This document shows, piece by piece, positions 1 to 56,938 of a DNA stretch of 56,938 nt. The translations under genes were made by a program, and so were the position numbers. The DNA comes from a virus. Lineage: Duplodnaviria; Caudoviricetes. The stretch lies in the IMG/VR virus record IMGVR_UViG_3300011114_000231, positions 1 through 56,938 of that record. One strand, given 5' to 3'. The notes under the pieces are model-generated. The model searched no databases. It was not told where the DNA came from and was given only the letters and a program-made list of their open reading frames with translations. Positions within the stretch are counted from its first letter, which is position 1. The number at the start of each line of letters is the position of its first letter.

Positions 1-127
1 TCTGTGTTTTTTAATGTTATGCGTTCGTTTCCAAAATTGTATTCCCAATTATATGTAAAGTGCGGTACTAATTACTTAACATGTAAACTTATATATCCCC
101 ATACATTTAGCATCACATTATATTCAA
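1..127. repeat. Direct terminal repeat, copy 1 (assembly overlap of circular contig)
   Basis: 1-127 is identical to 56812-56938; 127 equals a common assembler k-mer length. Confidence 0.95.
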
Positions 128-155
128 AAACACAGATTTTACAGATTGTTGTGCC

Positions 156-168
156 TAACATATTGATT
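156..168 (-). promoter_or_regulatory. IHF-binding site
   Basis: Minus strand reads AATCAATATGTTA, an exact WATCAANNNNTTR match; a near-match partner (AACCAATATGTTA) lies at 56757-56769 on the + strand. Confidence 0.55.
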
Positions 169-265
169 TCATTGCACTTTCTTAATCTATTTTTTAGCTG
201 TTAAGTTAGATAAAACATCTTGACAATCTATATTTCCGCTAAACTTACAGCCCCAAACGGCAAAC

Positions 266-294
266 TTGACAGGCCGCCCGATCCGTGCTAGGAT
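266..294 (+). promoter_or_regulatory. Sigma70-type early promoter
   Basis: TTGACA (266-271), 17-nt spacer ending TGc, TAGGAT (289-294), upstream of the + strand operon. Confidence 0.7.
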
Positions 295-362
295 GGTGGC
301 TCGGTAGGAATTTAACTACTGAATGTATATATAATTTAACTTAACATACGGAGCGTAAAGCT

Positions 363-722
363 ATGAAGCAAGTTAAGAACGTACTTAACAGTAATATGCG
401 TAAACTTGTAACGGCCCACATTCCATTCATCAATGGTAACAAGACTGTGTTTGCCCATCTGAAAGACAACGGTATCTATGTTGTGTATTCTTATGGCTAT
501 CACTACCCAATGTTAATTTGGGAGCCTGTCTCTGGTATGTGGTTTGCCAATGAGGACAAGTCTACCCGTACTACTTCCATGCACAAATCTAAGACCCGTC
601 CTTATAACATTACAAGTTATAACCTTCGTACTGATGCAATGATCGAACTGTCCTACAATGGTTATGCATCGTTAGCTAACAAGCGTATGAATGGTGGGTT
701 TATCTTAGTGGAGGCGGCATGA
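363..722 (+). CDS. Conserved phage early protein (YSYG...TTSxH motif family)
   Basis: ORF with GGAG RBS; VYSYGYHYP and STRTTSMH motifs recur in small phage early proteins. Confidence 0.65.
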   Translation: MKQVKNVLNSNMRKLVTAHIPFINGNKTVFAHLKDNGIYVVYSYGYHYPMLIWEPVSGMWFANEDKSTRTTSMHKSKTRPYNITSYNLRTDAMIELSYNGYASLANKRMNGGFILVEAA

Positions 723-886
723 CACAAGAACTTATCTCACTAGCCAACGATCTGTTGGTTAAGTTGTTACGTAATCTTGATGAGGCTAAGAGTATCAATG
801 CTCCTACAATATATATTGATATGATTCAGTCTCAGATTGATGATGTTGTTGGTATTATATCAAATGGAGAGAATGAAAATGACTAA
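719..886 (+). CDS. Hypothetical protein, 55 aa (not in ORF track)
   Basis: ATGA overlap with the upstream stop, GGAGG RBS at 710-714; MTQELISLAN...ENEND*. Confidence 0.65.
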   Translation: MTQELISLANDLLVKLLRNLDEAKSINAPTIYIDMIQSQIDDVVGIISNGENEND

Positions 887-1061
887 GACAGCATTGAAAC
901 TATACATCTTGAGGGATGTTAGTGGAGCCGTAGTGAAAGACGCTAGTGGTTCCCCACTGTACTTTTCCGACAAGATGGTAGCCAAGGCTAATCGTGCTGT
1001 TGGTCAGCACGTTTCCTATGGTCCTGATCACAAGAAAACAACCAGCAAAAAGGGTAACTAA
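873..1061 (+). CDS. Hypothetical protein
   Basis: GGAG RBS before MKMTKTALK; tightly packed between neighbours. Confidence 0.6.
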   Translation: MKMTKTALKLYILRDVSGAVVKDASGSPLYFSDKMVAKANRAVGQHVSYGPDHKKTTSKKGN

Positions 1062-1062
1062 C

Positions 1063-2055
1063 ATGCGTCCCAACCATATCAAAGATACTATCAAGTCACT
1101 TAACCCACTCCAGATTGCAGTGTGCATTGAGGGTGCTGTTGGTGTTGGTAAATCCAGCATTGTAAAGTCTGTTGCTAAAGACTTGGATGTTCACTGTGTC
1201 CTTAGAAACATGGCAACAATGCTCGTCGAGGACTTCGGTATTCCATCTATCTCTGATGATACTGTTAAGTATAAACTTATTGATTGGTATCCTGCCAAGG
1301 GTTCCAAGTGGGATGACGGTCGTGGTGGTATCCTGTGCTTCGATGATCGTAATCAGGCTGGTACTGATCAGCAGAAACTATTGGCCCATCTTATCCAAGA
1401 ACGTGATCTGCATGGTGTACCTATGGCTGACGGCTGGCAAGTTATCTCCACTGGTAACAGGCAGAGTGATCGTGCTGGTGCTAATCGTGTCTTGTCTCAT
1501 CTCCGTAATCGTGAAGCGTTGATTAACTATGACTTTCACCTTGATGACTGGACTGGTTGGGCATTGGAGAATGGTGTTAACCCTATCGTGGTTAGTTTCC
1601 TGCGTTTCAAACCAGACTTAGCCGCCGCTCATGATCCATCCAAAGATGTTAGCCCGACAATTCGTGGTTGGACTGAGCGTATTAGTCCTGCTGTTGGTGT
1701 TATACCATCAGACTGTGAGTTTGAGTATTTCACTGGTGTTGTTGGCGAGAGTGCCGCCGCTTACTTTACAACATATCTCAAGTTGTATCGTAAACTGCCT
1801 AATGTAGATGCTCTGTTGCTTAACCCGTCTAGTTACGATGTACCAACTGATCTTGGTGTACTCCATGCTATCTCTGGAGCCATTGCTCATCGTGCTACAG
1901 CGTCTAACTTTGATCGTGTTTGCTCTTTTGCAGAGCGTATGCCTCCAGAGTTCAGTGTTCTTACCATCAGCTATGCAACACGTAAGAACCCAGACTTGGC
2001 TAATACCAGTGCCTTCACTAACTGGGCAGTCAAGCACCAAGATGTTTTGTTTTAA
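1063..2055 (+). CDS. MoxR/CbbQ-like AAA+ ATPase
   Basis: Walker A GAVGVGKS, Walker B GILCFDD, STGN sensor 1, LRNR arginine finger, SPTIRGW sensor 2-like; start placed at MRPNH. Confidence 0.88.
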   Translation: MRPNHIKDTIKSLNPLQIAVCIEGAVGVGKSSIVKSVAKDLDVHCVLRNMATMLVEDFGIPSISDDTVKYKLIDWYPAKGSKWDDGRGGILCFDDRNQAGTDQQKLLAHLIQERDLHGVPMADGWQVISTGNRQSDRAGANRVLSHLRNREALINYDFHLDDWTGWALENGVNPIVVSFLRFKPDLAAAHDPSKDVSPTIRGWTERISPAVGVIPSDCEFEYFTGVVGESAAAYFTTYLKLYRKLPNVDALLLNPSSYDVPTDLGVLHAISGAIAHRATASNFDRVCSFAERMPPEFSVLTISYATRKNPDLANTSAFTNWAVKHQDVLF

Positions 2056-2111
2056 GGTCGAAACAGGGGATTTATCCCCTGTCCACTGGTTAGTCCAGTG
2101 CTGATGAGACC
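2056..2111 (+). ncRNA. Hammerhead ribozyme, type II topology
   Basis: GGTC-GAAA-CAGGGGA(TTTA)TCCCCTG-TC^-CACTGG(TTAGT)CCAGTG-CTGATGA-GACC: full catalytic core, three perfect stems, GUC cleavage triplet, predicted cut after 2083. Confidence 0.9.
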
Positions 2112-2138
2112 ATCAGTAACAATAGTGGAGTGAAAGCT

Positions 2139-2990
2139 ATGAACCTATCTGATCGTGCTTTGTTAGTACAACTTAACATCTCTCAGTGGACCGCTCGTAA
2201 GTATGACAAACGAGCCACACAGCAGGTTGCTGATAGCAACAATACAACTATGGCGGCTGGTCGCTATAATAAGTCTCTGTTGCCTATGAATGATTATCTT
2301 GATCGTGTTCACAAGAAAGCTACGGCTATCCGTACTAAGTATTACCAGAACACATTGCCTTGGGGCATTGAGGGTACACAGATGTTACCATCTGCTAATT
2401 ACCTTAGCTTTATGACAGAGTTTCGTAAGGAAAAGGCTGAGTGGGAGCGTTTAGTCCATGACTTTACCGATAACTACGATGACCTATGCCATAATGCTCA
2501 GCGTTTTCTGGGTGATCTGTTTAACCCTGCTGATTATCCAACTCGTTCAGAGATCGAACGTAAGTTCAAGATTGATATGGCTATCTTTCCTGTACCTTCT
2601 GCTGATTTTAGGGTGCAGTTGTCTAACTCAGAACTTGACACCATCCAGAGAGATGTTGAGGCAAGACTTCGTGAAGCTAGTGCTACCGCTATGAAAGATG
2701 TTTGGTCACGTTTGTTTGAACGTGTTCAGCATATGGCTGATAAGTTAGCTGATCCTACAGCTATCTTTCGTGACAGCATGATCGAAAATGCCAGAGAAAT
2801 CTGTGCCATGTTGCCACGTCTTAACTTTGCTGATGATGCTAACTTGGAGAATATGCGTCAGCAAGTTGAGAGTAAGATTGCCAAGTATCATCCTGATGCT
2901 TTGCGTAATGACCCTGACCTTCGTCGTGATACAGCGGCAGAAGCTAAGGCTATCATGGACAAAATGTCCGTATTCATGACTGGTATGTGA
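2139..2990 (+). CDS. DUF3150-like helical protein of the AAA-VWA module
   Basis: LVQLNISQWTARKYD N-terminus and FNPADYP motif; sits between AAA ATPase and VWA genes; GGAG RBS. Confidence 0.7.
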   Translation: MNLSDRALLVQLNISQWTARKYDKRATQQVADSNNTTMAAGRYNKSLLPMNDYLDRVHKKATAIRTKYYQNTLPWGIEGTQMLPSANYLSFMTEFRKEKAEWERLVHDFTDNYDDLCHNAQRFLGDLFNPADYPTRSEIERKFKIDMAIFPVPSADFRVQLSNSELDTIQRDVEARLREASATAMKDVWSRLFERVQHMADKLADPTAIFRDSMIENAREICAMLPRLNFADDANLENMRQQVESKIAKYHPDALRNDPDLRRDTAAEAKAIMDKMSVFMTGM

Positions 2991-3000
2991 GGAGATTACC

Positions 3001-4137
3001 ATGACACAAGAACTTTCACGTCGAGTTTCCAAGGCTAAAACAACCCTGTTGTTAGACCAAAAGAGTGCCTTCATTGGCTCTCTTGCTCTTGGTTTGCCTA
3101 CTGTTATCACAGATAAGGTCAAGACTGCCGCTACTGACGGCAGGGTTATCATGTTTAACCCAGAGTTCTGTGCTGATCTGACTGATGAGGAGATGGTATT
3201 CCTCATTGCTCATGAGACCATGCATCCAATGCTTGAGCATAACTATCGTTTGCAAGGCAGAGACCATGTTAGATGGAACAAAGCCGCTGATTACGTAATC
3301 AACCAGCTACTTGTTGAGGAAAAGATCGGTAAGTTCATTGATGGAGGCTGTCTTAACGACAGCCTCTACAAGTCTGGTAATGGTATTACCGACAACATCT
3401 ATGGCATGTTGCCAGATGAGAGCAATGGCAATGGCTCTGGATCAGGTAATGGCGGTATTGGTGATGATATTATCCCCAGTGAAGCCACTGGTGCTGATCA
3501 AGAGGCAGAGATCGGCGAGTGGAAACTCAAGGTAGCTAATGCGGCTCAAGCCGCTAAACTTATGGGTTCACTTAGTGCCAACATGGAGCGTTTTGTTGGT
3601 GAATTGCTTGAGCCAAAGGTAGATTGGCGTGATGTACTACGTGACTTTGTGTTCAAAGCTAAGACTGATGAGCGTAGTTTTGCACGACCTAACCGTAGGT
3701 TTATCAGCCAAGGTGTCTATCTGCCTTCTGTCACTGGTGAAACACTAGGCGATATTGTCATAGCTATTGATTGCTCTGGTTCTATTGGAGCCAAAGAGAT
3801 TGATATGTTTGCCGCAGAGATGAAGGCAATCAAATCTGACGGAAGTCCTACCGCTATGCACGTGGTCTATTTTGACCATGCTGTCTGTCACTATGACAAG
3901 TTCGGTCCTGATGAGGAACTTGTTGTTAAACCACGTGGTGGTGGCGGTACTGCGTTCAGTCCTGTGTTCAAATACATAGAGGACCATGACATAGAGCCTG
4001 TGGCTTGTGTGTTCCTTACTGATCTGTACTGTGATGATTACGGCCCAGCACCAGAGTATCCTGTACTCTGGGCTGTATTCAATGGCCCAAAAGAACCCGT
4101 TGCACCATTTGGTCGGGTAGTAAAGGCAGTAGCATGA
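3001..4137 (+). CDS. DUF2201-type putative metallopeptidase fused to VWA-like domain
   Basis: TAATDG, HExxH (AHETMH), WNKAADYVIN, MIDAS DCSGS, GGGGT, FLTDL. Confidence 0.88.
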   Translation: MTQELSRRVSKAKTTLLLDQKSAFIGSLALGLPTVITDKVKTAATDGRVIMFNPEFCADLTDEEMVFLIAHETMHPMLEHNYRLQGRDHVRWNKAADYVINQLLVEEKIGKFIDGGCLNDSLYKSGNGITDNIYGMLPDESNGNGSGSGNGGIGDDIIPSEATGADQEAEIGEWKLKVANAAQAAKLMGSLSANMERFVGELLEPKVDWRDVLRDFVFKAKTDERSFARPNRRFISQGVYLPSVTGETLGDIVIAIDCSGSIGAKEIDMFAAEMKAIKSDGSPTAMHVVYFDHAVCHYDKFGPDEELVVKPRGGGGTAFSPVFKYIEDHDIEPVACVFLTDLYCDDYGPAPEYPVLWAVFNGPKEPVAPFGRVVKAVA

Positions 4138-4307
4138 ACGAAATACTTATTGCTGGGTTAGTTGTTACTAACCTTATTCTGTGTGCTTGGATTATGCTAC
4201 TTGAGCGTAAACTTAGTTCACTTAATTACATTCTCTATAGCGTCGCCATTGGCGACGTTACTGTTACTGTAGTTGATGAATCTATTGTGATCAAAGAGGA
4301 GAAATGA
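4134..4307 (+). CDS. Small membrane protein, 57 aa (not in ORF track)
   Basis: ATGA overlap; N-terminal hydrophobic helix ILIAGLVVTNLILCAWIMLL. Confidence 0.6.
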   Translation: MNEILIAGLVVTNLILCAWIMLLERKLSSLNYILYSVAIGDVTVTVVDESIVIKEEK

Positions 4308-4309
4308 TC

Positions 4310-4960
4310 ATGGCTATTGTACGTTTTTCTAATGAGTTGCAGTCTGCTATACTTACCAAAGCAAGCCAAACATTTGTTCCCCGTATTACAGCGGCGACTA
4401 ACAATATCCCTATGTCTGCTGAAGAACTATATGACAGGATATTTTCACGTTACTTGCCGCATATGGGTATGCTTCCACCAGAGTTCTTTAACTCAACTAG
4501 TATGTTTGGCATACACTCTGTCCATGAAGTACTGTTAAACCATAACTTCAATCTAACAACACCTAAGTTGTTCCCATATAAACTTGGACCACAGCCACAC
4601 TTCAAAGCTACTTTTGACTTTGGTACAGGTGGTACTAGCTATAAACTTATACCAGATGGCACTGGTATATGGGATGATCTTGTCGAGATGGTTCAAACTC
4701 GTAATAATAATATCAAAGCTATAGAAGATCAGCTTAACAAGTTCAAAGATAACTTGCGTGTTATTATGACAACACATTCTACATTAGCACCAGCACTAAA
4801 GGCATGGCCCCCACTGTGGGACTTTGTGCCTGACTCATACAAAGATAAACATCGTGAGATTAAGGAGCGTAAGAAGAACGACAGCGTTAATCTGTCTGAG
4901 GTTATGGACTTGGACTCCATGACTTCTGTGGTTGTGGCAAGCAAATTCTTGGGGAAATAA
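4310..4960 (+). CDS. Nmad5-like (nucleotide modification associated domain 5) protein
   Basis: C-terminal TLAPALKAWPPLWDFVP resembles the Nmad5 T.xxL..WP....LP signature; GAGGAG RBS. Confidence 0.5.
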   Translation: MAIVRFSNELQSAILTKASQTFVPRITAATNNIPMSAEELYDRIFSRYLPHMGMLPPEFFNSTSMFGIHSVHEVLLNHNFNLTTPKLFPYKLGPQPHFKATFDFGTGGTSYKLIPDGTGIWDDLVEMVQTRNNNIKAIEDQLNKFKDNLRVIMTTHSTLAPALKAWPPLWDFVPDSYKDKHREIKERKKNDSVNLSEVMDLDSMTSVVVASKFLGK

Positions 4961-4961
4961 C

Positions 4962-5807
4962 ATGCAAAAGTATCCACATCAGCGTAGTGGTAATCAGAAA
5001 CTTATCACAAGTTATACCATGTTGAATAATATGGTGAGTAAGTTGCGCTTTCCCCAAAAGGGGAAGGCGTTAAACCATACGTTCAGAGCGTTCAAAACTG
5101 GTGATACCATACAGGTATGGATTTGTGATGGTCCTAATAAGTCTGTCCACCTGTGTGACCTGACACCTGACAACGTGTTGACGTTTGTTGCTAGCACATT
5201 GAGTATTCGTAACAAAGCACAGACCATAGTTGGTTCGCTACATACCTATCTGCCTGTGTTCTTTACACGGTTCGGTATGGGTAAGTACCGCATAGCAAGC
5301 TATGAGATGGTATTTAATGAGCATAAATCGTTCTGGGATTATTGGAACAACGGTGGTAGCACAACATCGCCACAGTACTTTGCTGGTATACAGTTTGATA
5401 TGGCTAGTGGTGCGTGTCTTAATCGACGGCCTGATCTTAAACACCAAGTTGTATCGGAAGTACGGCGTCAATGGCTAAAAGATATTGCACAATGGCGCAA
5501 AGGCATTGCATTACGTAGCAAATTAGGTGTGCTAGATGCCATAGCACTGGAAGAAAACTTCTTTAAGAGGAACTATAGCAAGCGTTTGGATACTCTATTG
5601 CTTTGCAACCACGTTGTTAAGGCCATAAAGGAACAAGACTTTAGCAAAGATACTCTGGACGTTATCGTATTTAACCTTGGCGTGGCGTATAGGTCGGGGT
5701 TTAGCACGGCTCATCTAGATAATTTCTTTAAGGAACATAGCGTCCAACTGCGTATGGCGTATGGCGTGTTCGGCGAGCACAACAAAAATATTTTTATACA
5801 AACTTAA
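4962..5807 (+). CDS. Hypothetical protein
   Basis: Long ORF in operon; no recognisable motif. Confidence 0.7.
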   Translation: MQKYPHQRSGNQKLITSYTMLNNMVSKLRFPQKGKALNHTFRAFKTGDTIQVWICDGPNKSVHLCDLTPDNVLTFVASTLSIRNKAQTIVGSLHTYLPVFFTRFGMGKYRIASYEMVFNEHKSFWDYWNNGGSTTSPQYFAGIQFDMASGACLNRRPDLKHQVVSEVRRQWLKDIAQWRKGIALRSKLGVLDAIALEENFFKRNYSKRLDTLLLCNHVVKAIKEQDFSKDTLDVIVFNLGVAYRSGFSTAHLDNFFKEHSVQLRMAYGVFGEHNKNIFIQT

Positions 5808-5810
5808 CCC

Positions 5811-5839
5811 TTGCGTTAAGTATCTGCCTATGCCTATAT
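5811..5839 (+). promoter_or_regulatory. Alphaproteobacterial RpoD-like promoter
   Basis: cTTGCGT-N17-CTATAT in the intergenic gap, close to the rhizobial CTTGAC-N17-CTATAT consensus. Confidence 0.5.
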
Positions 5840-5866
5840 GATACACCTGTCACATAAGAGGTGGTC

Positions 5867-6130
5867 ATGAGAGTATACCAGAGGCAGAGAACACCAACAC
5901 TAAAGCCGCCCGTTAAAGGACGGGCGGTTCATCCCTTCGTTGTATGGATGTGGAAGGAGATTAACAACCAGAGAGCATCACAAGAGGACGTTGCTACTAG
6001 GTCTGGCATATCATCTAGTGCCATGAGGAAGTGGAGAACAGGATTACAAGCCCCAACCCTTGCCGCTATGGAGGCAATCATAAACACGTTGGGGTATGAT
6101 CTTGTTATTAGGAGCAAGAAAGATGAGTAG
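5867..6130 (+). CDS. XRE/Cro-like HTH transcriptional regulator
   Basis: SQEDVATRSGISSSAMRKWRTG...PTL HTH pattern. Confidence 0.85.
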   Translation: MRVYQRQRTPTLKPPVKGRAVHPFVVWMWKEINNQRASQEDVATRSGISSSAMRKWRTGLQAPTLAAMEAIINTLGYDLVIRSKKDE

Positions 6131-6611
6131 AACTAAATTCAAACATCACGTACTGACCAAGTACTTTATCGAGAACCCACTAGCTACACCCAGAGAAGCG
6201 GCGGCGGCATGTGGAACATCGTGGCAGTATGCCTACTATGTTATCTCTAAGAGGCAGACACCTAAAGAAGTGTTTGTTGCTGAGTCAAAAGCAAAGACAG
6301 ACAAAGATGTTTTTGTGAAGCACGACAAGAACAAGTTACCTTGGCACTTGCTACCCACTGATGCAGTAGAGGAAGTGTTGAAGGTGCTAGCCTACGGGGC
6401 CAAGAAATACTCAGCTAATAATTGGTGCGCTGGTGCTGACTGGAGCCGCTACTATGACGCTATGCAAAGACACCTGTGGTCATGGTGGGCTGGAGAAAAC
6501 TTAGATGAGGAGACTAGGAAGTCGCATCTGGCACATGCCGCATGTTGCTTGTTGTTCCTCATTGCCTACGAGAAACGTAACATTGGAACAGATGATAGGA
6601 GCAAGCCATGA
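6123..6611 (+). CDS. dATP/dGTP diphosphohydrolase-domain protein (DUF5664-like) with N-terminal HTH-like segment
   Basis: KHDKNK.PWHLLP, YGAKKYSANNW, RYYDAMQRHL, SHLAHAAC motifs. Confidence 0.85.
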   Translation: MSRTKFKHHVLTKYFIENPLATPREAAAACGTSWQYAYYVISKRQTPKEVFVAESKAKTDKDVFVKHDKNKLPWHLLPTDAVEEVLKVLAYGAKKYSANNWCAGADWSRYYDAMQRHLWSWWAGENLDEETRKSHLAHAACCLLFLIAYEKRNIGTDDRSKP

Positions 6612-6994
6612 AATCCAGTGACGTACTTAGCAATGCAATGCACACATTGCGTGAAAGACAGCGCATATTCGGGGATGCTACCTCGGTGTATGCACGTGGT
6701 GCTGTAATAGCAACTGCGTTACGTGACACAAACACAAACACGTTTGACGTTGTTGTGTCAGAGATCAGTAACAAGTTTAGTAAGCTGTCACAAAACCGTA
6801 TGCACTTGGAGACATGGGTAGAACTATGTCTGGATGTAGCTATCGCGGCTGAACTTGCAATGGAACTGAACATTGTAAATCCTTCTGTGACTATGGCAAA
6901 TTTCAAAGATGATGTTGCCCGTGAACTTGAGGCACAGATTGCTGAAGAAGCAAAGCAGATGGCTCAGAGTATCCATAACATGGATAGGCAATGA
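6608..6994 (+). CDS. Hypothetical protein, weakly DUF6378-like
   Basis: L..A...RERQ..FG N-terminus; expected catalytic-looking residues appear degenerate. Confidence 0.45.
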   Translation: MKSSDVLSNAMHTLRERQRIFGDATSVYARGAVIATALRDTNTNTFDVVVSEISNKFSKLSQNRMHLETWVELCLDVAIAAELAMELNIVNPSVTMANFKDDVARELEAQIAEEAKQMAQSIHNMDRQ

Positions 6995-7218
6995 AGATTG
7001 ACCCAATCATAAAGAAAGCACTGGAAGAAATTCCAGTGCCATACACACTGGTCAAATCTAAAGACCATTACTTTGTACAAGTTGAAGGTTATCCGCGAGT
7101 TATTATTGCGGGTAATCACCAGAGAACTAAGTGGCACGAAGTACGTGGCACAGTAACAAATATAAATAGATTGGTGCGATCTATAAGTGGAGGTTGTGAT
7201 GATGTACCCACCAAGTAA
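6991..7218 (+). CDS. Hypothetical protein
   Basis: ATGA-coupled ORF. Confidence 0.65.
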   Translation: MKIDPIIKKALEEIPVPYTLVKSKDHYFVQVEGYPRVIIAGNHQRTKWHEVRGTVTNINRLVRSISGGCDDVPTK

Positions 7219-7435
7219 TATATCTAATAATCCATTCGTTGTTTCTGGAGGAACATCTAATCTGATTAGGATTACTGATGGTAAGGATAAACATGTTGAT
7301 ATAACTATGGAGGATTACAAAGAACTATTATTTATCAAAGACTTTATGCACCTGTTTATCCAGCACAATGAGCAAGCCAATAAGATTTGGGTAGCAATGA
7401 AAGCGCAACGCTTATTCTTGGGAGAAAATAAATGA
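7199..7435 (+). CDS. Hypothetical protein
   Basis: GGAGG RBS; coupled to the next ORF. Confidence 0.6.
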   Translation: MMYPPSNISNNPFVVSGGTSNLIRITDGKDKHVDITMEDYKELLFIKDFMHLFIQHNEQANKIWVAMKAQRLFLGENK

Positions 7436-7686
7436 ACAAGGTAGAACGTAAAAGTATGGACCCTGTGTTGTCGGCGGCTGTCGAGTGGACCACAGCACGT
7501 TGGCATATACAACAATCCCCACCAGAGAACCAGCACGAGGCTGATCTATTGAACAGTGCAGAAACCTTATTGCGTAATAGGTTTGAGAGCCTATTGAAGG
7601 ACTATTATAAAGATGTTGCAGAGCATGAGGCTTTGCAGGACCAACTCGTCAAAGACATCAGTGAACTGTTGGGAGAAGTAAAATGA
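7432..7686 (+). CDS. Hypothetical protein
   Basis: GGGAG RBS, ATGA overlaps at both ends. Confidence 0.65.
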   Translation: MNKVERKSMDPVLSAAVEWTTARWHIQQSPPENQHEADLLNSAETLLRNRFESLLKDYYKDVAEHEALQDQLVKDISELLGEVK

Positions 7687-7802
7687 AATATGTTGTGGTG
7701 TTGCTGGCACTGATGCTTTCAGGGTGCAGTGTGGTTGTGTATAGGGGCGAACCAGTTGATCCCCTCACCCGCAGTACGTACCCACCTGTGGTGAGCAAAT
7801 GA
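7683..7802 (+). CDS. Small lipoprotein, 39 aa (not in ORF track)
   Basis: MKYVVVLLALMLSG-C signal with lipobox LSGC; GGGAG RBS; ATGA overlaps at both ends. Confidence 0.7.
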   Translation: MKYVVVLLALMLSGCSVVVYRGEPVDPLTRSTYPPVVSK

Positions 7803-8236
7803 CTTGGGATAACAGGTTCTTTGATCTAGCAGACATGGTTGGATCATGGTCTAAAGACCCATCAACAAAGGTCGGGGCGGTGATTGTTCGCCCTGATCGT
7901 ACCATTGCAAGCGTTGGGTACAATGGTTTCCCCCGTGGCGTGGATGATAGCCCTGAGATTTATGATGATAGACCAAAGAAGTATATGCGTGTCGTTCACG
8001 CAGAGGCTAATGCTATCCTGTCTGCACGTGAGCCGTTGCACGGTTATACTCTTTACGTAACACCACTGCACCCATGTGCAACATGTTCTGGATTGATCAT
8101 CCAGTCGGGGATCAAGGTTGTTAACTACGCAATGACCAAAGACAACACTCGTAATGAAGCGTGGACTGAACACTTCAACACAATGACAGATATGTTTCTG
8201 CAAGCTGGCATTAGATATTATGGGAGATACAGATAA
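7799..8236 (+). CDS. dCMP deaminase
   Basis: SKDPSTKVGAVI, GYNGFPRG, HAEANAI, PCATC zinc motifs. Confidence 0.93.
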   Translation: MTWDNRFFDLADMVGSWSKDPSTKVGAVIVRPDRTIASVGYNGFPRGVDDSPEIYDDRPKKYMRVVHAEANAILSAREPLHGYTLYVTPLHPCATCSGLIIQSGIKVVNYAMTKDNTRNEAWTEHFNTMTDMFLQAGIRYYGRYR

Positions 8237-8427
8237 TGGAAATTTTATTGGCGGCGTTTCTTATGGCGGCATCGCCAGCCCCATGCAAGACTGTCGTAGC
8301 TATCAAACAAGTGGTCGCTACTAATGAATGGTTTATCAAGCGTACTGAGTCAGGTCCGTGGGTTAGGGTGGACCAGAACTATATCGTTGGACTGAAGTGC
8401 TTCGTCGAGAACGTGGAGATGGTGTGA
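8236..8427 (+). CDS. Hypothetical exported protein
   Basis: N-terminal hydrophobic signal-like segment; coupled start. Confidence 0.55.
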   Translation: MEILLAAFLMAASPAPCKTVVAIKQVVATNEWFIKRTESGPWVRVDQNYIVGLKCFVENVEMV

Positions 8428-8711
8428 TGAACCCGATACAACTAACACACACCTTATATGGGGTGGTATATATGTCGCAAGGTATTGATAACCTTATCAA
8501 TACTATCAACAACAACAATGCAAACGCGAGTAAGACAGAGCAAGATATAATCGTTTGCCTTAGAGATATGTATCAAAACATGACTATTATAGCTAAATCA
8601 TTGGCTCCCATGTTGGAACTGGCAGAGCATGTGATGAAACATCACCCGCAAATAGCAAGTGACTTCGCTACTACAAAAGGTGCGACTAACAAAATACTGG
8701 GGGGCAAGTGA
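8427..8711 (+). CDS. Hypothetical protein
   Basis: ORF filling the gap up to polA. Confidence 0.6.
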   Translation: MNPIQLTHTLYGVVYMSQGIDNLINTINNNNANASKTEQDIIVCLRDMYQNMTIIAKSLAPMLELAEHVMKHHPQIASDFATTKGATNKILGGK

Positions 8712-10588
8712 TGGATATTGTAACGATTGACTTTGAAACATACTACGACAAGGACTATTCCCTGTCCAAGATGACGACTGAAGCCTATGTAAGAGACCCT
8801 CGCTTCGAGGTTATCGGTGTAGGCATCAAGGTCAATGATCACCCCACTGACTGGTACAGTGGGGATAATGTCGGCAGATTTTTGAAGTCTCTTGACTACA
8901 CCAAGCGGGCTATACTCTGCCACAACACAGCGTTCGATGGTGCTATCCTATCGTGGCACTACGGTATCAAGCCAGCGTTCTGGTTGGACACTCTGTCGAT
9001 GGCTCGACCATTGCACAACATATCTGTAGGTGGTTCGCTCAAGAACCTAGTCGCGTACTACAAGCTGGGCGAGAAGGGCGACGAAGTTATTAACGCTATG
9101 GGTATGCGACGGTCTGACTTCACGACGGAAGGGCTTGCGCGGTACGCATCCTACTGTGTCAACGATGTGGAGTTAACCTACAAGTTGTTCCGTAAGATGG
9201 TTAAGGGGTTTCCATCCAGTGAGTTGCGGCTGATTGACCAGACGTTACGTATGTACACTGAGCCTACGCTTGAGATCGACACGACAGTCTTACACAAACA
9301 TCTTGAGGATATTCTGGAGAACAAGACCACACTAGTGGAGACCCTCGAACTTGGGTGCAGTGAGGATGAAGCTAAGTCTATCCTTATGTCCAACTTTAAG
9401 TTTGCAGATTTTCTACGGGCTATCGGGGTTGAGCCACCGACTAAGCATAGCAAGGCGACAGGTCAGGAGGCATATGCTTTCAGCAAGTCAGACAAAGCGT
9501 TTACTGATCTGTTGGATCACCCCAATATACGTGTTGCCAATGCAGTGGCGGCTAGGCTTGGCGTGAAGTCTACCATTGAAGAGACCCGCACTCGGTCTCT
9601 GTTAGGTGTAGCTGAGCGTGGCACTCTCCCGATCATGCTTAATTACTACGGCGCACACACTGGTCGGTTCAGTGGCGGGGATAAGATGAACCTTCAGAAC
9701 CTACCGAGAGGTGGTTTGCTACGCCGCAGTATAACAGCACCCAACGGTAAAGTTCTTATAGCTTGTGACTCCGCCCAGATCGAAGCCCGTGTTGTTGCGT
9801 GGTTGGCTGGACAAAAGGACTTAATTGCCGCCTTTGCCGAAGGCCGCGATGTCTACTGCGAGTTCGCATCAGAGGTGTATGGTCGCCAGATAACCAAGGC
9901 TGATAAGGTCGAGCGGTTTGTCGGCAAGACTTGTATCTTGGGGCTTGGCTACGGCATGGGTTCGCTCAAGTTCGAAAACACTCTAGCCATAGGGCAAGCT
10001 GGTATCAGCGTTAAGATGGACTCAGATGAGGCTAAGAACGCAGTCAATCTATACAGAACAAAATACCACAAGGTCGCTAGACTTTGGTCCAGATGCAGTG
10101 TCGCGTTGGGTAACATGATTAATGGTCAGGAGTTCTGGTTGAACGATGACATACCTATCATCAAGACGGGCAAGGACTGCATAATTCTCCCCAATAAGTT
10201 GGCAGTTCGTTACCCTCTACTAACCAGGGGTGAGAACTACTCATACGCAGGTGACATAAGAGTGTACAAAGACGCAATTAAAGACCGCGTTATGGGCAAA
10301 CCAATAAACACAGACAAGTTTACACATATTTACGGTGGCAAGGTGACAGAAAATGTCGTGCAAGCTATCGCTAGGATTGTCGTGTCCGAACAGATGACCA
10401 AGATAGGCCATAGATATAAGGTTGTGTTGCAAGTACACGACGAGGTGGTCGTTCTTGTGGATGAGCATGAAGCTGAGAGAGCCAAGGCATACATGATTGA
10501 GGTCATGTCAACGCCGCCATCATGGGCGTTGGATTTGCCAGTGGCTTGCGAAGCTACCATTGGTAACAACTATGCGGAGTGTAAGTGA
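8708..10588 (+). CDS. polA: DNA polymerase family A with 3'-5' exonuclease
   Basis: Exo I DFET, Exo II HNTAFD, Exo III YCVND, TGRFS, motif A CDSAQIEAR, motif B KTCILGLGYG, motif C VHDE. Confidence 0.96.
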   Translation: MMDIVTIDFETYYDKDYSLSKMTTEAYVRDPRFEVIGVGIKVNDHPTDWYSGDNVGRFLKSLDYTKRAILCHNTAFDGAILSWHYGIKPAFWLDTLSMARPLHNISVGGSLKNLVAYYKLGEKGDEVINAMGMRRSDFTTEGLARYASYCVNDVELTYKLFRKMVKGFPSSELRLIDQTLRMYTEPTLEIDTTVLHKHLEDILENKTTLVETLELGCSEDEAKSILMSNFKFADFLRAIGVEPPTKHSKATGQEAYAFSKSDKAFTDLLDHPNIRVANAVAARLGVKSTIEETRTRSLLGVAERGTLPIMLNYYGAHTGRFSGGDKMNLQNLPRGGLLRRSITAPNGKVLIACDSAQIEARVVAWLAGQKDLIAAFAEGRDVYCEFASEVYGRQITKADKVERFVGKTCILGLGYGMGSLKFENTLAIGQAGISVKMDSDEAKNAVNLYRTKYHKVARLWSRCSVALGNMINGQEFWLNDDIPIIKTGKDCIILPNKLAVRYPLLTRGENYSYAGDIRVYKDAIKDRVMGKPINTDKFTHIYGGKVTENVVQAIARIVVSEQMTKIGHRYKVVLQVHDEVVVLVDEHEAERAKAYMIEVMSTPPSWALDLPVACEATIGNNYAECK

Positions 10589-10674
10589 TGGATAGGGATG
10601 ACAAGATCGCGTGGATCAAGATCATTATCGTATATATCTTAATAACAATCTTAGCTATATGGGTGAGCCTATGA
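10588..10674 (+). CDS. Small membrane peptide, 28 aa (not in ORF track)
   Basis: MDRDDKIAWIKIIIVYILITILAIWVSL*; overlaps polA stop (TGATG) and gcrA start (ATGA). Confidence 0.5.
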   Translation: MDRDDKIAWIKIIIVYILITILAIWVSL

Positions 10675-11177
10675 ACGTAGAGAAACTTATTGAGATGTGG
10701 AGAGCAGGTGCTAGCGGCGCTGTTATTGCGGCAAGCCTTGGCGTAACTAGAAGCGCAGTGCTTGGTAAAGTATATAGGCTACGGGAGCAGGGCATACTTG
10801 CTTATAGAAATGCTGAGAAGTCCAAGGTCAAGGTTAAAGAGATCAAAGAACCCAAGGAAGATACCACAAATGTGGTTAGACTGGAACGTAAAGTCCCCCA
10901 TACAACACAGGGAGGGAGCATGTTACGCATACGCCCAGAAGAACCAGAGCAAAAGCCAGTGGTTCCACCACCAATTCCCCAGTATGACCCAGACAAACCA
11001 TACCTAAACATACTGCAACTTAACTTTAATAAGTGTCGGTATATTATGACGGATGATACGTCGGTCAACGCATTTTATTGTGGCGAAACGGTACACCGTA
11101 GGTCATACTGCAAGGCTCACGCAGATATATGTTTAGTGCCAGCACCGAAAAAAGTTAGGGACACAAATGCAGCTTAG
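10671..11177 (+). CDS. gcrA: GcrA-like cell-cycle transcriptional regulator
   Basis: N-terminal LW..G.S...IA..LGVTRSAVLGKVYRL HTH; C-terminal LxxLxxxxCRY...FYCG...YCxxH. Confidence 0.88.
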   Translation: MNVEKLIEMWRAGASGAVIAASLGVTRSAVLGKVYRLREQGILAYRNAEKSKVKVKEIKEPKEDTTNVVRLERKVPHTTQGGSMLRIRPEEPEQKPVVPPPIPQYDPDKPYLNILQLNFNKCRYIMTDDTSVNAFYCGETVHRRSYCKAHADICLVPAPKKVRDTNAA

Positions 11178-11826
11178 CCATTCCTTCTCATCTATCAAGT
11201 TGTACGAAAACTGCCCACTCAGGTACTACCATCAGCGCGTTACCAAGAGCGTGGTAGATAAGGGCGGGGAAGCAAGCCAGTATGGGGAACGCATCCATAA
11301 ATTTCTTGAGGAAAGATTGCTCGGAGGAGAGTTGTCCTCAGAGATCGCACACCTTGAGCCGACAGTGGAAGCTATCCTAAAACTTACTGGAAGCGGTGCG
11401 CTTGAGGTTGAGAAGGAACTAACTCTCAATAAGGAACTTACACCCACAGGGTGGTGGGATAAGGACGCATGGATGAGGTCCAAGCTGGACGTGCTGATCC
11501 TGCACAAGAACTCTGCCATAGTTATGGATTGGAAAACAGGCAAGCGTAGACCAGACTTCTCCCAGTTAGAACTGTTTGCTTTGCAGGTGTTCTCCCACTA
11601 CCCTGAGATCGAAACTGTACGCACAAGTTTTGTTTGGATACAGGATAAGGCTATGGACAAAGACACTTACAAGCGGTCTCATGCCCCTGATATGTGGCGT
11701 AAATTGATGAGCCGTATCAATAGGATAGAGCAATCTTTAGAGAAAGATGTATGGCCAGCTAGGCCAAGTGGCTTGTGTAAATTTTGCCCTTGCAAAAACT
11801 TTTGTGATTTTGCACCTAATACTTGA
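11167..11826 (+). CDS. PD-(D/E)XK Cas4/RecB-like exonuclease
   Basis: N-terminal CP, KLD...DWKTG, QLELF, C-terminal CKFCPCKNFC Fe-S-type cysteines. Confidence 0.88.
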   Translation: MQLSHSFSSIKLYENCPLRYYHQRVTKSVVDKGGEASQYGERIHKFLEERLLGGELSSEIAHLEPTVEAILKLTGSGALEVEKELTLNKELTPTGWWDKDAWMRSKLDVLILHKNSAIVMDWKTGKRRPDFSQLELFALQVFSHYPEIETVRTSFVWIQDKAMDKDTYKRSHAPDMWRKLMSRINRIEQSLEKDVWPARPSGLCKFCPCKNFCDFAPNT

Positions 11827-11852
11827 CACTGATGTAAAGTAGGGGTATATAG

Positions 11853-12197
11853 ATGGCTACACCAGAGGCTAAGGTCAAAGCCAAGATTGATAAGATGTTA
11901 TCCCAGTTCAAAGGTCTGTGGTTCTATAGTCCACAGTCAGGTGTTTATGGGGTAGCGGGGATACCTGATCGTATTGCCTGTGTGGACGGGCATTTCGTAG
12001 GGATAGAAGCCAAAGCAGACAGAACAAAGAAGCCTACCGCCTTGCAACGGCAGTGTATGGCTAAGATAGAAGCGGCAGGGGGCAAGTGCTTCGTCGTGTA
12101 TGATGACGAGACACTAGAGATAGCCAGAGAATACATTTCGGGAGTGCTAAATGTTAGTTATAGAACAAGCCAAGGCTCTAGCCCTAAAGTTGAATAG
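11853..12197 (+). CDS. VRR-NUC domain nuclease (putative resolvase)
   Basis: PE..VK, GIPD, IEAK, PTALQ motifs. Confidence 0.88.
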   Translation: MATPEAKVKAKIDKMLSQFKGLWFYSPQSGVYGVAGIPDRIACVDGHFVGIEAKADRTKKPTALQRQCMAKIEAAGGKCFVVYDDETLEIAREYISGVLNVSYRTSQGSSPKVE

Positions 12198-13713
12198 CCC
12201 TGCACGGGTTCTGGATACTATCCGTGACTCCAAGATGGTCACGCTTCGCGGACAACAAGTTGTTGTAACACCCCATGACATTGATAGTGTGATTGCGCTT
12301 AACGATCTCGGTATCAGTGCGCCTTCTCCTATCCTGCATTACTATGACTGGCCCAGTCAGTTCAAACCATACGACCATCAGCGCAAGACAGCCGCCTTTC
12401 TAACAACCCACAAGAAGTGTCTGGTTCTTAATGAGATCGGCACTGGCAAGACGCAGAGTGCGTTATGGGCGGCTGACTATCTGATGAGTGAGGGCATCGT
12501 TAACAAAGTGCTTATCATCTCTCCGCTCTCTACACTGGAGCGGGTGTGGGGTGACGCTATTTTCAAGGGGTTCTACGAGCGCAGAGCCATTGTCCTGCGT
12601 GGTACGGCTGAGCGTAGGAAGCGGCTGATCCAGAAGGATGCTGACTTCTATATCGTAAACCATGATGGGTTCTCTATCATTGCTACTGAAGCTATCAATA
12701 TGTTTGATCTTGTTATCGTTGATGAGGCGGCTGTGCTTCGCAATGGGCAGACGCAAAGGTTCAAACAGTTCTACAAATGGATGGAGAAGAATCCACAAGC
12801 TAGGCTTTGGTTGATGACAGGTACACCCACTCCCAATGCACCAACAGATGCGTGGGCGTTGGCTAAGCTAGTTGAAAGTCCGTATATCACTGAGCGTTGG
12901 ACTGCGTTCAGAGACCAGACCATGTACAAATACAAGATGCACACGTGGATTGCGCGTCAGGATAGTGTTGACATAGTGCAACACGTTCTCCAGCCAGCTA
13001 TCAGATATACGAGAGATGATTGTTTCGACCTACCTGATACCGTTGTGCAGACACGTAGCGTTGATCTTACACCAGAGCAAGTCAAACACTTCAACGCCAT
13101 GATGAAACATCTTGTGGTGGAGATGAAGAAGTCAGGTGATGAGTCAACCATCAGTGCGGTTAATGAAGCAGTCAAACTCCAGAAGCTGGTGCAGATTGCA
13201 TGTGGTGTGGCATACGACGACAATGGAAACGATGTGGAGGTTGACTGTTCCCCTCGTGTTAATGCTGTCAAAGAGATCATAGACCTCTGTGACGAGAAGA
13301 TTATTATCTTTGTGCCTCTGACAGGAACTCTACATATGTTGGAGCGTGAGTTATCGAAGCACTGGACAGTCGGTGTGGTCAATGGCGCGGTCTCATCTAC
13401 CAAGCGAGATGTGATTTTTGATAACTTCCAGAACCACAAAGACCCGCGTATTCTCATCGCTCATCCAGCTACGATGGCGCATGGGTTAACGCTGACATCT
13501 GCCAGCACAATCATATGGTACGGCCCGATAAACAGTAACGAGCAATACACACAGGCCAATGGTCGCATTGAGCGTATTGGTAAGCGTCACATATCGAACG
13601 TGATCCATATAGAGTCTACAACAGTCGAGCATAAAATGTATGAGCGGCTGTCTAACAAACAGAAACTACAGGGACTTCTATTAGATTTGATAAAGGAGCA
13701 AACATATGACTGA
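12151..13713 (+). CDS. SNF2-family helicase
   Basis: PYDHQ, GTGKT, DEAA, TGTP, HGLTL, QANGRIERIG. Confidence 0.92.
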   Translation: MLVIEQAKALALKLNSPARVLDTIRDSKMVTLRGQQVVVTPHDIDSVIALNDLGISAPSPILHYYDWPSQFKPYDHQRKTAAFLTTHKKCLVLNEIGTGKTQSALWAADYLMSEGIVNKVLIISPLSTLERVWGDAIFKGFYERRAIVLRGTAERRKRLIQKDADFYIVNHDGFSIIATEAINMFDLVIVDEAAVLRNGQTQRFKQFYKWMEKNPQARLWLMTGTPTPNAPTDAWALAKLVESPYITERWTAFRDQTMYKYKMHTWIARQDSVDIVQHVLQPAIRYTRDDCFDLPDTVVQTRSVDLTPEQVKHFNAMMKHLVVEMKKSGDESTISAVNEAVKLQKLVQIACGVAYDDNGNDVEVDCSPRVNAVKEIIDLCDEKIIIFVPLTGTLHMLERELSKHWTVGVVNGAVSSTKRDVIFDNFQNHKDPRILIAHPATMAHGLTLTSASTIIWYGPINSNEQYTQANGRIERIGKRHISNVIHIESTTVEHKMYERLSNKQKLQGLLLDLIKEQTYD

Positions 13714-14113
13714 GCCTAATGTCGATCAGGTTATCGCGGCTTACGTGAAGATGCGGGAGAAGAAGTCACGCATGGAAGCTGAGGTTAAAGCTGAAGTTGC
13801 AAAGATCAATGAGAAACTTATGAAGCTGGAAGGATGGCTTCGTGAGAAAGCAGATGAGCAAGGTGTAACATCCTTCAAAACTAATCATGGTACTGCGTTC
13901 ATGACCACTGTGGACTTCGCGTCCGTTGCTGATTGGGATGCTGTGCTTAACTTCATCAAAGAGAACGATGCGTATGACATGCTGGAACGTCGTGTGAGTA
14001 AGACGGCAGTGCGTGGGTACATCGAGGCTAACAAATCTATTCCTGCTGGTATTAACTATGGGACCAAGCTGGAAGTTAATGTACGTAAACCAACTGCGAA
14101 AGTGGAGGACTAA
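13706..14113 (+). CDS. Conserved phage replication-module protein
   Basis: Coiled coil followed by KTNHGT and DWDA..FI motifs; AAGGAG RBS. Confidence 0.7.
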   Translation: MTEPNVDQVIAAYVKMREKKSRMEAEVKAEVAKINEKLMKLEGWLREKADEQGVTSFKTNHGTAFMTTVDFASVADWDAVLNFIKENDAYDMLERRVSKTAVRGYIEANKSIPAGINYGTKLEVNVRKPTAKVED

Positions 14114-14114
14114 T

Positions 14115-14423
14115 ATGTTTGGGTCTTGGGTACGCAAACAAGTAGCTGACGCTATGTATGAGAACAGCATGGACCAAAAAACACCTGCTACTAAACTTGG
14201 TCTATATGGTGAATCATATATAAGTGTACATACTATTTCCAATGGTTACTTATTACAGGTCAACAGTATTAATATAGGGGGTCCAACGATAGTTTATTGT
14301 AAGGACCAACAGGAAATCTCTGACCAGATTGTTACACTCCATGCTCGTGAACGCATGGGTATATCACCTAACGTCAAGATAGGGCCATTCATGTCTTCTG
14401 GCTCTGCCCAATCTTCTATTTAA
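14115..14423 (+). CDS. Hypothetical protein
   Basis: GGAGG RBS before MFGSW. Confidence 0.6.
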   Translation: MFGSWVRKQVADAMYENSMDQKTPATKLGLYGESYISVHTISNGYLLQVNSINIGGPTIVYCKDQQEISDQIVTLHARERMGISPNVKIGPFMSSGSAQSSI

Positions 14424-14446
14424 CCCGCTCAACACAGGAGAATCCT

Positions 14447-15415
14447 ATGAGCAATATCGTACCAGCTAACCTTAAAATTCCTGCACACCTTGCAGATCGT
14501 ATTGGTAAGCCTTCAGCACTATCCGTCGCATTGGCTAGCGGCCTTGGTGGCAATGGCGGTCCAAGTTTTCCTCGCATCTCCATCAAAGGGTCACGCTTTC
14601 GTATCGTAGAGGACGGAACTGAGACCGTAGTGGACAGCACATCTCTGGCTGTCATTATTGTCGGTGCTAATCCACGTGCCTCTAAAGTATGGTACGCAAA
14701 GGCATGGGATGGCAACGCAGAACCAGCCGCTCCAGATTGCTACTCCCTTGATGGCACTGGCCCACATCCTGATAGCACTTCTCCGCAGAATGATATGTGT
14801 GCTACCTGCCCTCATAACGCTTGGGGTTCCAAGACTTCTCCTACTGGCTCCCCAATCAAGGCTTGCTCTGACCGTAAACGTCTAGCTGTTGTGGCCGCAG
14901 ATGATCCATCTGGTCCTGTATACTTGTTGGAGGTTACTCCAGCGGCTATGAAGGGTCTTAACTCCTACCATAAAGAACTTGCACATCGCGGTATTGATCC
15001 AGAGATCGTGATTACCAAGCTGTCGTTTGATACTGATGCGTCTTTCCCCAAGCTTCAGTTTAGTTTGGGCGGCTTCATCGACGTGGGTACGCTTGAAGCT
15101 ATTGAGGGTCTGTTCGACTCTGATAGTGTTAAGGATGTTATTGGTGTGTCCCAACCTAAAGTTGCCGCACTTCCTGCTCCTACGCCACGCCCATCTCCAG
15201 TGAAACAGGTTGCGGCTCCAGTACAAGAGCCAGAGCCAGAGCCTGTTGTCGAAGAAAAACCTGCTCCAAAGCGTGGATTTGGTGCGGCTAAAGCCGTCGC
15301 TCCTGCTCCAGTTAAGGAAAAGCCAGCACCTAAAGCCGCTCCTGTGGTAGCAGATGGTGGTCTGTCTGATGAGATCATGGGTTTGTTGGATGAGGTAGAA
15401 GCTGATGACGCATAA
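14447..15415 (+). CDS. Putative ssDNA-binding protein with Cys cluster and acidic tail
   Basis: PDC...CATCPHNAWGS...ACS motif, Pro/Ala linker, acidic C-terminus (LLDEVEADDA), replication context. Confidence 0.6.
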   Translation: MSNIVPANLKIPAHLADRIGKPSALSVALASGLGGNGGPSFPRISIKGSRFRIVEDGTETVVDSTSLAVIIVGANPRASKVWYAKAWDGNAEPAAPDCYSLDGTGPHPDSTSPQNDMCATCPHNAWGSKTSPTGSPIKACSDRKRLAVVAADDPSGPVYLLEVTPAAMKGLNSYHKELAHRGIDPEIVITKLSFDTDASFPKLQFSLGGFIDVGTLEAIEGLFDSDSVKDVIGVSQPKVAALPAPTPRPSPVKQVAAPVQEPEPEPVVEEKPAPKRGFGAAKAVAPAPVKEKPAPKAAPVVADGGLSDEIMGLLDEVEADDA

Positions 15416-15686
15416 GCCACTCGACTTTCATAAGGTTGAGGCTTTGCGTAAGCACATGATACTAACGTCGTCTGACATGGCTAAAGTACTCGGAGTTTCT
15501 CGCGTGACCTACTACGGTTGGTTGCGCGGGAAAGCGGTTCGCCGCAAGAACGAGGATGAAGCTAAGAAGGCAGTGCGTAAACTGTTGGCTATCATGACTG
15601 ATCATAGCTGGCCCTCACCTGAGACCGTAGCCCTCGATCAAAAGCAGAGAAGCGAAAGATTGTTTGCTTTGCTAGGGCAGTATTAG
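15405..15686 (+). CDS. HTH DNA-binding protein
   Basis: LTSSDMAKVLGVSRVTYYGW HTH. Confidence 0.8.
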   Translation: MTHKPLDFHKVEALRKHMILTSSDMAKVLGVSRVTYYGWLRGKAVRRKNEDEAKKAVRKLLAIMTDHSWPSPETVALDQKQRSERLFALLGQY

Positions 15687-15741
15687 TAGACTGGATAGAC
15701 AGGGGGTAGGGAACTCCCTGTCACCCCCTTGGGAGAGTAAT

Positions 15742-18591
15742 ATGAATACGCTGGATTTTCTTCGGCGAGTTTTGCCGACTGAAGGCTTATATGTTTCTGT
15801 AGTTGTTAATGCTAAATATACCAGACAGGGGTTCTACGATTCCATAGATAAGTTGTCAGATGCCGTCACCGCATTGAGTGATAGTGGCAACAATGTTTAT
15901 TATGCTGTGGCTTCTTTTGCTGATCGTGCTGGTGGTCGCAAGCAACCAAACGTGCATTTGCTGAAGGCTCTTTACCTCGACGTTGACTGTGGTGAGGACA
16001 AACCGTTCTTCGATTGGAAGGACGGCCTTAAAGCTATTGGTAAGTTTATCGCAGACACTGGTCTGCCCAAGCCTATGATTGTTCGATCAGGCAATGGACT
16101 TCATGTGTACTGGGTATTAGACCGTGAGTACTCCAGAGCCGAGTGGCAACCAGTAGCCGAGATGCTCAAAGCCTCCACATCTGCACATAACTTTGAGGTT
16201 GATCCAGCAGTCCCTGCCGACAGCGCACGTGTTCTTAGAGCAGTGGGGACTATCAATCCAAAGGGCGGCAACACGGTAACGAAAATCATAGACGCTAGTC
16301 CAGTTGATTTAGAAACACTTAAAAACATATTGTCAAAGTACGTACCGACCACACGGGTATTCACAACCAAGCCTAAGACAAGTTCCTTGCTGGATAATCT
16401 AGCAGTTAAGTCTGACTACCCAGAGGCAGACCCCTCCATCATTGTAAACAAGTGCGCTCAGTTAACGCATATAACCACCAACCAGAAAGATATTTCTGAG
16501 CCACTGTGGTACGCCGCCCTGGGAGTAGCCGCGTATTGTATCAACCCAGAACAAACTGCCATAGAGTGGAGTCAGTATCATCCTAGCTTCGACCCGAACG
16601 AAACCATTCGGAAGATGGAGCAAGCCAAGGCCAACACCACTGGACCGTCTCTATGCTCAAGGTTTGAGAGTGAGAACCCCAATGGATGTAAGGGTTGTGT
16701 ATTCAAAGATAGAGTGAGTACCCCCGCCAGACTGAGCGTTAACTACGCCGCTATTGACCCAGATGACAATGCCCCAGACGACATAGTTAAAACTATAGCA
16801 GTGCCTTGGCCCTTCAAGCGCACGGCAAGCGGCATGAAGATGACGATCAATGACGTTGATACAGACGTTTGCAAGTTCGATATATACCCAGTTGGCTATG
16901 GTAGGGATGAAACCCTTGGATATGAGACTGTGCGTTATAGGTGGAACCGTCCTCATGTGGGATGGCAACCTCTTATCTTTAGGCAAGCCTACCTCAACGA
17001 CACAAGCAGAGAGTTTGCTGGGTGCATAGCTGACCAAGGTATTGTGCTACAGAACAGGAAGCAGACGGAGAATTTTCAGTACATGCTCAGATCATATATG
17101 GACGAACTGCGGCAGTTACGTTCTATGAGTAACCTGTACGCATCAATGGGGTGGAAGGAAGGCAACACTCAATTCCTCCTTGGTGACAACTTGTTTAAGC
17201 AAGACGCAACTGGTTCCGCAGTGCAAGAGCAAGCGTCATTCGCGGCTAATACCCACCGCACTGTCGAGCCTATGTTCATAAGTGCTGGCAGCGTAGATGG
17301 GTGGGCTAAGTTCACATCTCTTATCGAAAAAGCAAACATGCCTATTCACGGGTTCGCTTTGCTCGTGTCCATGTCATCGCCGCTGTACAAATTTACTGGG
17401 CTAAAAGGCCTGACAATAAATCTATATGGACCAACAGGTGCTGGTAAAACTCTAGCGCAGTACTGGCAACAGTCCGTGTGGGGTGATCCAGAGAAGCTAC
17501 ACTACACAGCCAAGTTCACACAGAACGCTTTGTATGCACGTATGGGGCTGTACAATAACCTGCCAGTCACCATCGACGAAACTACTATGATGCAGTCTAA
17601 AGATGTCGGGGACTTTCTGTACTCCGTATCACAGGGCAAAGAGAAGGCCAGACTTAACCGCAACGCTGAAGAGCGCGACACAAAAACGTGGAGTACTGTG
17701 GTAACAACGTCATCAAATAGGTCGATGAGTTCCATGCTCGTAGCCTCTGGACTTGAGACCGATGCACAGATGGCGCGTCTGCTTGAGATCACAGTGGAGA
17801 AGCATCCACTTCTGGTGCGTAGCACAGAAGCTGGTCAAAAGATGTATGAGTTCATTACAACTAACTACGGTACGGTTGGCCCAGCTATCATAAAACATCT
17901 TATGGAGCTAGGCGAAGATAACATACGGCTTTCTATCCAGAACCATAAGGCCATGTTCTATGCCCAATATAATTGTGAGTTTACTGGTAGTGAGCGCTAC
18001 TGGGAACAGGCTATTCTCCTAGCAGATTATATTGGTAAGATCGCCAAGAGCCTTGATCTAATCCAGTTCAACCATTCTAAGTGCATAGAGCATGTCCTCA
18101 AACAGATCGGAGCGATGCGTAAGGCTGTGAAGGAGAATAGCGTGGATGCGTTTGATGTGATCACGGAATACATCAACGAACATTCTGGCAATACAATCAC
18201 GGTCATGCACACTGGAACCAATAAGCCTCAACCTAACTCAAACCGTATACCTAGAGGTAGCGTATGCATTAGGTTCGACCTTTACCGTCCAACACAGATT
18301 GCCCCATTTGATAGAGGCACTGTGCTGTTTGACCGTAAGCATTTCAGAATGTGGCTAGCCACAAAGGGCGGAGACTATCGCTCTCTTGTCCGCGAGATCA
18401 CAATGGCTGGGGTGCAAGCTACGCCCCAATCAGAGAAAGCGTTCCTCGGTAAAGACACTGACATCAAGCTTGGACAGCAATACGTGTTGGGAGTTAGCCT
18501 CAACCATCCTCGCCTTGCTGGTGTGTTGAATGACGCAGACGATGCCGCCATGTCTGCGCCACTTAATGTTATACAGGGTGGTAAGAATTAA
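15742..18591 (+). CDS. Primase-helicase (RepB/AEP-like primase, PriCT-like region, DUF927 helicase)
   Basis: LDVD and SGNGLHVYW primase motifs, RVLR, Cys cluster, Walker A GPTGAGKT, Walker B TIDE. Confidence 0.9.
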   Translation: MNTLDFLRRVLPTEGLYVSVVVNAKYTRQGFYDSIDKLSDAVTALSDSGNNVYYAVASFADRAGGRKQPNVHLLKALYLDVDCGEDKPFFDWKDGLKAIGKFIADTGLPKPMIVRSGNGLHVYWVLDREYSRAEWQPVAEMLKASTSAHNFEVDPAVPADSARVLRAVGTINPKGGNTVTKIIDASPVDLETLKNILSKYVPTTRVFTTKPKTSSLLDNLAVKSDYPEADPSIIVNKCAQLTHITTNQKDISEPLWYAALGVAAYCINPEQTAIEWSQYHPSFDPNETIRKMEQAKANTTGPSLCSRFESENPNGCKGCVFKDRVSTPARLSVNYAAIDPDDNAPDDIVKTIAVPWPFKRTASGMKMTINDVDTDVCKFDIYPVGYGRDETLGYETVRYRWNRPHVGWQPLIFRQAYLNDTSREFAGCIADQGIVLQNRKQTENFQYMLRSYMDELRQLRSMSNLYASMGWKEGNTQFLLGDNLFKQDATGSAVQEQASFAANTHRTVEPMFISAGSVDGWAKFTSLIEKANMPIHGFALLVSMSSPLYKFTGLKGLTINLYGPTGAGKTLAQYWQQSVWGDPEKLHYTAKFTQNALYARMGLYNNLPVTIDETTMMQSKDVGDFLYSVSQGKEKARLNRNAEERDTKTWSTVVTTSSNRSMSSMLVASGLETDAQMARLLEITVEKHPLLVRSTEAGQKMYEFITTNYGTVGPAIIKHLMELGEDNIRLSIQNHKAMFYAQYNCEFTGSERYWEQAILLADYIGKIAKSLDLIQFNHSKCIEHVLKQIGAMRKAVKENSVDAFDVITEYINEHSGNTITVMHTGTNKPQPNSNRIPRGSVCIRFDLYRPTQIAPFDRGTVLFDRKHFRMWLATKGGDYRSLVREITMAGVQATPQSEKAFLGKDTDIKLGQQYVLGVSLNHPRLAGVLNDADDAAMSAPLNVIQGGKN

Positions 18592-21500
18592 TCTGTTAGG
18601 GATTCAAACAACCTACGAATATCTTCTTGCGACCCCTTTGGTGCGGCTTTGATTGTTCTCTCACCTGCTGGACGAGAAGCTTCCTTCTTCATACGCTGGT
18701 AGCTTCTTTCAAAGTTACGCATCTCATATACAGTGCCACGTGTTTGCTCGTTCCAGTTAGCTACAGCCTCTCTGACGGCGGCGGCACGATCTGTGTCGCC
18801 CGTCATCTCAGCTTTGAGCAGTGCTATGCGCCATGCCGAAGTAACTTCTTTCTGGTAGCCAGTCATGCGGTTGGAAATCTTGATGACTTCGTACTGCTCT
18901 GCGGCCTTAGATGGGTAGAACCCCAAGAGCCTAGCGATGGACACACCTACAGACATATCTGGACTTACCACATAGCCACGGCGGTCAACGATTGCACCGT
19001 TCTGGTTATAGGCTACAGCATCACCGACGGTTCTAAGGAACGTGACAGGTGAGGAACGTGCTATATCGACAAGGCTTTTCTTTTCAGAGAACGGAAGCAT
19101 AACTATATCTCTGGCAGTAGCCGCCGCATCCATAGCAAATGAACCCATTGGACCAGTCAGGTCTTTTCCTTCGATGGCTGTCTTTGCACCTGCCAAGAAT
19201 ATGCCTGTTCCTGGTACCATATTACCCATAGAGAACTTAGCACCAACATCTCCTGACAAACCAAACTGATGCACCACGCCATTGATAACGAGCGAAGCAA
19301 GTCCAGGATGAATGTCATCTAATACCTTAGTGAACTCTGCCCTAACACTACCAGACTTCATGCCAAGTTGTTGCATCAGAGTATCAGCCAAGTCCTCCAT
19401 ATCCTCGGCAAATGGAAGCCCCTTGGCCCCAGCCATAACATACATCATCCCAAGCACCATGATCTTGCCAGTCGTATCCAAGTTCTTGATCAGTTGGATG
19501 GTAGTGACTGGGAACACCTTATACATATACAGCAGTGACGGAAGACCCTGCCTCCATGCTGGTGGGCGGTTGAGAATAGAATAGTCACCGATAGTTTCGT
19601 CAAGAGATTTACCAGCGAACAGACGGGCAGCGGCATCTGCTTCCACTGCGGTACGACCAGCGGCAATGCTACGTGCATAGTCAAGGCGATACGCAGCCAG
19701 ACCTGCTGAGCGACGAGATGCCTGCTCAGTCAAGTTAAATGGAGCCATCATTATGTTGACAGCTTTCTGCGCCCAAGGTGCCTGGATATGATCAAGTGCA
19801 ACAGACAGCAAGTTGTTGATAGATGCTGGCTGCATACGACCGCCGTTGATTTCGTCGGCTAGATACTTAGCCTCATTGGCTGTGATTTGCTTTTGAAGTT
19901 CAGCATTGTTTTCGTAGTTATCATAGTATGCGGCAGTGTTGACTTCCGCGTTGGTTAGACCACTAAGCCCGACCTGCCCGAAGGCAGTATGGTATTCAGA
20001 CATAGCCTTACCGTAGCCGAAACCACCGCCGAAATTATTCTTTTCATTATACGTAGCCATCCACGGACCCCAGTTCGTATAGATACTGGTCAAGTTCATG
20101 ATGCCTTGGACGGGAGTCATACCTAATTGCGCGGTTGTAGCAAACGCTTTGAACATGGAAATCTTTTTACCAGACTCCAAGTCAGAAGAATCTACGTACT
20201 TATTGTTCTCAAGCATGGCCAAGGTACGACCAGCCATATTGTAAAACTCGTTGGCACGTGAGTACCCCCGCTGTCCCGCAGGCGGGAGTGTTTCTTCGCT
20301 ACCATTCCAGCCTTTCATATCTGGGTATGTCTGCTTATACATATACAACGCGCTGTTGAGTTCACGTTGCATAAGATTTTTACGTTCTGGATCAGTCTGA
20401 GCATCAACTTCTTTTTTCAGAGCGATGATATATTTCTCATTGCCGTTCCACAGCTCCATGCTCTTTGGATTGCTACGATCCAAGAGTTCACGCATAGCGG
20501 GGCGACTCTCCGTCTTGGAGATGATAGACGCACGACCACGAATATGTTGTGCTACTCCAACCAGTGCATCTTTTGGGTTATATCCAGGGGTCTCGGAGTA
20601 AGCCAACTTGCTACGCGCACTATTACTGGTCTCAGTAAGAGTTGTAATGATGTCAGCCATTACGTCAGGGGTCGGGTTAATACCGAACAGGCGCAACCCA
20701 TGCAGGAACGTATCCAAGTTGAGGCTTGGGTCTGTGGATATTTGTTCAATCGCACTACCGTAGCTGGCTACCAAACGCACGTCCTTAGTCTCAACCTGAC
20801 CTTCATCGCCTTCGACTAAAGCACTATAGGTTGAATCTTTGAACTTGTTATTAAACGCATCGGATGCGTTTTTTGCGTCAGATGGGTTTTCAAATAAAGA
20901 GAACACCAACATATCCTGATGCTCTTGAGATAGGCGCACAGGCTTATCACCAATATATGCGGTGATACGCATCTGATGATTGCCTTCACGGTAGATAGGT
21001 GTGTAGCCCTCTACAATTTTTTCTTTAGTCTCGCGCTCTGCTTTGTCGAAGTTGGCTTCAGATGTAATGATCCTTTTGATTTCATTCTGGAGGATGTATG
21101 CTTTATTAGGGCTGCGATCCAGTTCCTCTCTGGTTATACGGCGCGACTTGAAGTCATCCAGCATACCCAAGAAATCATCAGCTTGCTTCTGGTTATTGAA
21201 GAACTGATTTAGACTTGCATTTTTATCACTCTCACGTGCAATCATTGCTTCATTGAGGAGTGCAGCAAACTCATTACTTTTGCTTACAGAGTTATTATTG
21301 AGAGATAACCTACCACGCGCATCTTTAGTCATGCCATCAGTATATATTTGTTTATATATACGAGTAGCTTCGGCGAGGAACCTAGAGTCAGCCGCAGTGA
21401 AGTCGCCTGTTTTCATCAGGCGTTTAATCGACTCTCTGGATATGTCTTGATCAGATAGTACACTTGTGTACTTAGCCATGAGAAGATCAACTTCAATGTC

Positions 21501-24500
21501 GTTCATAGCCTTAGCTAATTCAACATAGGCGTTGTATTGCGCTTCAGTCAGGTTAGGGATGCCCTTAAAAGTACGATCTTCTTTGGCATTAGAGTTTAGA
21601 AAAGCAGGTACATTCTTAACTGTTATACCATCCTTGGCTTCGTCATATGTCATAATGCCGTATTTACGCAGACGATCAACCTCTGCCTTATTTATGGTTG
21701 GGTTACCATCTTTGTCGGTAGTAATAAGTTTGGCAGTACCAAAATCTATTTCAGTAGTACGTGTTTTCCAGATGGCTAAGTCACGACCAGCATACAGCAA
21801 CTTAGATGCAGACTCTCTAAGTTCTTGTTTCCCGCCAAAGATAGCACCAATCCTAGCGTTATAGGTATTAAGAACCTGAGCATCACGCTGAGACACTGTT
21901 TTGGTCAGGTTAACAAATGCGTTAAGTCCAGCGTTCTCGTTCGATGTGAACGTAGCCAACGATAGATATTTATTAGAAAAGTTATTCCACTTCTCACGGG
22001 TATTAATATCCTGCCCAGTGATCATCTTCAACGCAGCATCTAGATTAAGGTCTTGGGTTTTGTCATGAATCCAGTGGCTGAAGTCGCTCATATCCACACG
22101 AAGCGGACCCTGTGCGAAACGCCCAGTACCTGTGTTACCAGAATCAATCTGGTTGATACGACGGCCTATAGCTTCCGCATCAAACGCTGAGCTTGTCTGC
22201 CCAGTGCGCACATAGCGACGAGCCTGATCAAGCACGTAGCGCATAGCCTCATCACCAAAGCGGATGCCGACGTTGTTCAAGAAACCCTTGATGGAGTTCC
22301 AGATACGGCGAAGCAGGCTGGTGTCTAGCAGGCCAGCATAGTCAGACAGGTATTCTTCAACAGCTTCTGCTGTAGACATACCTTCGTTAGCCATCATGGC
22401 AGCATCGACTTCTGCCTTGATGTATGGGTTCTCGTTATACAGAGACTCCATGATGGAATCGAAATTGCTCTGCGGCATAATGCCACGCAAGCCAAAGTGT
22501 CCAAGCGTTTCATGTGCTACAACAAATTGCAGGTGCTGCTGATGTGCAATGCGATCAGAGAATATAACAACATGCTGAGTGCCGTTGTGGGTAAACGAGT
22601 ATCCTGCTGCATTGGCTTTATCAAAGTCACCTTGAGGACGAGCAGCTACCGCCTGTGCATAGAGCGTAGGATTAGATGCTTTCATATCCGCTTGGTTGCG
22701 GAACACATGTGTGTTTGGTTTAACAGCAAACTTGGCGATGATGTTATTAACTAACATACGCACACGCCCAACACTCATAGGTGTCGTAGGCGCACCGCTC
22801 TGCGTATCAACTGAACCGCCAGTTGTGTTCCAATCAGCCAGAGAATACTTGCCGGTACCAGGGGCTGTATTATTTACAGCCTGTGCATTTGCTGTAGCTT
22901 GTGCTCTAGCCATACCATCTTGAGCGGCTTTGATGTCAGCCTCTAGTTTGGTAGCGCGTTTGTTGTACACATCAGGGTCTAAAGAACCTGCCATATTCTG
23001 CAAGTTGTTCAGATTATTTTGTGCAAGTGCTAGGGCTTTTTCAAACTTACTGATAACCGCTGCCGTCTCACCAGTGATGGTGCTTGGGCCAAATGACGTT
23101 TCAATAGGAACCTCTATGGTTGGAGGTGCCGTAGTAACAGCTACTTCTGGTTGCGTTACCCGTCTATTGTGCAGTTCAGCAAGACGCTTAGCCCCTTCGG
23201 TGAGGCTAGTTGTTCTGCCAGTAGTTGTTGCCACATTTGGATTCGCAATAGAACCACCAGCCCCAGTTAAATTACCTTCTGAGGATGTTTGGTTTTGCGT
23301 TGGGCTTTGGTTTTGTGCGGTTGAGGGGGCGGTTGCGACCACCCCTTCCGGCTTTGGGGGCGTTACTTCCCCTTGCGAGGCCGCGCCTTGCTGAGTGCGA
23401 TTGCCACCGCCTGTTTGACCGCCGCCTGCTTGTTCTTGGGGTGCGACGTTCCGATTTTGTGACTGCCCTTCCAGTCGTCCACTAGCGTTTTGACGTTTGC
23501 GGAGATTGTTTTTTGGCTCTTGCCCGCCTTGAGTGGCATTGGGTGTCCCTTTCTGTAATAGTCTAGCTAGTGGAGTTCCTTTTTTAGTAAACATTTCCAT
23601 CTGGCCAGATGGAACACTCTGAGTGGTCATAGGTACTTCTGCCAAGTTACCCCGCCCACGCGCTGCCATATCCTGCTGGCTAGCAAGTTGACTTTGTGTT
23701 TGCGCTGGCAAAACTCCAGGTACGGCAGGGCGCACCTTGCTGCGCAGATATTCAGCACGAGCAGACCGCTGCTTCCCTTCTGTTTTCCCTGCCCGCCCTG
23801 GAACAAACAACGGAAGTTGTTCTGGCATAACAGCAGGTGCTGGACCAGCTTGAGGAATACCTGCAGCAGCAAGCGTACCCTGTGGAAGAGTATCAGCCTG
23901 TGCCTGTGCATCTTGACCTAGCTGCGCCTCAACTTGTGCAAGGCTCTTATCAAGAACTTTCTGCAAGCGATTGCGTTCACGTTGGGTAGGAGCAGAATCC
24001 CTATTAGCCTTATCCTGCTGCGCACGAAGAAGTGCCGCACCCAGTGCAGTATTTGCTGCAGGCATCGGCATCGGCATCGGCATCGGTGCAGGAGCTGGTG
24101 CAGCAGGAGCTACTTGAGGTGCAGGAGGAGCAAGCGGAAGTTCTAACTGCTGGCCACCAAGAGGTAGGTTTAGTTGCTGAGGCTCGTAATATTTAGTTGG
24201 AGCAGTCTGCTGTGGACCACCTGGGAATAACTCACCCTGCCTAGGAGCACCTTCAAACATGGGTAAGCCAGTGAAGTCTGGCGGCATCGAAGGTGGAAGT
24301 GGGCGTGGAGGTGCCGCAGGACGTTGTGGAAGCCCCGTATCAAACGGAAGCTCCATCTGCCCCGTTGGTGCAGGTGGATAGATAGGGGACAGTTCTGCTG
24401 GAGCACGGCGTGGTGTAGTTCCACCTGTAATGCCAAGCAATTCGGGGAATAATTCACCCTGCGTCCCAACAGATTTCGGCAGGAATGGTGCTGGGGCATC

Positions 24501-25874
24501 AGGAGGTGCAAGTGCTGGGGCAGTAGTATCAGCCTTTGCCTTATCCCCAGCGTTCTTATTTAGATCAACTGGGGTGAACATCCCAGTGACACCACCGGTA
24601 CCAAAGCCAAGAACAGCGCCAACGCCAGCAGCCATAGCAATATCATAGCCGTACTTATCAATGATGTACGGAGCCAGCATCTTCATGTCGTTGACATTCA
24701 GCTTGCTACGGAACTCAGGATCAAATGTAGCCTTCTGAATAAGTTCCGCTGTGCCTTCGGCAAAGGCTTCGCTAAATGCGCCCATGCTAGCCTGTCTACC
24801 AATAGCTGCTTTGCGGGTAGCATAACTGGCAACGCCCTCAAGTTCTTTACGAAATACCATAGACATGCCTTTAGCCAGACCGTGATCTGCCCAAGACTGA
24901 ATGGCTGTGCTGCTGGCAGCGGCGGCTAAGATTTGCGCACGAACTGCTGGGTCTTCTACGTTGTATGCTGGTGTTCCGTCTGCGTTCTTAGCATTAGCTG
25001 CTGCTTCATACAGACCTTTGACTTCACCAGGGAATGTAGTTGCCACTACGCCAGTGAGCGAGCCAATGTTACGCGCACGATTAAGTGCTGCTGCAGCTGA
25101 AGCAACTTCAGCTGTTGTTGCGCCAGCGGCGGCTGTTACTCCTGCAAGTCCAGCACGGGTAGCGATGTTACCAGCAAGGGCAGCGCCCCCCACACCCCCA
25201 ATAACGGAAGTTGCTAAGGATGGGATTGCTTGAACAACAGCATCAAAGAAATTTTGTGTGCCAGACTGGCGGCTAGCAATAAGCGCAGACCTAGCCTGTT
25301 CGTTCTGAGATGGTTCGATATATTTATCAGAGAACCCAGCAATGGCCTTACCCGTATCAGGTGCGATACCCGTGGTTTCCAATACACGACCAACACCACC
25401 AACCAATGCTCCAGCGGTATTCTGCACCCCCTGCATAAAGTTGCCACCAAACCCGCGGTTAGATGCAAGTTGGTTTAGATAATCATTATATCCTTCTGGT
25501 GTCAGTCTAGTTCCTGTGAATCCCTGCGGCGGAGGAGTAGGATCACCTAGACGTTGAGCAGCAGTGAACGCAGCGTTGACATCACCAGGATCAAATACAG
25601 AACCACCAGCAAACATCTTGTTAGATGCTTGATCAAACAGGATTTGACCACCAGACTGCTGCGGTGTTTTCTCTATAGCCTGCCTACCAATTTGTGCGCC
25701 AGCAGCACTAAAAGCATCTGCCATAGACCGTTGAGCAGCTTGTAACTGAACAGCAGCATCAGCAGAGGAAGGAGCTAAATTGCCTAACCCATTGGCTTGA
25801 GTGACGCTACCTGGGTCACGAGCTGCGCCATAAGCAAGTTCAATATCATTGCTTGGATAAAGTAAGCCAGCCAT
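18588..25874 (-). CDS. Giant internal virion/ejection protein (large polyvalent-like) with HExxH metallopeptidase-like domain
   Basis: 2428 aa, last gene of the structural arm; VVAHETLGHFG and AVEEYL; hydrophobic segments near both ends. Confidence 0.75.
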   Translation of the reverse strand: MAGLLYPSNDIELAYGAARDPGSVTQANGLGNLAPSSADAAVQLQAAQRSMADAFSAAGAQIGRQAIEKTPQQSGGQILFDQASNKMFAGGSVFDPGDVNAAFTAAQRLGDPTPPPQGFTGTRLTPEGYNDYLNQLASNRGFGGNFMQGVQNTAGALVGGVGRVLETTGIAPDTGKAIAGFSDKYIEPSQNEQARSALIASRQSGTQNFFDAVVQAIPSLATSVIGGVGGAALAGNIATRAGLAGVTAAAGATTAEVASAAAALNRARNIGSLTGVVATTFPGEVKGLYEAAANAKNADGTPAYNVEDPAVRAQILAAAASSTAIQSWADHGLAKGMSMVFRKELEGVASYATRKAAIGRQASMGAFSEAFAEGTAELIQKATFDPEFRSKLNVNDMKMLAPYIIDKYGYDIAMAAGVGAVLGFGTGGVTGMFTPVDLNKNAGDKAKADTTAPALAPPDAPAPFLPKSVGTQGELFPELLGITGGTTPRRAPAELSPIYPPAPTGQMELPFDTGLPQRPAAPPRPLPPSMPPDFTGLPMFEGAPRQGELFPGGPQQTAPTKYYEPQQLNLPLGGQQLELPLAPPAPQVAPAAPAPAPMPMPMPMPAANTALGAALLRAQQDKANRDSAPTQRERNRLQKVLDKSLAQVEAQLGQDAQAQADTLPQGTLAAAGIPQAGPAPAVMPEQLPLFVPGRAGKTEGKQRSARAEYLRSKVRPAVPGVLPAQTQSQLASQQDMAARGRGNLAEVPMTTQSVPSGQMEMFTKKGTPLARLLQKGTPNATQGGQEPKNNLRKRQNASGRLEGQSQNRNVAPQEQAGGGQTGGGNRTQQGAASQGEVTPPKPEGVVATAPSTAQNQSPTQNQTSSEGNLTGAGGSIANPNVATTTGRTTSLTEGAKRLAELHNRRVTQPEVAVTTAPPTIEVPIETSFGPSTITGETAAVISKFEKALALAQNNLNNLQNMAGSLDPDVYNKRATKLEADIKAAQDGMARAQATANAQAVNNTAPGTGKYSLADWNTTGGSVDTQSGAPTTPMSVGRVRMLVNNIIAKFAVKPNTHVFRNQADMKASNPTLYAQAVAARPQGDFDKANAAGYSFTHNGTQHVVIFSDRIAHQQHLQFVVAHETLGHFGLRGIMPQSNFDSIMESLYNENPYIKAEVDAAMMANEGMSTAEAVEEYLSDYAGLLDTSLLRRIWNSIKGFLNNVGIRFGDEAMRYVLDQARRYVRTGQTSSAFDAEAIGRRINQIDSGNTGTGRFAQGPLRVDMSDFSHWIHDKTQDLNLDAALKMITGQDINTREKWNNFSNKYLSLATFTSNENAGLNAFVNLTKTVSQRDAQVLNTYNARIGAIFGGKQELRESASKLLYAGRDLAIWKTRTTEIDFGTAKLITTDKDGNPTINKAEVDRLRKYGIMTYDEAKDGITVKNVPAFLNSNAKEDRTFKGIPNLTEAQYNAYVELAKAMNDIEVDLLMAKYTSVLSDQDISRESIKRLMKTGDFTAADSRFLAEATRIYKQIYTDGMTKDARGRLSLNNNSVSKSNEFAALLNEAMIARESDKNASLNQFFNNQKQADDFLGMLDDFKSRRITREELDRSPNKAYILQNEIKRIITSEANFDKAERETKEKIVEGYTPIYREGNHQMRITAYIGDKPVRLSQEHQDMLVFSLFENPSDAKNASDAFNNKFKDSTYSALVEGDEGQVETKDVRLVASYGSAIEQISTDPSLNLDTFLHGLRLFGINPTPDVMADIITTLTETSNSARSKLAYSETPGYNPKDALVGVAQHIRGRASIISKTESRPAMRELLDRSNPKSMELWNGNEKYIIALKKEVDAQTDPERKNLMQRELNSALYMYKQTYPDMKGWNGSEETLPPAGQRGYSRANEFYNMAGRTLAMLENNKYVDSSDLESGKKISMFKAFATTAQLGMTPVQGIMNLTSIYTNWGPWMATYNEKNNFGGGFGYGKAMSEYHTAFGQVGLSGLTNAEVNTAAYYDNYENNAELQKQITANEAKYLADEINGGRMQPASINNLLSVALDHIQAPWAQKAVNIMMAPFNLTEQASRRSAGLAAYRLDYARSIAAGRTAVEADAAARLFAGKSLDETIGDYSILNRPPAWRQGLPSLLYMYKVFPVTTIQLIKNLDTTGKIMVLGMMYVMAGAKGLPFAEDMEDLADTLMQQLGMKSGSVRAEFTKVLDDIHPGLASLVINGVVHQFGLSGDVGAKFSMGNMVPGTGIFLAGAKTAIEGKDLTGPMGSFAMDAAATARDIVMLPFSEKKSLVDIARSSPVTFLRTVGDAVAYNQNGAIVDRRGYVVSPDMSVGVSIARLLGFYPSKAAEQYEVIKISNRMTGYQKEVTSAWRIALLKAEMTGDTDRAAAVREAVANWNEQTRGTVYEMRNFERSYQRMKKEASRPAGERTIKAAPKGSQEDIRRLFESLTD

Positions 25875-25889
25875 TGGTTATGCCTCTAG

Positions 25890-27938
25890 TTATCTTTGAG
25901 TCCACTGAATTGTGCCAGGGATTTTTCTGCCGGTCTTTTTGCCTTGGGCGTCTTTCTCATCTTCAAGATTAACAACACCAAGCCTATTTAGGTTTTTCTT
26001 GTCGTGGATATACGCAATGTTCGGGTTATTAGGATCAAGTTGGATTTGAATATCCTGTTCCTTACCCTTATACCCTTCCTTCTGCATCTCTAAATAGATT
26101 TTAGCAGCGTTCTCGTTTAAGATTTTTGTAGTATCTCTAGCAGTTTCTGCCGTTAACTCAGCTTGTTTCTGCCTAATAGCAGCATTGGTGTCGATATTTT
26201 TCTCAAGGAGTCTCTTGTACATTTCTGCATTGAGTGCAGTCATAGCAGCTTCCTGCTGTTTGCGGGTAAAGTCAAACATAGAAGCGGCTGTGTCAGATAA
26301 ATCTTTGCGGCTGACGTTTTTGTTAACTACTTTGCCACCTTCAATGACATTGAATGTACCATCTTGGTTCTGCTGCAGTTGGATTTGAAACCCACTACGA
26401 GCACCAATCTCAGCAATCTGTTTAGCCAGTGGTGCAGCATCGCCCATGTTAAAAGCAATGACCGCACGTTCCTGCCCGATAACAGATGATTCAAACTGCA
26501 GGTTCCTAAGATTTTTATCAGCTTCAAAAAATACCTGCCCATTACGGGTACGCGCAGCAAAGTCACGCATACGAGTGTAGTACTCTATATCACTCTGAGC
26601 TTTTCTTGTGCGCTCATCAAATGCAGCAAGCTTAAATACAGCTGGGTTCTGTGACTCTACAACCTTCTGCACTTCAGTTTTTACTGCTGCTGGCGGCAAA
26701 ACTATAGGAGCCTGAGTCATACCGCGATTGAGGCCAACACCAGAAAGATTATCTGCACCTAACTGATTAGGATCAGACTGTCCTGTGGATACGTTAATAG
26801 AGACCGGCTTACCATCGGCACCAGTAATAGTGATAGGTTGCTGGGCAGCAGTTGAGGTAGCCGTTGGAGTCGCTGCTTCAGGAGTAGCGGCAGGAGCCGC
26901 AGGAGCCGCAGGAGCCGCAGGAGCAGACGCCCACCAAGCGTCAGAATTCCACCAAGTGGCAGGGGCCGCGGGAGCCGCGGGAGCCGCAGCCGGGAGCATA
27001 GATGCTGCGTTCTGCCTATAGAACTCAATAGGATTCCGTATAGCATACTGTGCAAGCGCAGGATCGCTATTAAGATATTGTTGGACTTCTGGGTTACGAT
27101 AGAAGTCAAAAACCTTTTGTGTTTCGGCACGAACGCCTTGGCGCTGCGCAATTTGCGCTTCAGTAAATCTATTAACTTCACGAGCATCTTGTTGAAGTGG
27201 AACACCAAGGTACTGACCTAGTGCTATATTACGTGCAATATTTCCTACGTCTGTGGCTACTTCTTGCTGACGAATACCGGCTTGCGCCCTTGACTGTGCT
27301 GCAGGTAAATTAGGATTAACATTCATATAAGGCACAACTGTGCCTTGCATCGGTTCTGATGCTGGCTGATAAGGGTAATTTGCCTCAACACTTTCTGGAC
27401 GCGCACCTACTGGTCCAGTACCACGGGGGATATAAAATCCACCGGGAGCATTAGATGGATTAACTTGCTGTGCAATATTAGCCCTTACACCAGGAAGATC
27501 AGCTTCTGGGTTATATGCAGCTTGTGGACCGGGAGGAGGAGCAGGAGGAGGGAACTCATTACCCCCGCCAACAGCGGAAGGATTTGCCTGCGGCACTGCT
27601 GGCTGCATGACAAGTGGATTGAAGTTAAGAGACGGCGAGCCTGCCTGTGGAGCAGTGCCGCCCTTAGCTAATGCGGCAAAGGCAGCAACAGAGTTTGCCC
27701 TATCACCTTGGCTTTGCTGAAACAGAAGCTGCTTACGGCGTTCTTCAGCATCCCTAAGACGCATCAACTGGTCATTAGTACGCTGCGCCTGTTGCGCAGT
27801 GTCCATGGCAATGCGGTTTGCCTCTTGAGTTTGAGCAGACCCATACCCTTCGTTAAACTGCTTGGATAGACCACCGCCAGCGTCTACTACTGATGGGTAG
27901 TACTCGTAGGGTGACCGTTGAATAGGGTCCAAAGCCAT
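25890..27938 (-). CDS. Putative internal virion/ejection protein
   Basis: Ala/Gln/Pro-rich; middle of three large genes after the nozzle. Confidence 0.65.
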   Translation of the reverse strand: MALDPIQRSPYEYYPSVVDAGGGLSKQFNEGYGSAQTQEANRIAMDTAQQAQRTNDQLMRLRDAEERRKQLLFQQSQGDRANSVAAFAALAKGGTAPQAGSPSLNFNPLVMQPAVPQANPSAVGGGNEFPPPAPPPGPQAAYNPEADLPGVRANIAQQVNPSNAPGGFYIPRGTGPVGARPESVEANYPYQPASEPMQGTVVPYMNVNPNLPAAQSRAQAGIRQQEVATDVGNIARNIALGQYLGVPLQQDAREVNRFTEAQIAQRQGVRAETQKVFDFYRNPEVQQYLNSDPALAQYAIRNPIEFYRQNAASMLPAAAPAAPAAPATWWNSDAWWASAPAAPAAPAAPAATPEAATPTATSTAAQQPITITGADGKPVSINVSTGQSDPNQLGADNLSGVGLNRGMTQAPIVLPPAAVKTEVQKVVESQNPAVFKLAAFDERTRKAQSDIEYYTRMRDFAARTRNGQVFFEADKNLRNLQFESSVIGQERAVIAFNMGDAAPLAKQIAEIGARSGFQIQLQQNQDGTFNVIEGGKVVNKNVSRKDLSDTAASMFDFTRKQQEAAMTALNAEMYKRLLEKNIDTNAAIRQKQAELTAETARDTTKILNENAAKIYLEMQKEGYKGKEQDIQIQLDPNNPNIAYIHDKKNLNRLGVVNLEDEKDAQGKKTGRKIPGTIQWTQR
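26889..26990. repeat. 9-bp tandem repeats encoding PAA runs
   Basis: GCAGGAGCC / GCGGGAGCC units in two blocks flanking TWWNSDAWWAS. Confidence 0.8.
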
Positions 27939-27962
27939 GTGCCGCTCCTATTAGAAACTAGA

Positions 27963-29474
27963 TTAGGCGTAACGCCCACTGCTACCACCGAACATACCAC
28001 CGAACATACCGCCAGCCGCATTAGAAAGGTCTCTAGCATATTCAGCGCGACGCTTATCAAGCGCAGCGTAGATGGGCAGAGCTAGACCAGCAGCTCCAGT
28101 TGGTGCAGTGGTTGGCAATGCATTCATGGCAGTCTGACGAGCAGCGCGTGAACGGGCAGCGTCTTCGGACACAGCAAGAGTACCCAAGCGAGTACCTTCG
28201 ATAGCTGCGCGACGAGCCTCTGCTGTCTGCATTGAAGGTGCTTTACCACGCTGTGCATCCATCAGGCGGCGCTCAACAGTCATACCAGTTTGGGCAAAGG
28301 CTTGCTCTGGCTTAGGTGTACCCTCAGACCACATCGAACGAGCTTCTTCCACACGCTTGGCAAACAGTGCTTGGTTTTCAGAAGCCAGACGCTGTGCGTC
28401 TTGAACCGCTGCCTGTTCCGCTGCTGTCAACTGCTGAGGTGCCTTGTTAAACATAGTCATACCCAGTTTAGCTGCGTTACCAGCAAGGCTGAGTATGTCC
28501 TTCATGCCCATGTCACCAAAGATACCCTTGGAACCGGAAGCTGTTACACCACCTGAATCTGTCAGCTTCACGCCGCTCATGTCTTTTAGATCAGCAGCAG
28601 TATAGGATTGGCCAGGGAATAAACCTGCGTCAGGACTACCAGTGTATGGGGTAGCTTGCCCTTTAGGTATAGGCAGGCGATTGTTGTAGTTTGCAGGGTT
28701 GTATCCCTCCTGCCCTGATACACCAGTGCCGGTAGCAGTGTTAGTATTCTTGGGTATATATTTATCAAAAGAAGATACAGACTCATCAGCACCATACGGT
28801 GTGGAACTTACAGTAGTGGCACCTGCATCTGTAACAGCAGGCTGTACAGAAGCAACTTGAGTATTGGGTAAGTAGCCCCCAGCATCAGACATAACACTAG
28901 CGTTCTGCAATCCTGCAACCTGAGTTGGATCACCCGCACTTCCTACAGTTTGGAAATTAAAGTCAGGAGTTTGCATACCAGTAAAGGTATCAAAACTTCC
29001 TATATCAGCAAACTGTTGCGGTGGCGGTGCTACGTCCATACTTATAAAGTTATTGACTGGAGTTTGCATACCGGTGAAGTTATCAAAACCTCCTATATCG
29101 TACGCAGGAGTTGAAGTAAGTCCCGCAGTCTGTGTTACAGGCGAACTAAAATCTCCCCCTATCATTGGGTTGCCCGCTATCTCAGTTGGCGCTCCATCAA
29201 ATAAACCTCCGAACATACTCTTGCCAGCGCCAGCTACCTGGTCCCAGCCGCCATTAGCCATATAGCCCCCGAAGGCTCCGCCTACTGCACCGAGCAACGG
29301 GTTACCCCCTGTTGCAGCGGAACTAGCAGCGCCCAATCCAGCACCTACAAGGGCAGCGCCAGCAGATTCACCGATAGCTGCGCTAAGCCCAATCGCCCCA
29401 GCAATAGGACCGGCAACAAAAGGAACAACAATAGCGGCAACAATACCGAGGATTTGACCAACGCCTTTACCCAT
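27963..29474 (-). CDS. Putative DNA pilot/ejection protein
   Basis: Gly/Ala-rich hydrophobic N-terminus, helical C-terminus; first ejection-gene position. Confidence 0.65.
   Translation of the reverse strand: MGKGVGQILGIVAAIVVPFVAGPIAGAIGLSAAIGESAGAALVGAGLGAASSAATGGNPLLGAVGGAFGGYMANGGWDQVAGAGKSMFGGLFDGAPTEIAGNPMIGGDFSSPVTQTAGLTSTPAYDIGGFDNFTGMQTPVNNFISMDVAPPPQQFADIGSFDTFTGMQTPDFNFQTVGSAGDPTQVAGLQNASVMSDAGGYLPNTQVASVQPAVTDAGATTVSSTPYGADESVSSFDKYIPKNTNTATGTGVSGQEGYNPANYNNRLPIPKGQATPYTGSPDAGLFPGQSYTAADLKDMSGVKLTDSGGVTASGSKGIFGDMGMKDILSLAGNAAKLGMTMFNKAPQQLTAAEQAAVQDAQRLASENQALFAKRVEEARSMWSEGTPKPEQAFAQTGMTVERRLMDAQRGKAPSMQTAEARRAAIEGTRLGTLAVSEDAARSRAARQTAMNALPTTAPTGAAGLALPIYAALDKRRAEYARDLSNAAGGMFGGMFGGSSGRYA
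28966..29099. repeat. 41-bp imperfect direct repeat (28966-29006 and 29059-29099)
   Basis: Encodes DIGGFDNFTGMQTP and DIGSFDTFTGMQTP. Confidence 0.8.
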
Positions 29475-29483
29475 TTCGATCTC

Positions 29484-29912
29484 CTATAGAACCATTCGCA
29501 CATACGTGCATGACAGAGTAAAACCAAACTTTTTCATGTACACCTTTGCTAACTCAGGCGTACCGTATGCGCTAACGAACTCTACATCATTTGCTCGGAA
29601 CCAGTCCAGTATGGGTTTCCAGAACAGTGACTTGAACTTCAGTAGATTGCGACCAGCTAGTACAATAATCTCTACACCCTTTTTACCGTTAGTAGAAGTA
29701 AATTGTATAGTTAGTACTGTAGAAACTTTACCTTCACTAAACCCTACAAACATAGTAGCAAGATCAAGTTGGGTTAGGTTGTAGACATCTTGTGGGGTAA
29801 TGTCTGTTAGCCCCACCTCATTACTTTTACATGATTGCTCAACTAAAGGTTCTATATCTACCCATAGTTCAGTTACTCTTTCAGGAGTCAGTAGTGCTAT
29901 CGTCTCCGCCAT
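29484..29912 (-). CDS. GNAT-like virion assembly protein
   Basis: Size, position before the ejection genes, and C-terminal YMKKFGF motif. Confidence 0.55.
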   Translation of the reverse strand: MAETIALLTPERVTELWVDIEPLVEQSCKSNEVGLTDITPQDVYNLTQLDLATMFVGFSEGKVSTVLTIQFTSTNGKKGVEIIVLAGRNLLKFKSLFWKPILDWFRANDVEFVSAYGTPELAKVYMKKFGFTLSCTYVRMVL

Positions 29913-30858
29913 TCTGGTCCTCAGCATACTTCTTTATCAGTGCGTCAAAAAACTCTGTGCCTTTAGCTTTTACAACATGCGCGGGGATAACGAACTCACC
30001 TTCATGCGCTTGAATAATAACGGGATCGCTCTTTGAACTACCCTGATTAGGAATATGCCCGCCGCCCTTCATAGAAGGAATAGGCCGAGGTGGCTGTTGA
30101 CCACCCGATTGAAGCGACTGTCCTACGGTAACAAGCACAAACAGTAACCCCTGATCATACTGCTGGCTGATGTCCTGCTCTGTTGCCAATCCATTCTGGA
30201 TAGCCAGTTTGCGAAGCTGAGGATACATCTCTGGATTCTGCAGTGCCACAGTAGCCAGTTGCACCATCATGTTAAGCTGCTGCTGCGTAAGCTGCCCAGA
30301 CTGCATGGCCTGTTGGATGACCATCTGAATCTTTTGCACTTGCTGGGGATGCTGCTGTACAAACTGCTGAGCTGCAGCTTGAAGCTGCTGTGGGTTCATC
30401 TGCCTCTGGGCAGCACCTGGAGCTGCAAGCCCCGCACCCCCTGGCATTTGACCCGGCTGAGGATTAGTAGGCATACCGCCCATACCAATTTGACCGCCGA
30501 CTTCATAGGAGTACAACGACTCCATAATATTATTACGGCGGTTATCAGCCCAAGCTGCATTGCTGTTTTGCTGCTGAGGTTCAAACTGGGGAGCGCTTGA
30601 CTGAGAACTTGCAATACCACCAGCAAGGCTAGGATTCATTGGAATAGGAGACGCGCTCATATTTAGCAACGCGGTAAGCGAAGGAGGTGTGCTTGGACCA
30701 GGACCGCCCATACTCTGCTGTATAAAAGATTCAGTAGGATTAAATCCTACTTGCTGCGGTTGTAAGTTTCTACCCATGACCGCATCTGCTGCGTTCATAA
30801 ATACTGGGTTATTAGCAGAAACATTTTCTAAAGCACCGGGTTTGAAAACGGAAGCCAT
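29881..30858 (-). CDS. Gln-rich virion-associated protein
   Basis: C-terminal GGGHIP..SD......EGEFVIPA.VV motif common in podophage structural regions. Confidence 0.65.
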   Translation of the reverse strand: MASVFKPGALENVSANNPVFMNAADAVMGRNLQPQQVGFNPTESFIQQSMGGPGPSTPPSLTALLNMSASPIPMNPSLAGGIASSQSSAPQFEPQQQNSNAAWADNRRNNIMESLYSYEVGGQIGMGGMPTNPQPGQMPGGAGLAAPGAAQRQMNPQQLQAAAQQFVQQHPQQVQKIQMVIQQAMQSGQLTQQQLNMMVQLATVALQNPEMYPQLRKLAIQNGLATEQDISQQYDQGLLFVLVTVGQSLQSGGQQPPRPIPSMKGGGHIPNQGSSKSDPVIIQAHEGEFVIPAHVVKAKGTEFFDALIKKYAEDQNGGDDSTTDS

Positions 30859-30860
30859 GG

Positions 30861-31214
30861 TTAAGTCCTCAACTGGTTGATTAGCGAGTTAATAGTCGCA
30901 CGTAGTTGCGCCACATCCCGCGCTAAAGAAGCTACATCCTGCAACAGATTTGCATAGTCAGTGTACGCCGGAACCTGTCCTACGTTGGTGATATTAAACC
31001 CAGCACCTTTAGCGGTTAGCCCGCGAAAGTTATAGTCAGTAACCTGAGAGGTTGTAATGCTAGACTTCAAAAGAGCCACGCTGGCTCCGTCAGTTTCACC
31101 ACGGGTTCCGGTTAACAGTTCCACATTCTGTTTCAAAGCATCCAGCAGACGAGCGTTCCACTCGTCAACACCAGACTGTGGTAGTGCAGGAATACCAGTA
31201 AACCTACCAGCCAT
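30861..31214 (-). CDS. Hypothetical structural protein
   Basis: Coupled to the nozzle gene; C-terminal coiled coil. Confidence 0.65.
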   Translation of the reverse strand: MAGRFTGIPALPQSGVDEWNARLLDALKQNVELLTGTRGETDGASVALLKSSITTSQVTDYNFRGLTAKGAGFNITNVGQVPAYTDYANLLQDVASLARDVAQLRATINSLINQLRT

Positions 31215-33850
31215 TAGGATGTCCTCAGAGATATTGGGGTTTCCCCCAGATGCACGGCTCTTACCCTTACAAGACTTTCAAGCTCAACTTCAAATGTATC
31301 CGATCTGTAACCACTAGGCAACCGGAAGACATTACTATTGGAACACTCAGTCGTAAAGATAAGGTTTTTATTTACGTATAGTTTGAATACGATTGGCTCC
31401 ACAGCGTTCCATAACTGCTGGGATTCGCTCCAAACATCATCCGTAAAATTCCAGACAGTAGTATACTCTTCATCAGTGTAGTCAGCAACGACACGCGCTG
31501 CCCCAAGATTGGTGAAGTCCTTTGTAACCAGCGTCTTGGACTTCCACTGCATAGTACTATAGGGCTGAGTTAGATCGTCCCACTGGTAGATGTCACCGTT
31601 TTCGCCAACAGCCAAATACAAGTTATTGGTTATTGGATCATACCATGCGGCACTAAATGTAAAATCAGAATCAACAAACGTTGGCCCTGTCGTATCGTAG
31701 GCAGAAGTCTTTGCTGGGTTCTCAAATATAATGGACCCCGTATCAGAAGAAGCAAAGTACAAATCTTTGTAGGTCACACCAACTAGCTGGGATGGATCAA
31801 GTGATGCGTTCCATGTATCGCTACTATGTACCTGCCTAGTTAGCAACTGACCAGCAATGGACGGGGCATAAACAGCAAGTCCGTCATGGGTTGCATACAC
31901 AACGCCAAAGCTGGTTTCGACAATACTCTTACGGTTGAGGCATGGATACCTAGACGAAAGTCTGGCTATAGACAGCACTGCTGGATCAGTACCGGCTACC
32001 ACATATGGGTATGTTTCTGTAAGCACCAAAAGGCTACCGCCAATCTGGGCAAGGCCAACAATCGGGCTATCAAACGACCGCTTGTACTTCTCTGGCCAGG
32101 CATGGAAGATTCCTGAATCTGTGAGGTACAACTCATTACCAACGAATCCAGCCAGAATGTTGTTCTGAATAGACACAAGCCCCTTCATCCCTATAGGAGG
32201 AGGATCATTCTCGTTAGAGATAAGTGTGCTAAGCAGGCTGCGATAGTTGAAATCATCTATGAAGATAAAAATTTCTGCCTCAACCAATCCGCTAGTGGTA
32301 GTGGACGTAGCAGCGGTTACGGTAAAAGTTGTAGCTGTAGCAGTCACAACCGTATAGGTACCATCAACTCCGTCACCAGTAAGGAAGTCAAGCACTACAG
32401 AATCGCCAGCAATACGCCCATGCCCTGCCATGGTCACAGTGATAGTAGTAGATGCTGTTTGGGTATATGTACCGGATACCACCCCAAAATATCTAGCTGT
32501 GCTGTCTGGAGGATTTTCAGATACATCATGGTACAACGTGCCAGTAGCATCAGTGATACTAATATCAGAAGCTACTTGATCGTACTCAAACGTATAGTCA
32601 TCAACAATACTGGTTACGATTTGACCGCTAACATTAAATGTGTTGACGCTGCAGTTCTTAATACGGAACCTATCCCCAACAATGAAGCTGTGAGGAGTAT
32701 CAAGAGTAACAGTTGATACCCCGCTAGAACGCTCCACCTTGGTTACATTCATAGGGAACCATAGGGTGTTCAGCCTAAAGTAGTCAGCATCAGTCGTACC
32801 GGCTAATGTACGATATAGCCTGATACCACGGATAAAGTTGTTGCCATCTGGTGGCTGAGTGGGAAGGTTTGATACAGAAACAATCTGACCCTCTTTAATG
32901 AACAGAGCTTCTGATGGTTCCGATCCAATAGACTCCTCTAGCCATGGTGTATACCATGTATACAAATAACTGCGGGACTGAATCTGCCCACCAAGATCAA
33001 GTTTACCAGTGGTGTTAGCTGTAGTTTGCACCTGTGGACCAGATGAATAGTAGCTAATAGTGGTATCGTTGATGACTGTTATTTCTGTAGTAGTGTTGAG
33101 ATCACGAATATCCCAGCGCACGTTGCCACTAGTAGCTCCGCTTGCACCATCATTACATGTAAAATTGTCGGCATCAGTTACAGTTACGCTATAGTTGTTT
33201 GTGGTTGCAGTACCAGATGTAAACTCAAGCAGAATTTCTGCGCCAGTAGCAAGGCCATGTCCTGTAATGGTTACTGTAATCAGCGTACCAGTGCGGCTAT
33301 ATGTACCAGTGCGATACGAGAAGTTCGATATAGTGGCAGTCGCACCATTTTTAAGGTTGTGGTTAGAACCCATAACCAAAGTCACGTTGTTACCAGCATC
33401 ACGGGCAAACGACGCAGATGTAGCTGGAGTAAACGCAGTAGCAGCCGCTACTGGCTTAATGGTAGGAAGCTGCAACCCAAGATCATAGTAGTTGTTTGGG
33501 TATGGTGGAACACCCTCTGTGGCAAGGGCATAGTTACTCACCTTGGGAACGCCATCTCCAGTGTAATAGAACCTCTGGTCACCGGCATCAGTGGCGGGAG
33601 TAGCAATATCAACCTGCGTGTTCCAGGTCAGCCACTTTAATTCAAACGTGTCTGGATCAGTGAGTGCGTACAATGTACGTACAACACCTTCACGCATAGA
33701 GTTATCAACAATGGTAGCTTGTGGGTATGGAATAAGATCACCAGAATATAGTTTACAATTCCGCGCAATCTGAGCTGCTGTATCTGGCAACAACTCAGAT
33801 GATGTTTTAGGAGAAGTACCTAGAAACTTGGTGATCTTTACAGATGACAT
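31214..33850 (-). CDS. Tail nozzle / tubular protein B-like with inserted beta-rich repeats
   Basis: 878 aa; AQIARNC..YSG N-terminus, PHAWP-like FHAWP, WKSK near C-terminus; podovirus position. Confidence 0.75.
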   Translation of the reverse strand: MSSVKITKFLGTSPKTSSELLPDTAAQIARNCKLYSGDLIPYPQATIVDNSMREGVVRTLYALTDPDTFELKWLTWNTQVDIATPATDAGDQRFYYTGDGVPKVSNYALATEGVPPYPNNYYDLGLQLPTIKPVAAATAFTPATSASFARDAGNNVTLVMGSNHNLKNGATATISNFSYRTGTYSRTGTLITVTITGHGLATGAEILLEFTSGTATTNNYSVTVTDADNFTCNDGASGATSGNVRWDIRDLNTTTEITVINDTTISYYSSGPQVQTTANTTGKLDLGGQIQSRSYLYTWYTPWLEESIGSEPSEALFIKEGQIVSVSNLPTQPPDGNNFIRGIRLYRTLAGTTDADYFRLNTLWFPMNVTKVERSSGVSTVTLDTPHSFIVGDRFRIKNCSVNTFNVSGQIVTSIVDDYTFEYDQVASDISITDATGTLYHDVSENPPDSTARYFGVVSGTYTQTASTTITVTMAGHGRIAGDSVVLDFLTGDGVDGTYTVVTATATTFTVTAATSTTTSGLVEAEIFIFIDDFNYRSLLSTLISNENDPPPIGMKGLVSIQNNILAGFVGNELYLTDSGIFHAWPEKYKRSFDSPIVGLAQIGGSLLVLTETYPYVVAGTDPAVLSIARLSSRYPCLNRKSIVETSFGVVYATHDGLAVYAPSIAGQLLTRQVHSSDTWNASLDPSQLVGVTYKDLYFASSDTGSIIFENPAKTSAYDTTGPTFVDSDFTFSAAWYDPITNNLYLAVGENGDIYQWDDLTQPYSTMQWKSKTLVTKDFTNLGAARVVADYTDEEYTTVWNFTDDVWSESQQLWNAVEPIVFKLYVNKNLIFTTECSNSNVFRLPSGYRSDTFEVELESLVRVRAVHLGETPISLRTS

Positions 33851-33853
33851 TGG

Positions 33854-34063
33854 TTAGCAGCCTTTGCGTCCCTTAACCATTCCGCCCTTTTTGTAGCTAC
33901 CCATACCTTCCATCTTCTCTTTCTTCATACCCTCCATGCCTTCGTGCTTTTTCATCGCACCTTTGGATGGGTACTTTTCTTTACCGCCGTATTCGGAAAT
34001 CATTCCGCCCTTCTTGTAGCTCTTGTTCATCTTGTCTTTACCGGACATAGCTGGCTTTTTCAT
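33854..34063 (-). CDS. Small Lys/Met/Gly-rich protein with two YKKGG motifs
   Basis: AGGAG RBS; SYKKGGMI and SYKKGGMV. Confidence 0.7.
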   Translation of the reverse strand: MKKPAMSGKDKMNKSYKKGGMISEYGGKEKYPSKGAMKKHEGMEGMKKEKMEGMGSYKKGGMVKGRKGC

Positions 34064-34081
34064 TTCACTCTCCTGTTGTGC

Positions 34082-34675
34082 CTATGCAAACTTATTATAG
34101 GCTTCTGCTAATTTAACATCGTATGCGTTCTTTGCATAGCCTGGACCATTATATCCACGCGCAAATCCTGCCCAGTTCTTAGCTTGGAGTTCATCCAGCA
34201 AACCAGCTGACTTAATAAAATTAGCCATATGCCTAAGCTGGTTGGCTTCGGAAGTCATTGCTTCTTCCACCATTTGGTTGACACTGCTGCAGCCAGCAAG
34301 CTTGAAGTTATTTCCCATAATCTGACCAAGACCCCAAGAAACAGATAACAAAGCTGCGTTAGTGTTGATACCGCAAGCGGCTTCAATTTCTGCGTATACA
34401 GCGTCCGAGCCTTTTGGGTAAGGCTTTTCGCCCCACTTTGGATAAGCGAGACCAGCATCAACAGCTTGTTGTAAATCATCTGGGTTATCCTTTAGCATCT
34501 TGTAGAAGTAGTGGCGTTCAAATAAAGCCTTTGGCCTACCAGCTTTATCAAAGCCTGAGCCGGACGATTCAACTGTAAGGACTGCACGTAGTGCAGCAGA
34601 CTCTACACCAATCTCATATGCAATAGCAGGAATTTCTTCTGCCTGCATTGGGAGAGCTTCACCATGAAAGTTCAT
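34082..34675 (-). CDS. Endolysin, N-acetylmuramidase (DUF3380/PF11860-like)
   Basis: VESSG, LFERH, SWGLGQIMG.N, FARGYNGPGY; start placed at MNFHG. Confidence 0.92.
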   Translation of the reverse strand: MNFHGEALPMQAEEIPAIAYEIGVESAALRAVLTVESSGSGFDKAGRPKALFERHYFYKMLKDNPDDLQQAVDAGLAYPKWGEKPYPKGSDAVYAEIEAACGINTNAALLSVSWGLGQIMGNNFKLAGCSSVNQMVEEAMTSEANQLRHMANFIKSAGLLDELQAKNWAGFARGYNGPGYAKNAYDVKLAEAYNKFA

Positions 34676-35190
34676 TTCTTCTCTCCAACCATAGCATCGG
34701 TTTTGGCTTTGCTGCCAGCCGACGACCCGAAGTAGAACTGCACAATACCGGTCCATGCTGTTCCAAGCGCACCAAGCATATAGATCAGTGTTTCAGAACC
34801 TGTTGGTGGGACACCCTTAGTCAATAACCAGGTCAGGATACCAAAGAAACCAAACGTGACCAAGATAGCCATTGCGCGAGGAATCCAATCATTGGTGTGC
34901 ATCTGCATGTTTCTTGCAGAGTCACGGTCCCCAGCTGCAATCTTCTCAAGATCAATGTCCAGCTCCTTCATTTTTAACTTGAAGGTGGCGTCTGTCTCTT
35001 TCAACTTCTGCAACTGCTCTGGCGTGGCGTTCATTAGAGCGGCTGACACATCGGATTCGTTTGCATCCTGATGACCAAACATCGCTTCTGAAAGAGTTTT
35101 CACTGCCAGCCCTGCGAGGGGACCACCAAGTGCTGTCGCTACTGTTGGAGCTACCTGGGCCAAAAGGCCACCGATTTTTGAAAGGTCCAT
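34672..35190 (-). CDS. Holin-like membrane protein
   Basis: APTVATALGGP, DRDSAR, two C-terminal TM helices ending FYFGSS; adjacent to the endolysin. Confidence 0.75.
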   Translation of the reverse strand: MDLSKIGGLLAQVAPTVATALGGPLAGLAVKTLSEAMFGHQDANESDVSAALMNATPEQLQKLKETDATFKLKMKELDIDLEKIAAGDRDSARNMQMHTNDWIPRAMAILVTFGFFGILTWLLTKGVPPTGSETLIYMLGALGTAWTGIVQFYFGSSAGSKAKTDAMVGEKK

Positions 35191-35195
35191 TCACA

Positions 35196-35666
35196 TTACC
35201 CTCTCGCTAAAAGAGCTACACCAATAAGTCCAATGCCAGTGATAATGCCAAGAACTATGGCAGTAACAACAGCGGCATCTTTGACCTGCTCTATCTTTTC
35301 ATTCCGCTCTTTCTCAGCCATGTATCTCTCTCGCTCGATCTCTTTACGTATATTGATAACTTCCCGTTGAACTTGATCCCACGCAGCTAATCCGTATTGC
35401 CCTACAAACATATTCCTAGCTTTAAGGGCTAGGTCTTGAGCTTCTGCTCGTGCAGTATAGCGTTCAATAGCAATCTGTTCAGCCGATTTTCTATTGAATA
35501 TAGTCTTTTTAGGGGGGTCTGCCGCAAGCTGTGTTAGTTTAGCAAGGCTTCCCCATAGTTCCGAAAGGTCTTTAGCCATGTGCTGGATTTCTTTTCCAGC
35601 AGCAATGCCTACTTTCAATCCGCTATATGCAGTCTGTGCAACAGCAAGGATTGTTAACGGGTCCAT
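35196..35666 (-). CDS. Hypothetical membrane protein (lysis region)
   Basis: MDPLTI N-terminus, C-terminal TM helix. Confidence 0.7.
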   Translation of the reverse strand: MDPLTILAVAQTAYSGLKVGIAAGKEIQHMAKDLSELWGSLAKLTQLAADPPKKTIFNRKSAEQIAIERYTARAEAQDLALKARNMFVGQYGLAAWDQVQREVINIRKEIERERYMAEKERNEKIEQVKDAAVVTAIVLGIITGIGLIGVALLARG

Positions 35667-35905
35667 TACTTGTCCATCTTGTTTTCAAGGCGGTCAAATA
35701 TCTTTCCAAGGATGTCTTTAATTTCCTTCATCTCGCTCTTGAACTCATCCTTGCGGATATAGTTCGCAGGAAGATCAACTTCGATCTGATGTACATCCTT
35801 ACGTAGTTCAGCAACAGCATCCCACAATGCCTTACCAAACCAGCCAAGGCCGGACATAACAATACCTGCGAGGATGTTAACAATAAACTGAGCGTCCATG
35901 ATCAT
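35666..35905 (-). CDS. Small membrane/coiled-coil protein (lysis region)
   Basis: N-terminal TM helix, LP.NY..K..F motif. Confidence 0.7.
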   Translation of the reverse strand: MIMDAQFIVNILAGIVMSGLGWFGKALWDAVAELRKDVHQIEVDLPANYIRKDEFKSEMKEIKDILGKIFDRLENKMDK

Positions 35906-37452
35906 GTCCACGAGCCTACATTTACGATTCCAGAAGAAGCGATAGGAGCAATACGGAAGTACGATCCTGCCGTAGTGGAATATGCGCCGCCTGGGCCAGC
36001 ACTTAGTGTGTACTGCGGAATGAAAGTTCCAGCATTGTTGATAGATACAGTACCCCTAATGATGTACCCATTAGATATTGTAGCTGATGTGATAGCTGCG
36101 GTTGTTACTGTATTAGTTGCAGTAGCAATAATGGCCGACTTAGCTGCTGTGTCTAGTACCGGCAAAGCGGTAGTGGCAGAGCCAATAGCCAGCTCATACA
36201 AGATGTTGTTGAGGGTAGCAGTGCCACCAAATCCTAGACCAATAGTATGAGAAGTTGTACCTGCGGTCTTGGTTAGGACAAACAATCCTTCAAACTCGTA
36301 GACAGTACCAGCAATAAGAGAAATGCCTACACCAAGAATATTCTGCGCACCTGTACCTGTGCTACCAACAAGGTCAGTATTCAATCTGTAATACATGTGA
36401 GACGCAATGCGCCCTGTGTTATTTCCGTTAGGTGTGCCTTGCACATACCCACTGGAGTCCACAGTCACACGGGTGAACCCGTTTGTACCGATTGTTACGT
36501 TGTTTGCACTATTGGTCTCAAGCGCAAGATTCACCCCACTACCTACCAGAGACGCAGCAATGGATGTGGCGCGAATGTATCCTTTATTAGTGTTGCCAGA
36601 TTGCAACCATAGAGTGCTATCGGTTGAGCCATTGATAGTAACACCAATACGACCAGCACCAAGAGCATTTGGAGACGCTGTGTTTACGCCAATATTGCCA
36701 GATGTGTCTTTGTAAATTTGACCAGAGCCAATATTGATAAGGCCAGTTCCGCCCGTCACAGTACCGGTGTAGACAAGATCAGCGAGAGTTGTACCTCCGG
36801 TTACCGCAGTAGTACCGGTTACAATCAGGTTATCATCAACTGTAGTAGTTCCATTCAGAGTAGCCGCACCAGTGGTGACAAGCGTTCCACCTACAGAGAC
36901 GTTACCACCTAGCGTAGCATTTCCTGATGTTGATAGTGAGGTAAGCGACGTAGTACCTGTAACACCCAGTGTGCCAGATGCTGTTACTGCAGCGAGAGAA
37001 GAAGCCCCGCTAACCGTCAGGCTAGTAGCAGTAGCTCCAGCAAGTGTGCTTGCTCCAGATACATTGAGTGTTCCCGTAGCAGTGAGCGTAGTGAATCTTC
37101 CTGATGCCGCAGTTGTAGCCCCGATAGTGCTATTGTCGATAGTTGTATTGTTAACAACATCCAATACGTTCTGGGATGTTACACGAAGTTCAAACCTAGA
37201 CCCGGCTCCAAACGACTGGGCAGTAGTACCTTCCTGCGCACGAGCGATAGTGAACCCATCGCTAGCACGTGCGGTTACCTTGATAACTTCATACGTTCCA
37301 CCGGAACTTGTAATGGTGGCATAGAAATAGTCACCCGTGCTCAGCGTTGGAAACGCTGCGCCTTGGCCTGCCTGAAGAGTAAGACCTATGTCGCTTGCTG
37401 TTACTACAGCAGCTAAATATCCTACTGCGTTATTCTTTAGTTTGAGGGCCAT
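35902..37452 (-). CDS. Tail fibre protein
   Basis: N-terminal attachment domain (RAQEGT), Thr/Gly-rich beta repeats, GNIGVNT..P fibre motif. Confidence 0.8.
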   Translation of the reverse strand: MALKLKNNAVGYLAAVVTASDIGLTLQAGQGAAFPTLSTGDYFYATITSSGGTYEVIKVTARASDGFTIARAQEGTTAQSFGAGSRFELRVTSQNVLDVVNNTTIDNSTIGATTAASGRFTTLTATGTLNVSGASTLAGATATSLTVSGASSLAAVTASGTLGVTGTTSLTSLSTSGNATLGGNVSVGGTLVTTGAATLNGTTTVDDNLIVTGTTAVTGGTTLADLVYTGTVTGGTGLINIGSGQIYKDTSGNIGVNTASPNALGAGRIGVTINGSTDSTLWLQSGNTNKGYIRATSIAASLVGSGVNLALETNSANNVTIGTNGFTRVTVDSSGYVQGTPNGNNTGRIASHMYYRLNTDLVGSTGTGAQNILGVGISLIAGTVYEFEGLFVLTKTAGTTSHTIGLGFGGTATLNNILYELAIGSATTALPVLDTAAKSAIIATATNTVTTAAITSATISNGYIIRGTVSINNAGTFIPQYTLSAGPGGAYSTTAGSYFRIAPIASSGIVNVGSWT

Positions 37453-37460
37453 TGGTCATC

Positions 37461-37787
37461 TCACAACAAAAGGAAGTTAAGATCGTTAACCGCACTAAGT
37501 AAGTTGGCGGCGGTAACACGGAGCTGCACACGGCTTCCTGCAGAGAATGGCAAAGCAATGGTATTTTCTTGAGCGCGAACGATAGTCATAACATCGTCGA
37601 TACGTGCGGTACATTTAACAATTTCAAATGTACTGGAGTTTGATTCCAACGTCACGTAAAAATAATCAGAAGCCCCAAGTACTGGGAACAATGCTCCGTC
37701 ACCGCTTGATACAGTTAAGCTAGTAGCTACACTGTCTAGGTCATTAAGCAGTAGTGACTGCGCATTGTTTGTAAGTTGGACAGCCAT
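37461..37787 (-). CDS. Stand-alone fibre attachment domain (paralogue of the downstream fibre N-terminus)
   Basis: Shares NNA, FP.L, DYFY.T, TI.RAQE.T, AGSR..LRVT with 35902-37452. Confidence 0.75.
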   Translation of the reverse strand: MAVQLTNNAQSLLLNDLDSVATSLTVSSGDGALFPVLGASDYFYVTLESNSSTFEIVKCTARIDDVMTIVRAQENTIALPFSAGSRVQLRVTAANLLSAVNDLNFLLL

Positions 37788-37796
37788 GGTCTACTC

Positions 37797-38564
37797 CTAT
37801 GCAAACTTTGGGCTACGGGCAGTTACAGCACCGCGCATGTTACCAAGGTTGGCCCGACTACGCCGCTCGGATGCGGAGAACAGATACTGCTTGGCATGAT
37901 ACGATGCTAAATCTCTGTCAGTCCAAGCTACATTGGGCATGACTAGCAGTTGCTGCAATGCAGCATGAGTGATCACATCCTCAAGTTCATCAAAGATATT
38001 AGAATCCATACCAGTGGCAGTGCGCTTTGGTTTCAGCGCATAGAACATACGCATTGTGTATGTCTTCTGATTATCTGGAAGCGGGAGTATGATGTATTTA
38101 TTTGGAGTAATCTGACACACAGCTCGTGGCTCGCTTGCATCTGCTAAAGCCGCATCAGATAGGGTAAACGTAGACCCTTCGTTTAGCACAAAGCTATTAT
38201 AGACATTAGTGTTATAGATGCTTCTTGCACTTTCCCACATGCTAGCTGGAGATTCTCCACTATAGAGATCAGCCCATGCTGGATATAGACCAATGGCTTG
38301 CTCAAGTGTGAGTTTATCCAGTGGCTGATTATTTACCAGTGCATCAAAAATTACGTGGACATCAGACTCATCTGGCTTGTTGTATGCATACTCAGATACA
38401 CCAGGTGTAAGATTGAACTTAGGCTCAACATATCTCCAGATGAGGGTGCGCTCACATGCGTTGATTGCTGCATCCCGAATATACTGGATAAGCAAAGGCT
38501 GTGGGCAACCAGGTGTGCTGGAGCTGATTTTAGGCAATAAGGTTGTGAAGGCTCTGTCAACCAT
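37797..38564 (-). CDS. Head-tail adaptor / tail tubular protein A-like
   Basis: PGCP...IRDAAI..CERT..W pattern; size and position. Confidence 0.7.
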   Translation of the reverse strand: MVDRAFTTLLPKISSSTPGCPQPLLIQYIRDAAINACERTLIWRYVEPKFNLTPGVSEYAYNKPDESDVHVIFDALVNNQPLDKLTLEQAIGLYPAWADLYSGESPASMWESARSIYNTNVYNSFVLNEGSTFTLSDAALADASEPRAVCQITPNKYIILPLPDNQKTYTMRMFYALKPKRTATGMDSNIFDELEDVITHAALQQLLVMPNVAWTDRDLASYHAKQYLFSASERRSRANLGNMRGAVTARSPKFA

Positions 38565-39229
38565 TAGATTACCTCACCGATCTTGGCTGTCGTGGATGAC
38601 GGTTTTAGCCCTGCAGCTTTAGTATCTGTAACAGTATGACTTTGTAAAGAGGCTCCAAGAGCTGATGTGAACGAATCAAAATACAGCTTGGCGCGTCCAG
38701 AGTTAACGTGTTCAGCGTCTACAGACTCAGCCATATAGACAGCTCCGTCTATGATAATTGGCTTAAATGCTTGCGGTGGAGATGTAATAGTATCGTTTAA
38801 GTCGTAGTCTGGTGGCGTCTTGGCATACTCACCAACGAGGACGATACCTGCCTCTGGTTTAGGATATAGAAAATATTTCTCACCATTTTTAACATGGCGC
38901 ATAAAGTTGATGGGAGTTCCCGCAGCTTCTGTAGCCCACCCAGGATAACTACGGCTGAGGGATTCCCGGTCTGCTTCCAGAACTGCATCACCATCCTGCA
39001 CATAGAAGATGTCAATAAGCCTAATACCATCTGTAGGTATAGTCTGGATTGGGGTGTTTGGAGTAGTAGTCAATTCGCCAAGTTCCGCAAACAGATCAGG
39101 GCGCAGAACTGCCATACGCTTCAGCGCAAGATTAACAAAGCTAAGCATTTCCTCATCAGTGAACCGATAAGGAACTAGCGTGTCTTGTATGACATGCCGA
39201 GCGTCAGCTATGATCTCTGCTGGTGTCAC
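38564..39229 (-). CDS. Second adaptor-like virion protein (DUF6682-like)
   Basis: II..AR..IQD....R.TD.E...VN.A......RPD pattern. Confidence 0.65.
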   Translation of the reverse strand: MTPAEIIADARHVIQDTLVPYRFTDEEMLSFVNLALKRMAVLRPDLFAELGELTTTPNTPIQTIPTDGIRLIDIFYVQDGDAVLEADRESLSRSYPGWATEAAGTPINFMRHVKNGEKYFLYPKPEAGIVLVGEYAKTPPDYDLNDTITSPPQAFKPIIIDGAVYMAESVDAEHVNSGRAKLYFDSFTSALGASLQSHTVTDTKAAGLKPSSTTAKIGEVI

Positions 39230-39492
39230 TTGTTCAATCCCCTTGAAGCCTCAGCATTAAGCTCTGGATTAGTATAATCTGGTTCAGTAGGAACATCGTC
39301 TGTGTGCAGATTAATAGGTTCGCGCTTCTTACGACCACGCTTTTCTTCTGCTTTCTCGGCCACAATAGCAGGAATAAACCGTTCTGGATAGGCTTCTTCC
39401 TCAGTAACTTCCTCACATAAAGGGTTCTTGGAGAGGATTTCATTCCACTCGTAGATGAATCCATCACGTTTATTGCGAAGATACATAGTCAT
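39226..39492 (-). CDS. Hypothetical protein
   Basis: AAGGA RBS; coupled to the next gene. Confidence 0.7.
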   Translation of the reverse strand: MTMYLRNKRDGFIYEWNEILSKNPLCEEVTEEEAYPERFIPAIVAEKAEEKRGRKKREPINLHTDDVPTEPDYTNPELNAEASRGLNK

Positions 39493-39504
39493 GTTGTAAA
39501 TCCT

Positions 39505-39759
39505 TTAGCAGTTCCACGCTCTAAGCGACTTGTTGATGCGGGAGTTAGGGTCGTTTGCAGTCTTAGCAGATGTAAGTTTTTTCTTCATACCCTTCATACG
39601 GGCGCAGAAACTATCACGGCGGGGTCCGCCTTCTGGTTGTGGAGCTTTCAACCCAGGCTTACCTGGGTTGGCCTTATTGTAAGCAGCGCGACCCTTAGCG
39701 TTCAATCCACCTTCTGGGTCTTTGCCTTCTTTACGTTGCCATGCTGGAGATTTTGCCAT
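39505..39759 (-). CDS. DUF6321-like basic protein
   Basis: MAKSPAWQRKEGK.PEGGLN.KGR...SFCARM...LRAWNC. Confidence 0.8.
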   Translation of the reverse strand: MAKSPAWQRKEGKDPEGGLNAKGRAAYNKANPGKPGLKAPQPEGGPRRDSFCARMKGMKKKLTSAKTANDPNSRINKSLRAWNC

Positions 39760-40703
39760 TATGTAAGCCTTATAACAGTAACAATAATAGATGGCATTGC
39801 TGGACGTGTTGGAGAAGTTTGAGCGGCAAGAGTTTTAATAGTGTTAGTAGCCGCAGGAGTAGACCACCATATTTCAATATAATCGCCAGCAGCTAACGAC
39901 AGGATGAATGGGACTGTGCATACTCCAATACCATCTACAGTGCCTGACTTAGCTGGAATAGAAAGGTCTGTATTTGATGCAGCAATATCAGTTCCATTCT
40001 TGCGTAACCAGAAACTAACTGTACTTGCACCGGCTGCACTATTAGCGAACAAGATGCTAACATCAAACTTATAGACACCAGCATTAGCTGCGGTCATACG
40101 ACTGTTTGATATAAGAGAGATATTGCTAGTGATGTCAGTGCTATTCATAGTCACTACAGTTGCAGTATTGATAGTAGCTGACTGCGTTGTAGTGTCCGAG
40201 AACTGCGCGTATGTGGCGGTAGGTAAGCCGCTGATGTCAGAGTATGGAATTGTGGCAGACGCACTCATGTTAGACGCGCCGTTTGCTTTCACGTATCCAG
40301 TCAGTGATGGAACTTTCAAAGTGGTAGCGCTAATGTCACCGCCTGTAATAGCAATAGCATTAGCGTTTTGAACAGCTATATCACCAAGTCCAAGGCTAAC
40401 TCTCGCGTCAGCCGGAGTAGAGGCACCAGTACCGCCATCAGCAACAGCCAAATCGGTAATGCCTGTAATTGTCCCGCTCGTAATAGCTACGTTCTGGATG
40501 CCAACGGTGCCTGTGATAGGCGAGATTACGTTAGACTCAATGCGGATATTGCCAGACGAGATAGAGTTCGTCCCCACAAGGAGGGCCGTACCTATACCAG
40601 TGGCACTATACACAACCTTTTCCGTAGCCGATGGACCCCCATCGACATGGAGTATCTGGCTATACGTGTCTTTAATTTTACTACCGGTAAGGTTAGCTGA
40701 CAT
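39759..40703 (-). CDS. Fibre-like protein with C-terminal beta-sandwich
   Basis: ITGITDLAVADGGTGAS fibre motif; GVY...LAAGDYIEIWW. Confidence 0.75.
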   Translation of the reverse strand: MSANLTGSKIKDTYSQILHVDGGPSATEKVVYSATGIGTALLVGTNSISSGNIRIESNVISPITGTVGIQNVAITSGTITGITDLAVADGGTGASTPADARVSLGLGDIAVQNANAIAITGGDISATTLKVPSLTGYVKANGASNMSASATIPYSDISGLPTATYAQFSDTTTQSATINTATVVTMNSTDITSNISLISNSRMTAANAGVYKFDVSILFANSAAGASTVSFWLRKNGTDIAASNTDLSIPAKSGTVDGIGVCTVPFILSLAAGDYIEIWWSTPAATNTIKTLAAQTSPTRPAMPSIIVTVIRLT

Positions 40704-40705
40704 GA

Positions 40706-41809
40706 TTATAGCTCCGCTGATGCAGCCCAATCCGCATTAAAATAAACAAGTGTTCCTGTACCGCCAAGAGTTAAATTAAACCCTTTTTCAAGAGCAGTAT
40801 TTATAGTTGCCGTCCCACCGTTATTCCAACCTGTTGTATAGTATGAATTTTTACCAGATGTCCCCGCATTATCATACGAAACAACAGTTGGGGATGCGCG
40901 TTTTGATACTGCAAAATTTACCGTATTAACAGTTGCACCACTTGCAATAGCGTTAACAAACAACTGTCCTGTTCCAGCGGTAACTGCCGTTGGGACAGCA
41001 ACACTATTATTATACGACTTCTCGTAATACCGCTGACACAGTGCAAGCTCCTGCCCATACAGCCGCCGTTCAAATGGCGTGGCAACGGAGCCTACCTCAA
41101 GCTGTACGCCTGTGACAAGGAATGTGGCAGCACCCGTTGCTGTAGCATAAATGATGATCTGTAAGCCGTTTGCGATTGCGGAATTAACGCTAGCAAAGGT
41201 AACGCTGTATTGGGTCCATGTCGCCGCGCCGGTAAAAACTGAACTACCGATTGCAGTTGTGGATGCATAGTTATCGGTAGCAGTCGGAGCGGCAAGCGAA
41301 ACAGCTAGGCTCCCAGCGCCAGCTCCAACAGATTGTTTAGCCCAAAATGAAAGTGTAATGCTTTGCCCAGATAGGTCAGTGCAGTTAATGCCTTCAATGC
41401 GTTGGTATGTTTGCGGAAGATTAGTGCCAGCAAGTGAAAGAGAATATTTATATCCAGTTGGCACATCACTTGATTGCGTCGCAGTGACACTTGTTCCAGC
41501 GGTGACAGCCCAGCGATCAGCGACATATCCTGTCGTGCCTGTTGTGCCTCGCTGCCAAATTTGCATTGCACCATTGATGATGCGGTTGCGCATAGCTAGA
41601 GAGCTAGGGAAACTTGGGACGTTAGAGAACGTAGGATTGCCAGTAAACGATGGATTGCCACTGAGTGTGGGATTACCAGCAATGGTAGGAAGTGTAGCTG
41701 ACCCAGTTACAGTCAGATTTGCGCCAGCCGTAACGTTACCGCTAGTGTCGAGCGTCAGATTAGATACAGCTGACGTAACGTTTTTAATCTCGTCAACTAA
41801 TAGCGTCAT
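40706..41809 (-). CDS. Fibre-like protein with carbohydrate-binding-like domain
   Basis: RNRIING.M.IWQRG, TGVQLEVGSVATPFE, ELALCQRYY. Confidence 0.8.
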   Translation of the reverse strand: MTLLVDEIKNVTSAVSNLTLDTSGNVTAGANLTVTGSATLPTIAGNPTLSGNPSFTGNPTFSNVPSFPSSLAMRNRIINGAMQIWQRGTTGTTGYVADRWAVTAGTSVTATQSSDVPTGYKYSLSLAGTNLPQTYQRIEGINCTDLSGQSITLSFWAKQSVGAGAGSLAVSLAAPTATDNYASTTAIGSSVFTGAATWTQYSVTFASVNSAIANGLQIIIYATATGAATFLVTGVQLEVGSVATPFERRLYGQELALCQRYYEKSYNNSVAVPTAVTAGTGQLFVNAIASGATVNTVNFAVSKRASPTVVSYDNAGTSGKNSYYTTGWNNGGTATINTALEKGFNLTLGGTGTLVYFNADWAASAEL

Positions 41810-42252
41810 GACTGACTCCCGCTAGGCACTGCTGGCCACTCTACACCGATAACAGCAGAGATCAAAGATTCGACATCAGTAGCCGAGGCGACTGCGGTTT
41901 TAATTTCTGCGGCTTTAATTCTAACCACACTACGATATGTTGTCCAGTCCGAGGGTGCTGGAGTAGATGTTTCCATGCTACGAACAATCATCCAGTCTGA
42001 TGGAAACAACAGTGTATATGCAGTCTGAGAAATCTGCGCCGACCATACAGCCTTGAGACCATCCAAATCTTTTGGAAGACCGACACCCCAATAGAAACGA
42101 TCATCATATGTTTCTGGCTCAGCTTCTTCGGTGATGCCGAGGGCTGCGCGTTCCTCAACTGTAGCGAGGCGCAACCAGTTTGCTGGGTACTGAATCTCGT
42201 TATGCTCGAACGGCACGTCCAATGGTAGTGGTTTATTATCCAGGATAAACAT
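41806..42252 (-). CDS. Fibre assembly chaperone-like protein
   Basis: YPANWL, DDRFYW, SDWMIVR, YRS.VR, C-terminal WP. Confidence 0.7.
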   Translation of the reverse strand: MFILDNKPLPLDVPFEHNEIQYPANWLRLATVEERAALGITEEAEPETYDDRFYWGVGLPKDLDGLKAVWSAQISQTAYTLLFPSDWMIVRSMETSTPAPSDWTTYRSVVRIKAAEIKTAVASATDVESLISAVIGVEWPAVPSGSQS

Positions 42253-44600
42253 TATCTAGCCCTCGATATGTTGAAGGGATTTTCTGCAAAGGCGGCGTAG
42301 ATGTAAGTTCCACCAGAGACGTTTGGATCAATAGTGCCGCGCAACTTGAACCCATTTGATAGAATGTCAAGAGACGTTGATGCAGTGTCAACGTTGGTAA
42401 GGTTTGGGTACAACAAACGGTCAGCAACATTGTACGTATTGCGAGAGGAGTCTATAATGAACCATTGGGATATAGCATCTGTACGCTTTGTAAGGATAAA
42501 CCGTGGTCTAAAACCAAGGTGTATAAACGTGCCATCCGCAGACCCATTGCCTGTATAACTGCCAAACTTGGAATAGCCAGCTACTTCTGACCAGCAATAG
42601 GCGACGTATGTCGTGCCGCTAGCATTGATGTCGCTGTTTGTATTTACCCCTGATATTTGAACAGCAGAACTATTTAGTGTTCCAATGTATCCATTTAACC
42701 CAGATGCAGCGGCGGTTGTTTCGTTTAGTGCTAATACGTTTGTTCCAGTAATGCTTGGTGCTTTAACCAACCAACGAGTTGCAGAACTTCTTGATTTGAT
42801 GATAACGAAACTTGGAGTAGCACCAAGGCCATGGCCAACCGTAGACCCAGATGTGTTGTTCCCCGTATATGTCACAATGCTAAACCCAGCGGTGCGGTTA
42901 ACGCTGACAGTACTGAAGATGCTACCTTCACCGTTAAGTACACTCGTGCCTTGTCCCGCTTGCCATTGCCAGCCGATTAAGGTTTCCGCTGATTGGTTTG
43001 TTGCAGCAGATGTTCCGGTAACGGTAAAACCGTTTGAATTGATTGAACTGAAATATGGGGTCGCACTGACTTCTGCGTCGGTCAGATCACTTACCGATAG
43101 AACCGCGCCACGAACCGAGTCGATCAATACGTTGTTTGATACAACGTTTCGGCCCTTGATCCAGACCAAATCAGGCTTAAACGATGTCGCCGCAGCATTG
43201 TTGCTACTATTAGCAATGCTTTGCGTTGCTCCTGTACCCGTATACGTTGTTGCAGCCATAACCGTTGCACCATTAGGAATGGTTGGCGCTGGTAGGTTAT
43301 ACGTATTTAGAGCTACGTATCCTGTTGGTGGGGTGTACGAGAATGGGCGCTGACCAAAATTAACACTGCCCTGTGCGTTATTATTGCCGCCGAACCAGCA
43401 AGGAAAATAGTTATTATTACCCGTTGCACCAGAAACTAACGTGCCAAGGCTTGTATTGTTTTTATAGACAACAAGGTCTCCCGCCGTTGCGTCATACGCA
43501 AAACCAATGATGTCATTTGCCGCCCATGCAGTTGCATAAGCAGTTGTTGTCCCGCCGATAGATTTTGTCCCATCATTGTTATACCCAATAACGCCAGATT
43601 GTGATGGGGCTGTTTGGAATGAAACAGAGTCAATACAAATGCCCATCAAACAATTTTGCGTATTTGCAGGGGTAACTTCCCAGTACCATTTTCCGTTTGC
43701 TGGGATAATAATATTGCCACGCGCCGAGGCCCATGTGGTGGTGCTACCAAGAGCATATGTAAGATTGGCATTGGATACCGCCCAAACTGACTGGGTGCTA
43801 CCACTTAGGGGATTAATGACAGGGTAATTTGATGAAGCTGCACTAACAGTCGGGCTATCAATCATGCTGTCATATGTAACGCCAGCCGTGACGGAGATGT
43901 TGTTAGGGGTCCAGTTGTTGCCGTTCCCGCTATAATCTTTACCGATTGCTGCAGCTGTGGCAGCACTGTTATCTGAAAAGTTTAGATAGAACCCATTAGT
44001 CCCGTATGTACCTGTGTACTTAATAGGTTGCCAAATGCCGTTGCTATCGGTGAACCCAAAGCTGGACGGAGTAAGTTGCTGCCCATCAACAAAGTTAATT
44101 TCCGCAAGATACCCATCAAGATAGTTAGATGGTGTTTGTAAATACAAACCTATGCCGTGAGCAATAGCCGTATTTATATTTGTTGTGGTAAGAGATGAAC
44201 GGTTATCCGTTGTAAATGATGTTACTTCACTTCCGTTAACATATAAACGGACTTTGTTTGATGCCGCGCCTCCACTGAAAGCAAGTACAATATGATACCA
44301 AGCCGATGGGTCACGGAAGACTTGGGTTGTTGTAAATACTTGCGTGACATTGTTAAACAAATTTAATGTGTTGTCGTTGTTGAAATAAAATTGATTATTT
44401 TGCCCAGTTACGGATAATCCGATATTGTTAACGGCTGTTAAATTTCCCCGTTTGACCCAAACACTGTAAGTCCAAATGTTTTGTGATGTCGGCGTTATAA
44501 ATGTCCGGCCCAGATAAGCACTAGCCGACGACCGAAGCCGTACACTACGGTTGACCTGATAGTCCTGTCCTACAAAGAGAAGGCTGGGGGACACGCTCAT
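42252..44600 (-). CDS. Lectin-like (LamG/concanavalin A + SPRY) virion protein
   Basis: RDPSAWYHIV, GTNGFYLNF, GKWYWE SPRY motif, repeated YTGNG / PDLVWIK.R / YVAYCW modules. Confidence 0.82.
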   Translation of the reverse strand: MSVSPSLLFVGQDYQVNRSVRLRSSASAYLGRTFITPTSQNIWTYSVWVKRGNLTAVNNIGLSVTGQNNQFYFNNDNTLNLFNNVTQVFTTTQVFRDPSAWYHIVLAFSGGAASNKVRLYVNGSEVTSFTTDNRSSLTTTNINTAIAHGIGLYLQTPSNYLDGYLAEINFVDGQQLTPSSFGFTDSNGIWQPIKYTGTYGTNGFYLNFSDNSAATAAAIGKDYSGNGNNWTPNNISVTAGVTYDSMIDSPTVSAASSNYPVINPLSGSTQSVWAVSNANLTYALGSTTTWASARGNIIIPANGKWYWEVTPANTQNCLMGICIDSVSFQTAPSQSGVIGYNNDGTKSIGGTTTAYATAWAANDIIGFAYDATAGDLVVYKNNTSLGTLVSGATGNNNYFPCWFGGNNNAQGSVNFGQRPFSYTPPTGYVALNTYNLPAPTIPNGATVMAATTYTGTGATQSIANSSNNAAATSFKPDLVWIKGRNVVSNNVLIDSVRGAVLSVSDLTDAEVSATPYFSSINSNGFTVTGTSAATNQSAETLIGWQWQAGQGTSVLNGEGSIFSTVSVNRTAGFSIVTYTGNNTSGSTVGHGLGATPSFVIIKSRSSATRWLVKAPSITGTNVLALNETTAAASGLNGYIGTLNSSAVQISGVNTNSDINASGTTYVAYCWSEVAGYSKFGSYTGNGSADGTFIHLGFRPRFILTKRTDAISQWFIIDSSRNTYNVADRLLYPNLTNVDTASTSLDILSNGFKLRGTIDPNVSGGTYIYAAFAENPFNISRAR

Positions 44601-45295
44601 TATTTAACATCCGTAATAAGCCGTGCTGTTATGCGGGAAGCGCTCTCTACATAGTACGCCAGAACGTCAACAGCACCGGCTGTTAAGGTAAGAGTTGGTG
44701 CGCCGCCGGAAGAAAACTTCCAGTTAGACCCATATGCCAAAGTGCGGGAGCCTGTTGCATCTTGCGTAATAACGATAACGCCGCTCTGCCCAGCCGTGAG
44801 GTTAGTTGGGTTAGCGAGAGTGCGGTTACCGCCAAGTGTGACAGAAAAGAAGTTAGCCGCGTCAAAATCGGGAGTGATAGTAGCACCGTCAGTCAGGGCT
44901 ACAACAACACCGTTAGCGGCTTTGTTCGTAGTGAACCGACCAGATGTAGCGATACGAGCACGTTCTGACCCCCCAGTGTAGAAGGTCATAGGCAGATATG
45001 TGCCAGTGCCTGTCCGTGTTCCTTCAAGCTGATATTCAGCGTTTGTATTTGCGATGCGGAGTAAAGAAGTATTTGCTGGATCAGAAGATGAACCATATAA
45101 ATCTACGCCAGTAGTCGTACTTGTTCCATTTGGTAAAGCGGATATGTTTGTGCGACCATTTGCAACACTATTTTGGAACATCACACGGTTGACAAAGGTA
45201 GCATTGCTGAAGTCACCGGTGATGCGGCCACCAGTTCCTGTGAATGTCAAATTGGGCTGGGACGTGCCTGTAGAACCTTCAACTGTTACTGTCAT
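44600..45295 (-). CDS. Fibre-like structural protein
   Basis: ERARI fibre motif; TLGGNRTLANPTN..AGQSG.I...QDATGSRTL domain. Confidence 0.75.
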   Translation of the reverse strand: MTVTVEGSTGTSQPNLTFTGTGGRITGDFSNATFVNRVMFQNSVANGRTNISALPNGTSTTTGVDLYGSSSDPANTSLLRIANTNAEYQLEGTRTGTGTYLPMTFYTGGSERARIATSGRFTTNKAANGVVVALTDGATITPDFDAANFFSVTLGGNRTLANPTNLTAGQSGVIVITQDATGSRTLAYGSNWKFSSGGAPTLTLTAGAVDVLAYYVESASRITARLITDVK

Positions 45296-45296
45296 G

Positions 45297-45770
45297 TTAC
45301 AGTCCCCGTATCCATGCTGCGTTGAAGTATGTACTACGAATATTAGCGTTTGTGTTAATAGCAGCGCCGGTATTTTGGTATATTCTAATATCTATATAAT
45401 CGCTTCCGCCATTTAGCGCAACTAAAGACGATACTAAAGTATTGAACTGATTCATAACACTGGTACCGTTTAGGTCAACACCATTTTTATATATTACACC
45501 GCTCTTAAAAATAGCAATATATGCTTCTGCTGCGCTAAATGATGGTGAACCTACACATGCGTTTACTTGGTATATACCGGCTACTTTAGGCTGAAATACC
45601 CCAGTAACTGCGTTAAACGCATAATCAGTATCAAACTCTTTTGTTTGATAATTTACTACGGTGTTAGCGCCAGTTGGTAGCGATTGCGCAGTTGATTGAT
45701 AATAGGAAACCGCAGGGCCACCCCCGTGCTGAAAGGCATTAACCGGAAAAGCGGGGGAGGTCGCGCTCAT
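45297..45770 (-). CDS. C1q/TNF-like beta-sandwich structural protein
   Basis: FDT..AF....G.F.P.VAG.YQVN...LNG.SDYI. Confidence 0.7.
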   Translation of the reverse strand: MSATSPAFPVNAFQHGGGPAVSYYQSTAQSLPTGANTVVNYQTKEFDTDYAFNAVTGVFQPKVAGIYQVNACVGSPSFSAAEAYIAIFKSGVIYKNGVDLNGTSVMNQFNTLVSSLVALNGGSDYIDIRIYQNTGAAINTNANIRSTYFNAAWIRGL

Positions 45771-46210
45771 CAGTAATCTCCGCCTACTGCAGTCACATGG
45801 AATCCAGCGGCAACAGCCGTACCAAAGGTTACGTACACTTTATACCCAGCTGGCAGGGATACGTTCATTGGGATTGTAATTTCAGCGAGTGCTGCAACTT
45901 CCGATAACGTAGTAGCCGCGCATGTAAATTCTGTGAACAACGTATTATTGGCTGCTGTTGTAGTTACGCCACCGTTATTGATCCACACGCGGCAAGCAGT
46001 TGCTACGTTAGTTCCAAGGGCGCGAAGGCGGAGATAATCAATACGCGACCCATTTGCCCCTGCTGTTTCAACTGGGCCATAGATAGTTCCAGATGAACCG
46101 TCTTTGGTTGTGTTTGCAGTAACACCGGGAGTTGCAGCACTTGCTGCTGCCCCAGAAAGCCAGGACGTAAACGGTGTTAATGGAAAAATAGGAGTGGTAT
46201 TGGCGGGCAT
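45770..46210 (-). CDS. Hypothetical structural protein
   Basis: MPANTTPIF...GGDY beta-rich ORF in the fibre cassette. Confidence 0.7.
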   Translation of the reverse strand: MPANTTPIFPLTPFTSWLSGAAASAATPGVTANTTKDGSSGTIYGPVETAGANGSRIDYLRLRALGTNVATACRVWINNGGVTTTAANNTLFTEFTCAATTLSEVAALAEITIPMNVSLPAGYKVYVTFGTAVAAGFHVTAVGGDY

Positions 46211-46512
46211 CAGAAACCTCCAAGAGTGTTAGCTAGGGTCAATGTTGTCCCCACTGGTATAGCCACGATGGCGTTTATAGTAACAGAACCAGCACCATTT
46301 GAAATAGAAATATTAGTACCTGCTGTCAGTGTAGATGGTACATACGACGATCCATTACCAATAGGAATCTGACCATTGGTTGGAGAAGCAGTTGTAGTCT
46401 GCTGTACCAGTGTGCCAGTACCAGATGGCAGTGTGATAGTATTATTAGCTGCCGCAGCTGCAGCCTGCAGTTGAGTATAGCCAGATGTGGAACCATTAAG
46501 TTTAAGCGGCAT
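46210..46512 (-). CDS. Short fibre-like protein
   Basis: LNGSTSG...TITLP..TGTL and NGQIPIGNG...LTAGTNISI motifs. Confidence 0.7.
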   Translation of the reverse strand: MPLKLNGSTSGYTQLQAAAAAANNTITLPSGTGTLVQQTTTASPTNGQIPIGNGSSYVPSTLTAGTNISISNGAGSVTINAIVAIPVGTTLTLANTLGGF

Positions 46513-46520
46513 AGGTCACC

Positions 46521-47210
46521 TCACACAATGGTCCATGTTGACCCAGTAGGGATTGTAACAGTTACCCCACCATTGATAGTAATTGGGCCAGCAGTCATAG
46601 CGTTCCAGCTACCTGTCTTACTGCCGCCAATAGAGTAATCAGTTGTAACAGTCGTCTGGTTCTCCCAGAAAATCTGATCAGTACCAGCGCCTGATGCACC
46701 ACTACCTACTGCCGACCATACGGACCCATTATACCCTTCAAACGAAGAGTTTGTGGTATTGAATCTAATCATACCTGGCAGTGAGATACCGCCTGATGGC
46801 TGCTGAGCAGTAGTACCTGCTGGCAAGCGAATAGCATCTGTAGCGGTTATATCTACGGAAACGACTGGCGTTGTCTTACCAATGCCAAGTTTACCGGTAC
46901 TGTCCACTACGACTGGAGAGGAATCTGGGTTAGCAGAATCCTCAATGAGAATGGCATTACCTGCACCAGTCTGAGTGACCCTAAGTGCGGTACTAGCCGA
47001 TGCCACGGACACTACGGTTGCACCTGTAAGAGTGCCGCCAGTTAGCGGAAGAAACGTGGATGTGAGATCAGTAGCAAGAGCAAGAGATAGCTGACTGCGG
47101 GTGATACGTTTAGTTGTATCTTCGCTAGTATCAAAGATAACCAGGCTATCGTCACTTGATGACGCAGCGCCTGTAAGCGGATCAAGACCTGGAATACGTT
47201 TAGCTGTCAT
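46521..47210 (-). CDS. Fibre-like protein
   Basis: LPLTGGTLTG, LP.GTTAQ.P, GMIRFNT...FEGY, AGPITI...VT...GS.W. Confidence 0.75.
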   Translation of the reverse strand: MTAKRIPGLDPLTGAASSSDDSLVIFDTSEDTTKRITRSQLSLALATDLTSTFLPLTGGTLTGATVVSVASASTALRVTQTGAGNAILIEDSANPDSSPVVVDSTGKLGIGKTTPVVSVDITATDAIRLPAGTTAQQPSGGISLPGMIRFNTTNSSFEGYNGSVWSAVGSGASGAGTDQIFWENQTTVTTDYSIGGSKTGSWNAMTAGPITINGGVTVTIPTGSTWTIV

Positions 47211-47226
47211 CTCAGACTCCTATGGG

Positions 47227-47250
47227 AAAAGCAGGGGTCGTAACCCCTGC
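47227..47250 (-). terminator. Intrinsic terminator after the head genes
   Basis: GCAGGGG-ttacga-CCCCTGC followed by TTTT on the minus strand. Confidence 0.6.
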
Positions 47251-47257
47251 CTTATTT

Positions 47258-47626
47258 TTACGAAGCCATAACTACCCAGTTAGTGCCGTCGCTAACAAGT
47301 TCAACCCAAGCCCCAGCAGAAGCGGCAAGGATTGCCGTACCTGCGGTAGCGGAGCCAATGGGAACTACGTTGCTAGACGCAGACACAACAGTAAACGCAG
47401 CAATAGTCTTGATAGTAAGAGCACGACCAGGAGCCGAAGAAGCCGCTGGAAGCGTCACAGTGATAGAAGCCGTACCATTGCACACAATGAAACGGTCAGT
47501 AGATGCTACTGTGAACGATGCAGTCTTTGTAACAGGTGCTGCACCGGTAACAGTCAGGGTATTGAGGGTAGCTTTTCCGCTGTTAATGATAACATTATCC
47601 AACGCAACGCCAGTATAAAGACCCAT
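47258..47626 (-). CDS. Putative head decoration/fibre protein
   Basis: ITVTLPAA...GR..TIK...LVSDGTNW; AGGAGG RBS. Confidence 0.7.
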   Translation of the reverse strand: MGLYTGVALDNVIINSGKATLNTLTVTGAAPVTKTASFTVASTDRFIVCNGTASITVTLPAASSAPGRALTIKTIAAFTVVSASSNVVPIGSATAGTAILAASAGAWVELVSDGTNWVVMAS

Positions 47627-47637
47627 TTCTGCCTCCT

Positions 47638-47665
47638 AAAAAGGAGGTGGGGCCAAAGCCCCACC
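47638..47665 (-). terminator. Terminator-like hairpin after the capsid decoration gene
   Basis: GGTGGGGC-tttg-GCCCCACC then tccTTTTT. Confidence 0.5.
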
Positions 47666-47668
47666 GTT

Positions 47669-48136
47669 TTATGCGCTAGGAATGGTACCGAGATCGGCAC
47701 CCAGGTTAATAACAGCGATAGACACCTTCATGCTGGCAACGTCAATGCTGTTGGTATTGACAGTCATCACAATGTTGGTGTTAGCCGTAGTGTACGCTGG
47801 AGTAGTAGCAGCGGCAGTCGTCAGGGCAGCAGCGTTCAGGTTGAACGCCGAAGCGAACAACGTAGTAGAACCTGTGATACCAAGGTCAACAGTACCGGTT
47901 GCGCCTTCTGCAGTGATCAGCGTAGCACCGCCACCCAGGATGAGAGCACCTTTCGGGATCACACCAAGAACGAGAGTGTCGGTAGAAGCCAGAGCTGCTA
48001 CACCTGCTGCAGAACGTGCTGCTGCAATCTTAGCGAAATCAACGGTGATTTCGTAGACTGTGACACGGTTCGTATAAGGAGCTGTAAAGCCAGCGGAACC
48101 CTTATTGAACCCATAGGAATCGGTATATGCGGTCAT
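47669..48136 (-). CDS. Capsid decoration/cement protein
   Basis: Immediately after the MCP; IPKGA.I..G...T...A.G.VDLG pattern. Confidence 0.7.
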   Translation of the reverse strand: MTAYTDSYGFNKGSAGFTAPYTNRVTVYEITVDFAKIAAARSAAGVAALASTDTLVLGVIPKGALILGGGATLITAEGATGTVDLGITGSTTLFASAFNLNAAALTTAAATTPAYTTANTNIVMTVNTNSIDVASMKVSIAVINLGADLGTIPSA

Positions 48137-48148
48137 AATAGGTTCTCC

Positions 48149-49075
48149 TTATGCGAAGGTGCAAACAGCTTGTGCGAGGGCTTCAGGCTTCACAACCTTA
48201 TAGCCATACACCTGCAAGCCACGGATGATGTCACCGAAGGTGGTTTCCGAACGAATGGTTTCCATCTCAGTCATCTGAGAAGCAAACGTCAGACCCATCT
48301 TAGTGCCAGCGACAAGGCTGTACTTAGCGGACGAAACGTTGAGGTTGTGGCTCACATAGAGAGTGAAACGATCAACCATACCGAGACGACCATTGCGGAT
48401 TGGCGACATGCTGTCACCAGTGATGGAAGCGTCCTTCAGTTCCGACTTCTTGATCAGACCAGCCATACGGGCAGGAATGACAACGAAGCGACCCTGCTCA
48501 GGGCAGTTGGCTTCATCAAGAACGGTACCCAGATCGACGAGAAGGTCAACCACGGAGGTCGTGCCACCAGCGCCGTCCTTAGTGACGGTAAGCGGAGAAG
48601 CAGTAGTACCGAGGTTGAACGCGCCAGACTGCTGACCAGCGGTAGCACCCTTGTTGTAGGTACCAATGTCAGGCAGCATGTCGGTCAGAACGCGCTGGTC
48701 GATTTTGATCTTCATCTGCTCGGAAGCATCTTTAGACCACATATCCATCAGCTTAACATCCGACTGGACTTTATCAATGTCGTCCTCAACGCAAGCGAAG
48801 TACTCGCCCTTGTCGATGAGCAGCTGCAGCTTTGGCTTATCTGGGTTTTCGACAACGAGATTCTGACCCTTCACGTAATCACGGATCGTGATGTTTGGCT
48901 GGGTACGAATGTTAACAGTGTCACCCTGATTGCGGATTTCACCTTCGTAGTCGGTGTTGGAGATAGCAGCCAACACGGTTGCATCGTAGAAGTTTTCGAT
49001 CAATTTGCCGGACCAAATTTCGGGGATGAAGTTACCCGAATAATTGGGACGGCCTGGTGCGACAGGATACGCCAT
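48149..49075 (-). CDS. Major capsid protein (HK97 fold, P22/T7-like)
   Basis: FIPEIWSG, NTDYEGEI..QGDTVNI, GLQVYGYKVVKPEAL; follows scaffold. Confidence 0.92.
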   Translation of the reverse strand: MAYPVAPGRPNYSGNFIPEIWSGKLIENFYDATVLAAISNTDYEGEIRNQGDTVNIRTQPNITIRDYVKGQNLVVENPDKPKLQLLIDKGEYFACVEDDIDKVQSDVKLMDMWSKDASEQMKIKIDQRVLTDMLPDIGTYNKGATAGQQSGAFNLGTTASPLTVTKDGAGGTTSVVDLLVDLGTVLDEANCPEQGRFVVIPARMAGLIKKSELKDASITGDSMSPIRNGRLGMVDRFTLYVSHNLNVSSAKYSLVAGTKMGLTFASQMTEMETIRSETTFGDIIRGLQVYGYKVVKPEALAQAVCTFA

Positions 49076-49090
49076 GGTTTTTAACTCCGT

Positions 49091-50083
49091 TTAACCGTTA
49101 GCGACTATGCGATTTTCCCGCTGTGCGGAGAAAATATCGCGTTCGATTCGGTCGCGTTCAGCTTCCTTACCCTTAAAAGCACCCTTCCGAACATCATCAA
49201 AGAACTTAGCAATGTCCTTTGACGAGTAAGTCTTAGCCTGTTGTTCTGCAGGAGCACTGCCCCCACGGCTACGACCTGGAGATACTTGCTTATCGAGTTC
49301 GGACGCTGCTGCGTTCCGAGGTGATTGAGCAACAAGTTGGCCATTAATGTCCTGCCAAGTGTAGAAGAACGAAGCCACGCGCCTAACATCCATGTTACGC
49401 TGAGCGTCCTCAAGATATGTCTGACGGGAGATTCCTGTCAGCGGATCAATCTCAAGTAACCAGTTCTGGAAGTTTCTGTCTGCGTTAACTTCTTTCCACT
49501 GAGGGAAAGCCGCCGACAAGTCATACCAGAAACTCTGCTCTGCGCTAACTGCCTGCCTATGGGCTACCTGTTCAACCTTTGGAACTACGCTAGTCTGCAC
49601 CTGACGAATCATGTGCTCCAGTTCTGCGATGCGATTTTGGTAAACCGCAGTCTCTTCTTTAGTCACGCGCCGCATGACATCAATGGAGTCGCCGTATTCC
49701 TCAACGTCTTTATCAGTAACAATTCTATCAAGCGTCTGCTGCTGTTGGGCAGGTTGGCTTGCCATAGTAGACAGCAACTGTTCTAGTTGCGATAACCTAT
49801 TGTTCAACTGCTGATTTTCCATCCGAAGACGGGCAGTATCAGCGTTGTACATGCCTTGCAGAGTACGGTATCTCTGCTCAGCCGTGTCTTCCGACCCAGT
49901 GTCCGAACGCGCTTGCTCGTTACGCTTGGACTCAGGTGCAACTTTCTCGGCACTGTTGGCTTGCGAAGTCTGCTCTTGTGTTTCGCCCGCTGCTTCTACT
50001 TTAGCTTCAGCGTCGGCGTTAACATCTTCGTACAGTTTTGCGATAGCCTCAGACTGACGACGAACTTGCTCTGGAATAGCCAT
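49091..50083 (-). CDS. Capsid scaffolding protein
   Basis: Acidic/coiled coil, RYRTLQGMY; position between portal and MCP. Confidence 0.8.
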   Translation of the reverse strand: MAIPEQVRRQSEAIAKLYEDVNADAEAKVEAAGETQEQTSQANSAEKVAPESKRNEQARSDTGSEDTAEQRYRTLQGMYNADTARLRMENQQLNNRLSQLEQLLSTMASQPAQQQQTLDRIVTDKDVEEYGDSIDVMRRVTKEETAVYQNRIAELEHMIRQVQTSVVPKVEQVAHRQAVSAEQSFWYDLSAAFPQWKEVNADRNFQNWLLEIDPLTGISRQTYLEDAQRNMDVRRVASFFYTWQDINGQLVAQSPRNAAASELDKQVSPGRSRGGSAPAEQQAKTYSSKDIAKFFDDVRKGAFKGKEAERDRIERDIFSAQRENRIVANG

Positions 50084-50127
50084 TAGAACGCTCCTCTCGG
50101 TATGCGTAGGTTAAAAGGTCAGCTACC

Positions 50128-50349
50128 TCAGCGAGGTTTTGCTGTTAGTTCTGGTGAATCTTGTAATAACTTATATAGCTCTGTCAAGACCTGACAACGA
50201 CCTTGTGCCACTTGAACACTAGAATTACCTGCGTTTGGTAGCTGTCTAAGTTCGTGTTGGTACCAATTCTGCACCCAATCAGTGAATACAGGATTGTACT
50301 TAGCTACATTTGCTATGGCTGCAACTTGCTCTGGGGTAGGCCGAATCAT
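50128..50349 (-). CDS. Small conserved protein after the portal (Bbp19-like)
   Basis: AQGRCQVL motif and position. Confidence 0.6.
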   Translation of the reverse strand: MIRPTPEQVAAIANVAKYNPVFTDWVQNWYQHELRQLPNAGNSSVQVAQGRCQVLTELYKLLQDSPELTAKPR

Positions 50350-52427
50350 GCTGCCCCTGTTTGCTGGTTGCTCACCGTATTCATACCACCTGCAGGTCCA
50401 CCTGACATACTCACCTTAGCTGGTGCAGCCTGCTGTCCTTGAGGGCCAGCCTGTGGCTGTTGTGGTTGCTGTTGCTGCTGAGCTTGTGCCTGCAGCTGCT
50501 TTAACTGTGTGGTATAGTTTAACTTATCACGGCTGGGTACGATCTGGTCTACAGGCATCTGCAGACCTTTAGCCACTTCACGGAGGATAGCAGCGCGACC
50601 ATCAATACCAATGATGCTCATATCTACTTCGTTGCCGGTAGCATTAAGGAACTCGACACGGCGAACGTTGACAGTCTCACGAACAGCAAGGTTAGTAGCG
50701 CCACGTGGAATAATCTGCAGATCACCCTTGATCTCGTCGTCTGGATCGTACCGCATGTTGTACACAAACTGACGTTCAACAATCGGTTTAGTGATGTCCA
50801 TGTCAATATGCATGACAACCTGGCGGATACCCTTACCAGCTGACCCCATGAGCATGGAAAGCCCAGACGCAGTACGACCTGCACCCTGCACGTTGGTATC
50901 ACCATAGATGTAAGCAGGGATACCGGAGTGGTCATCAGCCATGCGGCTGAACTTTTCATACACAGCCATCAGAGTGGTGGAGTTATCAGTAGGCTGATTG
51001 AACCGCACAGCTGGCGCAGAAGAGCCAAGCGGGTCATTCAAGACCTGCCAAATCTTCCACGGATGCATTTGTGTGATGTCTTCGTTAGGAGGTATGCGTT
51101 CTAGATTGACTTCGACCTGGGGACCAGACGCAATCCCCATGTTATTAACCAATGCACGAGCAGAAGCATTACAAATACTCTGTAAATCTTCGATAATTTC
51201 GGGGATAGACCGACCCCAAAATGCGCCTGGCATCTTAATAAACGAGGTTTTTGCGTAGGGTTTTTCGCCCAATGGGTCATAGTTTAGGATAGATTTGATG
51301 ATATAATTGCCTACCATCCACACATTTGCGTCGTATTCGCGGTCCTCATCAGGGATTTCCTCTTCAGTCATACCCCATTCGCGCAACATTCTGCCGCTGA
51401 CTTTGCCCCAGAACTCAAGCGCATCATACAAATCAGTCGGACGCATCTCGGTATAGAACTTACGCTCTTCCTGTTCGCGCTCGATATAGGTAGTATCAGC
51501 TACCCACGACTGAGATGGACCTTCCTCAAGAACTTTGCGAACAGCCTGATCATCGTAACCGGGAGCACCGATAAGATCAGCCAGATCAGTACGGGTCAAC
51601 TTATGGTGCTCAAACAAATACCCATCATTGATGCGGGTAATGCCAGGCTCAGGATACATATTAAACGGACTAACACGCTCAAACTCAGGAGCAAGCCGTT
51701 CTGCTGGTTCTACCAGCATTTTGCCGTCAGGACCACGATTATAGATTAGATGCCGCTGGCGGCGTACCACTGGCCCTTTAACAAACGCACAAGGGAACGT
51801 CACAAGATCAGTGATAAACTCATTGAACGCATCGACCCAGCCACCTTGGGCAAACTGATCATCAATGCGAATCTTCATACGCTCGGCACGGTTAGTAGCC
51901 GCCTGCAAGAGTTTGAACCTGAACTCCTGCTGTACAAGTTCTTTCATCTCAAGCATCTGAGCTTTAGACGGTGCCTGCCCAGTTGACTGGATCATCTGCA
52001 TCACCTGCTCGGCAAATGCGGACTTCACTTGATCCATTTGGTCTGGGGATAAATCAGGGATTGGCGTTGGCTGAATATCCCACGGAGGGGTACCAGCATC
52101 CAAGAGAATGTCACGCAGCCAGCTCTCAGCGGCTCGGCACTTGATCTCGGTCAACATCATATAGACATCTGACCCGCCTTGATCACGGATAGCTTTCAGT
52201 TTATCAGGATCATACTCCCCGTTACGCTGACGCATTGCGCGTAGCATAATCTGTTCGATTGGCTGTTTGGCAATACGTGCTGCATCCCAGCACTCACGCA
52301 AATAAGCGCCTAGCCCAAGGAGAACATCACTCTGCTGCCTGGCTTGAAGTTCAGCATCCAGCCTTTGCTTCTCAGCACGATCAAGTTGTTCGTTGCTTAC
52401 AACACGCAAAACGCTGAGACCAGCCAT
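50346..52427 (-). CDS. Portal protein
   Basis: 693 aa; RTASGLSMLM, EFWG, Gln-rich tail; between terminase and scaffold. Confidence 0.9.
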   Translation of the reverse strand: MAGLSVLRVVSNEQLDRAEKQRLDAELQARQQSDVLLGLGAYLRECWDAARIAKQPIEQIMLRAMRQRNGEYDPDKLKAIRDQGGSDVYMMLTEIKCRAAESWLRDILLDAGTPPWDIQPTPIPDLSPDQMDQVKSAFAEQVMQMIQSTGQAPSKAQMLEMKELVQQEFRFKLLQAATNRAERMKIRIDDQFAQGGWVDAFNEFITDLVTFPCAFVKGPVVRRQRHLIYNRGPDGKMLVEPAERLAPEFERVSPFNMYPEPGITRINDGYLFEHHKLTRTDLADLIGAPGYDDQAVRKVLEEGPSQSWVADTTYIEREQEERKFYTEMRPTDLYDALEFWGKVSGRMLREWGMTEEEIPDEDREYDANVWMVGNYIIKSILNYDPLGEKPYAKTSFIKMPGAFWGRSIPEIIEDLQSICNASARALVNNMGIASGPQVEVNLERIPPNEDITQMHPWKIWQVLNDPLGSSAPAVRFNQPTDNSTTLMAVYEKFSRMADDHSGIPAYIYGDTNVQGAGRTASGLSMLMGSAGKGIRQVVMHIDMDITKPIVERQFVYNMRYDPDDEIKGDLQIIPRGATNLAVRETVNVRRVEFLNATGNEVDMSIIGIDGRAAILREVAKGLQMPVDQIVPSRDKLNYTTQLKQLQAQAQQQQQPQQPQAGPQGQQAAPAKVSMSGGPAGGMNTVSNQQTGAA

Positions 52428-52429
52428 GC

Positions 52430-52780
52430 TTATCCCCTCAGAGTCAGGATTACGTTAATGCTATTACCTGTACCGGCTGTCACGACTGGCTTGAGATATG
52501 CCGCGCTAGACTGAAACTCAAAGATAGCTGCGGCTGTAGCACTGAGTGCCGTACCAGCAGCAGACCGGTCCTTCATAGCAAAGAACGTCGTATTGTCATT
52601 AGATGAGTTAAGCGCAACGGTAGCGCCACCAAAAGTACCTGAAATCTGTACTGCAGCGTTACGAGCCTGCCCATCGCGCACAGCAAATGCAACAAGAGTA
52701 TCACCAGTAACAATGCCAGACCAGATTACGTAAGGCACACCGTCTGCGGTCACTTTAACCGAGGGGGTAACTGTCGCCAT
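52430..52780 (-). CDS. Hypothetical beta-rich structural protein
   Basis: VQISGTFGGATV....SND pattern; AGGAGG RBS. Confidence 0.75.
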   Translation of the reverse strand: MATVTPSVKVTADGVPYVIWSGIVTGDTLVAFAVRDGQARNAAVQISGTFGGATVALNSSNDNTTFFAMKDRSAAGTALSATAAAIFEFQSSAAYLKPVVTAGTGNSINVILTLRG

Positions 52781-52808
52781 GGAAATCCTCCTATTGCGCG
52801 ATTAGCGA

Positions 52809-52837
52809 ACAATAGACCAAATTACATAATATCGCAA
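52809..52837 (-). promoter_or_regulatory. Promoter for the portal/head operon
   Basis: TTGCGA-N17-TATTGT on the minus strand. Confidence 0.55.
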
Positions 52838-52842
52838 CACCA

Positions 52843-52919
52843 TAAAAAGGTTCCCTGTGCGGATGGGCTTAGCACAGGGAACCAAGTCTGGGAGTGGAGC
52901 AGGGCGGGGAGAACGCCCT
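52843..52919 (-). ncRNA. Putative small regulatory RNA, MmgR/suhB-like
   Basis: 5' hairpin AGGGCG-UUCUCCC-CGCCCU, single-stranded CUCCACUCCCAGACUU, 12-bp terminator stem plus U5; own promoter upstream. Confidence 0.65.
52844..52883 (-). terminator. Intrinsic terminator
   Basis: GGTTCCCTGTGC / GCACAGGGAACC 12-bp stem followed by TTTTT. Confidence 0.85.
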
Positions 52920-52924
52920 GAGTC

Positions 52925-52953
52925 AATATGGCACAACATAACACGCTGTGCAA
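52925..52953 (-). promoter_or_regulatory. Promoter for the putative sRNA
   Basis: TTGCAC (52953-52948), N17 ending TGc, CATATT (52930-52925). Confidence 0.6.
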
Positions 52954-52954
52954 G

Positions 52955-53392
52955 TTAGAATTTCCTAGAGTATCCAATGCTCAACGAGTGACTAGCCTTA
53001 CCCTCTTCTTTGTTTCGCCCATATGTGAGCGACACATTAGAGTCATTACCCAAGTCACGGCTAACAGATACTTCGTTAACGCCGCCGCGAGTGATGTTCT
53101 TATTACCCGATGGTGTCTGCACTTTGACCTTAGAGTAATCTACACCCACGCCAATATTATAGTCCCCAACAGGAATGTTCACGTTGCCACCACCGGCTAC
53201 GCCTGAAATCCTGCTAGTATTTCCAGGGCCAGAAGTTCCAGATGGAATAGACCCACCGCTAACAGAAACAGACTGCCCGCCAGAATCTTCTTCGGAGGAA
53301 TTATCACTCTCGACAACCCCGCCCTTCTTATAGGACTTGAGCTTGCCGCTGCTGCAAACCCGCGACAGTGACTTGTTAGAATAGGTTTTCAT
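52955..53392 (-). CDS. Hypothetical protein with YKKGG motif and amphipathic beta-strand C-terminus
   Basis: GGAGG RBS before MKTYS; ends SLSIGYSRKF. Confidence 0.7.
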   Translation of the reverse strand: MKTYSNKSLSRVCSSGKLKSYKKGGVVESDNSSEEDSGGQSVSVSGGSIPSGTSGPGNTSRISGVAGGGNVNIPVGDYNIGVGVDYSKVKVQTPSGNKNITRGGVNEVSVSRDLGNDSNVSLTYGRNKEEGKASHSLSIGYSRKF

Positions 53393-53421
53393 GCCAACCT
53401 CCGTGTGATATGCTACGCATA

Positions 53422-54810
53422 TCATGTCCAACCAAACGAAGCAATCGGCTTAATATCCCTACGTGTCACGACATACCCACCATCACTCACGGTAGAAATA
53501 TGCAACATAAGATACTGAAGTGCCTCGGCTACGTGACTGTGTTTGTTCTTATCAATGTCACTGTCGCCCTTGGGCTTGAACCTGTACCCACCCATCATGG
53601 CAGCTTTAAGCTGAGTGCAACTAGGGTCCACAAGGAACGCAGGGTCACCGTCAACCTGCCGCATCAGGTAGTCGTCAACGGAGCTTATCCGCGCAGACAC
53701 GTTGTTGGTCTTAGCCGGTATTACTTTGAACCCTTCAGCTTTAATAATATCGACTGCGCTCCGTTCGTCGGTCTGCGCCCTCTGAACCCCAGCCGGGTCA
53801 GTTACTATAAGGACTGGTGCGCCGCTGAACTTCTCGAAGAGCAACGGTTTCAAAATCGTCCTTACGAAACGCTGTATCCCCATGTCAAAGCTTACAGCCT
53901 CCGCTAGCACTAGTGCGCGACCACGCGCATCCTGCTGACCGATGACCGCAGCTGGCGTTAGCCCCAAGTCCATCCCGATCACGATGGGACGAACCCCTGT
54001 TGATATATAACGCAACTTCTCCTTAGCCATGTGGTAGTCCGGCCTAAAGTATTTATACACAGGCATACCGGCAGAACTCAGTCCATACTCACCGTCGATG
54101 TACACGCGGATATACTCTTCCGACCGACCCTGTGTATCGTAGTATCCCTCTGGCAAGTTCTCGATATTCTCAGCTATATGCGTCCGACCGGACGGCTGCT
54201 TGAAAACATCCCACCCATTATTAGCAGGAGACACCCCATCTTTGGGATCAAGCCCCTCCATCTGGTAATACCACCACGTATCCATAGTCGGCGGGTTCGT
54301 ATCACCCCACATTCCATGCCAAGTCGGACCTCCGTCCTTCTTAGACGGGAAACGTCCAATACGCTTTGACATAGCGTCCACAATATCAGGGTGAATGTCT
54401 CTACACTCGTTGAACCAAGCGAACGTCAACTCCAACGAGTTCAAATTTGCCACATCATCCGCGTCATCAAGCGCACGGAACATAATCTCGCACTCAACAT
54501 CCCCTACTTTGAAGAAATATGTCTTGGTTGTGCGCATATAGTCGCCACATTCCCCCGGTGGGAACCAATCCAGGAACGTTTTGATGGTCGTATCCTGCAG
54601 CTGACGCGCAGTTTCGCGCACCACAGCCGCTCTGGTCTTGCGAATCCCGTTTTTGTTGGGCTCCTGCATAGTTGCACGTCGGATAACCTCAAAACTGCAC
54701 GTAACTGACTTGCCAGACCCCACTGGACCCATCAAAACACGCATCTTTTTGTCAGATTTCATGAACTTCTTGCCTGTAGTAGGCGGTGTATAGTCAATTT
54801 CCAGTGCCAT
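53422..54810 (-). CDS. terL: Terminase large subunit
   Basis: Walker A GPVGSGKS, WFNE Walker B, DTNP coupling motif, nuclease GMDLG, DPAG, HSHVAEALQY. Confidence 0.95.
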   Translation of the reverse strand: MALEIDYTPPTTGKKFMKSDKKMRVLMGPVGSGKSVTCSFEVIRRATMQEPNKNGIRKTRAAVVRETARQLQDTTIKTFLDWFPPGECGDYMRTTKTYFFKVGDVECEIMFRALDDADDVANLNSLELTFAWFNECRDIHPDIVDAMSKRIGRFPSKKDGGPTWHGMWGDTNPPTMDTWWYYQMEGLDPKDGVSPANNGWDVFKQPSGRTHIAENIENLPEGYYDTQGRSEEYIRVYIDGEYGLSSAGMPVYKYFRPDYHMAKEKLRYISTGVRPIVIGMDLGLTPAAVIGQQDARGRALVLAEAVSFDMGIQRFVRTILKPLLFEKFSGAPVLIVTDPAGVQRAQTDERSAVDIIKAEGFKVIPAKTNNVSARISSVDDYLMRQVDGDPAFLVDPSCTQLKAAMMGGYRFKPKGDSDIDKNKHSHVAEALQYLMLHISTVSDGGYVVTRRDIKPIASFGWT

Positions 54811-54955
54811 CTGCTACTCCAAGTACGTTAATTACGTAAAATAGACCCTTCTTACGGGTCTTTACTATACGAGTCTGGTAGGAAATGCCCTGTGCAGCCA
54901 GTTTTTTCTCAATTTCCCTGGCTTCTGTGGCACTTCTGACCTCAATCTTCGTCAT
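54794..54955 (-). CDS. Small hypothetical protein
   Basis: Overlaps the terS end and terL start. Confidence 0.55.
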   Translation of the reverse strand: MTKIEVRSATEAREIEKKLAAQGISYQTRIVKTRKKGLFYVINVLGVADGTGN

Positions 54956-55418
54956 CTGCCAACTCTTTTGTAGCAACATGCTCTACAATATTAGCAGAAC
55001 CAAGGGACTCACCACCAAGATTGATCATGATACGTACCCCACCAGCTACACCGGAGTCCCCAGAATCATTCTTAGGCTCAAGACCTGCCCACTTAACAGT
55101 GGATTTTATCAGATCAGCCTTCACTGCGGCGCTTACATCAGGACTATGTATTAACAACCAAGATGTTTTTAGAAGCTCTTCAGCCTGCGACTTAGCCTTC
55201 ATCTTGAAGGTAACGCCCTTATCACGAATCTCGTCGCGGAATGCACCAACCTTCTTGAGGAATATCGGATCACCATTAAACGCAACAAGGTCTGTTGTGG
55301 CTATACCATGACGAGTCATGATCTCCACGATGTCCTCCCCACTACCTTCAAGGCGCAGGGCAATATCAAACGCAAGGCGATCTGACCACTTGGTCGTATC
55401 TAAAAACGTAGCGCTCAT
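54942..55418 (-). CDS. Putative terminase small subunit
   Basis: Helical protein upstream of terL, C-terminal VRIMINLG strand. Confidence 0.65.
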   Translation of the reverse strand: MSATFLDTTKWSDRLAFDIALRLEGSGEDIVEIMTRHGIATTDLVAFNGDPIFLKKVGAFRDEIRDKGVTFKMKAKSQAEELLKTSWLLIHSPDVSAAVKADLIKSTVKWAGLEPKNDSGDSGVAGGVRIMINLGGESLGSANIVEHVATKELADDED

Positions 55419-55449
55419 CCTAGTACATCTCCGTGATTGATGTCTCTAT

Positions 55450-55477
55450 ACAATAGTGTGTAAAAAATTACAGTCAA
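55450..55477 (-). promoter_or_regulatory. Promoter for the terminase operon
   Basis: TTGACT-N16-TATTGT on the minus strand. Confidence 0.45.
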
Positions 55478-55660
55478 GTAAAGTAAAACTTGACACGTGC
55501 TTTTTTGGGGTTGTGGTTTAAGAGGTATACTACGCGACCGGGGGCCGCGGCTGAGCGCTGTCCATGTGGCCCCCCGTCATGCTTGCGCGCAACAAAACAA
55601 AAGAACAAAACAAGAACTAGGATTAAATAAAATAAAGGGAATTTAATTAATTTGGGACAG

Positions 55661-55689
55661 TTGACACGAATAGCCGAATGTGCTCTATT
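55661..55689 (+). promoter_or_regulatory. Early promoter with AT-rich UP element
   Basis: TTGACA-N17 (ending TGc)-TCTATT, preceded by A/T tracts. Confidence 0.6.
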
Positions 55690-55716
55690 GATTAGGCCAG
55701 ATCAAACGGTCTGGTG

Positions 55717-55744
55717 GGCGAGGTTCTCGCCTCGCTCTTTGACA
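55717..55744 (+). promoter_or_regulatory. boxB-like hairpin plus boxA antitermination element
   Basis: GGCGAG-gtt-CTCGCC hairpin directly followed by CGCTCTTTGACA (rrn boxA consensus TGCTCTTTAACA). Confidence 0.65.
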
Positions 55745-55767
55745 GTGTAAAACATGGAGGTGCCATC

Positions 55768-56169
55768 ATGGCATCAGTATTTCAGGGTGGCGTTGCCCTT
55801 AAAATCGACGCAAAGACTGGCTTTGTCGCGGTTTCGGTCGGCGCGGATTATGGCGCGGAAGAAGTGGAAACCATCGCTTCGGATATGGCATATTTCGCGG
55901 CGCAAAATAAAACCTTTGTTCAGGCTTTCATTCCTGAAACTAAGGGCGACAAAGTGGTCAAGATTGGCCTTCGGAACGGCGGAGAGTTTGCGGTTTCTGG
56001 CTTCAAGCCAGCGACTATTGAAAAACTCTTAACCACACACACTCCTCGAATATTGGTTAATTTCGCAGGACGTGCGCCAATGCCCTTCTTGGCCTTCTTC
56101 AAGAAAGAGGACGCCAAGCCTGTGATTGCAGGCAAAAAAGCATCCCCCTTCTTGGGACGCCGGTCCTAA
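55768..56169 (+). CDS. Hypothetical early protein
   Basis: GGAGGT RBS before MASVF. Confidence 0.75.
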   Translation: MASVFQGGVALKIDAKTGFVAVSVGADYGAEEVETIASDMAYFAAQNKTFVQAFIPETKGDKVVKIGLRNGGEFAVSGFKPATIEKLLTTHTPRILVNFAGRAPMPFLAFFKKEDAKPVIAGKKASPFLGRRS

Positions 56170-56226
56170 CAACAAAGGTGGCGGGAATAATCCCGCCACC
56201 ACCTTCTAACCTTTATGGAGCGCACA

Positions 56227-56385
56227 ATGCGTGTTGAAGTAAAACGTGTGACCGTCCAGCGCGGACGGAACAAGCCCCGCCAGATTATGGTCGAGTATCG
56301 TCCAAGTAAGGACAAGAACAAGACCAAGCGGTTCGAGAACAGACTAGAAACAGTCTGGAACCAAATCTGGAAACCCGCAACCTAA
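56227..56385 (+). CDS. Small basic protein, 52 aa (not in ORF track)
   Basis: GGAG RBS; MRVEVKRVTVQRGRNK...WKPAT*. Confidence 0.65.
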   Translation: MRVEVKRVTVQRGRNKPRQIMVEYRPSKDKNKTKRFENRLETVWNQIWKPAT

Positions 56386-56432
56386 GCGAACGGGAGAGGC
56401 GCAAGCCTCTCCCACAACCACAGGAGAGAAAC

Positions 56433-56510
56433 ATGCAACGATATTGGGAACCAAGCTGGCTGGAACTAACAGCCTTTGTGATTGCAATCTTCCTGATTGC
56501 TGGACTCTAA
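56433..56510 (+). CDS. Small hydrophobic peptide, 25 aa (not in ORF track)
   Basis: AGGAG RBS; MQRYWEPSWLELTAFVIAIFLIAGL*. Confidence 0.6.
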   Translation: MQRYWEPSWLELTAFVIAIFLIAGL

Positions 56511-56515
56511 GACTA

Positions 56516-56541
56516 GCCCGCCGCAAGGCGGGTTTTTCTTT
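56516..56541 (+). terminator. Intrinsic terminator
   Basis: GCCCGCC-gcaa-GGCGGGT then TTTTCTTT. Confidence 0.85.
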
Positions 56542-56670
56542 GCCCTTAATCTGTCTCCACTACGCATCTAATCACGCTCACGTCTAGGTATGTATATATA
56601 CCATACGTCGGGGGGATATAGCTCGTCTATTCAGTCCATAAGTTAACATGCAAGGTGTATAGCTTTGAAC

Positions 56671-56818
56671 AATCTGCATAATCTAAACAATCTATACCAA
56701 ACTTAAATGTGTTTATGGCCTGATACTTTACACTTTACACCAAGAAAAGTGAGTAAAACCAATATGTTATGTTAATACTATACATATAAATAATCTAAAC
56801 AATCTGTATAATCTGTGT
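56671..56818. repeat. Two triplets of 9-bp AATCTRNRY iteron-like repeats
   Basis: AATCTGCAT/AATCTAAAC/AATCTATAC (56671-56697); AATCTAAAC/AATCTGTAT/AATCTGTGT (56792-56818). Confidence 0.75.
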
Positions 56819-56938
56819 TTTTTAATGTTATGCGTTCGTTTCCAAAATTGTATTCCCAATTATATGTAAAGTGCGGTACTAATTACTTAACATGTAAACT
56901 TATATATCCCCATACATTTAGCATCACATTATATTCAA
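56812..56938. repeat. Direct terminal repeat, copy 2
   Basis: Identical to 1-127. Confidence 0.95.

Follow-up and report, generated by a model that had tools for sequence, protein, structure and literature searches.

A phage gene triad for a MoxR-type ATPase, a DUF3150-like protein, and a zincin-VWA protein, with a predicted hammerhead ribozyme between its first two cistrons

In CbbQ-CbbO rubisco activase, RavA-ViaA, and midasin, an AAA_5-clade ring acts with a MIDAS-bearing, substrate-gripping partner. To our knowledge, none of these systems has a peptidase-like adaptor domain or a DUF3150 subunit, and their substrates are unrelated. MoxR ATPases in general are described as chaperone-like remodellers (PMC3893208). 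In group 2.2 jumbo phages, a MoxR ATPase is paired with a metallopeptidase-vWA 'cochaperone' (Iyer et al. 2021, PMC7824862), and this account proposes a function in virion assembly by analogy with tail development of the Acidianus two-tailed virus. Phage N4 carries adjacent, co-oriented genes for gp24, an AAA ATPase, and gp25, a vWFA protein, beside deaminase and replication genes; the function of both is listed as unknown in PMC2784036. Triads of AAA_5, DUF3150, and CobT-like VWA genes are found on conjugative plasmids such as IncC pSCEC2 and in Burkholderiales. At the RNA level, type II hammerhead ribozymes of Rfam family RF02276 are circularly permuted, with capped stems I and III and a short open stem II, and are located between cistrons of phage operons (PMC3088659). 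The same paper describes hammerheads flanking genes in prophage operons and cleaving polycistronic RNAs of about 2 kb, as well as the 'HHphage' hammerhead of haloviruses HF1 and HF2, which precedes an early helicase gene by 13 nt and for which a 5' end was mapped within 3 nt of the cut.

The window, which is the whole stretch of 56,938 nucleotides analysed here (IMG/VR record IMGVR_UViG_3300011114_000231), belongs to a phage with freshwater as source type. Sequencing runs with matching DNA are from river and lake metagenomes; the 20 runs listed are all DNA, from river, lake, and viral metagenomes. Three genes on the + strand at 1063-4137 specify an AAA_5/MoxR-type ATPase, a divergent DUF3150 protein, and a zincin+VWA/MIDAS protein, and the gap of 83 nt from the ATPase stop codon to the start of gene 2 contains a complete type II hammerhead. 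Co-orientation of the genes, as given in the initial annotation, was confirmed, and so were the gene identities by Pfam, PHROG, profile, and homologue matches. The following features were assigned:

1063..2055, + strand: MoxR-type (AAA_5) AAA+ ATPase, 330 aa (Pfam, PHROG, profile, tblastn to N4 gp24)
2056..2116, + strand: predicted type II hammerhead ribozyme (sequence read, RF02276, covariance model R1, covariation)
2101..2116, + strand: predicted competitor hairpin CUGAUG/CAUCAG (MFE fold)
2127..2141, + strand: Shine-Dalgarno sequence GGAG and probable ATG start of gene 2 (sequence read, alignment of relatives)
2139..2990, + strand: divergent DUF3150-family protein (gene 2), 283 aa (PF11348 matches of homologues, similarity to MinM2)
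3001..4137, + strand: zincin-like (HExxHxxxxH) and VWA/MIDAS (DCSGS) protein (gene 3), 378 aa (DUF2201_N, DUF2201)

The triad heads a + strand block that also contains genes for nucleotide metabolism and replication; those for structural proteins of the phage are located on the opposite - strand. A sigma-70 promoter scan detected 9 sites and was not above shuffles, from which 14.1 were expected. When the 3-kb module was compared with the phage collection at the DNA level, no match was obtained. Profile searches of genome contigs gave only two matches, one in a Burkholderiaceae MAG and one in an actinobacterial MAG, both without a hammerhead detectable by model R1 described below. These matches and the origin of the DNA from river and lake metagenomes lend no support to the alphaproteobacterial host assumed initially. 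Classification of the phage as a whole as N4-like was also considered and found unsupported, as by tblastn the 2428-aa protein does not resemble vRNAP and the PHROGs do not include N4 RNAPII.

The ATPase reading frame extends from ATG 1063 to TAA 2053-2055. Its product matched Pfam AAA_5 with 23.6 bits at a cut-off of 22 (E 5.7e-5) and PHROG 1297, 'ATPase' (4e-55), and the best solved relative by profile was the midasin AAA ring (E 8.8e-13). Similarity to N4 gp24 was detected by tblastn (23.5% identity, E 3e-10). Among 28 relatives, the Walker A residues G24, G27, G29, and K30 are near-invariant and D94 of Walker B is invariant, with D94/D95 conserved. By these motifs, the protein is a MoxR-type ATPase of the AAA_5 clade with Walker A and B intact and a linked gene for a VWA partner.

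For gene 3, Pfam domains DUF2201_N (2.6e-43, 149 bits) and DUF2201, VWA-like (4e-24, 85.5 bits), were both found above cut-off. The zincin motif HExxHxxxxH is encoded by nt 3211-3240 and the MIDAS motif DCSGS by nt 3769-3783. Both motifs had been noted in the initial annotation, and their residues are invariant in 28 gene 3 sequences: H71, E72, H75, and H80 of the putative catalytic site and D257, S259, S261, T317, and D341 of the MIDAS. The HExxH..H and MIDAS motifs are also kept in N4 gp25 and in the VWA protein of cyanophage MinM2. Foldseek related the C-terminal domain to integrin I, VWF A, and MDN1 MIDAS domains; similarity of the N-terminal domain to selecase MJ1213 was weak (profile E 0.014; Foldseek E 1.1e-2, TM 0.46 on the target). 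As judged by motif, gene 3 specifies a peptidase-like, zincin-like domain fused to a VWA/MIDAS domain. Sequence searches of the PDB with single triad proteins detected nothing significant, and NCBIfam was of no use for them. Functional studies of DUF2201 or DUF3150, or a demonstrated peptidase activity of DUF2201_N, were not found in the literature searched, so that the earlier statement that the module has no defined target stands.

For gene 2, ATG 2139 is the most likely start, preceded by the Shine-Dalgarno sequence GGAG at 2127-2130, because relatives align from M1 of this form; GTG 2130, the start in the ORF listing, is less likely on the same grounds. A direct Pfam match to DUF3150 was weak (E 0.075), colinear over residues 6-200, and with 12.8 bits did not reach the gathering score of PF11348 (24.9 bits). 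Since PF11348 was matched by 15 of 55 sampled homologues (best 3.7e-10), all of which have E <= 1e-77 to the gene-2 profile, the label 'DUF3150-like' appears fair. In addition, gene 2 is 31% identical (E 4e-35) to a 'DUF3150 domain-containing protein' of MinM2. An AF2 model (pLDDT 81) predicts that the N-terminal domain is of the alpha/beta type and that the C terminus forms a helical bundle. Foldseek comparison of this model with the PDB revealed nothing at E <= 0.001, and a wide VIA-align comparison only generic four-helix-bundle matches at residues 175-283. These were not regarded as informative, Z of about 10 being within the range expected for helical bundles.

The initial annotation had made its proposal dependent on synteny of the triad in relatives, and gene order is indeed kept in 66 of 66 related loci, always with the VWA gene downstream of the ATPase gene. 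The VWA protein occurs in 601 phage records. From this distribution, the ATPase/VWA pair appears to behave like a conserved core gene set and not like a variable accessory gene. The same triad is present in MinM2. Next to bona fide DUF3150 genes, a VWA gene lies directly downstream in four of four bacterial loci, and an AAA_5 gene directly upstream in two, further upstream in one, and was not seen in one. Plasmid records with DUF3150 number 1148, and 970 of these are conjugative. In complex predictions, gene 2 against ATPase plus VWA protein reached an ipSAE of 0.58 (median of 0.59, 0.47, and 0.58), while controls gave at best 0.26 (VWA protein replaced) and otherwise 0.00 and 0.00. Of 80 solved complexes, 58 reach the mark used, as do 2 of 110 mismatched pairs, but values reaching it and not exceeding 0.60 comprise only 7 of the 80 solved complexes and both mismatches. 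Agreement of contacts between the runs is 86% or more, with partner pLDDT of at least 81. The modelling lends weak support to binding of gene 2 to ATPase plus VWA protein; the score concerns gene 2, not the ATPase.

Compared with the known protein systems, the N4 proteins are homologues of the ATPase and the VWA protein with 22-36% identity, and gp25 retains HExxHxxxxH and DTSGS. Unlike in the window, the ATPase and VWA genes of N4 and roseophage EE36phi1 are not separated by a DUF3150 gene, and model R1 detected no hammerhead in the N4 region searched. Relative to the MoxR/metallopeptidase-vWA architecture of the jumbo phages, the window adds the DUF3150 subunit, a location in the early/replication arm, and the ribozyme. 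Plasmid and Burkholderiales triads share logic and order, with DUF3150 as the middle or accessory component, but their VWA protein is of the CobT/CobT_C type without a zincin domain and their ATPase carries CbbQ_C; in pSCEC2, the triad is moreover interleaved with ssb-bet-exo. Judged by these similarities, each part of the operon is of an already known kind.

The hammerhead immediately follows the stop codon of the ATPase gene and lies 23 nt upstream of the ribosome-binding site of gene 2. Its 5' half comprises GGUC (2056-2059), GAA (2060-2062, G12-A14), stem III (2063-2082), and C17 (C2083), its 3' half stem I (2084-2100), CUGAUGA (2101-2107), GACC (2108-2111), and an AUCAG tail (2112-2116). 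Pairing of 2056-2059 with 2108-2111 forms stem II of 4 bp. The core is complete, with the C3-A9 box CUGAUGA, GAA, the pair A2063-U2082, C2083, and the pair G2108-C2059, and the cut is predicted 3' of C2083 (2083/2084), 43 nt upstream of the gene-2 Shine-Dalgarno sequence. Rfam did not report a match at gathering in the whole window or at E <= 10 in 3.6 kb; with RF02276 on 121 nt only, 26.7 bits were obtained versus a gathering score of 37, which is a curation threshold and not a structural feature. A covariance model, R1, was built from nine relatives with the window's group excluded. R1 gave 40.2 bits for the window's hammerhead (E 2.8e-7 in 721 kb), and with filters off on the whole window an E value of 2.3e-8; the next match had 10.3 bits, and a second hammerhead was not detected in the window. 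All R1 matches (30/30) are on the coding strand, and 5 of 16 hammerheads found by R1 in 15 related loci pass the RF02276 gathering score. Across 23 distinct relatives, pairing is maintained in 99.2% of cells, with double changes in 15 of 18 pairs, a level of covariation reached by none of 500 shuffles, and slid controls pair at 32-55%. Three helices, with loops capping stems I and III but not stem II, are thus supported by covariation. The match is more than chance by these comparisons, and the ribozyme reported between genes 1 and 2 in the initial annotation is substantiated by full core, R1 score, and covariation.

The window's copy differs from RF02276 not only by its score. A pseudoknot between loop I and the 3' tail, UGGCU/AGCCA or a covarying equivalent in most relatives, is absent, and the only possible substitute, 4 bp of GUUA/UAAC, is not maintained in related loci L002 (GAG triloop) and L241. 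According to Perreault et al. (PMC3088659), pseudoknots are needed for fast hammerhead cleavage at 0.5 mM Mg2+. The AUCAG tail can pair with CUGAUG, and in the MFE fold this competitor hairpin sequesters six of the seven CUGAUGA nucleotides, the active fold being 2.4 kcal/mol above the MFE. A score below the Rfam gathering threshold, the missing pseudoknot, and the favoured competitor could indicate an inactive relic or a chance match, the gap being a plain intergenic spacer. Either is very improbable in view of the perfect core, the E value of 2.3e-8 with an independent model, and the occurrence of the same architecture in at least 119 metagenome stretches. Furthermore, compensatory changes are found at the same junction, in stem III in L001 and in stem I in L241, where CGUCAG/CUGACG replaces CACUGG/CCAGUG of the window; gene 2 of L241 is 74% identical to that of the window, and its hammerhead has the same position between ATPase stop codon and gene 2. 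Most likely, the transcript cuts itself at this ribozyme.

The location of the hammerhead among relatives is variable. In 59 informative relatives, a hammerhead lies just upstream of the ATPase gene in 21 and is lacking in 33; most of those with a ribozyme have it 6-49 nt before this gene. This upstream position resembles that in HF1/HF2 (PMC3088659), from which the window's hammerhead differs in core variant, host domain, and downstream gene, and by following the ATPase gene instead of preceding it. In the window, L001, L002, and L241, it is found exactly at the ATPase/gene-2 junction. Four of five near-complete related genomes contain exactly one hammerhead, always adjoining the ATPase gene. 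From the 21 upstream and 33 missing cases, the conserved role would be intercistronic self-processing of the operon mRNA, and processing appears dispensable for the module, since 33 relatives lack any hammerhead. A general link between hammerheads and MoxR genes was rejected: among 80 other hammerhead-bearing viral loci the triad was present only at L122, on the contig of L001, and among 80 metagenome loci only in L225 and L241. Such a link was not found in the literature searched either, nor was anything relevant on SXT cobS/cobT or on intercistronic hammerheads.

The initial annotation had suggested that the ribozyme sets subunit stoichiometry or timing, by specifically separating the ATPase cistron from those of gene 2 and the VWA protein. 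As a shared role this is weakened, because with an upstream ribozyme all three cistrons reside on one product and most other relatives have none, so that ratio-setting is not a conserved need of the module. Only in the window's lineage is an effect on the ratio of motor to adaptor possible. Apart from its exact position, the junction ribozyme differs in subclass from those upstream of the ATPase gene, and the lineage branches within a group of 26 ribozyme-less relatives (97 SH-aLRT), for which reasons the ribozyme looks like a separate acquisition; it has been retained through compensatory substitutions in stem I, and the competitor hairpin could make cleavage partial. On balance, separation for a set ratio or timing is rather doubtful.

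A side observation concerns the family to which the ribozyme belongs. It is a member of an abundant "AUCAG-tail" hammerhead subclass that is missed by Rfam at gathering threshold; none of 27 such copies passes the score. In this subclass, stem II is GGUC/GACC and is preceded by an A, stem I is a fixed 17-nt hairpin, the 3' tail is invariably AUCAG, and a pseudoknot is lacking. Of 99 unique GACC-class hammerheads, 12 contain the 16-mer of the window's competitor hairpin, which also occurs in at least 119 stretches of metagenome sequence. The subclass may already be included in the hammerhead alignments of PMC3088659 (Dataset S1). It is conceivable, though unlikely, that this is a distinct, very common, and for the most part un-annotated subclass with the tail as a built-in switch, captured independently at the ATPase/gene-2 junction. 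The tail on the CUGAUG box would then limit cleavage to a set fraction, or it would lock the 3' product after cleavage, making the cut irreversible and capping the 5' end with two hairpins. Other lineages would have captured pseudoknot-type hammerheads on the opposite side of the same ATPase gene.

The best explanation for the locus, and a reasonably probable one, is a three-part MoxR-type remodelling machine combined with intercistronic hammerhead processing. The machine would consist of an AAA+ ring motor and a VWA/MIDAS adaptor to which a zinc-peptidase-like domain is fused; a DUF3150-family protein would be the accessory subunit, probably bound to the adaptor. In the scheme that we infer, which includes self-cleavage, a physical complex, and an effect on expression, the triad would be transcribed within a long + strand early/replication operon and the hammerhead would cut the transcript after C2083. 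Cleavage would leave the ATPase mRNA with a terminal stem III hairpin bearing a 2',3'-cyclic phosphate, and the gene-2/VWA mRNA with a 5'-OH at the stem I hairpin. Held together by no more than the 4 bp of stem II, the two products would fall apart, and their stability and translation would be uncoupled. As a best guess, the MIDAS would hold a substrate protein by an acidic residue, followed by ATP-driven remodelling and perhaps clipping. The recognise-unfold-cleave machine for takeover or anti-defence proposed initially is a reasonable, hypothetical idea, but by analogy the usual chaperone-like role of MoxR proteins counts against an unfoldase feeding a protease.

Where such a machine would act can be approached from its distribution. 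A chaperone for virion assembly with a maturation protease would be in line with the proposal for the jumbo-phage pair (PMC7824862) and with core-like conservation of the pair in N4-like phages. The module, however, heads the nucleotide-metabolism/replication block opposite to the structural genes, and DUF3150 triads with AAA and VWA genes are common on conjugative plasmids, which have no virions, and occur in bacterial chromosomes. A purely virion-assembly role is therefore argued against, and this function is regarded as improbable. Disassembly or cleavage of a host protein for counter-defence or host takeover would suit a module that is early in the operon and common to phages and conjugative plasmids, both of which must establish in a new cell. 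A MoxR ATPase gene of phage Bas54 is required against a predicted defence system according to a HIDEN-SEQ preprint (10.1101/2025.11.20.689424), which may be a precedent. PADLOC, however, did not match the ATPase or the VWA protein and gave only a weak SIR2-model match for gene 2 (E 0.002, 14.8 bits), and a pair so strictly conserved in hundreds of phages, with the triad in all 66 loci, is unlike typical variable anti-defence cargo. Counter-defence is a tentative option with the odds against it. The remodelling machine is expected to act while the element establishes itself or replicates in the cell rather than in virion assembly.

The MoxR/VWA pair of the N4 gp24/gp25 type is among the most widely conserved phage gene sets lacking an assigned role. 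The DUF3150 subunit, the plasmid triads, and the invariant zincin and MIDAS residues shift the hypotheses from virion assembly towards establishment or replication, and together they provide concrete mutants to test. With respect to the RNA, ribozyme counts in phage genomes are probably underestimates, since none of the 27 AUCAG-tail copies passes the gathering score. Repeated gain and loss of hammerheads is seen here at the borders of a single gene, and if the independent captures are true, RNA-level control of the MoxR module would have been selected repeatedly.

Near the head of the + strand block lie three co-oriented genes, with a predicted hammerhead ribozyme at the junction of the first two. 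The initial annotation had left synteny of this triad to be checked in relatives. The order ATPase, gene 2, VWA protein was found in 66 of the 66 loci holding all three genes, while six further loci are cut off.

363-18591, + strand: block of small early, nucleotide-metabolism and replication genes, preceding a - strand structural block
1063-2055, + strand: gene 1, AAA_5-type ATPase (Pfam 23.6 bits, cut-off 22; PHROG 1297, 4e-55)
2056-2116, + strand: predicted hammerhead, cleavage site C2083
2139, + strand: probable ATG start of gene 2, with GGAG at 2127-2130 ahead
3001-4137, + strand: gene 3 (DUF2201_N, 2.6e-43; VWA-like DUF2201, 4e-24)

The description of gene 1 as a MoxR-type ATPase is supported by the AAA_5 match, by conserved Walker A and Walker B residues and by its best solved relative, the midasin AAA ring (E 8.8e-13 with a profile of 28 homologues). 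For gene 3, an HExxH site and a MIDAS motif had been claimed. Both were confirmed, as neither H71, E72, H75 and H80 nor the full MIDAS set D257, S259, S261, T317 and D341 ever varies in 28 homologues of 38-97% identity. In the AF2 model (pLDDT 77), the C-terminal domain resembles integrin I, VWF A and MDN1 MIDAS domains; the N-terminal domain is a weak structural match to the minimal zincin selecase (sequence profile E 0.014). Pfam detects only DUF2201_N and DUF2201 in the zincin-VWA protein. The family is widely labelled 'HNH endonuclease', in PHROG 1314, in many GenBank records and for N4 gp25 (locus L074, 6165-7307), which looks like a propagated mis-annotation.

The DUF3150-like nature proposed for gene 2 was not apparent directly, the PF11348 match of 12.8 bits being under the cut-off of 24.9, but could be recovered through relatives. 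A PHROG search gave no match. Homologues align from the methionine of ATG 2139, and GTG 2130, the mechanically listed start, is disfavoured. A profile search yielded 9107 cluster representatives at E <= 1e-3, and PF11348 is matched by 15 of 55 homologues sampled from the best 150 (top 3.7e-10). A 'DUF3150 domain-containing protein' of Synechococcus phage MinM2 is 31% identical to gene 2 (tblastn, E 4e-35), and its gene is neighboured by those for a MoxR family ATPase and a DUF2201-type VWA protein. The whole structure model of gene 2 (pLDDT 81) has no informative solved relative. Bona fide DUF3150 genes are present in five of 201 sampled Burkholderiales genomes. At all four loci opened, a CobT-like VWA gene is located directly downstream; an AAA_5/CbbQ_C gene is directly upstream at two, a few genes upstream at one and was not seen at one. 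The window triad is also akin to DUF3150 triads annotated on plasmids, and the family was found in 1148 plasmid records, 970 of them predicted to be conjugative. On the conjugative IncC plasmid pSCEC2 (L208, 2176-10168), the order is AAA, hypothetical, ssb, bet, exo, DUF3150, VWA, with ssb, bet and the lambda-exonuclease gene between AAA and DUF3150-VWA and a yfaE-like gene downstream. This arrangement suggests a link of the module to DNA recombination or replication functions.

Directly 3' of the gene 1 TAA, the sequence consists of GGUC, GAA, a hairpin (A CAGGGG and CCCCUG U around auuuau), C, a second hairpin (CACUGG and CCAGUG around uuagu), CUGAUGA and GACC. The hammerhead core is complete, and it is of type II, as stems I and III end in loops and stem II (2056-2059 with 2108-2111) is open. 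Rfam gave no match on the window at gathering scores; 26.7 bits for the type II family RF02276, against a gathering score of 37, were obtained solely in a search of 121 nt. Therefore, the hammerhead was tested with relatives, 72 IMG/VR loci retrieved by the VWA protein, many of which contain hammerheads according to a motif-plus-stem scan. A covariance model from nine of these hammerheads, none from the window's group, produced 30 matches, each on the coding strand, in 721 kb of sequence, and the window hammerhead scored 40.2 bits (E 2.8e-7). With filters off, it is the one hammerhead in the window (E 2.3e-8), everything else staying at or below 10.3 bits. In an alignment of 23 distinct sequences, pairing holds in 99.2% of cells, and changes on both sides are seen for 15 of the 18 pairs. 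Such pairing was attained by none of 500 shuffles, slid registers pair at 32-55%, and core-anchored counts, which are independent of the aligner, agree with the covariation result. Five relatives' copies exceed Rfam's own RF02276 threshold. Judged by model score, covariation and these relatives, the ribozyme noticed earlier between genes 1 and 2 is real as a conserved structure, and we infer that it cleaves. Most relatives possess a pseudoknot between a UGGCU loop and an AGCCA tail, or the covarying AACC/GGUU or UGGUU/AACCA; the same loop-tail pseudoknot is described in a section of Perreault et al. (PMC3088659). No pseudoknot is present in the window's group.

The position of the hammerhead was surveyed in the 59 loci whose sequence extends beyond the ATPase start on the 5' side. 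In 21 loci it precedes this start by no more than 200 nt, mostly by 6-49 nt, and in three it is 0.8-1.4 kb upstream. Besides the window, only L001 and L002, two loci of its group, have it between ATPase and gene 2, and it is absent in 33. Four of five near-complete related genomes harbor exactly one hammerhead, always adjoining the ATPase gene, and one harbors none. In a tree of ATPase and gene 2 (60 rows, quick IQ-TREE search), the window's group (100) lies inside a clade (SH-aLRT 97) whose other 26 members are without hammerhead, and the hammerhead state changes at least seven times over the tree. The metagenome contig L241, with gene 2 74% and the VWA protein 58% identical to those of the window, has a hammerhead of the window type in the same position, three bases downstream of the ATPase stop codon. 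Since its stem I is CGUCAG/CUGACG in place of CACUGG/CCAGUG, the junction hammerhead is, on this sequence comparison, kept by selection in the window/L241 lineage.

In the predicted minimum-energy structure, CUGAUG (2101-2106) pairs with CAUCAG (2111-2116). This competitor fold is 2.4 kcal/mol below the active fold in energies calculated without tertiary contacts or pseudoknots; most pseudoknot-type relatives have the active fold as their minimum. When viral contigs were scanned for GGUCGAAAC...CUGAUGAGACC and any tail was allowed, at least 120 stretches were revealed, and among the matches listed single contigs had up to 8 copies. The continuation is AUCAG in 12 of 99 unique copies among these listed matches, where simple arithmetic predicts about 0.1 for a free 5-mer, and within the same set the predicted fold sequesters the core in 12/12 AUCAG-tail versus 9/87 other-tail copies. 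With the tail included, at least 119 stretches were detected in metagenomes, and tallies were made on 88 unique copies from 80 loci fetched. In nearly all 88, stem I is a 17-nt hairpin, either of 6 bp closed by a 5-nt loop or of 7 bp closed by a 3-nt loop; the cleavage-site C is present in 84, and an A precedes stem II in all upstream classes counted (top-12 list, 86 of 88 copies). None of 27 AUCAG-tail copies in 20 loci reached Rfam's hammerhead gathering scores. These type II hammerheads, which share a GGUC/GACC stem II, the 17-nt stem I hairpin and an invariant AUCAG tail able to pair with the CUGAUG box but lack a pseudoknot (loci L088-L167 and L210-L289), appear to constitute an abundant subclass, possibly a known one, that escapes the Rfam threshold. 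On two viral contigs, hammerheads form arrays, 8 in 3.6 kb (L166, 9152-12752, - strand) and 5 in 2.1 kb (L103, 2701-4801, + strand), roughly one per small gene. On L210, a 1.4-kb metagenome contig, a Twister-P5 ribozyme (117-173; 44.1 bits, gathering score 37.6) and an AUCAG-tail hammerhead (686-747) are about 500 nt apart, both on the - strand. On L223, a metagenome contig of 24.6 kb, a tRNA (567-649, - strand, 48.8 bits) and a short tmRNA-family match (1020-1095, - strand, 51.1 bits, 76 nt of a 374-position model) adjoin two hammerheads.

Between the triad genes, neither a promoter-like nor a convincing terminator-like site was detected, the promoter scan being not above shuffles, and co-transcription is therefore the simplest reading. 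A cut after C2083 would place the 8-bp stem III hairpin and a cyclic phosphate at the 3' end of the ATPase mRNA. The gene-2/VWA mRNA would carry a 5'-OH and open with the stem I hairpin, its first nucleotide being about 43 nt upstream of the Shine-Dalgarno sequence. The products would then be held together by the 4-bp stem II alone. RNA ends of this kind, a hairpin-capped 3' end and a 5'-OH, hinder exonucleases and 5'-end-dependent RNase E. Host RNase III performs the same kind of operon processing in phage T7, and synthetic 'ribozyme insulators' exploit the same effect. We infer that the conserved role is self-processing at the ATPase gene border. The initial annotation had assigned to the hammerhead a control of subunit stoichiometry or timing; an effect on the motor:adaptor ratio is possible in the window's lineage only and is not conserved, as 21 of 59 loci have the hammerhead upstream of the ATPase and 33 have none. 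In a halovirus, according to a section of PMC3088659, a hammerhead is located 13 nt upstream of an early helicase gene, and a mapped 5' end fits the cut.

DNA of the window record (56.9 kb) was found in river and lake metagenomes. The record appears to be a complete, permuted genome, because in L001 and L002 the homologue of ORF 363-722 follows immediately after homologues of the record's last + strand ORFs (55714-56169, 56215-56385). The + strand operon may start before position 1. The top sigma-70-like site of the region (266-294, + strand; TTGACA-17-TAGGAT, extended TG), just upstream of ORF 363, is a candidate operon promoter in a scan that overall was not above shuffles. A giant ORF of 2428 aa (18588-25874, - strand) has phage-record matches confined to about the last 380-430 residues, with 26-28% identity to Pseudomonas phage proteins and a 'DarB-like antirestriction protein'. 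As tblastn gave no match between it and the N4 virion RNA polymerase, an N4-like nature of the phage as a whole is not supported. Two related phage-like contigs, L075 and L076 (56.4 kb), were binned in an actinobacterial and a Burkholderiaceae MAG, respectively, a weak host hint.

In the favoured reading, the proteins form a ternary MoxR machine, in which the ATPase ring would be the motor, the MIDAS domain would grip the substrate and the DUF3150 protein would be an accessory subunit. The zincin fused to the MIDAS domain is probably active, because its site is invariant. Complex prediction of gene 2 with ATPase and VWA protein scored 0.58 (runs 0.59, 0.47 and 0.58; verdict 'weak support'), the runs agreeing in at least 86% of contacts with partner pLDDT of at least 81. 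The best control, with the VWA protein replaced, reached 0.26, and replaced partners gave 0.00 and 0.00. Of 80 solved complexes, 58 attain the 'weak support' mark, as do 2 of 110 mismatched pairs; both of these pairs, but only 7 of the 80 complexes, attain it with a score of 0.60 or less. The model thus gives a hint, no more, that the gene 2 product rests against the VWA protein.

A role of this machine in establishment, replication or host remodelling is more likely than one in virion assembly, because DUF3150 triads abound on conjugative plasmids and the module here heads the replication arm. Virion assembly with proteolytic processing was proposed, in a section of Iyer et al. (PMC7824862), for a MoxR and metallopeptidase-vWA pair of jumbo phages, the same kind of pair as the window's ATPase and VWA protein; the same two observations make it the less likely reading. 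For an anti-defence device there is one recent lead, a MoxR ATPase of phage Bas54 (10.1101/2025.11.20.689424), likened by ATPase class. Against it, PADLOC gave a single weak match, to gene 2 (E 0.002), and the conservation pattern is that of a core gene set.

Every part of the locus belongs to a known kind or is a variant of one. N4 gp24 and gp25 are distant homologues of the ATPase and the VWA protein, and both gp25 and the MinM2 VWA protein keep HExxHxxxxH and DTSGS; a section of the roseophage paper (PMC2784036) gives the function of gp24/gp25-type proteins as unknown. The ribozyme belongs to, or is a variant of, the RF02276 hammerheads in phage operons. What is new is that a large set of uncultured phages from fresh water combines DUF3150 with a zincin-VWA adaptor, that different hammerhead types were repeatedly gained and lost on either side of one ATPase gene, and that the window copy falls into the abundant, possibly already described AUCAG-tail subclass that lies under Rfam's threshold.

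Follow-up and report, generated by a model that had tools for sequence, protein, structure and literature searches.

The window analysed here is the whole stretch of 56,938 bp of record IMGVR_UViG_3300011114_000231, a complete virus genome with direct terminal repeats. In this genome, a gene coding for an AAA_5 (MoxR/dynein-type) ATPase is followed by the gene of a DUF3150-like protein and, next to it, by a DUF2201 metallopeptidase/VWA gene (Table 1). The feature under study, a predicted hammerhead ribozyme, is located between the first two of them, and on its downstream side AUCAGUAACAAUAGU fills the interval between GACC and GGAG. The ATPase gene was listed with a GTG start. Its relatives, when aligned, begin only at residues 13-25 of the listed protein, and a small ORF (837-1061, plus strand) overlaps this start. 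Homologues of the small ORF (34-43% identity, 35-62 aa) are found directly 3' of an upstream hammerhead in the related loci L008, L011 and L014. Given the overlapping ORF and its homologues, the true start of the ATPase gene is probably later than 994.

For the downstream protein, the nearest cultured relatives were cyanophage genes (31% identity), and 258 relatives were found in viral contigs. A DNA search of cultured phages with positions 1000-3000 of the window, in distant mode, gave no match.

Table 1. Features at and around the junction of the ATPase and DUF3150-like genes (window coordinates)
Feature	Position	Strand	Basis and remarks
Upstream gene, AAA_5 (MoxR/dynein-type) ATPase, 353 aa as listed	994..2055	+	ORF list; Pfam PF07728, E 6.6e-05
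TAA stop of the ATPase gene	2053..2055	+	Read from sequence; last A (2055) immediately 5' of stem II
Stem II 5' strand GGUC, positions 11.4-11.1	2056..2059	+	Sequence; 4/4 pairs held in 13/13 distinct copies; 3/4 pairs compensatory
Core G12 A13 A14	2060..2062	+	Invariant in alignment A2
Stem III hairpin, A15.1-U16.1 plus CAGGGGA/UCCCCUG, loop UUUA (in DNA: CAGGGGA 2064-2070, TTTA 2071-2074, TCCCCTG 2075-2081)	2063..2082	+	Sequence and fold; predicted 3' end of upstream product
C17 (2083), predicted scissile bond 2083/2084	2083..2084	+	Hammerhead numbering rule
Stem I hairpin, 6 bp and 5-nt loop UUAGU (in DNA: CACTGG 2084-2089, TTAGT 2090-2094, CCAGTG 2095-2100)	2084..2100	+	Sequence; 5/6 pairs compensatory; predicted 5' end of downstream product
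Core C3 U4 G5 A6 U7 G8 A9 (CUGAUGA)	2101..2107	+	Invariant in alignment A2
Stem II 3' strand GACC, positions 10.1-10.4	2108..2111	+	Sequence and covariation
Tail AUCAG	2112..2116	+	With C2111, exact complement of core CUGAUG 2101-2106
Shine-Dalgarno GGAG, 8 nt 5' of ATG	2127..2130	+	Read from sequence
Downstream gene, DUF3150-like protein, 283 aa	2139..2990	+	Best tblastn evidence is a cyanophage gene labelled DUF3150 domain protein (31% identity, 99% of query covered)
DUF2201 metallopeptidase/VWA gene	3001-4137		Next after DUF3150-like gene

The hammerhead motif at 2056-2111

The sequence-only reading had proposed a type II hammerhead between the stop codon of the AAA_5 ATPase gene and the ribosome-binding site of the next gene, and each of the elements that it described within 2056-2111 was found there base for base. 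The core is complete, with CUGAUGA, GAA and C17 at 2083 (GAAA occupies 2060-2063 and TC 2082-2083), and the conserved pairs are present, G10.1-C11.1 as G2108-C2059 and A15.1-U16.1 as A2063-U2082. Three helices are arranged around this core, stem II with 4 bp, stem III with 8 bp and stem I with 6 bp. Loops cap stems I and III and stem II is open, with its strands at the ends of the motif, which is the type II topology. Hammerheads are cut 3' of position 17, and the ATG at 2139 is 55 nt past 2084, the first base after the predicted cut. When the 56-nt element was folded alone, the minimum-energy structure was exactly the hammerhead (-24.5 kcal/mol). All the sequence and structure features that define the type II hammerhead are found in the element, and self-cleavage is predicted. 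We consider that 2056-2111 is very probably a type II hammerhead.

The core-only pattern was matched once in the window, where 0.01 matches were expected (among 100 shuffles, 1 had a match). A lenient descriptor, with stems of at least 3, 4 and 2 bp, gave one match on the plus strand and none on the minus strand, and 11 of 300 dinucleotide shuffles had at least one match. With a strict descriptor, in which the stems were those observed (at least 6, 6 and 4 bp), none of 1000 dinucleotide shuffles of the window matched. No second hammerhead was found in the window at E<=1 with the covariance model described below. The search for other ribozyme families in the window produced a single match, to the CPEB3 model (55521-55585, minus strand, E 0.33, with 21.5 bits where the cut-off is 35), which is most likely due to chance.

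The Rfam Hammerhead_II model (RF02276), suggested before as a check, gave a divided answer. It matched 2056-2122 with an E-value of 0.0016 in a scan of 301 nt, but the score was 26.7 bits and the cut-off is 37. The element was left uncalled by the Rfam scan at the gathering score, and it was absent from the matches of the whole-window Rfam scan by E-value. Since the same loose RF02276 search finds sub-cut-off matches in 11 of 14 control genomes, this score taken alone is weak evidence. The low value is explained by the model, that expects a stem II of 2 bp and a tail pseudoknot and takes part of the stem II found here as an insertion. Actually, of the approximately 30 hammerheads present in 14 loci, related or of the subclass, the RF02276 gathering score allowed no call. 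The missing of the cut-off reflects the seed alignment of the model and no failure of a class-defining feature. Routine annotation therefore misses the element, and the roughly 30 uncalled copies indicate that phage annotation under-counts such ribozymes. Two of the hammerhead-bearing contigs also had Rfam tmRNA matches above the gathering score, of 66-72 nt, one in L144 (8246-8317, plus strand, 59.4 bits) and one in L115 (6081-6146, minus strand, 53.6 bits). These are probably tRNA-like genes.

Covariation and a compact subclass in phage contigs

We sampled 17 loci with relatives of the ATPase and the best 80 of the 258 loci with relatives of the downstream protein. A MAFFT alignment of all 11 copies (A1) misaligned stems of unequal length and was left out of the counts. 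In the alignment of the 8 compact copies 98.5% of the cells were paired (32-47% in slid controls) and 10 of 18 pairs were compensatory. The alignment of 13 distinct copies to the covariance model gave 99.5% of paired cells (31-47% in slid controls), percentages that are partly built in because the copies were chosen by a descriptor or a model demanding stems. The closing pairs were CG in 13/13 and AU in 13/13 of these distinct copies. Covariation of the stems in homologous loci, the lack of which had been named as an argument against a ribozyme, was thus found, with 10 of 16 pairs compensatory among the 13 copies selected in this stem-requiring way.

The covariance model was trained on the 8 compact copies and run on the window plus 95 loci, 564,039 bases, on both strands. 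There were 18 matches at E<=1, one of them in the window, and 18/18 were on the gene strand. Ten of the 18, corresponding to 5 distinct sequences, belong to a group with a long stem I that was absent from the training and scored 38-43 bits. Similarly, the descriptor had 0 minus-strand matches in 423,467 bases. The independent support is provided by the strand bias, by the untrained long-stem-I group and by the homologous junction of L001 and L002. These are the two closest contigs, with 96-98% protein identity, and they carry a hammerhead at the same junction. In L001 stem III has been preserved through changes on both strands, and in L002 two bases of loop I have changed. In more distant relatives, type II hammerheads are found at other places of the same gene module. 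L095 has them on both sides of the ATPase gene, one just before the gene and the other at 5 nt from its stop. Those of L011 and L014 bracket a block in which the ATPase gene has a small ORF on either side, and one of them is directly before a DUF3150 homologue (41% identity to the gene of the window). In L008, L009 and L016 a hammerhead is found 5' of the small ORF that comes ahead of the ATPase gene.

An exact-pattern scan of viral contigs for hammerheads with stem II GGUC/GACC returned at least 119 stretches, and in the matches listed these loci hold 140 copies, 126 of them unique. As judged from their sequences, they make up a compact subclass with a 4-bp open stem II GGUC/GACC, a stem-loop I of 17 nt and no loop-tail pseudoknot. 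Stem-loop I had 17 nt in 119 of the 126 unique copies listed. In these 119 listed copies, loop position 1 was U in 117, position 3 was A in 83 and position 5 was G in 92. The base 5' of GGUC was A in 125/126 and the base 3' of GACC was A in 102/126 of the unique copies listed. The equivalents in the window are A2055, A2112 and U2090. These near-invariant flanking A's, together with the U of loop I, suggest a non-Watson-Crick contact of stem I with stem II replacing the usual type II pseudoknot. A conserved reverse Hoogsteen pair described in type I and III hammerheads (PMC6155905) would be the obvious analogue.

The placement was also stereotyped. For 110 unique copies listed there was enough flank to determine it, and in 100 of them a Shine-Dalgarno-like motif and the start of an ORF of at least 40 codons were present in the 150 nt past stem II, the median distance being 19.5 nt. 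The upstream ORF (at least 50 codons) ended at a median of 2 nt before stem II in the 110 usable copies listed, and in 76 of these 110 the stop was within -1 to +3 nt of it. Specifically, the gap was -1 in 24 copies (where the TAG shares the first G of stem II), 0 in 14, 1 in 9, 2 in 22 and 3 in 7; in the window it is 0. In all the multi-copy loci listed (19/19) the copies were on a single strand. An extreme case is L162, an IMG/VR contig (13,998 nt covered), in which eight compact type II hammerheads are found within 3.6 kb (9152-12752, minus strand), about one per small gene, so that there is a ribozyme beside every cistron.

The tail, the junction in relatives and the role of the ribozyme

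The sequence-only reading had also raised the possibility that UAAC (2117-2120) pairs with GUUA at loop I. This pairing was abandoned, since L002 keeps the tail but has TGAGA as the loop, so that the pairing is lost and no second change restores it. No complement of loop I adjoins stem II in the window that could form a pseudoknot of at least 4 bp with the bases 3' of this stem. In the compact subclass no loop-tail Watson-Crick complementarity was found, and in the long-stem-I relatives a loop-tail complement (UGGUU/AACCA) is present. Two other pairings were dropped. One was between UAGU of loop I and GCUA (2135-2138, just 5' of the ATG), also broken in L002, and the other was an extension of stem II by the tail, ruled out by the lack of complementarity in the upstream flank.

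The tail AUCAG with C2111 can form, against the core CUGAUG, a competing hairpin of 6 bp with the loop AGAC, and this is the one that the longer RNA adopts in its minimum-energy fold. Predicted energies, for secondary structure alone and with tertiary contacts left out, were -27.7 to -28.6 kcal/mol for the anti-core hairpin state against -26.2 for the active fold. Once the tail is included the hairpin is thus predicted to be 1.5-2.4 kcal/mol stabler, and much of the RNA may be in an inactive form. Among the matches listed, 20 of the 126 unique copies had the AUCAG tail, and their stems I and III were unrelated; a 6-bp arm appeared in 13 of 2520 shuffled tails. Besides, loop I position 5 was U in 12 of 18 listed copies with AUCAG versus G in 87 of the 101 others. 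For the 3' product, two adjoining hairpins are predicted. The tail recurs and is probably under selection, and it could be an off-state, a post-cleavage lock or an unrecognised tertiary contact.

Conservation at the same junction in related phages, another of the checks proposed, was verified in a few cases only. The hammerhead was found in 3 of the 77 relatives with a readable junction and was absent in 74, indicating that the element is dispensable at this place. In 32 of the 77 the spacer had 30 nt or less, in 11 it was longer than 150 nt, in 1 it was weakly structured, and in 30 there was a stable structure without a T-run, typically a GC hairpin of 7 bp. Taken together, the 30 structured spacers and the 3 hammerheads indicate that the junction is a recurrent site for an RNA element by which an mRNA end could be defined or protected, the hammerhead being one solution among several.

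Some of the spacers deserve a description. In L031 (2373-2500) a spacer of about 128 nt at the same junction makes a long branched hairpin (-45 kcal/mol, z -4.0) without a T-run, and similar spacers, an unclassified structured RNA, occur in L062, L039, L054 and L055. The long structured spacers of L031, L066, L072, L053, L029, L021 and L098 had no Rfam match at E<=0.5. The one in L066 (2367-2480) has a branched structure closed by 9 bp and then CUUUUUUCUUU, resembling an intrinsic terminator; in this contig the ATPase gene may end a transcription unit. In L001, 23 extra nucleotides (4063-4085) with a small hairpin (UCGCCA-UU-GGCGA) separate the ATPase stop from the hammerhead. This insert indicates that the abutting of the stop codon is unfixed even among near-identical phages.

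The best-supported reading, which we hold as reasonably probable, is that the hammerhead processes a polycistronic ATPase/DUF3150-like mRNA and leaves a hairpin on each new RNA end. One RNA would carry the AAA_5 ATPase gene and continue into the DUF3150-like gene, a co-transcription suggested by the tight packing on the same strand, a single promoter-like site at 266-294 and no convincing terminator in consensus scans. This RNA would cut itself between C2083 and C2084. Hammerhead cleavage 3' of C17 generates a 2',3'-cyclic phosphate and a 5'-OH. The ATPase mRNA would retain its stop codon and end in the stem III hairpin plus UC with the 2',3'-cyclic phosphate, and the downstream mRNA would open with the stem I hairpin, having the 5'-OH on its first base, 55 nt 5' of the ATG, and, in the predicted fold, the Shine-Dalgarno free. 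As stem II is the open stem, each product would keep a closed hairpin at its new end. The adjacent cistrons would in this way be uncoupled in stability and translation, as with RiboJ. The class-wide layout of stop, hammerhead, ribosome-binding site and start fits a cleavage that splits the polycistron.

There is prior evidence of such activity in related elements. Of the consensus hammerheads tested by Perreault et al., 14 of 18 were active, and prophage hammerheads flank genes and cleave within polycistronic transcripts of about 2 kb in vitro (PMC3088659). The conversion of long transcripts into gene-length mRNAs has been suggested as the role of phage hammerheads (PMC3088659, PMC6765202). 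In the case of RiboJ, downstream protein went up 2- to 10-fold and the transcript about 2-fold (PMC6206723). The pseudoknot between loop I and the tail is common to most type II hammerheads, and its removal slowed one tested case more than 100-fold (PMC3088659). As it is absent here, and costly to remove in that case, the rate at physiological Mg2+ is uncertain.

A different view, to which we give a rather low probability, is that of a gated, bistable ribozyme. AUCAG plus C2111 would block CUGAUG, and a terminating ribosome would unfold stem II and cover the flanking A, making cleavage dependent on translation or kinetics; or the hairpin would arise only once the RNA is cut, so that the 3' product is locked and cannot be re-ligated. 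The choice of the alternative hairpin by the minimum-energy fold agrees with this, as does the recurrence of AUCAG over unrelated stems, well above the shuffled tails, in copies that carry a distinct loop I signature, and also the 3' product predicted as two adjoining hairpins. However, the core-tail pairing lies beyond a covariation check because the core is invariant, the energy gap is small and was computed without the tertiary stabilisation of the active fold, and AUCAG might serve for a tertiary contact with loop I, as yet unrecognised, instead. The covering of stem II by the ribosome that terminates on the ATPase stop had already been put forward in the sequence-only reading. The spacing of the subclass, with its stops so close to stem II and the A 5' of it nearly invariant in the copies listed, fits the proposal as geometry only, and the gaps of 23 nt in L001 and 3 nt in L002 do not. 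Such tight spacing may also merely reflect the compaction of phage genomes. We are similarly doubtful about the generalization of this idea, according to which the compact pseudoknot-free type II hammerheads are a distinct intercistronic cassette, missed by the Rfam cut-off and with gated activity. In it, the conserved 5' A would often be the last base of the stop codon, with the terminating ribosome switching the ribozyme off, and the AUCAG of about one in six copies, that of the window included, would be a two-state switch or a post-cleavage lock. Type II would be the favoured permutation, being the only one with a closed hairpin at each of the two new ends.

It is improbable, in our opinion, that the element is a spreading cassette without a role in the expression of these two genes, gained and lost sporadically, for example where the conserved core and stem II blocks of 9-11 nt recombine, and tolerated, perhaps inactive, here. 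The presence at this junction in only 3 of 77 relatives would be expected from it, and so would the different hammerhead junctions among relatives, the up to 8 copies on one contig (L162, in the matches listed) and the near-identical stem II and core blocks common to otherwise unrelated phage contigs. Nevertheless, the strict orientation with the gene strand (in all the model matches, in the descriptor search and in the multi-copy loci listed), the stereotyped placement between stop and ribosome-binding site and the stems kept through compensatory change indicate selection on the RNA. Finally, a chance resemblance, or two ordinary hairpins (of a terminator, an attenuator or a nuclease site) flanked by accident by the bases of a hammerhead core, is already disfavoured and very improbable, for in spite of the Rfam score under the cut-off, the loose matches in control genomes and the plain hairpins at the same junction in relatives, no strict match was obtained in 1000 shuffles, 11/11 conserved core positions are present (CUGA-GA, GAA, U16.1 and C17; N7 and A15.1 uncounted), the core bases are invariant across the aligned copies and no T-run follows either hairpin.

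Comparison with known systems

Hammerheads of type II have been on record from the intergenic regions of phages, where they often flank genes, since 2011 (PMC3088659). The element of the window has the same core, three-helix junction and permutation as those described there (RF02276; Perreault et al. 2011), in the same phage or prophage intergenic habitat, where several copies often flank genes. In contrast to most of them, it is devoid of the Watson-Crick pseudoknot between loop I and the 3' tail and scores 26.7 bits against 37. It differs also in the 4-bp stem II, the fixed 17-nt stem-loop I, the loop U, the flanking A's and the AUCAG anti-core tail. The triple around ardA in Agrobacterium tumefaciens (PMC3088659) is a case of ribozymes bracketing genes or blocks in polycistrons, as they do in L095, L011 and L014, whereas the window has one copy and the flanked genes are the AAA_5 ATPase and the DUF3150-like ones. 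The stop next to stem II, the constant spacing of the ribosome-binding site, the A's on both flanks and the anti-core tail were not found in the main text of PMC3088659, in which 'Shine' and 'ribosome binding' have 0 occurrences. The supplements may cover them, and the pseudoknot-free subclass may already be included in Dataset S1 and Figures S4-S5 of Perreault et al.

The biological role of prokaryotic and phage hammerheads has been described as an open question (PMC6155905, PMC6765202), and our literature search found nothing that settles their function in phages. A single copy adds little alone. Its subclass, however, offers a clean and testable architecture, in which the stop abuts stem II, the ribosome-binding site comes about 20 nt past the ribozyme, each predicted product end has a hairpin and some copies have anti-core tails.

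In bacterial operons, intercistronic stem-loops define or protect mRNA ends. The stable T-run-free structures in 30 of the 77 relatives at this junction are similar to them, and stem III would serve in the same way after cleavage. Unlike these stem-loops, the hammerhead would make the ends itself, without a host nuclease. Plain hairpins can actually replace the hammerhead at the same junction in relatives.

RiboJ is the sTRSV hammerhead with an added hairpin. It is a self-cleaving ribozyme directly 5' of the ribosome-binding site that removes the upstream RNA and leaves a structured 5'-OH leader (PMC6206723), of which only the layout is seen here. Unlike the element of the window, RiboJ is engineered, belongs to another hammerhead type and is placed after a promoter, so the likeness is one of functional analogy and not of family membership. 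RNA viruses of fungi and plants also have, in their 5' UTRs, a ribozyme just 5' of an ORF; these hammerheads are needed for translation initiation, and cleavage affects translation (PMC13725137). Those are type I hammerheads in eukaryotic hosts, acting in cap-independent translation with no Shine-Dalgarno context (PMC13725137), while the one described here is a type II motif placed in front of a Shine-Dalgarno sequence.

Follow-up and report, generated by a model that had tools for sequence, protein, structure and literature searches.

Is the noncoding stretch that precedes the portal operon of this uncultured phage a small RNA gene in its own right, as a preliminary description of the locus held, or is it the tail of an upstream messenger, and in either case what would its exposed pyrimidine-rich runs do? 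Studies of regulatory RNAs in lytic phages appear to be few. We analysed the stretch within a 56,938-base IMG/VR record, hereafter the window, which is a complete virus with direct terminal repeats, and compared it with related phage sequences and with known RNA families.

Genomic setting of the element

Genes run on the plus strand from 1 to 18.6 kb of the record and on the minus strand from 18.6 to 55.4 kb. The plus-strand block encodes a family-A DNA polymerase, an SNF2 helicase (12151-13713), a DUF927 protein and a GcrA-like regulator (10611-11177), and the packaging and structural genes sit in the minus-strand block, which opens with a single ORF of 2,428 aa (18588-25874, minus strand). 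The GcrA-like cell-cycle regulator gene (plus strand; PF07750, 65.4 bits) lies within the replication module; GcrA is typical of Alphaproteobacteria, and this gene hints at an alphaproteobacterial host. The portal is at most 35% identical to cultured-phage portals, the nearest being those of Rhizobium phage RHph_TM3_14A and of the HMO-2011, CRP and HTVC podophages of Alphaproteobacteria; the uncultured lineage that carries the element is one of HMO-2011-like podophages. The DNA runs in which the stretch occurs bear the labels viral, riverine, lake and freshwater metagenome, and none of the 20 runs listed for it is of RNA.

The element stands between orf158 and orf116, and its neighbours follow each other on the minus strand in this order:

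53422-54810, minus strand: large terminase subunit gene (terL); in most relatives the element lies directly 3' of the terL stop
52955-53392, minus strand: orf158, whose TAA stop (52957-52955) adjoins the element; hypervariable in relatives
52430-52792, minus strand: Shine-Dalgarno (SD) sequence AGGAGG (52792-52787) and orf116 (52780-52430), the gene 3' of the element
50346-52427, minus strand: portal gene, next after orf116

The ORF listing of orf158 spans 52955-53431 from a TTG, but translation more likely begins at the ATG at 53392, which GGAGG precedes. Neither orf158 nor orf116 matched a Pfam or PHROG family, no tRNA or tmRNA was found, and a DNA similarity search of 52300-53500 against 50,697 phage records returned no match.

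A predicted three-hairpin fold ending in a terminator

The element occupies 52954-52843 on the minus strand, immediately 3' of the orf158 TAA. Read in its own direction, TTGCAC (52953-52948), 17 nt and CATATT (52930-52925) are followed by AGGGCG-UUCUCCC-CGCCCU (52919-52901), GCUCCACUCCCAGACUU (52900-52884), GGUUCCCUGUGC-UAAGCCCAUCC-GCACAGGGAACC (52883-52849) and a run of five U residues (U5, 52848-52844), which makes 77 nt counted from A52919. The letters quoted in the preliminary description and its layout of about 77 nt are all present on this strand, and the kind of RNA that it proposed is supported in so far as the element resembles the anti-SD small RNAs of proteobacteria, combining a loop and a single strand that are both rich in C/U with a terminator. 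The folded parts are as follows:

52931-52951, minus strand: hp0, a 9-bp hairpin, GCACAGCGU-GUU-AUGUUGUGC, found by folding; begins 4 nt past the stop codon
52900-52920, minus strand: hp1, a 7-bp stem (CAGGGCG/CGCCCUG) with the anti-SD-like loop UUCUCCC at 52913-52907
52884-52899, minus strand: CU-rich linker CUCCACUCCCAGACUU, predicted to be unpaired
52844-52883, minus strand: hp2, an intrinsic terminator with a 12-bp stem, loop UAAGCCCAUCC and U5 (-22.1 kcal/mol)

The predicted energy is -37.6 kcal/mol for the 86-nt core (z -5.8) and -46.0 kcal/mol (z -7.05) for the three-hairpin fold of all 112 nt between the stop codon and the end of the U run, none of 200 shuffles being as good in either case. 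The version that starts at A52919 (77 nt) has two hairpins; the third comes only with hp0, and hence with 112 nt. Unpaired probabilities are 0.88-1.00 in the hp1 loop UUCUCCC, in the linker CUCCACUCCCA and in the loop of the terminator.

The last hairpin has the hallmarks of an intrinsic (Rho-independent) terminator, being stable and G+C-rich, running directly into a U run and lying past a stop codon on the gene strand; an automated terminator scan with a loop limit of 3-8 nt missed it, the hp2 loop being 11 nt. Nine hairpin-plus-U-run sites at -11 kcal/mol or below were found on both strands of the window, and hp2 is the most stable. With its G+C-rich 12-bp stem and U5 behind a stop codon and a promoter-like site further on, the element resembles an ordinary operon-boundary terminator. 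It could be nothing else: a plain terminator with stabilising 3'-UTR hairpins, which ends low-level terminase transcripts before a separate promoter for the portal and head genes and whose C/U richness has no pairing role. We consider this a serious explanation, if on the whole an unlikely one. That the element starts 4 nt past a stop codon and ends in the strongest hairpin-plus-U-run of the window speaks for it; an ordinary terminator, however, lacks the two extra conserved upstream hairpins and the invariant exposed C/U runs, and the other hairpin-plus-U-run sites do not share the CU-motif feature, the element alone having more than two CU motifs in the upstream 60 nt (five, against zero to two at the others).

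Conservation in close relatives

An IMG/VR portal search gave 80 loci at 61-96% identity. Six close relatives (L002-L005, L009 and L088) carry the element at 89-97% identity, and the 31 nt of hp1 and linker do not differ among the seven members of the window clade, leaving aside G52888, an insertion that is confined to this genome's population and missing from all six relatives. The noncoding columns beside hp1 and linker differ at 9 of 41 positions upstream and 9 of 68 downstream (counted by eye), and third codon positions of terL, orf116 and the portal gene are 65-86% identical among the close relatives. A terminator needs no conserved loop or linker, yet here hp1 and the linker are invariant while the neighbouring noncoding columns vary, which argues against a terminator alone.

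The fold is kept as well. Across the window clade 98.2% of cells are paired, with two compensatory pairs, a result reached by 25 of 500 shuffles; the changes on both sides comprise one pair in hp0 (C-G to U-A) and one at the top of the hp2 stem. Six of the nine hp0 pairs vary within the clade and 94.4% of their cells remain paired. Part of the sequence identity reflects recent shared ancestry: a lake-water contig is identical over 52700-52960, coding third positions included. This contig has 30 differences, and all those listed fall at 52961-53069, inside the 3' end of orf158, which places a mosaic boundary at the orf158 stop codon (52957-52961). orf158 is itself fast-evolving and mosaic, with 73-81% protein identity among the close relatives against 94-98% for terL, orf116 and portal. 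A gene with opening residues similar by eye (K-S-Y-x-K-G-G) is placed behind the RNA element, not ahead of it, in AT-rich relatives.

Other roles for the stretch were considered and rejected. It had been described as free of ORFs, and we find no conserved one: a small protein is discounted by 1-nt indels among close relatives that break the 45-aa and 51-aa minus-strand frames. An antiterminator was suggested by the hp0 arm GCACAG, which equals the top of the hp2 3' arm, but by eye the match is gone in L002-L004 and L088. Finally, a phi29-like packaging RNA would have a purine-rich loop for loop-loop pairing; the element has none, nor any unpaired GA motif, and the large terminase of this phage is of the normal type.

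Recurrence in the wider phage family

A covariance model built from the window clade and searched in the relatives returned 11 weak full-length matches outside the clade, all on the gene strand and all inside the terL-portal interval. Of 42 distinct related IMG/VR sequences, 41 have this layout behind terL. Beyond the terL stop of distant relatives come a hairpin, a second hairpin whose loop is C/U-rich (for example UUUUCCUC, ACCUCCCAC or CUUCUCCUCCCUGCU), a spacer also rich in C/U, and a terminator, after which the next gene has a strong SD. A strong terminator lies within 230 nt in 34 of the 42; six clade-II sequences have the hairpins with a weaker tail (two folded, the rest by reading), and in L072 the element sits after an inserted small ORF. 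It is absent from the terL-portal interval of L068/G005 (a 55,985-base record, 100% complete by CheckV estimate), in which three small ORFs are packed between terL and portal with no hairpin-terminator module, and this is a natural element-less comparison genome.

For the nine sequences of clade I, RNAalifold predicts three hairpins with 92.1% of cells paired and 11 compensatory pairs, which none of 500 shuffles reached; slid controls were 33-48% paired. The exposed motifs are one-sided. Among the 34 strong-terminator sequences, CUCC, CCUC and UCCC occur 139 times against 31 for their complements, and unpaired 72 times against 0, with at least one unpaired copy in 28 of the 34, counts that overstate the number of independent events, many of these sequences being near-duplicates or close relatives. 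The matched relatives span 32-73% G+C, and an excess of 72 exposed motifs over 0 complements across such genomes is a further point against a plain terminator.

In clade I the first hairpin, within the first 45 nt after the terL stop (L051, L054-L057, L061, L065 and L069), conserves its loop, UUUACUCAUUUG, while its stem covaries, with changes of UA to CG and CG to GC. The matching hp0 loop of clade II contains UUCAUAUUU, and the window has CAUAUU just past hp0; the shared motif may be a -10 box or a recognition loop. A conserved loop on a covarying stem is typical of a recognition hairpin, and the hairpins and C/U runs could together form a surface for a protein or for the polymerase, for instance as a decoy for Hfq, a CcaF1-like protein or cold-shock proteins, or as a put-like antitermination element. 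Passages of PMC4615179 and PMC8034643 describe binding of cuckoo RNAs, a group of bacterial anti-SD RNAs, by Hfq and CcaF1. We nevertheless think such a role quite improbable here: no candidate protein emerges, orf158 and orf116 having no Pfam or PHROG match, and the loop sequences differ between clades except for their SD-complementary core.

None of the three cultured relatives checked carries the element. HMO-2011 and CRP-2 leave no room for it, with terL-portal gaps of 10 nt and 3 nt, and in RHph_TM3_14A terL is on the other strand. An 18-mer scan of viral contigs returned the window clade only, plus two chance matches in coding regions, and a word search of open-access full text found no anti-SD RNA described after the terminase gene of HMO-2011-type phages.

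Stand-alone gene or end of an upstream messenger

There are two promoter-like sites, one overlapping hp0 and one past the terminator:

52925-52954, minus strand: TTGCAC-N17-CATATT, or CTTGCA-N17-CCATAT (9 of 12 to CTTGAC-N17-CTATAT)
52809-52837, minus strand: TTGCGA-N17-TATTGT, past the terminator and ahead of orf116 (8 of 12, below the scan threshold)

The first of these had been taken for the promoter of a stand-alone gene, but it is weak. TTGCAC-N17-CATATT matches TTGACA/TATAAT at 7 of 12 positions and was not called by a promoter scan; the best reading, TGCACA-N16-CATATT, matches at 8 of 12, a level reached by 10% of random window positions. Read against the rhizobial sigma70 consensus CTTGAC-N17-CTATAT (PMC2873474), the site agrees at 9 of 12, a level attained by 2% of random positions, and the minus strand holds 80 such sites. 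A site in the top 5% occurs at the promoter position appropriate to a start at hp1 in 4 of 34 relatives for TTGACA/TATAAT and in 6 of 34 for the rhizobial consensus. Moreover, hp0 (52951-52931), which the preliminary description had missed, overlaps the proposed -35 hexamer and spacer. Since hp0 covaries, the stretch upstream of the claimed start site is itself RNA, as a terminator at the end of a longer transcript would have it. That the element is a stand-alone gene is therefore doubtful, its claimed promoter overlapping a covarying hairpin and promoter-like sites at this place not being conserved in relatives.

By the criteria of the promoter scan, a site lies before hp1 in 3 of 34 relatives and after the terminator in 11 of 34, a distribution that favours the terminator reading and makes the separate head-operon promoter of the preliminary description plausible, although the window's own site fails the scan. 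The element begins 4 nt past the orf158 stop here and about 10-15 nt past the terL stop in relatives. Because hp0 covaries and begins 4 nt past the stop codon, the simplest reading of the sequence is that the module would be transcribed as the end of the upstream mRNA; in the window clade a weak promoter belonging to the module itself may contribute. There is a precedent in CcsR: passages of PMC8034643 describe how RNase E releases these anti-SD hairpin RNAs from a 3' UTR.

Pairing with ribosome-binding sites

Complementarity to ribosome-binding sites (RBSs) of the phage's own early genes, put forward in the preliminary description, is largely present. AGUGGAG, the complement of CUCCACU, was found before the ATGs at 719, 2139, 7199 and 14115, and GGGAGUG, the complement of CACUCCC, before the SNF2 helicase gene at 12151; GGGAGAA, the complement of UUCUCCC, was found before 7432 and 7683, but the RBS at 15731 is GGGAGAG, with one mismatch. 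AGTGGAG occurs 15 times against 7.4 +/- 2.5 expected, and none of 100 shuffles reached 15.

With crude ORF-plus-SD gene calls, and as an early preference found post hoc, the linker pairs in the window at -11.2 kcal/mol with 29 early start regions against -8.7 kcal/mol with 39 late ones (p=0.0025), a difference that none of 300 shuffled linkers matched. A generic 16S-like anti-SD gives a smaller difference in the window (-7.6 against -6.9, p=0.038), and the hp1 loop alone shows no early preference there (p=0.13). In the relative G001 the preference of the loop (-1.99) is the same as that of the generic 16S-like anti-SD (-1.63), and G002 has no early preference (+0.87). The idea that a late RNA silences early translation thus finds post-hoc statistical support in the window and is unspecific in the two relatives; the pairing potential is SD-generic, with an early-gene bias in one of three genomes. 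A DUF3150 mRNA released by a ribozyme had been named among the targets, and Rfam at gathering score finds no ribozyme anywhere in the window.

Read-through transcripts might be controlled in cis, their C/U runs pairing with the strong SD of the next gene (52792-52787) and silencing that gene, which would be translated only from transcripts of the downstream promoter. The principle is like that of the c4 RNA of phage P1, which acts on icd/ant. A start codon and SD lie within 39-93 nt of the terminator in 29 of 34 sequences (none was found in the other five), the orf116 SD is among the strongest of the late genes, and L031/L032 have an 8-bp complementarity between CUCCCUAG of the element and CUAGGGAG of the next start region. 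Pairing energies show no co-evolution, the elements gaining nothing with their own downstream start regions over those of other relatives (-14.2 against -13.5 kcal/mol; mean rank 12.0 of 28). With a promoter-like site between element and SD, moreover, and with the Rfam C4 model matching neither the window element nor its relatives, we hold cis control to be improbable.

Comparison with known RNA families

At gathering score no Rfam family matches the window. The best full-length alignment of the window element is to SorY, at 15.1 bits against a cut-off of 111; it scores 10.7 bits against anti-hemB and has no match to tsRNA or ar14. The relatives' sub-threshold matches (nine loci, E<=5) fall to anti-SD sRNA families alone: L042 aligns end to end with tsRNA (RF02278) at 30.3 bits (E 0.038; cut-off 50), L035 and L053 match ar14 (RF02344) at 26.7 and 22.5 bits (cut-off 58.8), and the best score of a relative against anti-hemB (RF02837) is 25.7 bits (cut-off 49.5).

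Membership of the MmgR/suhB family, which the preliminary description had proposed, is not supported by the covariance-model check. RF00519 has no match at gathering score, none at E<=10 over 601 nt or 125 nt and none at E<=5 in the loci of nine relatives. There is a likeness, in that the element has 77 nt, an anti-SD motif in its first loop and a terminator, and MmgR is described in excerpts of PMC7143759 as an alpha-r8 RNA of 77 nt that forms three stem-loops, the first of which carries an anti-SD motif in its loop. This resemblance is real but generic to anti-SD sRNAs. The motif UUUCCUCCCU-AGACUUG, which had been given as a mark of the family, is absent from the window and unconserved in relatives, and its AGACUUG part depends on G52888, the residue that the six nearest relatives lack.

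Capture of a stand-alone MmgR/suhB homologue from an alphaproteobacterial host, redirecting carbon storage through phasin/PHB genes, is accordingly very improbable in our judgement, even with the length and first-loop motif that it shares with MmgR (as given in the excerpts of PMC7143759), the hint of such a host from the GcrA-like gene and a promoter-like site at 9 of 12 to the rhizobial consensus. Beyond the Rfam scores and the G that the nearest relatives lack, a scan of the genomes of 185,579 species with a single exact pattern (TTCTCCC-N7-CTCCACTCCCA), which excludes near-identical copies only, gave 36 scattered matches in unrelated phyla, none of them structured: their model scores are at most 19 bits, with no terminator and no hairpins. 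The element is also old in the phage lineage and fixed after terL, unlike a recent capture.

The closer likenesses are to other anti-SD RNAs. Cuckoo RNAs (CcsR/RSs0680 and NfeR1; ar14 in Alphaproteobacteria) share with the element adjacent hairpins, anti-SD-like C/U loops and compensatory stem changes with little sequence conservation beyond the motif. Each of their hairpin loops carries CCUCCUCCC, according to passages of PMC4615179, whereas this 9-mer is absent from the window element, which has UUCUCCC and UAAGCCCAUCC in its loops and CUCCACUCCC in its linker; a near-cuckoo motif, UCUCCUCCC, occurs in the relatives L035 and L071. The element further differs in being phage-borne, in standing after terL and not beside a DUF1127 gene, and in having one motif in a linker rather than in a loop. 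Like it, tsRNA and anti-hemB are RNAs of about 60-90 nt in which a hairpin loop of CUCCUCC type is directly followed by a terminator, and tsRNAs are expressed RNAs, toxic when cloned in E. coli according to PMC4603805; they differ in that the scores lie below the cut-offs and the host class is probably another. The element is best described as a putative new, phage-borne variant among anti-SD sRNAs, belonging to no cuckoo/alpha-r14, tsRNA or MmgR family.

Discussion

The element folds into a stable structure whose stems covary, is conserved above its background, recurs in synteny after terL and exposes CU motifs in one-sided excess. It is a real and conserved structure that goes beyond a plain terminator. 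The explanation that we tentatively favour, though short of an even chance, is that it is a conserved noncoding RNA module of about 77-112 nt at the 3' end of the terminase unit, acting as a cuckoo- or tsRNA-like anti-SD sRNA that lowers translation. In this proposed mechanism the 3'-terminal piece would be made as the end of the orf158/terL mRNA, possibly also from its own weak promoter, and would persist as a stable small RNA. Its exposed C/U runs would then pair with GGAG-type ribosome-binding sites and lower translation, in the manner of cuckoo/alpha-r14, tsRNA and MmgR-type anti-SD sRNAs. The preferred targets in this genome would be early and replication genes, and perhaps host mRNAs too. 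Among the points against this explanation, the complementarity is just of SD length and so is generic, a terminator is expected at this place anyway, and the close relative L068/G005 does without the element.

A broader version of this anti-SD reading, which we rate as rather unlikely, holds that the lineage has its own multi-site anti-SD sRNA family, derived from the 3' end of a late mRNA, that would brake early phage and host mRNAs alike. GGAG-type ribosome-binding sites would then be titrated late in infection in freshwater and marine podophages, from a fixed place after the terminase gene. If this were true, the broad brake would be for phages what cuckoo and toxic small RNAs are for bacteria.

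Should the element prove to be a working anti-SD RNA, phages would have evolved the device that bacteria use in their cuckoo and toxic small RNAs, and the module would offer a compact, conserved handle on late transcripts for damping early or host translation. If it is a terminator alone, the one-sided excess of exposed C/U motifs still wants an explanation.

Elsewhere in the late region, a second terminator-like hairpin lies at about 47626-47668 on the minus strand, between two late genes (GGUGGGGC...GCCCCACC, running into CCUCCUUUUUAGGAGG). The CCUCCU within CCUCCUUUUUAGGAGG can pair with the SD AGGAGG of the gene starting at 47626, and from its sequence this hairpin may be one that sequesters the SD.
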